The notes under the pieces are model-generated. The model made no database searches. It was not told where the DNA came from and was given only the letters and a program-made list of their open reading frames with translations. DNA of 32,000 bases. It comes from Methanothermobacter thermautotrophicus str. Delta H. Lineage in GTDB: Archaea > Methanobacteriota > Methanobacteria > Methanobacteriales > Methanothermobacteraceae. The position numbers were made by a program, and so were the translations under genes. Within the stretch, counting starts at the first letter, position 1, and every line of letters starts with the position of its first letter. The stretch is from the NCBI RefSeq assembly GCF_000008645.1, contig NC_000916.1, positions 630,001 through 662,000 on the forward strand, in the 5' to 3' direction. Below are positions 1-32,000 of the stretch, piece by piece.

Positions 1-1104
1 GTTAAGAGGCAGCTCAGTCTGGTTGAGATAAGGGACACCCTCCAGGAGAGGGGTGCTGTGGTTGAGGATAAGATATTCGATGTGTCAGAGGTCTTCGCAG
101 ATACAGAATCCAGGATAATCTCCTCGGCGGAGTCTGTACTCGCAGTTAAACTGAGGGGCTTTGATGGTCTCATAGGGGTTGAAATCCAGCCAGGAAGGCG
201 TCTCGGCACCGAGATGGCTGATTATGCTAAAAAGCGGGGTGTGAGTGGCATATTCCACACCGATGAACTCCCTGCCTACGGTATAACAGAGGAAGAGGTT
301 CGGGGCCTCAGGGATGCCGTGGGTGCCTCCCAGGGTGATGCGGTTGTCATGGTTGCCCATGAAAGGGTCACCGCCGAGAATGCCCTCAGGGAGGTTATAA
401 GGCGTGCGGAGATGGCAATCCAGGGTGTGCCTGAGGAGACAAGGAAGGCGCTGCCTGACGGTAACACACAGTACCTCAGGCCCCTGCCAACCTCAAGCAG
501 GATGTACCTTGAAACAGACATACCCTTATTCCGGATAGAGGATGACCTCCTGGAGGGCATCAGGAGGAACCTGCCTGAACTCCCCTCAGAGAAGAAGGAG
601 AGGATAATGAGGGACTACGGTCTGAGTGAGGACCTGGCATCACAGCTCGTTAAGCGTAACCTTGTTGATGAATTTGAGGCCCTTACAGAATTCAGGGTCG
701 ATACCACTGTCATAGCATCACTCCTGGCCTACACCCTGAGGGAGCTCAGGAGGGAGGGCCATGATGTGGACGGGCTGGGCCTTGATGAACTGAGAGACGC
801 CATTAAACTCCTTGAGGTCGGTAAGATCTCAAAGGATGCCCTCAGGGACATAGTGGCCTGCATGGCTGATGAGGGCCTTGCAGCGGAGGATGCTGCTCGT
901 AAGCTCAACCTCCTGCTCCTCGCTGAGGATGAGATCGAGTCCATAATCCAGGAGATCGTTGAGGGTAACCTTGATATGATCTCTGAGAGGGGTATGGGTG
1001 CCATGGGTCCTCTGATGGGGCAGGCCATGGGCAGGCTCCGTGGAAGGGCAGATGGTAAGGTTGTAAACAGGATCCTCCGGGAGAAGATCCAGGAGAGGCT
1101 CTGA
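1..1104 (+). CDS. gatE: Glu-tRNA(Gln) amidotransferase subunit E (GatE), C-terminal part; the 5' end lies outside the window
   Basis: Frame 1 is open from nt 1 (VKRQLSLVEIRDTLQERGAV precedes the ORF-track start at 58). It ends at TGA 1102-1104. The sequence resembles archaeal GatE, including a C-terminal GatB/YqeY-like tail (GPLMGQAMGRLRGRADGKVVNRILREKI). A T-run follows the stop. Confidence 0.85.
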   Translation, partial: VKRQLSLVEIRDTLQERGAVVEDKIFDVSEVFADTESRIISSAESVLAVKLRGFDGLIGVEIQPGRRLGTEMADYAKKRGVSGIFHTDELPAYGITEEEVRGLRDAVGASQGDAVVMVAHERVTAENALREVIRRAEMAIQGVPEETRKALPDGNTQYLRPLPTSSRMYLETDIPLFRIEDDLLEGIRRNLPELPSEKKERIMRDYGLSEDLASQLVKRNLVDEFEALTEFRVDTTVIASLLAYTLRELRREGHDVDGLGLDELRDAIKLLEVGKISKDALRDIVACMADEGLAAEDAARKLNLLLLAEDEIESIIQEIVEGNLDMISERGMGAMGPLMGQAMGRLRGRADGKVVNRILREKIQERL

Positions 1105-1111
1105 AAAAACC

Positions 1112-1128
1112 AGCCCCCTTTTTTTATT
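1112..1128 (+). terminator. Oligo-T archaeal terminator candidate after gatE
   Basis: The sequence cagccccc is followed by a T7 run (1119-1125) and then attatt, 8-25 nt after the gatE stop. Confidence 0.5.
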
Positions 1129-1239
1129 ATTGAGGGTGCTCAGCAGACCCTAAAGCTCCACCTCCTTTTTAATATGAACCGGTTAACTGAATGTGAAATC
1201 TTTATCTCCACCGGTGACCAAGATAATGATTAAGGTGGT

Positions 1240-2151
1240 ATGATGACTGATTATGACATGATAGTTATAGGGGCTGGCCCTGCAGGGCTCACAGCCGGTA
1301 TCTATGGTGGAAGGCAGGGAAGCAGCGTCCTGATGCTGGATAAGGGCCCGGCCGGTGGACTGGGCCTCGAGGTGCCCATGATGGAGAACTACCCGGGATT
1401 CGAGATGATCGCGGGAATGAGCCTCGTTACAAAGATGAAGAAACAGGCCACCGCTGTTGCAGAGCTGAGGGAAATGGAGGAGGTTAAGGAGATAGAGAAA
1501 GGTGATGTGTTCACGGTCAAGACATCAAGGGACACCTACACCGCCTCGGCAATCATCTTTGCAACCGGCAGCAAACACAGGCAGCTTGGAGTCCCAGGTG
1601 AGAACGACCTTCTGGGGCGGGGTGTCTGCTACTGTGCAACCTGCGATGGCCCCCTATACAAGGGTCGAAAGGTCCTGATGGTTGGAGGTGGTAACAGCGC
1701 AGCCCAGGAGGCCGTTTTCCTAAAGAACATAGGCTGTGATGTGAGTATAGTCCATCGGAGGGATGAGCTGAGGGCTGATAAGTACCTCCAGGACAAGCTT
1801 CGTGAGATGGAGATCCCTGTGATCTGGAACTCTGTGGTTAAGGAGATAGGGGGTGATGAGAGGGTTGAGGAGGTCATCATCCACAACCGTGTAACCGGCA
1901 GGGACGAGACCCTCAAGGTTGACGGTGTATTCATAGCAATCGGCGAAGAGCCCCTCAACCAGCTTGCAGTTGACCTCGGTGTTGAGGTGGATAAAGGAGG
2001 CTACATCATCACAGACAAATTCCAGAGGACAAACGTGCCCCTCGTTTATGCCGCAGGGGATATAACAGGGGGTCTGAACCAGTGGGTAACGGCATGTGCA
2101 GAGGGTGCCATCGCAGCAACCTACGCCTACCGTGAAATACAGAGCTACTGA
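1240..2151 (+). CDS. trxB: Thioredoxin(-disulfide) reductase, FAD/NAD(P)-binding
   Basis: N-terminal dinucleotide fold ([16 protein letters not shown]), redox CxxC (CATCDG), a second GGGNSA nucleotide motif and C-terminal AAGD. SD aaggtgg lies at 1232-1238. ATG 1243 is an equally good start. Confidence 0.9.
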
Positions 2152-2253
2152 AAGTCACTTACCTACTAATTCTTTTTATGAAATGAGTTTAAATCAGGTT
2201 GCGCATCTGCTACTCTCCAGATATGATTATTCAGGATAGCATCAGCTTGAGTA

Positions 2254-2400
2254 TCAAACACTCCTTCCCCGCAGGAAGATGTATATGATGTATGCAATTA
2301 TAAGGACCACTAACACGGGTAGCAGCCATACCAGAACATAGAAAGCGACAACTGCAAGGACGAGTGCAACCAGAATGTAAATTATATCCACTGCCTCCAT
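2254..2400 (-). CDS. Candidate 48-aa hydrophobic micro-protein, below the ORF-track size cut-off
   Basis: My manual reverse translation gives MEAVDIIYILVALVLAVVAFYVLVWLLPVLVVLIIAYIIYIFLRGRSV, ending at TGA 2254-2256. It has two hydrophobic stretches and a basic tail. ATG 2400 lies about 26 nt from the centre of the TATA-like aaatataaata (2420-2431), which fits a leaderless mRNA. Confidence 0.35.
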   Translation of the reverse strand: MEAVDIIYILVALVLAVVAFYVLVWLLPVLVVLIIAYIIYIFLRGRSV

Positions 2401-2418
2401 AATATTTAATTATTCGGT

Positions 2419-2432
2419 AAAATATAAATAGC
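2419..2432. promoter_or_regulatory. Near-symmetric TATA-like element that could serve both divergent genes
   Basis: The sequence aaaatataaatagc is centred at about 2426. That is about 26 nt from minus-strand ATG 2400 and about 29 nt from plus-strand ATG 2455. It sits in a 54-nt AT-rich divergent spacer. Confidence 0.4.
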
Positions 2433-2454
2433 TTTTCAGAATCAGAAGAGGAGA

Positions 2455-3015
2455 ATGTTTATGATACTCATCATCAACAATCACGGGCAGTACAATCACA
2501 GGATACACAGGACACTCAGGTACCTCCAGATACCCTCCGAGCTTGTACCCAACACCACACCACTTGATGAGATCATCTCAAGGGACCCCGAGGGCCTCAT
2601 ACTCGGTGGTGGACCATCACTTGAGAGGTCCGGTAACTGTGTGGAGTACATACAGAAGCTTGAAATACCCATCCTCGGCATATGCCTGGGCCACCAGCTG
2701 ATAGCAAAGGCCTACGGTGGAGAAGTTGCAACGGCAGAGGCGGAGAGCTACGCCCAGATCGAACTTGAGATACTCGACGAGGACGACATATTCAGGGGAC
2801 TCGGGCCAAGGATGAGTGTATGGGCCTCCCACAAGGACGAGGTTAAGAAGCTACCTGACGAGTTTGACGTCCTCGCAACATCAAGCATATGTGAAGTGGA
2901 GGCCATGAAACACCATGATAAACCTGTGTATGGTATACAGTTCCACCCCGAGGTCCACCATACGAGGGAGGGCCACAGGGTCTTCGAGAACTTCTATGAT
3001 GTCTGCAGGTCATGA
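2455..3015 (+). CDS. guaAA: GMP synthase [glutamine-hydrolysing] subunit A (class-I glutamine amidotransferase)
   Basis: GATase triad context: [10 protein letters not shown] (nucleophile Cys) and [11 protein letters not shown] (His/Glu). It is small (186 aa) and sits directly upstream of the ATP-pyrophosphatase subunit, as in archaeal split GuaA. ATG 2461 (MILIINNHG) has better spacing from gaggag 2448-2453. Confidence 0.9.
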
Positions 3016-3117
3016 ACTGGGACCTGAAGGTACCCACCCTAACACGGGTCAGAACACCGTCCATCCTTAACATTAAATAGATGTCCTGCAAGATAATAAA
3101 TCAATCATTTTTATTCG

Positions 3118-4053
3118 GTGATGCTTATGCTGAATCCATCTGATTTTATTGAAGAAGCAGTTGAAGAGATAAGAAGTACCGTTGGTAACGAAAAGGCCAT
3201 AATAGCACTATCAGGAGGAGTTGACAGTTCCGTGGCATCTGTTCTTGCCGGTAGGGCCATCGGAGATAACCTCACAGCGGTATTTGTTGACCATGGACTC
3301 CTCAGGGAGGGAGAAGCAGAGTACGTGAGAAAAACATTCAGTGAACGCCTGAACTTCCGCTACATTGACGCCTCAGAGGAGTTCCTGAAGGAACTTGAGG
3401 GTGTCACAGACCCTGAGGAGAAGCGTAAGATAATCGGAAGGGTGTTCATTGAGGTCTTTGAAAGGGTAGCCGAGGAGATAGGTGCCAGGTACCTGGTGCA
3501 GGGCACAATAGCCCCTGACTGGATTGAAAGTGAGGGTCAGATAAAGTCCCACCACAACGTCGCACTCCCACACGGACTTGTACTCGAGATAGTTGAACCA
3601 ATAAGGGAGCTCTACAAGGATGAGGTACGTGAAATTGGCCTTGAACTGGGTCTTCCACGTGAGATGATCCAGAGGCAACCCTTCCCGGGTCCAGGACTTG
3701 CAGTGAGGATAGTCGGGGAGATAACCCGGGAGAAGATTGAGATATGCCGAAGGGCCAACGCCATCGTCGAGGAGGAGGTCGTTGAAAGCGGCCTCCACGA
3801 GAGTCTCTGGCAGTACTTCGCTGTACTTACTGACACCATGGTCACCGGGGTCAAGGGGGACGTGAGGGACTTCGGATACCTCGTGGTTATAAGGATGGTT
3901 GAATCTCTTGACGCAATGACAGCAAGTGTCCCTGAACTTCCATGGGATCTCATAAAGAGGATATCAAAGCGCATAACCGCCGAGATACCTGAGGTAACCC
4001 ATGTGGCTCTTTCTGTAAGTGATAAGCCGCCAAGCACCATTGAATTTGCCTGA
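3118..4053 (+). CDS. guaAB: GMP synthase subunit B (ATP pyrophosphatase / dimerisation domain)
   Basis: PP-loop SGGVDSSV and the conserved C-terminal GMP-synthase segment ([12 protein letters not shown] ... PPSTIEFA). The track start is GTG 3118; ATG 3121 or 3127 are alternatives. Confidence 0.9.
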
Positions 4054-4065
4054 AAAGCCACGAAA

Positions 4066-4116
4066 TCTTTTTTTCTGAATATCAGACCACAGAAAAAAAC
4101 AAAACCCTTTTTTTCT
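4066..4116 (+). terminator. Two oligo-T tracts after guaAB
   Basis: T7 at 4068-4074 and T7 at 4108-4114, within 60 nt of the stop. Confidence 0.45.
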
Positions 4117-4219
4117 TAAGATGCTTGAAAAAACACCAGCAGTTCCCCTTCAAGAGATGGAGATTATGAAAGTGAATCCCTCATTAACTAAATAAGTTAT
4201 GAGTCACATAATTTGACGT

Positions 4220-4675
4220 ATGAAAGACAGGATCCCGATATTCTCTGTTGCAAAAAACCGTGTTGAAATGGTTGAGAGGATTGAACTCTCAGATGATGAG
4301 TGGCGGGAGATACTTGACCCCGAAGCCTTCCGTGTTGCAAGGAAAGCCGGCACAGAGCCACCATTCACAGGTAAATATCATGACCTCCACGATGACGGCA
4401 TATACCGCTGCATATGCTGTGGTACAGACCTCTTTGACTCAGAAACCAAATTCGATTCAGGGACAGGATGGCCGAGCTTCTATGATGTGGTATCAGAACA
4501 CAACATTAAACTGAGGGAGGATCGCAGCCTCGGGATGGTACGCTGTGAGGTCCTCTGTGCAAGGTGCGACGCCCACCTTGGCCATGTATTCGATGATGGT
4601 CCCAGGCCCACAGGGAAGAGGTACTGCATGAACTCAGCGGCACTGAAGTTCATCCCGAGGGATCAGATAGGGTGA
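4220..4675 (+). CDS. msrB: Peptide-methionine (R)-S-oxide reductase MsrB
   Basis: Two CxxC zinc pairs (CICCGTDLF and [16 protein letters not shown]) and the catalytic RYCMNS motif. Confidence 0.9.
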
Positions 4676-4676
4676 A

Positions 4677-4928
4677 ATGCAGGAAGGTGCTGGAATGGCT
4701 GAGGACTTTGGAAGGTACTGGGTGGCTGGACTCATAATGGCAGTTGCAACAGAGTTCATCAACACCCTCACATACATCATCGGAACATGGAGACCCAATT
4801 TTTATCCTGAATGGATCCTCGGTCTCCTTACAGGGATCGCCGGTATTGCAATGTTCATACTGGTCCCATGGATCTACGGGCGCCTTGTGGAGTTCGTCTA
4901 CATCCACTTCATCAGTGGTGAGGGCTGA
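4677..4928 (+). CDS. Small two-TM membrane protein, function unknown
   Basis: It starts 1 nt after the msrB stop. Two hydrophobic segments are present (WVAGLIMAVATEFI and ILGLLTGIAGIAMFILVPWIY). ATG 4695 (MAEDFG) has a better SD (ggaaggtg, 4682-4689). Confidence 0.55.
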   Translation: MQEGAGMAEDFGRYWVAGLIMAVATEFINTLTYIIGTWRPNFYPEWILGLLTGIAGIAMFILVPWIYGRLVEFVYIHFISGEG

Positions 4929-5291
4929 TCAGAGGCCGTTAAACATTGCAGCAGCCTGGTTCATTAACTCGTTGGCCTCGTTTATCATGAGCCCAGAGTG
5001 AACGAAGTGATCATCATCTCCATCATCATAGAATCTCAGGAACTCCCTTATGGCCTCAAGGTAGGTCCCAACGGCCTTAAATATCAAATTGTGAAGATCA
5101 GCAAGCCCAGGATCCGGGATTTCACTTGATATGTCCCTGAACACCCTGGTGAGGGAGCGTTCTATATCCATGAACTCATCCCTGAGTTCCTGTGGATCCC
5201 TCCCACCCCTGAGAAGTATAAGGCTACCCCTGAATCTGTTTACATTGTACCCTATTCTCTGAACATGCCTCTGCATCCTCCTTGAGTACAT
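4929..5291 (-). CDS. Hypothetical 120-aa cytoplasmic protein, called gene X here; parent of the fragment at 19482-19690
   Basis: Strong SD ggaggtga (reverse complement of 5300-5307) lies 7 nt upstream of ATG 5291. Core-like GC-rich codon usage. I recognise no family. Confidence 0.6.
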   Translation of the reverse strand: MYSRRMQRHVQRIGYNVNRFRGSLILLRGGRDPQELRDEFMDIERSLTRVFRDISSEIPDPGLADLHNLIFKAVGTYLEAIREFLRFYDDGDDDHFVHSGLMINEANELMNQAAAMFNGL

Positions 5292-5654
5292 TGAATAATC
5301 ACCTCCATTTATATTGATTTAGTTTCTCTAATAAATAATCCATCATGGGATAACACCAGCGAATTAAATGATAAGCTGAGGCTGGAGGATCAAAAGTACA
5401 GAACAAATGTGAATTTTTCCAATTTCATATACTGTCTCCGCTCTCTAGATCATAGATATTGTCTCCACGTCAGCTTTTCTTCGTTGATCAGTATCTGATC
5501 TTAGCTAATGATACCACTTTGTTCCAATCTCCACATGACGTTCACTTAGTTCTATCAAAGAGAGAATGTGTAGATTGCGTGACACACAATCCATATGCTT
5601 CAGATATCAGAGAAAAACGATGGATTATCACTTGATGAAAAGAAACCCCAACTC

Positions 5655-5700
5655 AGTGAAAAAAGACCTACCAAATATTCAATTTTCCAAAAAAAGAAAT
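5655..5700 (-). terminator. Oligo-T tracts after the CobN-like ORF
   Basis: On the minus strand there is a T7 run (plus-strand A-run 5689-5695) 10 nt after stop TAA 5705-5707, and a T6 run (5659-5664). Confidence 0.5.
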
Positions 5701-5704
5701 GTGG

Positions 5705-8700
5705 TTAATACTCTTTTCTAGATGCCCTAAAGTAACCAATTGCCATAAGGACCACGAGAATCAAGACCCCCATAATAGCATAAAATGAAATTCCTGTACT
5801 TGAAAATCCCTGTGAACCTCTTCTAGTGATCTCATAAGATTTACCTTCACCTGCTTTGCCAGGTTCTCCTGTACCCCTCTGTAACCCGACCTCATCTAGG
5901 GATGCTGTTGTTCCTGCAGATCTAACTGATGAATCTCTTGCGCTTGAACCGGCACTACCGGTCCCAGTTCCCTCTTGTGTACGTGGTGTTGAACCTGATT
6001 CACCGCCCTCCCCATGATCTTCGGCAGGTGCGAAGTTTGCATTTTTCGTGGCAGCGTATATCTTCGCCTTAACCTTTTCAATGAGATCAGGATTCACATA
6101 CTGCATAGCCCATTCTATCATAGCAAGATTACCACAACTGCAGTCACAGCATGCCACTCCATGCTCAGCAATCATTTTAGCCCATCTGTTAGCAATGTTC
6201 CTGGTGATGGTCTCATCAGTTTTCCAGTAACCCATATAGATGACGTTCAACATGGTCCCTGTTATACTTATCATCGCATAAGCCCTGTTACCGCTGGAAA
6301 GCCAATCTGTAACCCCTGTTTGAAGGCTGTCTTGGAGATATACATTATACGCTGTCTGCCAGAGGTTACTATAAAATGTGCTCGAAAAGACCTCGTCATG
6401 GGTATAACTGTCTCTTAGAATTGTCCATGCTATGAGGTTAGAAATAAATTTCCTGCTGATGTATCTACCTGTGGGGTCGCTTTGCATCATGGCCCTGATC
6501 CATTCAGGGTTGAAGTAGCGAGTTGTTGCCTCCAGACTCATAAAGCTTTCAAGTGTCAATGCCCGGGGGGAGCCTCTGTTCCCATAACTCAGAACATACA
6601 TTGTTGGTGCTTCACCATTCACCCTTTCTATGGCAACTGAAAGTCCACCCCAGTAATCAAAGAAGTCATCATTATCCAAGACCCCATAGAGATTTGTGTT
6701 TCTACTTGTAAATACTGTCTTGACACCATTAAGCGCCCTTTTGAAGACTAGTGGATTTGATGATCCCCATTGGGTGCTTGAGTATATGTTACCCATCCTG
6801 TTAAGGTAGAAGTCCGCAAGCTCCATTCTGTCATCCCATGTCCAGCTTAACTGGATGCTCTTGGATATCCCAGCTCCATAATCATTCTCTGGTGGGGCGA
6901 ATATCTTTGAAATTGCATATTCCCCAGCAATCTCTGGGGTCATATTAAGGGACATGTAATATTCAAAGTCTTCAACCCAATGTTTAGCAACATAATTGTA
7001 ATCTAATGACTCGTCACCGATACCATAGAATCCAACAGGCCCTACCACATAATTTAGGGCCTTTTCTATCTTGTCCCCATATTTTTGTTTAAGCCTCGTA
7101 TCATCTAATATTGTATAGTAGGATCTTGCAAGGGCTACTCTGAACGCCTTGTCAAGTAGGCCGGCTTGCCTGCTGTAAAGATCCCTGAATAAGCCCGTTG
7201 TTATAATCACAACGTCAATCCTCTTTTTCTCCCAGCCCTCTGGTCGCACAAGATCCTTGAGTTCTACATATTTCGGCATTTCTTTAAGTTTAGCACCTCC
7301 CACACCAGCACTTGGAGAATCAGACCAGTCAGGTTCCATTCCAAGCAATGCCAGCACCATTGATACTAGTGCTGCATCATCACGTGCCGTTTCTGTGCAG
7401 AATATACCAACAGCTATTTTCTCCACAGTAGCATTAAGGTTTTGGAGTGTTAATAATGCTAAACTCTTACCATATTCAAATGAACTTCTTGTAGGTATCT
7501 CCGCTGCTTGATCCTGGAAGAAATTCCTACCCGTTGGCAGCGCATCAGGGTTGCTCACCAGATCGTTACCAGCCCCCGGTGGAATATAACCACAATTCAA
7601 AGCATCTAGTAGAGCTTCTACCTCAGCATCCATACTCTCATATACTTTCATCGCATATTCACGAGCCAACTCTAATGCCTTTTTCAGCCCAGCCGTTGGC
7701 ATGCTAGTTAAATTGTTAAGCGTCGCATTCACTCCATTAGTGATGACACTCTTCACGATCCCTATGCAATTTTCTTGCACTTTCTCCTTTTGTATACTGG
7801 TAAGGTTCCCATAAGATTTTCTATAGAATAGGAGGGCCACCTCATCCTGTAATGTTGTCTCCTCAGTGGTAGAAACTTGGAATGGCACTGATAGTATCGA
7901 AGAGACTAGCATCGCCACTTCCTCCTCTGTCCAATTTTTACCAATGGCATGTAAACCATGAGGATACAATGTATCCTGCACCTGCCCCAGGTAATCTTCT
8001 ATTGTCTGGACTAGCTTATCCCCATATAGTTTGTTGAGTGATACTCCCATTGCCATTTCTATAAGTTGTGTGAGATTATTATCCTGTATTGTCTTCCTTA
8101 TCTTACTGATTATCTCTGTTTTTGTTGAATTGTCAGCACCATCATATTGACCCACCAGAGTTGCTAAAGAAGCGTATCCACCATATAATGCCGTGAATGT
8201 TAATGGTGGTGTTAAATGGTCTATGATAACTGCTGATCCCCTCCTCTTGGCCTGGATGCCCTCTGCGAGTCCATCCACTATATAATAATAGATCTGTGGA
8301 GTGGCACCAGTCACGACCTTGGGGAAGTCAGAGGATGCCAATAGAACCTCTTTACCAGGGAGCCACTCATAAGTAGCGTGTCTTCCAAGATGGACCATCG
8401 CATCAGTGTTCTCCTGCAAGTAAGCATAAACTGCAAGATACTGATGTGGCGGAGCCACCACCATGCTATGATAAAGCTTGTTAATATCTCCTTCCCATCC
8501 ACGCTGAGGCTCTGGACAAATGAAGATGTTACCAAACCACATCCCTGGGATTACAAAATATTTTGTACCATTCTTTTCCACAGTCATTATATCCCCGGGG
8601 GGCTGGCCCCAACCAGATAAACCACTAATATTAAGGGCAAAGAACTGCCTCTTATATCCCAAGAATTCATTATAGTATCTTTGATCCCCAGTTAAAATAT

Positions 8701-11068
8701 AATTCTTGAGAGCCGCAACTATCTTATCCAATACTGATATGGCCACATTTGTCTTGTTTTCCGGCAATAAGGATATTATACCATCGTACCAGGAGTCTAT
8801 ACGATCTCCCATACCAGTTGTATAATTCAATCCTACCGCCCTTTTGCATAATTCTCCAATATATCCAACAGGCCCCTCTATAACTTGGATCTTTGTGATC
8901 TCGTCAAGCTTAGAGAACCATTCCATGTACTTGTCCACTGGATAGAGTATTGCATTTTTAGCAAGTTTTTCAAGTTCTCCAGGAGCCCATGGGGCGACAT
9001 TAATACCCTTCTGGATTATCATATCATGGAGTATTGTTGTATTGGCTGGTATGTTCTCTACAGTGTACCCATTATCTTTGAGGATGTTAAGGAGATTATA
9101 GATGCTTGTTATAACGTCAAGGTAGCTTGAACCGATATTATCCTTTCCTGGCGGATAATTATAGTAGATTAACGCCACTTTTTTCTCATTGTTCGACAAT
9201 CTTTTCAGTTTAACCCAACCTTTTATCTCATCGGCAAGATGCTCAATATTCGCAGGTATTATCTCGTAGAGACTATAAGATAATCCAGTATCAGGGTCTG
9301 TGATCGGTTCAGAGTTCGTGGCCACAATTGTCGAATCTATAATCCCCTGGGATTCTGAAACGGCTATGTGCCACCATCTGTCACCTGTAAGTTGCCTTAA
9401 TCCTAGGGTGCTGAGATCCCACTGCTCCGCAAGAAGATAATCAGAATGTAAAGCCTTAAATACTGGTACATTTATGAGTTCAAAGAATTTTGTAACATTC
9501 GTGAAAAGATCACCGCCCAAACCATAGGCTGGCATGCTCACTATAGCATCAACATAAACCTTATACTTGGATGGGTTTGCGAAGAAGCTTTCAACGTCGG
9601 GTGCATCAGTGAATGATTCCACCATAACCTTTAATTGTTCGGGCGTGGCCCCATATGCCACTACTGGTATAACATTAAATCCTCTAGCCTCTAATGCATC
9701 GATAATAGCATAGTATGGTTGTAGTTTTTGATTGTCCACGTACATTTTACTTTCAAGGAGCCCTATACAACCCGTGGCGTTCGCCCTGAAGTATTTATTG
9801 ATGTATTCTGTAAGGTTATACCATCCGTGACGGTAAATCCCATATGGTTTTTCGCCGCTGGTTGCCCATATTGGAGGTTTCCAGTATCCAGTGTTTGGAA
9901 CCCCAATAAGATTGAGGGCCCAGACGATCTGGTTTACAAACGCATTATTATTATTGATGTCTTTGTAGAGTACCGCCATGTTGTACTCTAGTGAGAATAT
10001 GCCAGTAATATTAGATGATGAGATGTAATTTAACACGTGTTCGAAATTGGCGCCTTTTTTGGTATTTTGATAGTAGTCTATTAGGAGCTCATCTTGTATG
10101 TTGGAGAGGATGTATTCTCCTTTGATGTTTGAGTATCTCATGAGACTTGTATATGCTGGATTATAGACTATTGCAGGTTCTAGTATGAGGAATATGCCAC
10201 CTGTTTTGTTAGTTATTCCTGGGTTTGTTGAGAGCAGTTTTTGTAGGCGTTGAGATGCGCTGTCACTTAAGTATTCTCCAAGAAATATGTCACAGGCTGA
10301 TAGGACTTGCAGGAGTTCGTTATCTGACATCTTGGTTAACTGTTCACAGCTTCTGATCTGTATCTGGACCTTTTCCCTTACAGGGGCGTATCCAAGAACG
10401 TTTGCATCATGAACTGCCTCGTTAATAACTATCGTTTGTCCTTCATCACTTATAATAAATACTAGAACGTTACCACTTTTCTTAACGGTGCAGAATCTGT
10501 TAAATTTATTATTTGTTTTATTGATTTCCTGGATGTGGTTTTCTGGGTCTATTATGAGTTGTAGTGTGTGGGAGCCCACAGTCATTGGAGTCCAATTAAA
10601 CACTACCGTAGTTGTCTCACCACTCCTAAGTAATGGGATGGTATAACTACCAACCCTCACACCATTATCAACAAAATCAACCCTAACCCCACTAGCATTG
10701 GCCGGACCAATATTCGATATCCTCGCAGTGAATGTGTATGTCTCATTAACTATAAGATCAGCAACTAATTCCGTACTTTTGCATATAAGATCGGGAAGAG
10801 CCTGATTAACTGTCACATTCAATATTATCCTATTGTTTGTCTCATTGGTCTCCTGGATGTGGTTTTCTGGGTCTATTATGAGTTGTAGTGTGTGGGAGCC
10901 CACAGTCATTGGAGTCCAATTAAACACTACCGTAGTTGTCTCACCACTCCTAAGTAATGGGATGGTATAACTACCAACCCTCACACCATTATCAACAAAA
11001 TCAACCCTAACCCCACTAGTATCTTGATTACCTGCATTTCCAACCAGCGCGGTGACATTATATGTCAA
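5705..11068 (-). CDS. Giant CobN/Mg-chelatase-H-family protein with two N-terminal CARDB-like repeats, a Ser/Gly/Thr-rich linker and a C-terminal TM anchor. The frame continues upstream through an in-frame TAG into ORF 11135-12088.
   Basis: A 5364-nt open frame. CobN-family signatures are present (HLGRHATYEWLPGKE, AKRRGSAVIIDHLTPP, QYLAVYAYL). Residues 1-190 carry two copies of GVRVDFVDNGVRVGSYTIPLLRSGETTTVVFNWTPMTVGSHTLQLIIDPENHIQE. The C-terminus is GISFYAIMGVLILVVLMAIGYFRASRKEY. The track start is TTG with no SD and no signal peptide, and the first ATG is codon 54. Confidence 0.85.
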   Translation of the reverse strand: MTYNVTALVGNAGNQDTSGVRVDFVDNGVRVGSYTIPLLRSGETTTVVFNWTPMTVGSHTLQLIIDPENHIQETNETNNRIILNVTVNQALPDLICKSTELVADLIVNETYTFTARISNIGPANASGVRVDFVDNGVRVGSYTIPLLRSGETTTVVFNWTPMTVGSHTLQLIIDPENHIQEINKTNNKFNRFCTVKKSGNVLVFIISDEGQTIVINEAVHDANVLGYAPVREKVQIQIRSCEQLTKMSDNELLQVLSACDIFLGEYLSDSASQRLQKLLSTNPGITNKTGGIFLILEPAIVYNPAYTSLMRYSNIKGEYILSNIQDELLIDYYQNTKKGANFEHVLNYISSSNITGIFSLEYNMAVLYKDINNNNAFVNQIVWALNLIGVPNTGYWKPPIWATSGEKPYGIYRHGWYNLTEYINKYFRANATGCIGLLESKMYVDNQKLQPYYAIIDALEARGFNVIPVVAYGATPEQLKVMVESFTDAPDVESFFANPSKYKVYVDAIVSMPAYGLGGDLFTNVTKFFELINVPVFKALHSDYLLAEQWDLSTLGLRQLTGDRWWHIAVSESQGIIDSTIVATNSEPITDPDTGLSYSLYEIIPANIEHLADEIKGWVKLKRLSNNEKKVALIYYNYPPGKDNIGSSYLDVITSIYNLLNILKDNGYTVENIPANTTILHDMIIQKGINVAPWAPGELEKLAKNAILYPVDKYMEWFSKLDEITKIQVIEGPVGYIGELCKRAVGLNYTTGMGDRIDSWYDGIISLLPENKTNVAISVLDKIVAALKNYILTGDQRYYNEFLGYKRQFFALNISGLSGWGQPPGDIMTVEKNGTKYFVIPGMWFGNIFICPEPQRGWEGDINKLYHSMVVAPPHQYLAVYAYLQENTDAMVHLGRHATYEWLPGKEVLLASSDFPKVVTGATPQIYYYIVDGLAEGIQAKRRGSAVIIDHLTPPLTFTALYGGYASLATLVGQYDGADNSTKTEIISKIRKTIQDNNLTQLIEMAMGVSLNKLYGDKLVQTIEDYLGQVQDTLYPHGLHAIGKNWTEEEVAMLVSSILSVPFQVSTTEETTLQDEVALLFYRKSYGNLTSIQKEKVQENCIGIVKSVITNGVNATLNNLTSMPTAGLKKALELAREYAMKVYESMDAEVEALLDALNCGYIPPGAGNDLVSNPDALPTGRNFFQDQAAEIPTRSSFEYGKSLALLTLQNLNATVEKIAVGIFCTETARDDAALVSMVLALLGMEPDWSDSPSAGVGGAKLKEMPKYVELKDLVRPEGWEKKRIDVVIITTGLFRDLYSRQAGLLDKAFRVALARSYYTILDDTRLKQKYGDKIEKALNYVVGPVGFYGIGDESLDYNYVAKHWVEDFEYYMSLNMTPEIAGEYAISKIFAPPENDYGAGISKSIQLSWTWDDRMELADFYLNRMGNIYSSTQWGSSNPLVFKRALNGVKTVFTSRNTNLYGVLDNDDFFDYWGGLSVAIERVNGEAPTMYVLSYGNRGSPRALTLESFMSLEATTRYFNPEWIRAMMQSDPTGRYISRKFISNLIAWTILRDSYTHDEVFSSTFYSNLWQTAYNVYLQDSLQTGVTDWLSSGNRAYAMISITGTMLNVIYMGYWKTDETITRNIANRWAKMIAEHGVACCDCSCGNLAMIEWAMQYVNPDLIEKVKAKIYAATKNANFAPAEDHGEGGESGSTPRTQEGTGTGSAGSSARDSSVRSAGTTASLDEVGLQRGTGEPGKAGEGKSYEITRRGSQGFSSTGISFYAIMGVLILVVLMAIGYFRASRKEY
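10528..11019. repeat. Intragenic tandem repeat, period 324 nt, containing a 168-nt perfect copy
   Basis: By direct comparison, 10528-10695 is identical to 10852-11019. The repeat encodes the two CARDB-like units of the CobN-like ORF. Confidence 0.9.
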
Positions 11069-11137
11069 TCCTTTATAGAATGTTCCATCGAGCTTGGATT
11101 GTGTCCATAGCTCTGGTTCTCTACTGACCGGTGCCTA
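11069..11137 (-). other. In-frame TAG stop plus a 22-codon stop-free linker joining ORF 11135-12088 to ORF 5705-11068
   Basis: 12088-11068 = 1020, which is divisible by 3. My manual translation reads LALLEARY, then TAG, then APVSREPELWTQSKLDGTFYKG, then L(TTG)TYNVTAL. Confidence 0.9.
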
Positions 11138-12088
11138 ATACCTTGCCTCAAGTAAGGCAAGTATAATCTTATAAAAGCCTTTTCCACCATAACCACCCGT
11201 TAATGCACCATCATATGTTAAAAGGTTCTCTCCAGTAGGATTGAATTGAGCAGTGACATTCCATTTATTTAATCCGCTGTAATCTCCAGTTAACTGATTA
11301 CCGGAAAGCCTCCTCCCATTAAAGGTATATGTGCCATCAACACTGCTCGCATGAATTACAGTCGCTGTGACATTTTTAATATCACCTATGATATTCGATC
11401 CAAAAATGGTTCTCCCAATATAATTTTCTCCAGTATTATCCGTGTAGTAATAGTTGTCCACATCATGGCCCATATTGACCCAGTAGGCGACAGTATCAGT
11501 GCTTCCAGGGATGTCATAGGCTACTACAAGTGTTATAACCTTTATGCGACCATCTGTAGTACAATTAAATGTGGTCACATTAGCCCAGTTTCTAACTCCC
11601 GTAATATTGGTTACATCATACCATAGGAGATAGTCACTTGTAACCCGCACAATATGATCATTTATTTGAGTATACTGAGAAGCTTCCTCATTATTCTCAG
11701 GATAAACATATTGGGAAGATAGGTGTGTGCTCTCTAGAAGATGCCCATTATATGTGATATTCACGTTAAGCGGATAATCCACTTGCATATGTCCTTGGTA
11801 TACAAGTACATGAAGTTGTGCCCATGAAACACTTGCATTAGCAGGCAAATCCCTAAAAGTATATACTACCGTGGAATTACCGGGTTTATTCATACTATAA
11901 TCTGCCGATCCGTTGGTGCCAAAATAGGTATCAACATAAAGCCCGCCACTTACAGTCCCATTTTTGACTGTTTCAAGTTTTAAACCTCCACACCATGGAT
12001 CAGCATAAGCTGACGAAGTTAATGAAAATATTACAACTGTTAGAATGATTACACCCAACAGCTTATGAAATTTCTCCATCAGAACCAA
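11135..12088 (-). CDS. Secreted leader protein: signal peptide plus a beta-rich domain of about 290 aa (possibly DUF3344-like). It is probably the N-terminal part of the CobN-like gene.
   Basis: Signal peptide KLLGVIILTVVIFSLTSSAYA. Clear paralogue of the N-terminal 300 aa of ORF 17672-19012 (RVTSDYLLWYDVTN, DGRIK.ITL.VAY.IPGST, YW.N.GHDV, YKIILA). Many N-x-S/T sequons. ATG 12079 (MEKFHK) is a likelier start than TTG 12088. The ORF ends at TAG. Confidence 0.8.
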   Translation of the reverse strand: MVLMEKFHKLLGVIILTVVIFSLTSSAYADPWCGGLKLETVKNGTVSGGLYVDTYFGTNGSADYSMNKPGNSTVVYTFRDLPANASVSWAQLHVLVYQGHMQVDYPLNVNITYNGHLLESTHLSSQYVYPENNEEASQYTQINDHIVRVTSDYLLWYDVTNITGVRNWANVTTFNCTTDGRIKVITLVVAYDIPGSTDTVAYWVNMGHDVDNYYYTDNTGENYIGRTIFGSNIIGDIKNVTATVIHASSVDGTYTFNGRRLSGNQLTGDYSGLNKWNVTAQFNPTGENLLTYDGALTGGYGGKGFYKIILALLEARY

Positions 12089-12250
12089 CCTTCTTTGATC
12101 ATTTCTATCACTTTATTGTAAATTCATTGTTTATATATTTTACCAAAAAAGTATTACTAATTATGAGGAGTATAAAAATAGTATCATAAAAAGTCGTAGT
12201 GTGTTACTATACATTGTGTAGAAGAAAAACAAGTAATACCATGGGAGCCT

Positions 12251-12277
12251 TTCTAACAAAAAAATAAAAAGGGGGGC
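12251..12277 (-). terminator. Oligo-T terminator after the 1755-codon ORF
   Basis: The minus strand reads TAA agcccccc ttttt a ttttttt (plus-strand A-runs at 12258-12264 and 12266-12270). Confidence 0.55.
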
Positions 12278-15200
12278 TTATATTGTGACGTAGTTTGGCA
12301 GTCGCTTATTGGTTCCGTAGAATTTTATGATTTTGCTGTACATGTAAACCAGACGTTGGAATGGTATTCTTCCAAGGCCAGTGATGGCGTAATTTGGTGC
12401 GCGGCCACGACTATCTATGAATGAAAGGATATTCTTTGCAACCTTCACATAACTTGACCTGTAAATTCTGCCATGTCTGTACCATCCACTAGAAGCTGTC
12501 GGACTTGCAACACTCTTCACAGAAATCAGAGCTAGGTTACCAGCATTTATATTGACTGTTGCCTTGCAAAGCAAGTAAAGGAACTGTGCCATACTTTGCT
12601 GCTGCCCATTAATCGCCACCTTACTTGGCAATCTACCATAACGCTCATAATAAGCTCTAACCCAAGAAGCAGCATCAATGATCTGTCCAACGCTAATACC
12701 CGGACTCCTAACACTCACAAACGCTGTCAAATTATTTATTGCCACAGGATAATTACCCGCTGAAGTCAGAGTATAATTGAAGCTCACAACTCCCACACCA
12801 CCAGCAGGGACCGCTATAGTCTTTGTAGCTACCGTCTGACCATTCACCTTAAATTGTGCTGTGTAATTTCCGGCCAAGTCACCAGTGTTTCTCAAGTTAG
12901 CTGTCACCGTAATGTTCAGTGGTGCCACACCACTCTTTGGAGTCACCGTAAGGTTTCCTACTGTTATATTAGCAGGTTTTAACACTGTCACAGCCACTGG
13001 GGCCAGATCATCTATTGTCACATTGTAAACTCCAGCAGTCAACACCCTACTAAACTCCACACTCACAGTCTGCCCAGCAGGGACCGCTATAGTCTTTGTA
13101 GCTACCGTCTGACCATTCACCTTAAGTTGCGCTGTGTAATTCCCTGCCACATCACCACTGTTCGTCAAATTAGCAGACACCGTAATATTCAATGGCGCCA
13201 CACCACTCGTTGGAATCACCGTAAGGTTTTCGAGTGTGAATTGTGGGCCTTGGTAGACTGTTATGTAGTTTTCTTTTGTTAGTGTGTTTTCTCCTCCGGG
13301 TCCTTTTATTATGAGTGTTACTGTGTAGGTTCCTGGTTGTGTGTAGGTGTAGGTTGGGTTTTGTTCTGTGCTATCTATTATAGTGTCGTTGTTGAAGTCC
13401 CAGTACCATTCTGTAGCTTCAGTTGAAAGGTCGGTGAACTGGACTGTTAGTGGTGCGATTCCTTCAGTTGCATTGGCTGTGAAGTTGGCCATTGGTGGTT
13501 CGTATTCTAGTATTAGGATTGCTTGGAGGGCTACCATGTTGTCTCCATGGCTTCCGTTGTTGTAGCTTTGTATTTTTGCGGTGTTTGTCCCGTTTTGTAG
13601 GGTTTCTTTTATTTGGTAGGTGCTGAATCCTATTTGCGGTCCTGTTAGGTAGTCTTGCCAGAATCCTGTGTATTCTTGGTTGTTGAAGTAGAATTTGCTT
13701 TTGTTGGCTTCGTTTGCAGAGGCTGTTATGACTATTGTCTTGGCTTCTTTTAGCATGTTTGTGTTTATGTCGTTGAAGATTGCGTGGGCTGTTGCCTCGG
13801 TATCGTTTACTCCGTAGTCTGTTCTGCTGTAGAGCATGTCTGTTTCTTCGTTTATCCAGATTTTCTTGATAGTTTCGTTTTCGTGTTCATAGATTATGAG
13901 AATGTATGAACCGTAAAGTGCTGTTGTTGTGTTAGTTCCAGCTGTTAGGGTTAGTGTGTTGTTTTCACTCGGCCTGAATAGGCTTGTTACATTATATACT
14001 AGTAGTCCGCTTGGGTAATTGCTTGATCCGTAACCTTTGGTGTCGTTGTAGTGTGCCAGTGGATTTATGGTTACGTTGTTGAATGTTGCGATGAAGTCTG
14101 GGATTCCCCCTACAGTGTTCCATGTGTATGGTTGGTATAATCTAGCCTCTTTTATTGTGGCTCCTTCTGGTATTGGTAGGTCTGCTGGGGTCCATATGAC
14201 GATGTAGGGGTTTTGCCAGTTTCCTGATCCTGATCCACGGTATGTTGAATTGCCTGGTGAATATAATAGTTTTAGGCGTCCTTCTAATGCTAGTACAGTG
14301 TTTATGTCGCTTCCATTCGTGTACTGCTTGCCCTTGTAGCCGTTGTAGTAGATGGTAGCAGTTGTATTGTAAATGTTGTTGGTTTCGTTGGTTTCTTCAA
14401 CTTCATCATCACTGTCCACTATGACGTTAATGGTTATGGGTCCTGTTAGTGGTGTGAAATCATTAAATGTTACATTGGCGGTTGCACCTGCAGCTAATCC
14501 TTGTAGTATCTTTGTATTATTATATTCGCCTACTATGAGTTTCACTTTGAATTGGCCGGCGTCAAGGTTTCCTTCATTATATATTGTTACTTGGATCGTG
14601 TTGGGTTCATTTGCGAATAGTTCACGGTGTCCAGCCGCATTATTTGGATTATATGTGATGTTAGTGACTTTAAGATCTCTCTGTAAGGATACAGTAGTGT
14701 TTGCTACGTTGTTGTTGATGTTAGCATCCCTTATATTCGTATTTCTGAGATAGTGCATATCCGTGTATGTTATGTTTGCGATGATTATATAATCTCCAAG
14801 TGTCAGGTTCAGGTTTTGTGTGATCGTCCTTGATTCTCCTGGTTGTAAGGCTGGGATTTCATGGATAAATTCTTGACTGTCACATGTTATATTCACCGGG
14901 AATGTTGCATCCGGGTCTATTTTTGTGATGTCTGCTTTACCATTGTTCTTAACCCTTACCTGTATACTATTACTTGTTGCTGTGATGTTTTCAATTAGTA
15001 GATCTGCTATGAGTGGTTTTTGGTCTCCCTGGTATGGTGTATCCCCAATTCCATCTCCGTCAAGGTCGTCTCCTGTGTAATCCGACCAATAATTACCTCC
15101 GCCAGTGGTGTTCCAATTGTTGTTGCTTGGATTTCCCTCTGTCTGGTTTGTATTGTTTATGAAGTAATTATCGTATATCATGTTTCCTGTACTGGCCCCT

Positions 15201-17545
15201 GTTCCGGTGCCTGTCAGTCTAATACCCTTTGAGTTTTCTTTGATGATGTTGCCTATGATGGTATGGTTACTTCCACCAGTCACATAGAGTCCATAGTTGC
15301 ATCCCGTGACATTGTTTCCTGTTATCGTGCATCTTTGGGCGTTGAATGGCCATATTCCATAGTTGCAGTTTGTTACTATGTTGTCTTGTACTGTGTCGCC
15401 ATTTAGTGGCACGATGCCGTATCCTTGTTTGTTTGTCCCTATTGCTGTGTTGGCTATTATTGTATTGTTTCCTCCGCCTTCAACGCGGATTCCACTTTTA
15501 TCCGCCACGTAGACTGTGTTGTTGGCTATGAAGTTATTGTTGCCAGATATGTATATAACTGATCTGACTGTGCCTGGGTTTACTATATTATCTGTTACGA
15601 TGTTGTTTGCACCATATACGAGTAATCCACCAGAGGTGATGTTATTGTATGCTATTGTATTGTTTCCGTCTCCAGATACGTATATACCATAGGTGCTGCC
15701 TTGAACGTTATTGTATTGTATCGTGCTCGTTACACCATTGTAAAGGTATATGGCGTTGCTAGAGTTCATTATGGTGTTATTTTCTATTATGAGATTGTTG
15801 TTTTGTTTGTATGCGATTATAGCATTTGCTTGTGTGTTTGTTATGGTACTGGTTTTTATTGTGATGCCAGTGGAGTTCCAGAGGTATATTCCATGTCTAT
15901 TATTGAGGATTGTTGTGTTTTGGATTGTGCAATCGCTTGAAGTGACTATTAGTATTCCTTGACTGTTATTGGATACTGTGATATCCTTTATTGTGACATT
16001 TGTTCCATTGATTATGGCGAGGAATCCTACTGTTTCATTGATTGTCCTGTTTTGGACGTTCTTCAAGTAATATACAGGGTTCCCATTTATAGTGTTGCTC
16101 GTGTCTATCTCCTGATTGAATTTTGAACCATCTGTTGATACTGTGTCAAAAACTCCAAAGTTTAACAGGTTATCTTGTAGTCTGTTATTGTGGAGTTGGC
16201 AGCCTTCAGAATCTTTAATGTAGATTCCATAGTAGTTGTTGATGACTGTGTTGTTGATAAGTGTGCATCTGTACTGTGTATCAATGTTGATGCCTTTACC
16301 ATTTGTACCATTAGCGCCTTGGATTGTGAAACCCTCAATCCTTGTATCATTTGCTTTCACATCAATAACGGTTCCAGTTGACGTAGATGCTATGATATTC
16401 ACAAGACCATTGGCCTTTAATGTTAAAGGCTTATTTAAGACTATGTTTTCTGTGTAGTTGCCTTCACCTACGAGTATTGTATGTCCAGCTACTGTACTAT
16501 TATCGTTTATAGCATCCTGGATTCTATCAAACGTTCTGTTTGTGTCAAGGTTCATGACCTTCGCCACTGTTATGCAGTTTTCTTTTGTTAGTGTGTTTTC
16601 TCCTCCTGGTCCTTTAACGGTAAGTGTTACTGTGTAGGTTCCCGGTTGTGTGTAGGTGTAGGTTGGGTTCTGTTCTCTGCTATCTATTATAGTGTCGTTG
16701 TTGAAGTCCCAGTACCATTCTGTAGCTTCAGTTGAAAGGTCGGTGAACTGAACTGTTAATGGGGCAACACCCATTGTGGGACTTGCTGTGAAGTTAGCTG
16801 CCAGTGACTCAACATATTCAACCATTAATATTTGTAGGATTGCGCCCATCCCACCACTGCTCGTGCCTTGTATCCTTGCCCTGTTTTCTGTGCTGTTTAA
16901 TTTGCCTGTGACATTGAATATCTCGGGGTATGATGTTTTGCTGTTTCCTTGCCACACGTTCAATCCTAAAGTCTCATTGTTGAAGTACACGTTTCCTTCA
17001 TTTGGTCCGGCATGTGTTACCCATGTCATATAGGTTGCATTTGAAACTTTCTCCACGTCAGGTATTCCGGGGAAGTTGACATATGCAATGCATTCTTCAG
17101 GTTGCACGCTAAAGTTTGGGTCAAGGAGTAGAATGTCATATTCTTCGTTTATGTATATACCAGTGGGTGGTCTTGATGTGTCGTTGTAGATCACTAGGAG
17201 TGTGAATGGGAACATGCTAAGTGTATGTGTTTGTTGAGATGCCGGTACTGTTAAGTTTACAAAGACTGCATTATCTTGGTTTTTTAGGTAGTATTCTGTC
17301 ACATCATAGACTAGTAATCCATATTTATAGTGCGGGTAGCCTCCAAAATTTGATTGATCCCAGTACCATCTTGTATAATTCCCTGGTTGGAATGTAGCAT
17401 TATTGAAGTGTATTGTAAGGTATGTTGTTGCGGCCCCATCAGCAGGGTTTGTGCCCTTGTTATCCCAGTTGTATGGGACGTAGAGGTAAACTTTGACTGG
17501 TGTGGCATTTTCTGGTATGCTAAGTTGCGTTCCATTAAAAATCAC
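12278..17545 (-). CDS. Giant adhesin-like / S-layer-related surface protein. Domain order: D-domain, PKD, right-handed beta-helix (NosD/CASH-like), CARDB-like x2, second D-domain, PKD, CARDB-like x2, then C-terminal pseudomurein-binding repeats. The frame continues upstream through an in-frame TAA into ORF 17672-19012.
   Basis: A 5268-nt open frame. PKD signature VAPLTVQFTDLS...WDFNNDT...NPTYTYTQPGTYTVTL occurs twice. Long runs of about 22-aa N/G/I/T-rich beta-helix turns end in NYWSDYTGDDLDGDGIGDTPY. The C-terminal repeats (AASWVRAYYERYGRLP, SSYVKVAKNILSFIDSRGRAPNY, FQRLVYMYSKIIKFYGTNKRLPNY) match the pseudomurein-binding repeat family as I recall it. The track start is GTG with no SD and no signal peptide, and the first ATG is near codon 111. 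Confidence 0.85.
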   Translation of the reverse strand: MIFNGTQLSIPENATPVKVYLYVPYNWDNKGTNPADGAATTYLTIHFNNATFQPGNYTRWYWDQSNFGGYPHYKYGLLVYDVTEYYLKNQDNAVFVNLTVPASQQTHTLSMFPFTLLVIYNDTSRPPTGIYINEEYDILLLDPNFSVQPEECIAYVNFPGIPDVEKVSNATYMTWVTHAGPNEGNVYFNNETLGLNVWQGNSKTSYPEIFNVTGKLNSTENRARIQGTSSGGMGAILQILMVEYVESLAANFTASPTMGVAPLTVQFTDLSTEATEWYWDFNNDTIIDSREQNPTYTYTQPGTYTVTLTVKGPGGENTLTKENCITVAKVMNLDTNRTFDRIQDAINDNSTVAGHTILVGEGNYTENIVLNKPLTLKANGLVNIIASTSTGTVIDVKANDTRIEGFTIQGANGTNGKGINIDTQYRCTLINNTVINNYYGIYIKDSEGCQLHNNRLQDNLLNFGVFDTVSTDGSKFNQEIDTSNTINGNPVYYLKNVQNRTINETVGFLAIINGTNVTIKDITVSNNSQGILIVTSSDCTIQNTTILNNRHGIYLWNSTGITIKTSTITNTQANAIIAYKQNNNLIIENNTIMNSSNAIYLYNGVTSTIQYNNVQGSTYGIYVSGDGNNTIAYNNITSGGLLVYGANNIVTDNIVNPGTVRSVIYISGNNNFIANNTVYVADKSGIRVEGGGNNTIIANTAIGTNKQGYGIVPLNGDTVQDNIVTNCNYGIWPFNAQRCTITGNNVTGCNYGLYVTGGSNHTIIGNIIKENSKGIRLTGTGTGASTGNMIYDNYFINNTNQTEGNPSNNNWNTTGGGNYWSDYTGDDLDGDGIGDTPYQGDQKPLIADLLIENITATSNSIQVRVKNNGKADITKIDPDATFPVNITCDSQEFIHEIPALQPGESRTITQNLNLTLGDYIIIANITYTDMHYLRNTNIRDANINNNVANTTVSLQRDLKVTNITYNPNNAAGHRELFANEPNTIQVTIYNEGNLDAGQFKVKLIVGEYNNTKILQGLAAGATANVTFNDFTPLTGPITINVIVDSDDEVEETNETNNIYNTTATIYYNGYKGKQYTNGSDINTVLALEGRLKLLYSPGNSTYRGSGSGNWQNPYIVIWTPADLPIPEGATIKEARLYQPYTWNTVGGIPDFIATFNNVTINPLAHYNDTKGYGSSNYPSGLLVYNVTSLFRPSENNTLTLTAGTNTTTALYGSYILIIYEHENETIKKIWINEETDMLYSRTDYGVNDTEATAHAIFNDINTNMLKEAKTIVITASANEANKSKFYFNNQEYTGFWQDYLTGPQIGFSTYQIKETLQNGTNTAKIQSYNNGSHGDNMVALQAILILEYEPPMANFTANATEGIAPLTVQFTDLSTEATEWYWDFNNDTIIDSTEQNPTYTYTQPGTYTVTLIIKGPGGENTLTKENYITVYQGPQFTLENLTVIPTSGVAPLNITVSANLTNSGDVAGNYTAQLKVNGQTVATKTIAVPAGQTVSVEFSRVLTAGVYNVTIDDLAPVAVTVLKPANITVGNLTVTPKSGVAPLNITVTANLRNTGDLAGNYTAQFKVNGQTVATKTIAVPAGGVGVVSFNYTLTSAGNYPVAINNLTAFVSVRSPGISVGQIIDAASWVRAYYERYGRLPSKVAINGQQQSMAQFLYLLCKATVNINAGNLALISVKSVASPTASSGWYRHGRIYRSSYVKVAKNILSFIDSRGRAPNYAITGLGRIPFQRLVYMYSKIIKFYGTNKRLPNYVTI
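12715..13245. repeat. Intragenic tandem repeat, period 273 nt (two CARDB-like units)
   Basis: The 50-nt core cagcagggaccgctatagtctttgtagctaccgtctgaccattcacctta is identical at 12802-12851 and 13075-13124. The flanks are similar (protein GVAPLNITV.ANL.N.GD.AGNYTAQ.KVNGQTVATKTIAVPAG). Confidence 0.85.
13261..13490. repeat. PKD-module repeat, copy 2 (dispersed intragenic, 3309 nt from copy 1)
   Basis: About 230 nt nearly identical to 16570-16800. The offset is 3309 = 3 x 1103, so the frame is preserved. Confidence 0.85.
16570..16800. repeat. PKD-module repeat, copy 1
   Basis: See 13261-13490. An example shared stretch is gtgtaggtgtaggttgggtt...tatagtgtcgttgttgaagtcccagtaccattctgtagcttcagttgaaaggtcggtgaact. 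Confidence 0.85.
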
Positions 17546-17674
17546 AGTGTAGTTTGACCAGCCTTCGGTTCCAGCCCTATATGTTGTATCTGGTTGCGCA
17601 TAATATGCTAGACCATAACGGCCATAGTATGTTTCTACCGTATTAATGTCTGAGCCATTGTAGGCCCATCTTTA
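17546..17674 (-). other. In-frame TAA stop plus a 42-codon stop-free linker joining ORF 17672-19012 to ORF 12278-17545
   Basis: 19012-17545 = 1467, which is divisible by 3. My manual translation reads VPVLYNGYKG, then TAA, then RWAYNGSDINTVETYYGRYGLAYYAQPDTTYRAGTEGWSNYT, then V(GTG)IFNGTQL. Confidence 0.9.
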
Positions 17675-19012
17675 ACCCTTGTATCCATTATATAGAACTG
17701 GAACTGTCCTCGTCTTTTCGTTGTTTGCTTCATTGGTTTCTGGCACTTCATTGTATGGGTCTATCACGAACCTGTAGGTCACATTTTGGTTATTGTTACT
17801 GTAGAGTGTTTCCGTCGTGGCAGATCTTATCGTAGGATCCGTTATATTCACATATACTGTTCCACTAGGATTAATGGGGGGTATAATAGAGGTTGCCACT
17901 AGTTCGTCGTTAGCATATAATGCCAGTATGGTCGCTGGTGATGCGCCACTACCATTATTTTTAATCTGGCACCTCATTGTATTATTTTCCAATACAAATG
18001 CTGCACCACCATTAAATGTGACTGTCTGTAGTGTTAGGTCTATGTTTGGTGTGTAGGTGACTTTTTGGACTGCAAGTATTATCTTATAGTAGCCCCCTAG
18101 TCCTGTTCCTGGGCTTTTGTGGTATGTGAATTTGTTGGTTCCGTTATTGTAGATGTTTGTGACATTCCATATTTCGTATCCACTGTAGCTTCCACGTCTT
18201 TGGTATGTGCCATTTGGCAGGTTCTGGTCATTGTATGTGTAAATTCCATCACTGCTCGCTGCATGCACTATCATCACACTCGCATTTGCAGGGTTGGGCA
18301 CAGCACCGTTGAAGTAGGTTTCTCCTGTGTAATCTTCATCGTTGTAGCTACTCACGTCATGTCCCCAATTGATCCAATATCTTGTCGCGGTTGTGCTTCC
18401 TGGGATGTTGTAGGCCACGATTAGTGTTATGAGTTTTATGCGGCCGTCGTAGGATCCGATAGTGCATACGTTGGCTGTGTTGTTCATGTCCTTCTTTGTC
18501 ATGTTTGTTACATCATACCATAGTAGGTAGTCGCTTGTGACGCGCATTGTATGGTTGTTTATCATCAGGTAGGGGTCGTTGTCATGTCCCTCGCCTAGAA
18601 GCCAAGTGTTATTGTTTCCCTCTGGGGGGTAGATGTATGTTGTGTAGAGTGTTTGGTTTTCTAATGAGTTGCCATTGTAGGTTACGTTTACATATGTTTG
18701 CCTGGCTTCTTGCATGTGGCCTGAGTATACGAGGACGTACAGTGTTGCATTTTTGATCTGAGCATTTGATGGTATTGTGTAGTTGAAAGTGTATGTGATG
18801 TTAGCGTTTCCTCCTGTATTGTTGCCAACACCCTCTGGATCTGTGAAACCATAATATGAGTCAACGTTTACATCGCCTGTTACTGTACCATTCTGGAGCG
18901 TATCTAATGGTTTGCCACCAACATAACTGTCTGCATAGGAATACCCGTTTAAAACTAGGATAACACTGATTATCAGCAAAATGTAAACACTACTCTTCAA
19001 CGTAGAATTCAA
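17672..19012 (-). CDS. Secreted leader protein: signal peptide, D-domain (paralogue of 11135-12088) and one CARDB-like domain. It is probably the N-terminal part of the giant adhesin gene.
   Basis: TTG start at 19012 lies 8 nt after the strong SD aggaggtg (reverse complement of 19021-19028). Signal peptide VYILLIISVILVLNGYSYA. I count 20 N-x-S/T sequons in 446 aa by hand. The CARDB-like tail ends in EVPETNEANN. The ORF ends at TAA. Confidence 0.8.
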   Translation of the reverse strand: MNSTLKSSVYILLIISVILVLNGYSYADSYVGGKPLDTLQNGTVTGDVNVDSYYGFTDPEGVGNNTGGNANITYTFNYTIPSNAQIKNATLYVLVYSGHMQEARQTYVNVTYNGNSLENQTLYTTYIYPPEGNNNTWLLGEGHDNDPYLMINNHTMRVTSDYLLWYDVTNMTKKDMNNTANVCTIGSYDGRIKLITLIVAYNIPGSTTATRYWINWGHDVSSYNDEDYTGETYFNGAVPNPANASVMIVHAASSDGIYTYNDQNLPNGTYQRRGSYSGYEIWNVTNIYNNGTNKFTYHKSPGTGLGGYYKIILAVQKVTYTPNIDLTLQTVTFNGGAAFVLENNTMRCQIKNNGSGASPATILALYANDELVATSIIPPINPSGTVYVNITDPTIRSATTETLYSNNNQNVTYRFVIDPYNEVPETNEANNEKTRTVPVLYNGYKG

Positions 19013-19130
19013 TATTTTTCACCTCCTATTAATAACTGGTCTCTTATTGCTATTTTATTATATAAAAATTAATATGTATTACATTTTATAGTAAATTATA
19101 TATTATAGTATTACATATGTTGATACAAAT
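19013..19130 (-). promoter_or_regulatory. SD plus a very AT-rich promoter region for the 17672-19012 / 12278-17545 transcription unit
   Basis: SD aggaggtg is present. Several TATA-like tracts (attttattatataaaaattaatat, tatatattatagta) lie 40-110 nt upstream. I cannot place the exact TATA box. Confidence 0.4.
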
Positions 19131-19220
19131 ATTCAATGTCGGAGAGTAATCAAGCGCAGCTGGTAAAAAACTCGTATGAGCACATGCTCAGAAAACTAAA
19201 AGGTTACCAAACAAACCAAA

Positions 19221-19484
19221 GAACTGCTTCATAAAAAAGATATAACCCCTGGATGAAATTCTTATATGATGATAAGGTCAAAGTACGCCTTCCTCCAGAG
19301 GCTCACAAGGGACCTCAAAAATGAAATCAATAAGTATAGGAGAGGAACTGGAGGGAGCAACACCCCCATCGGTCTTCATAGGTAGCTGGAATTACCCTAA
19401 GGTTTATGCGGGTCCCATGATAGCCCCTGTACAGGAGGAAATGGAAATATTTGACTCCCCCGAGCGATGGATACCAGAGAGAAA
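19221..19484 (+). pseudogene. Truncated duplicate of the nre promoter plus its first 55 or so codons (nre-prime)
   Basis: It aligns to 21546-21812 with 7 substitutions and one extra A (my manual alignment). It includes the TATA-like aaaaaagatataa (19233-19245). Homology to nre stops at about 19484. Confidence 0.85.
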
Positions 19485-19690
19485 CATTGCAGCAGCCTGG
19501 TTAATTAACTCGCTGGCCTCGTTTATAATGAGCCCGGAGTGAACGAAGTGATCATCATAGAACCCTATTGATCTCAAGTAGGTCCCGGCGACCCTAACTA
19601 TCAAAATTGTGAAGATCAGCAAAAAAACCCGGACCCAGGATTTCACCTGATATGTTCCTGAACACTCTGCTGAGGAGCTATATAACCAAA
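19482..19690 (-). pseudogene. Degraded 3' fragment of gene X (X-prime)
   Basis: It aligns to 4941-5166. The first 77 nt have 4 mismatches, followed by a 12-nt deletion and more diverged patches. It lacks the last 4 codons and stop of X and the whole 5' third, SD and promoter. Confidence 0.8.
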
Positions 19691-19707
19691 AAAATATTAA
19701 AAAAGGT
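19685..19707 (-). terminator. Oligo-T terminator after the 574-aa gene
   Basis: The minus strand reads TAA accttttttaatattttttt (plus-strand A-runs at 19688-19694 and 19699-19704). It is homologous to the terminator at 12251-12277. Confidence 0.5.
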
Positions 19708-21432
19708 TTAGATTGTGACGTAGTTTGGCAGTCGCTTATTGGTTCCGTAGAATTTTATGATTTTACTGTACATGTAAACGAGGCGCTGGAAGGGTATTCT
19801 TCCAAGGCCAGTGATGGCGTAATTTGGTGCGCGGCCACGACTATCTATGAATGAAAGGATATTCTTTGCAACCCTCACATAACTTGACCTGTAAAGTCTG
19901 CCATGTCTGTACCATCCACCAGAAGCTGGCGCACTTGCAACACTCTTCACAGAAATCGGAGCCACGTTACCAGCATTTATATTGACTGTTGCCCTGCAAA
20001 GCAGGTAGAGGAACTGCGCCATACTATACCCATGTCCACTGATTGTCACTTTACCTGGCAATCTACCATAACGCCCATAATAAGCTCTAACCCAAGAAGC
20101 AGCATCAGTGAGCTGCCTAACACTAATTTTAACACTCGCAAAGGCTGTCAGATTATTTATTGCCAGGGTATAATTACCCGCTGAAGTCAAGGTGTAATTG
20201 AAACTCACAACCACCACACCACCAGCAGGAACCTCCACCGTCTTTGTAGCTACTCTCCGACCATTCACTATAAGTCCAGCTGTATAATTCCCTGGTAAGT
20301 CGCCAGTATTTGTCAAATCAGCAGACACTTTAATGTTCAGTGGCGCCACTCCACTCGTTGGAGTCACCTTAAGGTTCCCTGCTGTTATGTTGATCTTTTT
20401 GATGTTGTTACTGGTGTTAGCGTCTCTTATGGTTGTAGTTTCCAGGTAGTGTGTTGTTTCGTTGTATAGTATTGTTGTTATGATTTGATAGTTTCCTCCT
20501 GGGACGATATTCAGTGTGATTGTCTGTGTTCCTCCGCCTGGTAGGGGGTCTATGTCTCGTGTGAATTCTTGGCTGTTATATTGTACTGTGATCGGGACTT
20601 GTGCGTTCGGATCTATCCTTGTTATATCTGCTTTCCCATTATTTTTAACCCTTACCTGTATACCGCCGCTTGTGCTGATATTTTCAATCATTAAGTCAAC
20701 GATTAATGGTTTCTGATCCAAATTGTATGGTGTGTCACCTATACCATCACCATCAAGATCGTCTCCAGCATAATCTGACCAGTAATTACCCACTTCTGTC
20801 CCATTCCAATAATTGCCACTTAAATCTCCTGCTGTCTGGTTTGTGTTGTTAATGAAATAATTCCCAACAATAGTATTGTTACCTGATCCAAATAGGAAGA
20901 TTCCGTAGCTGTTGTTGGTGATGGTATTGTTACAGATGGTGTTATTACCTGATTCAAATAGGTAGATTCCCCATTGGTTGTTGGTGATGGTATTGTTACA
21001 AATAGTATTATTATCTGATCCAAGTAGGTAGATTCCCTCCTCGCCGTTGCTGGTGATGACATTGTTACAGATAGTGTTGTTGGATCCAGATAGGTAGATT
21101 CCGGGTTTGCCACCTGTTATTGTGAATCCTTTGACCTGTGTGTTGTTGGCTGTGACATTGAATACTGGCATGGTAGTATTGCCTGCGGATACAGTTACTG
21201 TTCCGTTAGCCTCTAATGTTAGAGTTTTGTTAACGAGCACATTTTCATTGTAGGTTCCTGAATTGACGATTAAATGATGTCCATCTGTACTGTTATCTAT
21301 GGCTTCCTGGATTGTGCTGAATTCTTCAGTTGTATTTAAGTTAACAACTGTTGCTGATACCCCATTTACAAGCAAGAACGCCACTGCTAAAACTAGCAGT
21401 AAAAATGAGATCCTCGACATTATTTTCACCAA
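19708..21432 (-). CDS. Surface protein: signal peptide, short beta-helix (NosD-like), CARDB-like x2, then C-terminal pseudomurein-binding repeats. A mini paralogue of 12278-17545.
   Basis: Signal peptide ISFLLLVLAVAFLLVNGVSA. Beta-helix turns (NNTICNNVITSN and similar), NYWSDYAGDDLDGDGIGDTPY, and a C-terminal 130 aa nearly identical to the giant ORF. ATG 21420 (MSRISF) after ggtga is likelier than TTG 21432. Confidence 0.85.
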   Translation of the reverse strand: MVKIMSRISFLLLVLAVAFLLVNGVSATVVNLNTTEEFSTIQEAIDNSTDGHHLIVNSGTYNENVLVNKTLTLEANGTVTVSAGNTTMPVFNVTANNTQVKGFTITGGKPGIYLSGSNNTICNNVITSNGEEGIYLLGSDNNTICNNTITNNQWGIYLFESGNNTICNNTITNNSYGIFLFGSGNNTIVGNYFINNTNQTAGDLSGNYWNGTEVGNYWSDYAGDDLDGDGIGDTPYNLDQKPLIVDLMIENISTSGGIQVRVKNNGKADITRIDPNAQVPITVQYNSQEFTRDIDPLPGGGTQTITLNIVPGGNYQIITTILYNETTHYLETTTIRDANTSNNIKKINITAGNLKVTPTSGVAPLNIKVSADLTNTGDLPGNYTAGLIVNGRRVATKTVEVPAGGVVVVSFNYTLTSAGNYTLAINNLTAFASVKISVRQLTDAASWVRAYYGRYGRLPGKVTISGHGYSMAQFLYLLCRATVNINAGNVAPISVKSVASAPASGGWYRHGRLYRSSYVRVAKNILSFIDSRGRAPNYAITGLGRIPFQRLVYMYSKIIKFYGTNKRLPNYVTI

Positions 21433-21555
21433 CTAATTATATTATTAAATCATTATTTAACATTACCCTAAACCAAAAAAAATAGCATCATCTTAACGGC
21501 GAATAAAAAAAACATATAAAAAGATTTGAAGTGGGACAATTAGAAGAACTGCTTC

Positions 21556-21570
21556 ATAAAAAAGATATAA
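21556..21570 (+). promoter_or_regulatory. TATA-like box for nre; the spacing suggests a leaderless mRNA
   Basis: The sequence ataaaaaagatataa is centred about 25 nt upstream of ATG 21591. The same element is duplicated at 19231-19245. Confidence 0.45.
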
Positions 21571-21590
21571 CCCCTGGATGAAATTCTTAT

Positions 21591-22757
21591 ATGATGATAA
21601 GATCAAAGTACGCCTTCCTCCAGAAGCTCACAAGGGACCTCAAAATGAAATCAATAAACATAGGAGAGGAACTGGAGGGAGCAACACCCCCATCGGTCTT
21701 CATAGGTAGCTGGAATTACCCTAAGGTTTATGCGGGCCCCATGATAGCCCCTGTACAGGAGGAAGTGGAAATATTTGACTCCCCCGAGCGATGGATACCA
21801 GAAAGAAAGACACAGGAGGAGATCATAGACTACCGTCTCAACCTTGTAAGGGGAAAACAGCTGGTGGGCGTCCGCGACCTGGACAATCACCTCGTGGAAA
21901 AACTCCAGGAGATATCCCTCTCATCAGGGGCCATTGAAAGCGAGGCCCAGTTCAGAAGGAAACCGCGAGGACTCTTTTTCAGCGAAGAACAGACGCCCCA
22001 CGGTCCCAGCGCAGTTCTTGAGAACTTTGAGATAGAAAACGTGAAATGGGACCGTGAACTTGAGAGGGCCTACCATGACACTGACCTCAGGGCACGGGAG
22101 GCCATAGTCGAGCTCCACAGGAAGGGCACCCCCTTCTCGGCTGTACAGAAGGCACTCTCAGTCGGTGCCCTCGGCGAAGGGAAAAGGAGAAAACTTGTAC
22201 CGACAAGGTGGTCAATAACAGCCTGTGACAGTACCCTCGCCGACCACTTCCTCGAAAGGGTCCTTGAATATGAGCCCATAGACACCTTCAGGGTCCATGA
22301 GTTTGAGAGCCTCAAAAACCATTACCTGATACTCCTGACACCCTCAGAGTGGCAGTATGAATGGATGGAGGCCTTCATGAAGAGGGACGGTCGTGCAATG
22401 ATATTCTCAGACCATGAGACCGGTAAGGGTAAGAGGGAATATTCAAGGGTGGGTGGCTGCTACTACAGCGCCAAGATGGCTGTCCTCGATGCCCTGGACC
22501 GGGAGGAAAAACAGGCCGGGGCAATCATCCTGAGGGAGGCCTACCCTGGCTACGTGCCCCTCGGAGTATTCAATGTGAGGGAGAACGTGAAAAATGCCAT
22601 GGATACAGAACCCACCATGTTCAATGACCTGAGGGGTGCACTTGAATTCATTGACAGTAAGCTTAAACTTGGACTTGAGGCCTTCAGGGTGAGGAGCAAC
22701 CTCCTGAAGGAACTTGAAGTATCCAGACAGACAACCCTTGACTCGTTCTTCAGGTGA
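21591..22757 (+). CDS. nre: Archaeal Nre-family protein (putative DNA-repair protein)
   Basis: N-terminal signature [25 protein letters not shown] and C-terminal [10 protein letters not shown] are typical of the archaeal Nre family as I recall it. The alternative start is ATG 21648 (MKSINIG). Confidence 0.75.
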
Positions 22758-22761
22758 TAGT

Positions 22762-23724
22762 ATGAAGCTGAAATTCAGAGAACCCTCTGCAGAGGCGAGG
22801 AGGGCCGTGTGCCGCTCTGCACTCTACGGTGAGAAACATGACCCTGAGGCCCGGATCAGGAAGGTGACCGGACACAGATACGCCAGGTTACTCAACAGCG
22901 GAAATGCGGCCATACTTCTCCTGGCCCACCGCCTTGAGGGGCCCCTCCTGGTACCCGACCAGGGGGGCTGGAGGGGATTTATGAGGATCCCCGAGATAAC
23001 CGGAAGGGAGGTCCTGACCGTGAAGACAGACCTTGGGCTCCTGGACCCGGAGGTCCTCGATGCAAGGCTGACTGAGACAGGTGCCAGTGCACTCCTTGTG
23101 ACGAGCTTTGCAGGTTACACGGCAGAACAGCCCATCAGGGAACTTGCAGATGTCTGCAGATCCCACGGGGCTCTTCTGGTTGAGGACGCCTCAGGTAGCG
23201 TCTCAGACCCCCTTGAGAGACTCTGCAATGGCAAAATCAGTGACATCATAATAGCATCCACAGGTGCCCCGAAGACCGTGAACGCAGGTGGTGGGGGATT
23301 CATATCAACATCAGTCCCGCAAATTGTGCAGCAGGACATGCTCCTCTCCTCCCTCAAAGCTGACCCATACGTGAGGGCGGCTGTGGCCCTTGAGCTGGAA
23401 GCTGCAGAGAGGAACCTTACAGAGACCCTCAGAGCCTGCAGCTACCTCAAGGAGAACCTTGAAGGGGTCCTGCACCCCGATAAGAGGGGTATAAACGTCA
23501 TAATACCATCCAGTGATCCCCGTGGTGATGTGAAGCGCCTCAGAAAGGTTATAAACGCCGACGGTAGAAGCATATTCACTCCCTGTCCCTCCTATGACCG
23601 GGTCCTTGAGAATGCAGTTGCAGTTGAGGTTAAAAACCTTGATGTGGGTTCTCTGACCCCTGAAAACCTTGAGGCGATGGCCGAGTTAATCTCTTCAACC
23701 ATGGGGGCGACTAGGCCACGGTGA
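22762..23724 (+). CDS. Uncharacterised protein with a PLP-dependent-transferase (fold type I)-like core
   Basis: ATG 22762 lies 4 nt after the nre stop with SD aggtga, and I prefer it to the track start at 22714. Fold-type-I-like features are LLVEDASGS (pyridine-binding Asp) and IIASTGAPK (candidate Schiff-base Lys). The family assignment is uncertain. Confidence 0.5.
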   Translation: MKLKFREPSAEARRAVCRSALYGEKHDPEARIRKVTGHRYARLLNSGNAAILLLAHRLEGPLLVPDQGGWRGFMRIPEITGREVLTVKTDLGLLDPEVLDARLTETGASALLVTSFAGYTAEQPIRELADVCRSHGALLVEDASGSVSDPLERLCNGKISDIIIASTGAPKTVNAGGGGFISTSVPQIVQQDMLLSSLKADPYVRAAVALELEAAERNLTETLRACSYLKENLEGVLHPDKRGINVIIPSSDPRGDVKRLRKVINADGRSIFTPCPSYDRVLENAVAVEVKNLDVGSLTPENLEAMAELISSTMGATRPR

Positions 23725-24181
23725 GCATTGTGGTCCTCTCCAGGAGGGCCTCTCCAACACCGACTGTCTCAGCCTCCCCTCCAAGGTCGTAGATCCTCCT
23801 CAGATATTCCTCATCAGGTTCGAGGACCCCATCATCCCTTTCAAAAATTGAATCCAGAAATTTAATCACTTCATCTCCACAGTCAACAAGGACGGCACAG
23901 ATCTCCATTTCACCCTCTTTGATGCCCAGGAGCTCAATGGTCCTGCTTATCTGCCTCATACCCGCAACGCGGAGGCATATCTCTATCCCCATGTCACTGG
24001 AGATGTTCTGGCCCCTCTCAAAGGCCTTCAGTGCATGGATTGCCCCATGGATGGCATGTTCCCTGCCTGCAACTGCCCTGGCATCCATAAGCTGAACCGT
24101 GCATGGAAAACCTTTCATCTCATCAAGGAGCCCCGTGAGGTCTCTGACAACTCCACGGTAGCCTCTAACGTCTAAATTCAT
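23711..24181 (-). CDS. cgi121: KEOPS complex subunit Cgi121
   Basis: I prefer ATG 24181 (MNLDVRGYRG), 10 nt after the upstream gene's stop. The track start at 24259 would overlap that gene by 68 nt. Cgi121-like motifs: VQLMDARAVAGREHAIHGAIHALKAFERGQNIS and EICLRVAGMRQISRTIELLG. Confidence 0.75.
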   Translation of the reverse strand: MNLDVRGYRGVVRDLTGLLDEMKGFPCTVQLMDARAVAGREHAIHGAIHALKAFERGQNISSDMGIEICLRVAGMRQISRTIELLGIKEGEMEICAVLVDCGDEVIKFLDSIFERDDGVLEPDEEYLRRIYDLGGEAETVGVGEALLERTTMLTVA

Positions 24182-24191
24182 ATTAGCACCC

Positions 24192-25682
24192 TCAATGAGT
24201 CCCTTCAGATTTTTCATTTGCCAGGAGCCTGTTAACACCGCTGAGGAAGGCCTCGACACTGGCCATTATGATGTCTGGCTGTGTGCTCCTTGCACTTATT
24301 ATCCTGTCCCCGTGTCTGAGTTTTATGACAACGTCTATGAGGGCATCTGTACCCCCTGTGATGGCATCCACGTGGTACTCCTCAAGTGTTATGTCTGCAA
24401 AGTCCTCGAGGCTCTTCTTTATGGCAACTATCGCTGCGTCCACGGGACCAACACCGGTACCTGCCTCAAGTACCTCCCTGTCATCGACTCGGAGCTTGAC
24501 GGATGCTGTGGGCGTCACCCGGTTACCTGAGACTATGGTGACCTCCTGGAGGTCAACCACCTTGTCCTCCATGACCCCGAGGACATCCTCGGCTATTGCC
24601 TGGAGATCCACATCGGTAACGCATTTACCCATATCCCCCAGTGTCTTGACCCTCCTGAATATCTCCATGAGTTTATCATCGGCGACCTTCATTCCGAGTT
24701 CATCAAGTCGCTTCCTGAGGGCATGGGTGCCTATATGTTTGCCCATCACGAACCCTCTCCCGTGACCAACCATCTCAGGTGTTATTGGCTCATAGGTTTC
24801 AGCCTTCTTGAGGACACCGTCGGCGTGTATCCCTGATTCATGGGCGAAGGCATTTTCTCCCACTATGGCCTTGTTTGGCTGGAGGTATACACCGGTCATC
24901 CTTGCAACCATCCTCGATGTCTCATAGAGCATCTCTATGTTGATACTGGTGTCCACATCATAGAGGGATTTAAGGGCCACGACAACCTCCTCAAGGGCTG
25001 CGTTGCCTGCCCTTTCACCTATACCGTTTATTGTTGCATGGACCTCCGATGCCCCCGCCCTTAGACCTGCAAGGGAGTTTGCGACTGCAAGGCCGAAGTC
25101 GTTGTGGCAGTGCACACTCAGTGGTGCCCCGAGTTCTGAGAGTCCCCTGTAGAACTCATAGGAACGTTCTGGTGTGAGTATGCCGACGGTGTCACAGGCG
25201 CATATCCTCTCTGCACCGGCCTCTATACCCTCCCTGAAGATGGTCCGGAGGAAGTCCATGTCACTTCTTGTTGAGTCCTCTGCTGAGAGTTCGACCAGAA
25301 TACCATGGTCCACTGCATACTCTGTGCAGTCCACCGCCTGCTCGAGGACCTCCTCCCTTGTCTTTCGGAGTTTGTGTTCAAGGTGCAGGTCAGATGTTGG
25401 GACCACCAGGTGCACACTGTCAACGTCACATGAGATTGCAGCGTCTATGTCCTCCCGCACAGCCCTTGCGAAGCTGCAGATCTCTGCCCTCAAACCCTCT
25501 GATGTGATTTTCCTGATACCTTCCCTTTCACCCTCTGATGTGATTGCTGAGCCTGCCTCAATGATGTCTGCGCCCAGTGCATCGATTTTGAGTGCTATTC
25601 TCAGTTTTTCCTCAGGGGTGAGTGAAACCCCCGGTGTCTGTTCTCCATCCCTCAGTGTGGTATCAAGTACTCTAACCTGCAA
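24192..25682 (-). CDS. cimA: (R)-citramalate synthase / 2-isopropylmalate synthase family enzyme (DRE-TIM barrel plus LeuA-type regulatory domain)
   Basis: N-terminal [30 protein letters not shown] and HESGIH motifs, with a C-terminal regulatory domain. TTG start. CimA and LeuA cannot be told apart from sequence alone; the cimA symbol comes from my recollection of the Methanothermobacter orthologue. Confidence 0.8.
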
Positions 25683-25831
25683 TTTAATCCCCTTTAAGGT
25701 GTTCGGAAAATAGTTATGTAGAGTTTGGTTTTAAATGGTATATATGGTTAAGTGCCCATTTATGTGCAGTGGATACTGGCGATTTCATCGTCTGTGGTAC
25801 CGGTATCAGATACCAGCCTCCACCTGACGTA

Positions 25832-26842
25832 CTAAACCCTCTCAATGACCCTTATAACCCTTGTGAGGCTCCTGTGCATCCTCATTGAGTACCTCTCCCT
25901 GATGCTGAATCTTTCATCAATGAGGCTCTCCAGGTCGAGGTAGTGGGGTGCTGCCATGCAGATCATGCCCCCCTCTGCAAGGTTTGAGTGTGCAGAGTCC
26001 AGGAATTCCCTGTAAAGCTTCTCACTCTTCTCACCTGCAGTTGAAGCTGATATACCGTAGGGGGGATCGGTCACTATGGCGTCGACCTTCTCGTCGAGCC
26101 TCAGATCCCTTGCATCAGACCTTATAACCTCGAAGTCGGTTATACCGTAATGCTGAAGGTTTTCACGGGTGCCCTCAACCATCCTCCAGTCTATATCGGC
26201 CCCCACAACCCTCACACCCATGAGGCCCGCCTCTATGAGTATCCCGCCTGTACCGCAGAAGGGGTCAAGGATCCTGTCACCTGCCTTCACCCCTGAGAGG
26301 TTGACCATGCACCTTGCGAGTTTGGGGCTCATTGAACCAGGGTAGAAGAAGGGTCTCTTGTGGGGTCTGGCCTGGTTGAAGTGTTCCTTGCTGATGACTG
26401 CGAGCCTCCTTGTGAGTATGAACCTGTCATTAATGAGTACCGGTCTTATCAGGGTCCAGGGCTTCTCAAGGTCAACCTTCAGTCCAGTATCCTCCTTTAT
26501 GATCGCTCCGATGGTCCTCTCGAGTGTCCTGGAATCCACATCGCCACACAGTTTTCTTATCCTCACCGCGAAGCTTTCCCTGACGTATTTACTCCAGTCA
26601 ATTTCCTCTGCAGCATCATCCAGATCATCAGCAGCCGCATATCCTATGACCTCAGAGATCTCATGGGCATAGGCTAACCTTTTTTTAAGGATCTTCCATG
26701 TACTCCTGGGAGCATCTATGACCTCATATCCACTTCCGGATTCAATAACACTGAAATCTATCCCCTCCGACATCAAAACGGACCTTAGTTCCGCCGATGG
26801 GAGTTCAGGGTGCTCCTGTGAGAGTAACACCATCATTTCCAT
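25832..26842 (-). CDS. trm-G10: tRNA (guanine(10)-N2)-methyltransferase, Trm-G10/Trm11 family (THUMP plus SAM-dependent methyltransferase)
   Basis: SAM motif I ILDPFCGTGGILIEA, catalytic motif IV VTDPPYG, and an N-terminal THUMP-like half. The start overlaps the upstream gene's end by 10 nt. Confidence 0.8.
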   Translation of the reverse strand: MEMMVLLSQEHPELPSAELRSVLMSEGIDFSVIESGSGYEVIDAPRSTWKILKKRLAYAHEISEVIGYAAADDLDDAAEEIDWSKYVRESFAVRIRKLCGDVDSRTLERTIGAIIKEDTGLKVDLEKPWTLIRPVLINDRFILTRRLAVISKEHFNQARPHKRPFFYPGSMSPKLARCMVNLSGVKAGDRILDPFCGTGGILIEAGLMGVRVVGADIDWRMVEGTRENLQHYGITDFEVIRSDARDLRLDEKVDAIVTDPPYGISASTAGEKSEKLYREFLDSAHSNLAEGGMICMAAPHYLDLESLIDERFSIRERYSMRMHRSLTRVIRVIERV

Positions 26843-27960
26843 ATTCCTGCCACCTTAGACGTGAGGATGGATGGTATTATCCTGAACAGGATTCCCCTCT
26901 TCAGGAACTCCCTGATGAGGGGTGTCTGTCTGTCCATGTCCCCGTATTCTGATATTATATCCTCTGCACCGTACTCCTTCATCTTAAGGAATATGTGGTC
27001 AAGGTCCTTGTCTGAGAGTAGTCTGAAGGTCCTCTGAACCCTCATCTGGTTCTTCATCTCTGACATGTGGATCTTCCTGCAGGCATCCTCATATTCTTTG
27101 AGGTCTGCATCCCCCTCAAGGACCCCCTGGATGACCTCTGCCGCCACCCCTGCAGCACGGGAAGCCAGAACTATGCCCCCACCAGTTGTGGGTTTAACCT
27201 GCCCGGCAGCATCTCCAAGAAGAATGCATCTCCCCCTTACGAGTCTCAAATCAAGGTCTGGTCTGGGGATGAACCCATGGTGGGACTCAAGGATCTCAAA
27301 GTCGCTGCTGAGGTCTGAGATGAAGCCTTTAAGGAATTCCTTCAGGTTCTGCTGGGGTCCGAAGACACCCACCCTCGCCGTCTGTTCATCTATGGGTATC
27401 CTCCACATAAAGCCCGGAGAGAGGCGGGAGTCAACCTTGAGGTCCACGAAGTCAGTGTCCATCTCACTGTCCCTGAACCTCACAAGGTACTGTCTCGCAG
27501 GGTACCTGCTGGGTGCGGCGGACTGCCCCCTTGCATCCACAAGAACATCCGCACTGAGTTCATCGCCATTTACCCTGACATGACCTGTTTTCTCATTGAA
27601 ATCCCTCACCGCAGTTCCCTTCGTCAACTCTGCGCCTGCTTCCATCGCGAGTTCTGCAAGATGCTGGTCATAGGCTGTCCTGTCAATTACATGGGCCTCT
27701 GGTCTGTCCTTAGAAACCCTGAGTTTTATGCCTGATGGTGAATGGAGAACAGCGCCCCTCACACTGTTCAGTATAAATTCATCAGGGAGCACGTTAACCT
27801 CCATTATTCTGTGTGATACGAGTCCTGCACACTGAAGTGGCAGACCGATTATCTTCTTCCTCTCAAAGAGGCCAACCCTGAATCCTTTAGTGGCTGTGAG
27901 CCTTGCAAGGGTTGAACCGGCAGGCCCGGCCCCCATTATGAGAACATCGTAATCAGTCAT
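26833..27960 (-). CDS. Geranylgeranyl-reductase-family FAD-dependent oxidoreductase
   Basis: N-terminal YDVLIMGAGPAGSTLA Rossmann motif, the LQCAG segment and the C-terminal LLGDAAGQVKPTTGGGI motif typical of archaeal GGR-like flavoproteins. Confidence 0.8.
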   Translation of the reverse strand: MTDYDVLIMGAGPAGSTLARLTATKGFRVGLFERKKIIGLPLQCAGLVSHRIMEVNVLPDEFILNSVRGAVLHSPSGIKLRVSKDRPEAHVIDRTAYDQHLAELAMEAGAELTKGTAVRDFNEKTGHVRVNGDELSADVLVDARGQSAAPSRYPARQYLVRFRDSEMDTDFVDLKVDSRLSPGFMWRIPIDEQTARVGVFGPQQNLKEFLKGFISDLSSDFEILESHHGFIPRPDLDLRLVRGRCILLGDAAGQVKPTTGGGIVLASRAAGVAAEVIQGVLEGDADLKEYEDACRKIHMSEMKNQMRVQRTFRLLSDKDLDHIFLKMKEYGAEDIISEYGDMDRQTPLIREFLKRGILFRIIPSILTSKVAGIWK

Positions 27961-28010
27961 CCCTGCCCTCCCTTCTGTATCTCTTAAATTTCCTTGAGTG
28001 TCTCTCCATT

Positions 28011-28106
28011 ATGGATTCATCACCGCGCCTATCCACCGCAAACTTACCGTCAGATCCCATGGATTCATCACCGCGCCTATCCACCACAAACTTACCGTCA
28101 GATTCC
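28011..28106. repeat. Tandem direct repeat, 2 x 48 bp, in the intergenic space
   Basis: Copy 1 (28011-28058) is atggattcatcaccgcgcctatccaccGcaaacttaccgtcagatCcc. Copy 2 (28059-28106) is the same except for A and T at the two capitalised positions. The repeat lies between the stop of 28110-28724 and the start of 26833-27960. Confidence 0.95.
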
Positions 28107-28109
28107 TTC

Positions 28110-28724
28110 TCATCCTACGGGTCTCCAGAATTCCGGGTCTGCAAATCCTGGCTCCCTCCTTCTACTGGATGATAGTTCCCTGAGGATCTCCTCTACATCA
28201 TCATATCCCCTCTCTGTGAACCTGCTAATATGGTACTCAATCTTTGAGGGGGATGGTGCATCCCTGAGTATTATGTTGGTGCCCTCGTGGCCCCCATGGA
28301 TCTCCAGATCCGCAGAGTCAAGGAGCCTCTCTGTTATGCTCTGTGAGAAGGATACGTCCACTATCTTCCTGTGGTTTATGTAGTATCTCCTCTTCCATAG
28401 GACCCCCTCCTCAACCATGACCCTCTGGTCGGTGATTATGTAGCGCCTGTTCCTCCAGGAGATCACATCCCAGAGGATGGAGAGGAGGATTATGATTATT
28501 ATGCCTGTAAGAAGCCATGCGACCTTCTCAGCTACTGTGACACCATAATTTGCAATCAGGAGATTGTCAAGTGCCCCGGCTCCCTCAACTATCCACTGGA
28601 AGAGGTATAGTATTATCACGGCTGACAGGGCCTTTATTATGGTTGATTTTGAGTTGAGGATGAACCGCGGCCTTGTCTCATATAAAATTCTCTCACCTGG
28701 ATGTAACCTGTCCCTGCCAAACAT
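28110..28724 (-). CDS. Membrane protein with a bacterial PH-like (bPH_2/YdbS-type) domain
   Basis: Two TM helices (IIKALSAVIILYLFQWIV and VAWLLTGIIIIILLSILWDVI) are followed by WRNRRYIITDQRVMVEEGVLWKRRYYINHRKIVDVSFSQSITERLLDSADLEI, the typical bPH_2 layout. Confidence 0.7.
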   Translation of the reverse strand: MFGRDRLHPGERILYETRPRFILNSKSTIIKALSAVIILYLFQWIVEGAGALDNLLIANYGVTVAEKVAWLLTGIIIIILLSILWDVISWRNRRYIITDQRVMVEEGVLWKRRYYINHRKIVDVSFSQSITERLLDSADLEIHGGHEGTNIILRDAPSPSKIEYHISRFTERGYDDVEEILRELSSSRRREPGFADPEFWRPVG

Positions 28725-28867
28725 GTTATCACAGAACTGACATATAGTTGTTAAAAGAAGTTAACTACAATGAGGATTAATTTGTTGTATATGTTTTTAT
28801 ATGTAATGGTTGGAGATTGATCCCCTCTGATGTCTCATTTAATGTATTAGAGAGCTGGTGTGGAACC

Positions 28868-29587
28868 ATGGAAAGGATAGTTATCGGTGAGACCCGCATA
28901 AATCTCAGGACAGAACTAAGGAACCATGGACTCTCTGGATTCGTTCTGGGAGAGAGGATGAAGCTCATGGATTATATCCGGAGAAATCCCGAGTTTTTAA
29001 CATCCCTTGAACCCATAGTGGTGTCTGAGGGCCCTCTCATCGTCAGGATGATGTCCCGGGCCTCACGGAAGGCTGAGGTTGGACCCATGGCATCGGTTGC
29101 AGGGACAATATCCCAGCTCTCACTCATGCACCTCATGGGTAAGGGTTCGCGGTGCAGCATAATCGACAACGGCGGTGACATCGCCCTTGTTAACAACCGC
29201 AAAATCACTGTGGGTCTCTATGCTGGATCTTCATCACTCTCAGGGACTGTGGGCTTCCTTCTGAAGCCAGGCGGTCCCAGGGGTGTATGCACATCCTCGG
29301 GGACTGTGGGGCACTCCATAAGCTTCGGGAGGGCAGATTCTGTGACAGTTTTTGCATCTGAGGCCAGCACAGCAGACGCCCTTGCAACCTCAATAGCAAA
29401 CAGTGCGAATGGCCCTGATGATATATCAGCCGTTGAGAATGCCCTTGAAAGGGCTGATGACTTCAGGGAGCATTTCCGGGGTGTTATGGTTGTGGTGGGT
29501 GAACATGCAGGTACCGTCGGCAGAATACCTCGACTTGTAATGACTGATAGAAAGGCTGTTCTTGGTGACCTCTGGGATGAGGTATAG
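28868..29587 (+). CDS. UPF0280 family protein (ApbE-like fold), function unknown
   Basis: I prefer ATG 28868 (MERIVIGETRINL), preceded by ggtg, to the TTG track start at 28817. Conserved stretches VGPMASVAGTISQL and IIDNGGDIAL match archaeal UPF0280 as I recall it. Confidence 0.7.
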   Translation: MERIVIGETRINLRTELRNHGLSGFVLGERMKLMDYIRRNPEFLTSLEPIVVSEGPLIVRMMSRASRKAEVGPMASVAGTISQLSLMHLMGKGSRCSIIDNGGDIALVNNRKITVGLYAGSSSLSGTVGFLLKPGGPRGVCTSSGTVGHSISFGRADSVTVFASEASTADALATSIANSANGPDDISAVENALERADDFREHFRGVMVVVGEHAGTVGRIPRLVMTDRKAVLGDLWDEV

Positions 29588-29813
29588 GAATAACTAAGGG
29601 CTTTAACCAGATACAATGACACCAGACAGAATAAGTAAATAAGTAATTCCCTAACACTGCAAAATTAGAAGAGCACCTGATCCTAAGAACAGAATTTAAT
29701 GCGATCTAGTTAACCACTTTAAAAAGAAGTGGGGTTATAGATTACAGCCTCAGATCGCCCATCAGTCATCACTTCTCAGAGCTCATAGGGTTCATCACAG
29801 GCCATAATCAGTA

Positions 29814-31046
29814 TTAACCGAACATCACGCCGGTTTCCTGTTTGTATTCCTCCTCCTTCTCAACACCCATTATCTTATCAACGGCATCCATGAAGTCAGC
29901 CATTGTGACCTCATCACGCTCATCCCTGATTGCAAACATACCTGCCTCGGTACATATTGCCTTGAGGTCTGCGCCTGATGCCCCATCGGTTATCCTTGCA
30001 AGGAGTTCAATATCGACCTCCTCTGCAAGGGCCATTCCTGAGGTGTGTATCTTGAGTATCTCCCTTCTACCATCCTCATTTGGTAGAGGTACCTCAATGA
30101 ACCTGTCAAATCTTCCTGGACGGAGGAGTGCCGGGTCAAGTATGTCTGGTCTGTTGGTTGCTGCAACTATACCGACATTACCCCTTGATTCGAATCCATC
30201 AAGCTCTGCAAGGAGCTGCATGAGTGTCCTCTGAACCTCCCTGTCACCGCTTGTTGAACTCTTAAGCCTCTTGGCTGCCACGGCGTCAATTTCGTCTATG
30301 AATATTATGCTCGGGGATTTCTCCTTGGCCAGCTCAAAGACTCCCCTCACGAGCCTTGCGCCCTCACCTATGTATTTCCTGACGAACTCTGATGCAACTA
30401 TCTTTATGAATGTTGCATTGGTCTCATGGGCGACGGCCTTTGCCAGGAGTGTTTTACCTGTACCAGGTGGTCCATAGAGGAGTACGCCCTTGGGTGGCTC
30501 TATACCTATCTTTTCAAAGAGTTCCGGTTTTTTGAGCGGTAATTCAACTGTCTCCTTGACCTCGCGTACCTGTTCCTCAAGGCCACCTATCTGCTCATAG
30601 GAGACATCTGGTTTTTCCTCGACTTCCATGCCCGTCACAACGGGGTCCTTCTCAGATGGAAGTACATCCACTATGCTGAAGGTCTGCTGGTTCAGTGCAA
30701 CCCTTGCACCGGGCTCCAGCTGCTTTCTATCTATGAATCTTGAATAATTTATTACGAAGTGGGGTCCGGTTGTACTCTTAACTGCGACCCTGTGATCATC
30801 AAGAACCTCTGTTACTGTGGCTATGACCAGTGGAGGGGTTCTGAACCTTTCGATTTCACCACGAAGGGATTTAACTTCCCTGTCAAGCCTTGTCCTCTCA
30901 TTTTCAATTAAAAGTTTGTCCTTCTCAAGTTTTCTGATTTTCCACATCAGATTTCTTTTTGTCTTGGAGTTTTCCTCTTTAAGCATTCTAACTTCTTTTT
31001 TGAGGTCCTCAATCTTTTTTAATACATTCTGGGAGTTATTTTCCAT
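29814..31046 (-). CDS. pan: Proteasome-activating nucleotidase PAN (AAA+ ATPase)
   Basis: N-terminal coiled coil, OB segment, Walker A GPPGTGKT, Walker B IIFIDEID and second region of homology [20 protein letters not shown]. Confidence 0.95.
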
Positions 31047-31152
31047 GATTTTAGAACACTCCTATTTAAATTTTGTTGTATACTATCTTGTTTCTAGTAA
31101 TATTTAAATATTGGGGTGGGATAAATCTAGTATAAAATAAAAAGGGATCTTC

Positions 31153-31620
31153 ATGAGATGCGAGATTTGCGGTAAAAAGATTGTTGGAAAACCTTTAAAG
31201 ACAAAAATCGATAGTTCAGTCATGGAAGTATGCAGGGAATGCTCAAAGTTCGGTAAAATCATCAGAGAACCCACAACACCCCGTAAAAAAAGTTTCAGGA
31301 AGCCCCAGAAAAGGTCCAGGAGACCCATGGATACCGTGTACGAGGTCGTTGAGGACTACGGAAGGATCATAAGAACTGAAAGGGAGAAGAGGGACTGGTC
31401 AAGGGAGGATCTCGCTGAGAGGATCAACGAGAAGGTATCCGTCATAAACAGGATTGAATCCGAGAGGATGGAACCCGATATTAAGCTCGCAAGGAAGCTT
31501 GAAAGGCTCCTCAAAATAAAACTCCTTGAAAAATTTGAGGCCGATGATCTGGAGAAATCAGAGGGTGGCGGGTTCCGCGGAGCCACGATAGGTGACATTG
31601 CAAGAATAAAGAGGGGTTAA
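31153..31620 (+). CDS. mbf1: Archaeal multiprotein-bridging factor 1 (aMBF1): N-terminal zinc ribbon plus C-terminal XRE-type HTH
   Basis: CEICG...CRECSKFG zinc ribbon. HTH segment REKRDWSREDLAERINEKVSVINRIESERMEPDIKLARKLERLL. Confidence 0.85.
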   Translation: MRCEICGKKIVGKPLKTKIDSSVMEVCRECSKFGKIIREPTTPRKKSFRKPQKRSRRPMDTVYEVVEDYGRIIRTEREKRDWSREDLAERINEKVSVINRIESERMEPDIKLARKLERLLKIKLLEKFEADDLEKSEGGGFRGATIGDIARIKRG

Positions 31621-31721
31621 AGTCCCAAAAAAATTATTTCTAAAAATTATTTTAGACACCCACGGCGGATGTTGCAGGAATAAAAATGGATTAAAGTCCA
31701 TTTTCTAAAAATTATTTTAGA
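31617..31721. repeat. Imperfect direct repeat in the convergent intergenic region (T-rich, terminator-like)
   Basis: The 19-mer ttctaaaaattattttaga occurs at 31638-31656 and 31703-31721. Each copy is preceded by ttaaagtcc (31617 and 31691). A 7-bp hairpin aaatgga/tccattt sits at 31684-31703. Confidence 0.8.
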
Positions 31722-31746
31722 ATCCCATTTCATCCGAATTTTCTCT

Positions 31747-32000
31747 TCAACTACCCTTATGGGAATAGTATCCCCTGAGGACCCTCAGACCGCCGAACAT
31801 CTCCCTGAGGTCATTGTATTCATCGTATTCACTGCTAACCACTATCACATGTGCCGGGGGGTGTATCCTTCTGATGGCCATTATGCTTCTGGTGTCATCC
31901 TCCTCCACCTCAACGGCTGCCGCCACAGAGGACTTCATGCGGAGTTCCCCGAGTATGGATGATGCCATCCTGTCTGCAATATCATTCCTCAGAATCCTGG
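31747..32000 (-). CDS. Hypothetical protein, C-terminal part; the 5' end lies outside the window
   Basis: The frame stays open upstream of the track ATG (31968) to the window edge (RILRNDIADR precedes MASSILGELRM). Stop is TGA 31747-31749. I recognise no family. Confidence 0.5.
   Translation of the reverse strand, partial: RILRNDIADRMASSILGELRMKSSVAAAVEVEEDDTRSIMAIRRIHPPAHVIVVSSEYDEYNDLREMFGGLRVLRGYYSHKGS

Follow-up and report, generated by a model that had tools for sequence, protein, structure and literature searches.

The 1997 genome record of Methanothermobacter thermautotrophicus Delta H (1,751,377 bp) contains an open reading frame (ORF) with a predicted signal peptide and a DUF3344 domain that is separated by an in-frame TAG from a much longer ORF encoding two CARDB repeats and a CobN-like body. 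This raises the question of whether the TAG is decoded in the cell, divides two functional genes, marks a genuine loss of function, or belongs to the record rather than to the organism. Here, the question is addressed in a window of 32,000 nucleotides, the whole stretch of DNA analysed (positions 630,001 to 662,000 of NC_000916.1), to which all coordinates below refer.

The interrupted frame and its relatives

Translation of 12148..5705 on the minus strand gives a frame that runs from an ATG at 12079 to a terminal TAA at 5707-5705, with the TAG at 11137-11135 as its single internal stop. The minus-strand letters at the junction are GAG GCA AGG TAT TAG GCA CCG GTC AGT AGA, and they are read as FYKIILALLEARY, the stop, and then APVSREPELWTQSKLDGTFYKGLTYNVTALVGNAGNQ. 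The earlier note had claimed that this TAG alone separates the two ORFs, and this is confirmed for the 1997 record; its frame arithmetic is also right, with (12088-11068)/3 = 340 and (12088-5705+1)/3 = 2128. The sequence can thus be described as a single gene of 2124 codons plus the stop (5705..12079, minus strand), broken in the 1997 record at codon 315. By exact-sequence match, the 314/317-aa product of the first ORF is AAB85220.1 (O26811), and the 1787-aa product of the second is AAB85219.1 (O26810). The order of these accessions indicates that the old locus tags are probably MTH715 and MTH714, respectively. We found no literature on MTH714, MTH715 or MTH716, and the genes are absent from Kaster et al. 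(2011).

Relatives of the gene are continuous where the 1997 record is interrupted. The junction codon specifies an amino acid (E, K or T) in 13 of 13 related loci, and all 13 cluster proteins have E at this site, so that a stop is found in none of the 26 homologous sequences. For example, four contigs with 99.1-99.6% nucleotide identity to the record have GAG and open frames of 2135 codons, three further loci have E, two have K, and M. ferruginis has T. Between the TAG and the TTG at 11068 that is called as the start of the 1787-aa ORF lie 22 codons (11069..11134, beginning APVSREPELW), which align to the relatives as a conserved coding linker rather than a spacer between genes, matching TAPVDMRPDL in M. 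ferruginis and E[AP/SP/PP]V...P[ED]LW in the 13 loci. The best match to a 1000-aa fused query was an M. ferruginis protein with 43% identity, and the strain's own protein was not returned by this search. A contig search with the protein encoded after the TAG returned a 3.2-kb MAG fragment with 93% nucleotide identity over the shared 3.2 kb, which begins past the junction and is therefore uninformative about the TAG; the other two matches were unrelated CARDB proteins.

The re-sequenced Delta H genome

Strain Delta H has been re-sequenced (CP064324.1, 1,751,429 bp; Casini et al., 2023, PMC10579436). In a blastn alignment to positions 1-22079 of the window, CP064324.1 shows three mismatches (17674, 16822, and 11137) and no gaps. 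At 11137 it has G in place of T, as does one of the near-identical contigs; the codon at 11135..11137 is therefore GAG (Glu315), both in re-sequenced Delta H and in the near-identical contigs. This is the one base at which the 6.4-kb gene differs from CP064324.1, and no further decay was found within the gene downstream of the TAG. The intact gene in CP064324.1 has the same flanking genes, and with GAG rather than TAG at codon 315 it is annotated there as one protein of 2124 aa (WBF06951.1 / WP_269889799.1, 'cobaltochelatase subunit CobN'). Judged by these alignments, the TAG belongs to the 1997 record and is without counterpart in the organism as re-sequenced. A continuous gene had been proposed as the ancestral state in the earlier note, and this is borne out by the intact relatives and by the 2124-aa protein in the newer genome of the same strain.

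The remainder of the window differs from CP064324.1 by six substitutions and two deletions of 1 nt each, with five of these changes falling within 125 nt. This cluster (28115-28239) includes both deletions and truncates a gene product of 257 aa to 204 aa. Altogether, the window contains nine substitutions and two indel bases, where 8.2 and 4.5 would be expected, and the local discrepancy rate matches that of the genome as a whole, for which 448 substitutions and 247 indel bases were reported between the old and new sequences (Casini et al., 2023, PMC10579436). All variants of the 1997 record that we tested are confined to that record, including those in the housekeeping LeuA/CimA synthase and the proteasome-activating nucleotidase (PAN). 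The old versions of LeuA/CimA, PAN, and a PH-domain protein are each encoded on a single contig, as are the 314/317-aa and 1787-aa products and two further products of 446 and 1755 aa discussed below, whereas the new LeuA/CimA version is present on 45 contigs and the new PAN version on 42. The truncated products were found in no public assembly except the 1997 record.

Because the local density of discrepancies fits the published genome-wide load and the newer base agrees with the relatives, the TAG is best read as an error. Likewise, the 1997 variants are singletons and about 700 bases are discrepant genome-wide, so that the prior for any one discrepancy is that of an error. Very probably, then, the locus is a continuous, conventionally translated gene of 2124 codons, in which the TAG is a single-base G-to-T discrepancy and most probably a base-calling error of 1997; an error is the most likely account of this base, rather than a true variant of the culture then sequenced. 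The TAG would be one of several hundred miscalls in a first-generation sequence, and translation would start conventionally at the ATG at 12079, requiring no readthrough, suppression or internal restart. The locus resembles other first-generation records later corrected by re-sequencing in its single-base discrepancy, in the genome-wide density of such differences, and in the clustered indel error by which a further gene of the window is cut short. It differs from such cases in that the error is deduced here from sequence comparison and not from raw data. Mining the old Delta H record for recoding events therefore needs cross-checking with CP064324.1, and O26810 and O26811 (probably MTH714 and MTH715) are to be treated as one 2124-aa protein.

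Recoding, separate genes, or a real mutation

An in-frame TAG within a methanogen gene is reminiscent of pyrrolysine recoding as known from Methanosarcinales and related archaea, and full-length protein might in principle be made from a true TAG gene by pyrrolysine insertion, a suppressor tRNA or stimulated readthrough. The frame is open on both sides of the TAG, and a modest hairpin follows it (z = -2.2 to -2.9 vs shuffles). However, the hairpin is only mildly more stable than the shuffles and is not conserved, and it was rejected as a stimulatory element: the same sequence follows GAG in intact alleles, and a consensus fold of six orthologues reached only -1.9 kcal/mol (covariation term 0.06), so that no conserved downstream structure was found. 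Neither tRNA genes nor matches to Rfam families were found in the window. In addition, TAG is an ordinary terminator here, ending three of the 19 other ORFs in the window (a small sample), and pseudomurein-binding repeats identified with Pfam place the host in Methanobacteriales, an order not known to carry pyl genes. Unlike a recoded codon, this TAG is neither conserved among the homologous sequences nor retained on re-sequencing. We therefore assign recoding next to no probability. The decoding capacity and stimulatory structure considered in the earlier note are unsupported given the GAG in CP064324.1 and the weak, non-conserved hairpin, and a sequencing artefact, which that note had named as the finding that would speak against its reading, is essentially what the comparison with CP064324.1 indicates. 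It is also highly improbable that the two ORFs are separate functional genes, with the CobN-like ORF expressed alone from an internal start at TTG 11068 or later. The annotations do call a separate product (1787 aa in 1997, 1541 aa in RefSeq), but conservation at the protein level extends through the 22 codons that precede TTG 11068, and all relatives have a single ORF. None of the in-frame starts after the TAG has a convincing ribosome-binding sequence in front of it; TTG 11068 itself is preceded by ...TATAAAGGA, leaving no room for a Shine-Dalgarno sequence, and the other in-frame starts lie inside CARDB. Moreover, the stand-alone product would be devoid of a signal peptide, yet it has 26 N-glycosylation sequons (flanking cytoplasmic proteins have none in five of ten cases and one to three in the other five) and a C-terminal anchor typical of exported proteins.

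A different possibility is that the 1997 culture really had the GAG-to-TAG change, together with a second nonsense change in a paralogous gene. At 17672..17674 (minus strand), alignment shows a TAA in the 1997 record and AAA (Lys) in CP064324.1, and this TAA divides a 2244-aa gene into products of 446 and 1755 aa (O26813 and O26812), which are to be treated as one protein. Of the three differences found over 22 kb, two thus create stops, each near the beginning of a giant surface-protein gene. Random substitutions would give a stop in these genes in 4.4% of cases, and the probability of at least two among three is 0.006, rising to 0.057 for at least two among the nine in the window. This enrichment hints at a non-random cause, for instance a laboratory lineage in which loss of these genes was selected. 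In that case, the two stops would recently have inactivated two surface proteins that are very large and costly, and the cell would secrete a truncated 314-aa DUF3344 fragment and have no functional CobN-like protein. The island is indeed variable and dispensable among strains, the giant genes being absent from two of the contigs compared, and similar genes look broken in M. ferruginis (892+297+129+821 aa) and in a neighbouring gene of Z-245 (624+1608 aa). However, the published discrepancy count predicts about 17 false stops across the genome, and the window was chosen for oddities, both of which weaken this hint; with the window probability of 0.057, the enrichment is insufficient as evidence for real mutations. 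Further, re-sequenced Delta H reads GAG, the roughly 700 bases that differ between the old and new sequences are far beyond laboratory divergence, one-base deletions occur within a dense cluster of differences, singleton variants affect the conserved LeuA/CimA and PAN, and the truncated products are restricted to the 1997 record. A private nonsense mutation is therefore unlikely, and it is quite unlikely that TAG 11137 and TAA 17674 were both real in the 1997 culture, the two largest surface proteins having been knocked out in parallel under laboratory propagation while the DSMZ stock remained intact. Were this so, the model methanogen would offer a small case of domestication in which costly proteins of the cell surface are lost.

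Domain layout of the full-length protein

With the TAG taken as a miscalled GAG, the product would comprise a Sec signal, DUF3344, two CARDB repeats, a CobN/ChlH/HmuS-like body, a low-complexity linker, and a C-terminal membrane anchor. The earlier note had read the fused frame in this order, and Pfam backs it on both sides of the junction, with DUF3344 upstream of the TAG and CARDB and CobN-Mg_chel downstream. The predicted signal peptide (12002..12079), MEKFHKLLGVIILTVVIFSLTSSAYA followed by DP, is suggested by a hydrophobic core and an AYA motif in the translation. DUF3344 (PF11824) covers residues 29-311 (11147..11995; 5.8e-61, 206.9 bits against a cut-off of 27.2). It is followed by the tandem CARDB repeats (10499..11119), which have a period of 108 aa and are recognized by Pfam in two stretches (1.4e-50); the repeat is also visible in blastn, where the DNA cores at 10507-10695 and 10831-11019 are 97% identical. 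When the TAG is read as sense, PF11824 and then PF07705 occur in one polypeptide; the intact proteins and over 100 homologues show this order as they stand. The paralogue shows the same arrangement, as the earlier note had observed: in its 446-aa ORF (19012..17672, minus strand), YYKIILAVQKVTYTPNIDLTLQ is present and DUF3344 (residues 29-318) runs on into CARDB (325-435).

The chelatase-superfamily body lies at approximately 6209..10474 and matches PF02514 (CobN-Mg_chel) with an E-value of 6.6e-220 and a score of 733.3 bits against a gathering cut-off of 24.5. Its best relatives of solved structure are HmuS (9d26, 9.9e-87), CobN (9uk9, 1.3e-79), and ChlH (4zhj, 2.4e-76). A linker rich in G, S, T, and E stands just before the putative transmembrane anchor (5729..5791), ISFYAIMGVLILVVLMAIGYF, which is followed in the translation by a basic tail, RASRKEY. 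From this layout, the protein would be a large, exported, and membrane-tethered surface protein, its export topology being predicted from the signal and the anchor.

The PF02514 body is common to this protein and the large subunits of class I chelatases (HmuS, CobN, and ChlH), and, like HmuS, the protein is predicted to sit outside the cytoplasm on a membrane anchor. It differs from all three by its N-terminal DUF3344, two CARDB repeats, and Sec signal. Genes for the AAA+ partners that accompany ATP-driven chelatases (CobS/CobT or ChlI/ChlD) were not found among the neighbours, which encode only surface and housekeeping proteins. HmuS is active without ATP, and the function of archaeal CobN/HmuS-like homologues is described as unknown (PMC12583661). 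An intact, exported, and membrane-anchored CobN/HmuS-like protein in a methanogen would be biology worth pursuing.

Reading frame in the 1997 and re-sequenced records

In the 1997 record (NC_000916.1), the minus-strand frame from 12148 to 5705 translates with a signal-peptide-like N-terminus, MEKFHKLLGVIILTVVIFSLTSSAYADP, and contains exactly one internal stop from the ATG at 12079 to the TAA at 5707-5705. This stop, a TAG at 11137-11135, lies in the context CTT GAG GCA AGG TAT TAG GCA CCG GTC AGT AGA GAA CCA GAG, and translation across the junction passes from FYKIILALLEARY through the stop into APVSREPELWTQSKLDGTFYKGLTYNVT, then remains open as far as the TAA. The proposal of the earlier note that only a TAG separates the 317-aa secreted ORF from the CobN-like ORF therefore holds; its codon arithmetic (340 and 2128 codons) was correct when recomputed, and in the paralogue at 19012..17672, DUF3344 indeed passes directly into CARDB. 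By exact-sequence look-up, the upstream ORF is AAB85220.1/O26811 (317 aa) or WP_048061239.1 (314 aa), and the downstream 1787-aa ORF is AAB85219.1/O26810, annotated as 'magnesium chelatase subunit'.

Strain Delta H was re-sequenced and assembled de novo from long reads as CP064324.1 (Casini et al., 2023; PMC10579436), and this chromosome (1,751,429 bp) encodes a 2124-aa protein, WBF06951.1, in the same protein cluster as the window ORFs. Across window positions 1-22079, the two records differ by three mismatches and no gaps. At 11137 (minus strand), the TAG of the window is GAG (Glu) in CP064324.1, and this stop-creating G/T is the sole difference in the whole 6.4-kb gene. At 17674 (minus strand), TAA is replaced by AAA (Lys), and at 16822, in the 1755-aa ORF, Val by Leu. 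The TAA at 17672-17674 divides the 2244-aa WBF06952.1, a DUF3344/CARDB/PKD/NosD/PMBR surface protein, into the 446-aa ORF and the 1755-aa ORF (annotated as 'S-layer glycoprotein'), and is a stop of the same kind as the TAG. A second CP064324.1 locus aligns with the remainder of the window, where a further six substitutions and two deletions of a single base separate the records. Five of these (three substitutions and both deletions) fall within 125 nt at 28115-28239 (minus strand), clearly a low-quality stretch of the old record, where the frameshift caused by the deletions leaves a PH-domain (bPH_2/YdbS-like) membrane protein with 204 aa instead of 257. The others are isolated substitutions at 24755 and 24761 in LeuA/CimA and at 30895 in the proteasome-activating nucleotidase PAN, and both proteins differ from their new versions.

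Disagreement between the two records has already been published in aggregate, with 448 single-nucleotide and 247 indel-base differences, and 91 old genes without a counterpart among the new ones (PMC10579436, Table 1). Scaled to 32 kb, these genome-wide counts predict 8.2 substitutions and 4.5 indel bases, compared with 9 and 2 observed, a density that is not unusual. For the genes that differ (LeuA/CimA, PAN, the PH-domain protein, and the 446-aa, 1755-aa, 314/317-aa and 1787-aa ORFs), no contig other than the 1997 record carries the old version. The new LeuA/CimA is carried by 45 contigs and the new PAN by 42, representing several strains. Singleton variants of this kind in conserved housekeeping enzymes, including two only 6 nt apart in LeuA/CimA, have the appearance expected of base-calling errors.

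The junction codon in relatives

Four contigs that match the window at 99.1-99.6% nucleotide identity (L005, L006, L014 and L016) carry GAG and open frames of 2135 codons. Among orthologues at 72-80% protein identity, the residue is E in L007, L008, L009, L010 and L013 and K in L011 and L012, and the frame is open over 2070-2142 codons in five of the seven (L007, L008, L009, L011 and L012); that of L010 runs to the contig edge, and that of L013 is open for just 502 codons. Even the Methanobacterium ferruginis homologue, 43% identical, aligns uninterrupted through the junction (LTVNYTAPVDMRPDL), and all 13 proteins taken from the two 90% clusters have EARYE[A/P]PV at this junction. Since relatives align across the junction, the 22 codons from the TAG to the TTG at 11068 are conserved protein sequence. 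A stop occupies this codon in one of 27 sequences, the old record.

Related giant genes are also called in pieces in modern assemblies of other strains, as 892+297+129+821 aa in M. ferruginis (L001:10001-16300) and as 624+1608 aa on the Z-245 chromosome (WBF08750.1 and WBF08749.1), a fragmentation due either to genuine gene decay or to indel errors in long-read data.

Origin of the stop

The gene is continuous, as proposed earlier, being intact in CP064324.1 and aligned across the junction in relatives, and the sequencing artefact that the earlier note had set against its reading agrees with the GAG of CP064324.1. The TAG has no role as a biological signal, and its cause is very probably an erroneous base call made in 1997. 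It is rather unlikely that the culture sequenced in 1997 carried a real, private nonsense mutation. In favor of such a mutation, two of the three island differences are nonsense, while random substitutions in these genes would create a stop in only 4.4% of cases (P = 0.006 for two of three; P = 0.057 for two of the window's nine). However, the whole genome should contain about 17 spurious stops by expectation and the window came to analysis through looking odd, and therefore we give this excess little weight.

Both programmed recoding and an arrangement of two functional genes are highly improbable. Neither tRNA genes nor matches to Rfam families were found within the window, where TAG is an ordinary terminator, ending three of 19 other ORFs. 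Folding the 60 nt past the TAG did yield a hairpin (-15.1 kcal/mol, z = -2.2), but it is not common to six orthologues, which share no structure downstream of this codon (consensus -1.9 kcal/mol), and intact GAG alleles carry identical sequence after codon 315. As for a separate downstream gene, no in-frame start with a plausible ribosome-binding site was found downstream of the TAG. The post-TAG part has 26 N-X-S/T sequons (ten flanking cytoplasmic proteins have none in five cases and one to three in the other five) and a C-terminal hydrophobic anchor, and because of these features it would require the upstream signal peptide.

The intact protein and its island

CP064324.1 already annotates the intact gene. 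On the minus strand, Pfam matches before the TAG are to DUF3344 (5.8e-61), and those after it are to two CARDB domains (1.4e-50) followed by CobN-Mg_chel (6.6e-220), matching the fused order suggested earlier. The whole protein comprises a predicted Sec signal peptide, DUF3344, two CARDB domains, a CobN/ChlH/HmuS body of ~1400 aa, a G/S/T/E-rich linker and a C-terminal transmembrane helix. The CARDB repeats (10507-10695 and 10831-11019) are 97% identical in DNA, from either recent duplication or gene conversion. Orthologues with one copy have 2025 aa and those with two have 2124-2133 aa, so either copy number varies or assemblies have collapsed the repeat.

Among solved relatives, HmuS (9d26, 9.9e-87) is the best match, followed by CobN (9uk9) and ChlH (4zhj). 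HmuS, a heme dechelatase, is membrane-anchored, ATP-independent and located outside the cytoplasm, and has many archaeal homologues of unknown function (PMC12583661). Similarly, the CobN-like body here (5705-10474, minus strand) is part of a protein predicted to be exported and anchored in the membrane, and no genes for AAA+ partners (CobS/T, ChlI/D) were found near the gene. A reasonable guess would be that the protein acts outside the cytoplasm, independently of ATP, in the handling of tetrapyrroles or metals.

Housekeeping genes flank the island (GatE, TrxB, GuaA, MsrB, NreA, LeuA/CimA, tRNA methyltransferase, geranylgeranyl reductase and PAN), and the pseudomurein-binding repeats of adjoining surface proteins are consistent with Methanobacteriales. 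The surface-protein island (~4900-21500) has a GC content of 40-44%, compared with 49-54% in the flanks, and differs between Methanothermobacter strains, two assemblies (L017 and L018) having none of the giant genes in the interval from NreA to MsrB/GuaA. Outside Methanothermobacter, the island is most closely matched by the Methanobacteriaceae MAG 41_258 (93% nucleotide identity). Low GC, strain variability and this match together suggest that the island was horizontally acquired and is dispensable.

What the first reader, a model, noticed from the sequence alone, without database searches (positions are those of the whole stretch)
17540..17680. Only an in-frame TAA separates the 446-aa secreted ORF from the 1755-codon adhesin-like ORF
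My manual translation reads TRTVPVLYNGYKG, then TAA (17674-17672), then RWAYNGSDINTVETYYGRYGLAYYAQPDTTYRAGTEGWSNYT, then V(GTG 17545)IFNGTQL. The interval 17546-17671 is 42 stop-free codons, and 19012-17545 = 1467 is a multiple of 3. Inside the same giant ORF, the paralogous CARDB-to-D-domain junction reads YYNGYKG-K-QYTNGSDINTV. The TAA therefore occupies the position of a Lys codon in a conserved linker. The fused frame 19012-12278 spans 2245 codons including both stops.
Basis: seen in the sequence. Interest (0 to 1): 0.75.

Follow-up and report, generated by a model that had tools for sequence, protein, structure and literature searches.

The report
Spurious stop codon splits surface-protein gene
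The in-frame TAA is really in this record, but the re-sequenced genome of the same strain and every relative read AAA/AAG (lysine) there, so the two ORFs are one ordinary 2,244-residue cell-wall-anchored surface-protein gene and the stop is most likely a base-calling error in an old genome record.

Summary
On the minus strand, a single TAA (17674-17672) lies in frame between a 446-codon ORF and a 1755-codon ORF. The 42 stop-free codons between them encode the start of a DUF3344 domain.

The window is Methanothermobacter thermautotrophicus DeltaH; the neighbouring 574-aa ORF matches published MTH719. In the 2023 PacBio re-sequencing of the same strain (CP064324.1) the codon is AAA and the gene is one 2,244-aa ORF. 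A 99.7%-identical metagenome contig and six more distant orthologous loci (two of them the same contig) also read AAA or AAG.

Over 21.7 kb the window differs from CP064324 at 11 positions. At all 10 covered by a close relative, the relatives side with CP064324. That density (1 per 2 kb) matches the published count of 448 single-nucleotide and 247 indel-base differences between the new sequence and the 1997 record.

A second in-frame stop, TAG at 11137-11135, splits the neighbouring DUF3344-CARDB-CobN gene. It reads GAG in CP064324 and Glu in an orthologue.

Verdict: almost certainly a base-call error in the old record, or at most a nonsense mutation private to the stock sequenced in 1997. It is not readthrough and not a two-gene arrangement. 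Interest is low.

The parts
17672..17674 (-). In-frame TAA of the record. The true codon is most likely AAA (Lys); the coding-strand T at 17674 reads A elsewhere.
   Evidence: Searches show the TAA. It is AAA in CP064324.1 and in the 99.7%-identical contig L009. It is AAA or AAG in L001, L008 and L010-L013.
12278..19012 (-). The whole gene: a 2,244-residue secreted surface protein anchored to pseudomurein. Domain order is signal peptide, DUF3344, CARDB, DUF3344, PKD, NosD/beta-helix, CARDB repeats, DUF3344, PKD, further repeats and three PMBR motifs.
   Evidence: The translation has a single internal stop. It is called as one 2,244-aa gene in CP064324.1 and checked as one ORF reading ...YNGYKGKRWAYNGSD....
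17675..19012 (-). N-terminal 446 codons, the apparent separate ORF (probably MTH717). It has a TTG start and the signal peptide MNSTLKSSVYILLIISVILVLNGYSYA, followed by DUF3344 and CARDB.
   Evidence: DUF3344 at residues 29-318, CARDB at 325-435; for the start region.
19020..19026 (-). Shine-Dalgarno-like GGAGGTG, 7 nt upstream of the TTG start, preceded by a very AT-rich stretch. This is the only convincing translation start for the whole gene.
   Evidence: Read directly from the sequence.
17546..17671 (-). 42 stop-free codons that encode the first ~45 profile positions of the second DUF3344 domain. They lie outside the mechanically listed 1755-aa ORF.
   Evidence: DUF3344 profile positions 2-275 are matched when this stretch is included, and 46-275 when starting at the GTG. 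The stretch is conserved in all orthologues.
12278..17545 (-). The apparent 1755-aa ORF (probably MTH716). Its GTG 'start' is simply the first start-type codon after the spurious stop. It has no signal peptide and no SD at normal spacing, and it begins inside a domain.
   Evidence: upstream sequence read.

Best explanation
The window is the old (1997) genome record of Methanothermobacter thermautotrophicus DeltaH. The TAA at 17674-17672 is a single-base miscall of AAA: GGT-AAA-AGA was recorded as GGT-TAA-AGA.

The real gene is one 2,244-codon ORF. It is translated from the TTG at 19012, which sits behind a GGAGGTG ribosome-binding site. Its product is exported through an N-terminal signal peptide and held on the pseudomurein wall by three C-terminal PMB motifs. 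In between it displays DUF3344, CARDB, PKD and beta-helix modules.

No recoding, readthrough or reinitiation is needed. The 446-aa and 1755-aa 'genes' are an annotation artefact of that one wrong base.
For: **The window is strain DeltaH.**
- The 574-aa ORF at 19708-21432 has its PMB domain at residues 432-574 and Trp at 447 and 507. This is exactly as published for MTH719 (PMC3124540).
- The window is 99.949% identical over 21.7 kb to CP064324.1, the re-sequenced DeltaH genome.

**Re-sequencing of the same strain shows no stop.**
- CP064324.1 reads AAA at the site and carries a single called gene of 2,244 aa.

**Relatives show no stop.**
- L009, 99.7% identical over 7 kb, has AAA and an open frame of at least 2,184 codons.
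- L001, L008 and L010-L013 (74-84% DNA identity) have AAA or AAG. P0001 and P0002 are continuous across the junction.

**The pattern of differences looks like record errors.**
- The window differs from CP064324 by 9 substitutions and 2 one-base deletions in 21.7 kb.
- At each of the 10 positions where a close relative (L002-L007, L009) could be matched, it agrees with CP064324. The eleventh, 11137, is covered only by CP064324 and by the protein alignment with L013.
- No difference is private to CP064324.
- The density of 1 per 2 kb matches the genome-wide 448 single-nucleotide plus 247 indel-base differences reported between the new sequence and NC_000916.1 (PMC10579436 Table 1). That is far too many for divergence between laboratory stocks (inference).
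- 8 of the 9 substitutions replace a base with a copy of its neighbour; 5 would be expected, P about 0.03.

**The downstream ORF could not work alone.**
- It starts at DUF3344 profile position 46 of 275.
- It has no signal peptide and no ribosome-binding site.
Against: - Two of the nine substitutions create in-frame stops, and both fall in giant surface-protein genes (17674 and 11137). Only 4.2% of random substitutions in these ORFs create a stop, so P(at least 2 of 9) is about 0.05. This leaves some room for real inactivating mutations in the stock sequenced in 1997.
- At 16822 the window's G (Val) matches the distant orthologues L001 and P0001. It is therefore not a state unique to the window.
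- The original traces and the original stock cannot be examined here.
- I infer that the window is the 1997 record from its identity to CP064324, the difference density and the MTH719 match. No accession confirms it.
Confidence: 0.85

Rival explanations
1. The TAA is a real nonsense mutation (AAA to TAA) private to the DeltaH culture sequenced in 1997. The neighbouring TAG at 11137 would be a second one. Together they would truncate two adjacent giant surface proteins, perhaps through laboratory selection against costly or aggregating wall proteins. The DSMZ-derived stock re-sequenced later would have kept the intact genes.
For: Two of the three differences inside the surface-protein island create stops, against a 4.2% chance per random substitution. 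Both hit the same type of gene. The island is dispensable, since other strains of the species lack it.
Against: The other nine differences in the same 21.7 kb have the same one-sided pattern. They include two single-G deletions 10 bp apart that frameshift a conserved bPH_2 gene. About 700 such differences genome-wide cannot be real stock divergence, so the prior that any one of them is an error is high. The TAA substitution has the neighbour-copy form (T-AAAA read as TT-AAA) typical of a miscall.
Confidence: 0.12
2. Programmed stop-codon readthrough or recoding: the TAA is decoded at some frequency, giving both a 446-aa secreted protein and a 2,244-aa anchored protein.
For: The frame stays open and homologous across the stop.
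Against: - The stop is not conserved. The same strain and all eight independent sequences found have Lys codons.
- There is no unusual RNA structure downstream (z = -1.2; 22 of 200 shuffles fold as well).
- No tRNA gene lies in the window.
- From general knowledge, not tested here: TAA followed by A is an efficient terminator context, and no UAA suppression is known in Methanobacteriales.
Confidence: 0.01
3. Two genuine genes: the 446-aa protein terminates at the TAA, and the 1755-aa protein is initiated independently at GTG 17545.
For: The mechanical ORF list gives these two ORFs. Stand-alone DUF3344 proteins appear to exist, but the local example is itself split by a spurious stop.
Against: The GTG lies at DUF3344 profile position 46 of 275. 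It has no signal peptide despite extracellular domains and a wall anchor, and no SD at normal spacing. The same strain re-sequenced has one ORF.
Confidence: 0.01

Closest known systems
The 2,244-aa DUF3344/CARDB/PKD/NosD/PMBR gene of M. thermautotrophicus DeltaH in CP064324.1 (L014 12409-19143)
   Same: Same strain, same locus, and identical over 6,735 nt except two bases, 17674 and 16822.
   Different: CP064324.1 has AAA (Lys) where the window has TAA, and CTT (Leu) where the window has GTT (Val). It is annotated as one gene rather than two.
MTH719, the PMB-domain surface (S-layer-like) protein of M. thermautotrophicus (PMC3124540)
   Same: It is the neighbouring gene in the window (19708-21432). 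It shares the NosD/beta-helix module. Its C-terminal three-motif pseudomurein-binding domain is 87% identical over 139 residues to that of the giant ORF. Binding of the MTH719 domain to pseudomurein was shown experimentally.
   Different: MTH719 is 574 aa and has no DUF3344 or PKD modules. Wall binding of the giant protein's own domain has not been tested.
DUF3344-domain multi-module surface proteins of methanogens (for example Methanothermobacter sp. KEPCO 2 P0002, and Methanosarcina 'chitin binding protein' P0003)
   Same: They share the DUF3344-CARDB-DUF3344-PKD module order. P0002 has the conserved linker YNGYKGK-R/Q-Y/W and is continuous across it.
   Different: Only 40-46% identity, and different C-terminal parts. 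P0002 has no PMBR among its precomputed Pfam hits.
Genes split by base-call errors in first-generation genome records
   Same: A single-base difference from a later re-sequencing of the same strain creates an in-frame stop. It occurs among many one-sided differences, at the published density for the old versus the new DeltaH sequence.
   Different: Nothing distinguishes this case except that two such stops fall in adjacent giant genes.

Membership tests
Programmed stop-codon readthrough / recoding site | The stop codon is conserved at the site in orthologues and in the same organism. | tested here: not met
   AAA in CP064324.1 and in L009. AAA or AAG in L001, L008 and L010-L013.
Programmed stop-codon readthrough / recoding site | A stimulatory downstream RNA structure or context. 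| tested here: not met
   Folding 126 nt from the stop gives z = -1.22, and 22 of 200 shuffles fold as well.
Programmed stop-codon readthrough / recoding site | A suppressor tRNA or dedicated decoding machinery for UAA. | not testable with these tools
   No tRNA gene lies in the 32-kb window. The rest of the genome is not available.
Pseudogene / gene fission by nonsense mutation | The ancestral state at the site is a sense codon and the frame is otherwise intact. | tested here: met
   Lys in all relatives. There is a single internal stop in 2245 codons.
Pseudogene / gene fission by nonsense mutation | The stop is reproducibly present in the organism's DNA on independent sequencing. | tested here: not met
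   The independent PacBio genome of strain DeltaH reads AAA.
Sequence-record (base-calling) error | Independent re-sequencing of the same strain disagrees at the base. | tested here: met
   Window T versus CP064324.1 A at 17674 on the coding strand.
Sequence-record (base-calling) error | It is part of a set of one-sided differences, private to the record, at the density known for that record. | tested here: met
   There are 11 differences in 21.7 kb. At all 10 covered by a close relative, the relatives side with CP064324. Genome-wide the published count is 448 single-nucleotide plus 247 indel-base differences. Caveat: at 16822 the window state equals that of distant orthologues.
Sequence-record (base-calling) error | The original traces or reads show an ambiguous or miscalled peak. 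| not testable with these tools
   Traces from the 1997 project are not available here.
Pseudomurein-anchored surface (adhesin-like) proteins of Methanobacteriales | An N-terminal signal peptide. | tested here: met
   MNSTLKSSVYILLIISVILVLNGYSYA/DSY was read from the translation. No dedicated predictor was run.
Pseudomurein-anchored surface (adhesin-like) proteins of Methanobacteriales | C-terminal PMB (PF09373) motifs, three being needed for wall binding. | tested here: met
   PMBR gives three stretches, E=3.9e-27. The domain is 87% identical to the experimentally characterised MTH719 PMB domain.
Pseudomurein-anchored surface (adhesin-like) proteins of Methanobacteriales | Actual binding to pseudomurein, or an adhesive function. 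| not testable with these tools
   This needs experiments. It has been shown only for the paralogous MTH719 domain (PMC3124540).

The most novel reading that the evidence does not exclude
The TAA at 17674 and the TAG at 11137 were truly present in the DeltaH culture sequenced in 1997. They would be parallel nonsense knock-outs of two adjacent giant wall-anchored surface proteins, fixed during laboratory propagation, while the stock re-sequenced in 2023 kept both genes intact. That would be a small example of domestication by loss of surface proteins in a model methanogen.
Probability: 0.1. Interest if true: 0.3.

Novelty: not a real feature. Interest (0 to 1): 0.04.

Why it matters
It matters mainly for annotation. 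In the old DeltaH record, the ORFs that are probably MTH716 and MTH717 should be read as one 2,244-aa surface protein. The ORFs that are probably MTH714 and MTH715 should likewise be read as one 2,124-aa DUF3344-CARDB-CobN protein. Anyone using the 1997 sequence for proteomics databases, domain censuses or pseudogene counts would otherwise count two truncated proteins, or a pseudogene, for each. The finding says nothing new about translation termination or recoding in archaea.

Tried and rejected
- **Exact-sequence look-ups that found nothing.** I tried the 446-aa ORF with an L or an M first residue, the 574-aa TTG-start form of MTH719 and the 317-aa ORF. The ATG-start form of MTH719 succeeded and led to CP064324.1. 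No self-hits appeared in the protein search either (best hit 81%), so the window's own record seems not to be in the collections.
- **Literature.** No paper in the library mentions MTH716 or MTH717. The supplements of Casini et al. 2023, which list old-versus-new gene mappings and proteomics, are not held. The shuttle-vector paper has no genome-comparison text.
- **Readthrough.** Rejected: the stop is not conserved, there is no downstream RNA structure and no tRNA gene in the window.
- **Reinitiation.** Rejected: the GTG at 17545 lies inside a domain. The only ATG next to the stop (17669-17667) is out of frame and opens an 8-codon ORF (read).
- **Look-up of the 186-aa GATase gene.** It was meant to extend the comparison with CP064324 to the left part of the window. 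It returned only metagenome contigs that break at the island, and I did not pursue it.
- **Decay downstream of the stop.** There are too few differences between the window and L009 (6 substitutions and one 3-bp indel) to test this.
Full report
**1. The observation**

On the minus strand the window reads ...ACA GTT CCA GTT CTA TAT AAT GGA TAC AAG GGT TAA AGA TGG GCC TAC AAT GGC.... The TAA occupies 17674-17672.

- Upstream lies a 446-codon ORF starting at TTG 19012.
- Downstream, 42 stop-free codons run to GTG 17545, the first start-type codon of the mechanically listed 1755-aa ORF.
- Translating 19012-12278 in one frame gives 2245 codons with only this internal stop and the terminal one.

Every coordinate and count in the finding is correct.

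**2. The interval is coding and the downstream ORF cannot stand alone**

Pfam assigns these domains:

- Upstream piece: DUF3344 (residues 29-318) and CARDB (325-435).
- Downstream piece: DUF3344, PKD, NosD/beta-helix, CARDB repeats, a third DUF3344, PKD and three PMBR motifs.

When the 42 codons are included, the second DUF3344 aligns from residue 4 after the stop (profile 2-275, E=1.3e-49). From the GTG, only profile positions 46-275 are covered. The GTG product would also lack a signal peptide and has no Shine-Dalgarno motif at normal spacing.

The upstream ORF, by contrast, has GGAGGTG 7 nt before its TTG, an AT-rich promoter-like leader and a typical signal peptide.

**3. Orthologues**

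A scan of species-representative genomes found one orthologue, L001 (MAG Methanobacteriaceae archaeon 41_258, 79% amino-acid identity). It reads TAC AAA GGC AAA AGA TGG GCC and has a continuous frame.

A degenerate junction pattern with NNN at the critical codon found six metagenome loci. One of them, L012, is the same 12,640-bp contig as L001 under another accession. All have AAA or AAG.

One of these, L009 (Ga0116168_1004686), is 99.7% identical to window 19526-12470. Within the coding region it differs by only seven substitutions (the stop-codon base among them) and a 3-bp indel, reads AAA at the site, and has an open frame of at least 2,184 codons.

Protein hits P0001 (81% identity) and P0002 (Methanothermobacter sp. 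KEPCO 2, 46%) cover 99% of a junction-spanning query.

**4. Identity of the window, and re-sequencing of the same strain**

The 574-aa ORF at 19708-21432 has NosD/beta-helix modules, three PMBR motifs from residue 432, and tryptophans at 447 and 507. This is exactly the published description of MTH719 of M. thermautotrophicus (PMC3124540).

An exact look-up of its ATG-start form returned one record: CP064324.1, the PacBio re-sequencing of strain DeltaH. There the locus carries one called gene of 2,244 aa (L014 12409-19143). Its translation has no internal stop and reads YNGYKGKRWAYNGSD at the junction.

The window and CP064324.1 are 99.949% identical over 21,713 bp. The base-by-base comparison shows nine substitutions and two single-base deletions in the window. 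One of the substitutions is 17674 (window T, CP064324 A).

**5. Why this is most likely an error in the record**

- For 10 of the 11 positions at least one close relative covers the site (L002-L007 are other assemblies with an identical Nre protein; L009 covers the island). Every one of them agrees with CP064324 and none with the window. Position 11137 is covered only by CP064324 and by an orthologue protein alignment.
- No difference is private to CP064324.
- The density, 1 per 2 kb, matches the genome-wide figures in Casini et al. 2023 Table 1: 448 single nucleotides and 247 indel bases between the new DeltaH sequence and NC_000916.1. About 700 one-sided differences are far too many to be real divergence between two stocks of one laboratory strain (inference). 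So the window is evidently the 1997 record, and the differences are overwhelmingly base-calling errors.
- The differences look like errors. Two missing Gs 10 bp apart frameshift a conserved bPH_2 gene: 204 aa in the window against 257 aa elsewhere.
- Substitutions are clustered, at 28239/28227/28195 and 24761/24755.
- Eight of nine substitutions replace a base with a copy of its neighbour (5 expected, P about 0.03). GGT-AAA-AGA recorded as GGT-TAA-AGA is of this kind.

**6. Caveats and the main rival**

Two of the nine substitutions create in-frame stops, and both are in giant surface-protein genes. Only 4.2% of random substitutions in these ORFs would create a stop, so P(at least 2 of 9) is roughly 0.05.

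At 16822 the window's GTT (Val) equals the state in the distant orthologue L001.

These points leave about a 10% chance that the stops were real in the culture sequenced in 1997, as stock-specific nonsense mutations that inactivate dispensable surface proteins. Other strains lack the whole island (see section 9).

Even then, the strain as held and re-sequenced today has an intact gene. The stop would be an ordinary inactivating mutation, not a recoding signal.

**7. Readthrough and reinitiation**

Both are rejected.

- The stop is not conserved.
- The 126 nt from the stop fold no better than shuffles (z = -1.22).
- There is no tRNA gene in the window.
- The only nearby ATG (17669-17667) is out of frame and opens an 8-codon ORF.
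- The GTG lies inside a domain.

**8. What the gene is**

It is a 2,244-residue secreted protein with modular beta-rich extracellular domains and a C-terminal three-motif pseudomurein-binding domain. That domain is 87% identical to the MTH719 domain, for which wall binding was shown experimentally.

It belongs to the familiar class of wall-anchored, adhesin-like surface proteins of Methanobacteriales. Its specific ligand or function is unknown, and I did not test it.

**9. Seen in passing**

- A second in-frame stop, TAG at 11137-11135, separates the 317-aa DUF3344 ORF from the 1787-aa CARDB-CobN ORF. CP064324 reads GAG and calls one 2,124-aa gene, and the orthologue L013 has Glu and a continuous ORF.
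- The 14.5-kb block at window 5018-19481 carries both giant genes. It is absent from other assemblies of the species and is bracketed by 77-bp direct repeats.
- A 266-bp copy of the Nre gene's 5' end lies next to the right-hand repeat.

**10. Verdict**

The reading that one gene is interrupted at a Lys codon is supported.

The best explanation is a base-call error in the 1997 DeltaH record (confidence about 0.85). Novelty: not a real feature. Interest is very low, apart from correcting the annotation.

Noticed in passing
window 11135-11137 (minus strand): A second in-frame stop of the same kind. TAG separates the 317-aa DUF3344 ORF (11135-12088) from the 1787-aa CARDB-CobN/Mg-chelatase ORF (5705-11068). 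The re-sequenced DeltaH genome reads GAG and has one 2,124-aa gene. Orthologue L013 has Glu (LEVRYEPPV) in a continuous 2,012-aa ORF.
   Followed up: yes
window 5018-19481; repeats at 4941-5017 and 19482-19558: The 14.5-kb block carrying both giant surface-protein genes is missing from other assemblies of the same species (L002-L005, which have an identical Nre protein). In those, only one NosD-PMBR gene (640 aa, or 361 aa in L002) lies between MsrB and Nre. In the window the block is bracketed by 77-bp direct repeats (95% identical, 14,541 bp apart). This is consistent with loss or gain by recombination between the repeats.
   Followed up: partly
window 19219-19484 and 21544-21808: A 266-bp direct repeat (about 97% identical). 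The 5' end and upstream region of the Nre gene is duplicated just downstream of MTH719 and abuts the right-hand 77-bp island repeat. CP064324 annotation calls a 73-aa Nre_N fragment there.
   Followed up: partly
window 28117 and 28127: The window lacks two single G bases, 10 bp apart, relative to CP064324 and, where alignable, the other strains. This truncates a bPH_2-domain gene to a 204-aa ORF (28110-28724), against 257-273 aa elsewhere. It looks like another error in the record.
   Followed up: partly
window 13257-13489 vs 16566-16798; 10507-10698 vs 10831-11022; 12244-12543 vs 19674-19973: Long internal and inter-gene DNA repeats. The two PKD modules of the giant gene are 89% identical, the two CARDB units of the CobN gene are 97% identical, and the PMB-domain ends of the giant gene and MTH719 are 91% identical. 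This suggests recent duplication or gene conversion. It probably also explains why metagenome contigs break inside this island.
   Followed up: no
window 16822: The one window-versus-CP064324 difference that is not unique to the window. The window's GTT (Val) matches the distant orthologues L001 and P0001, whereas CP064324 and L009 share CTT (Leu). This could be a chance coincidence with an error, or a genuine variant.
   Followed up: partly
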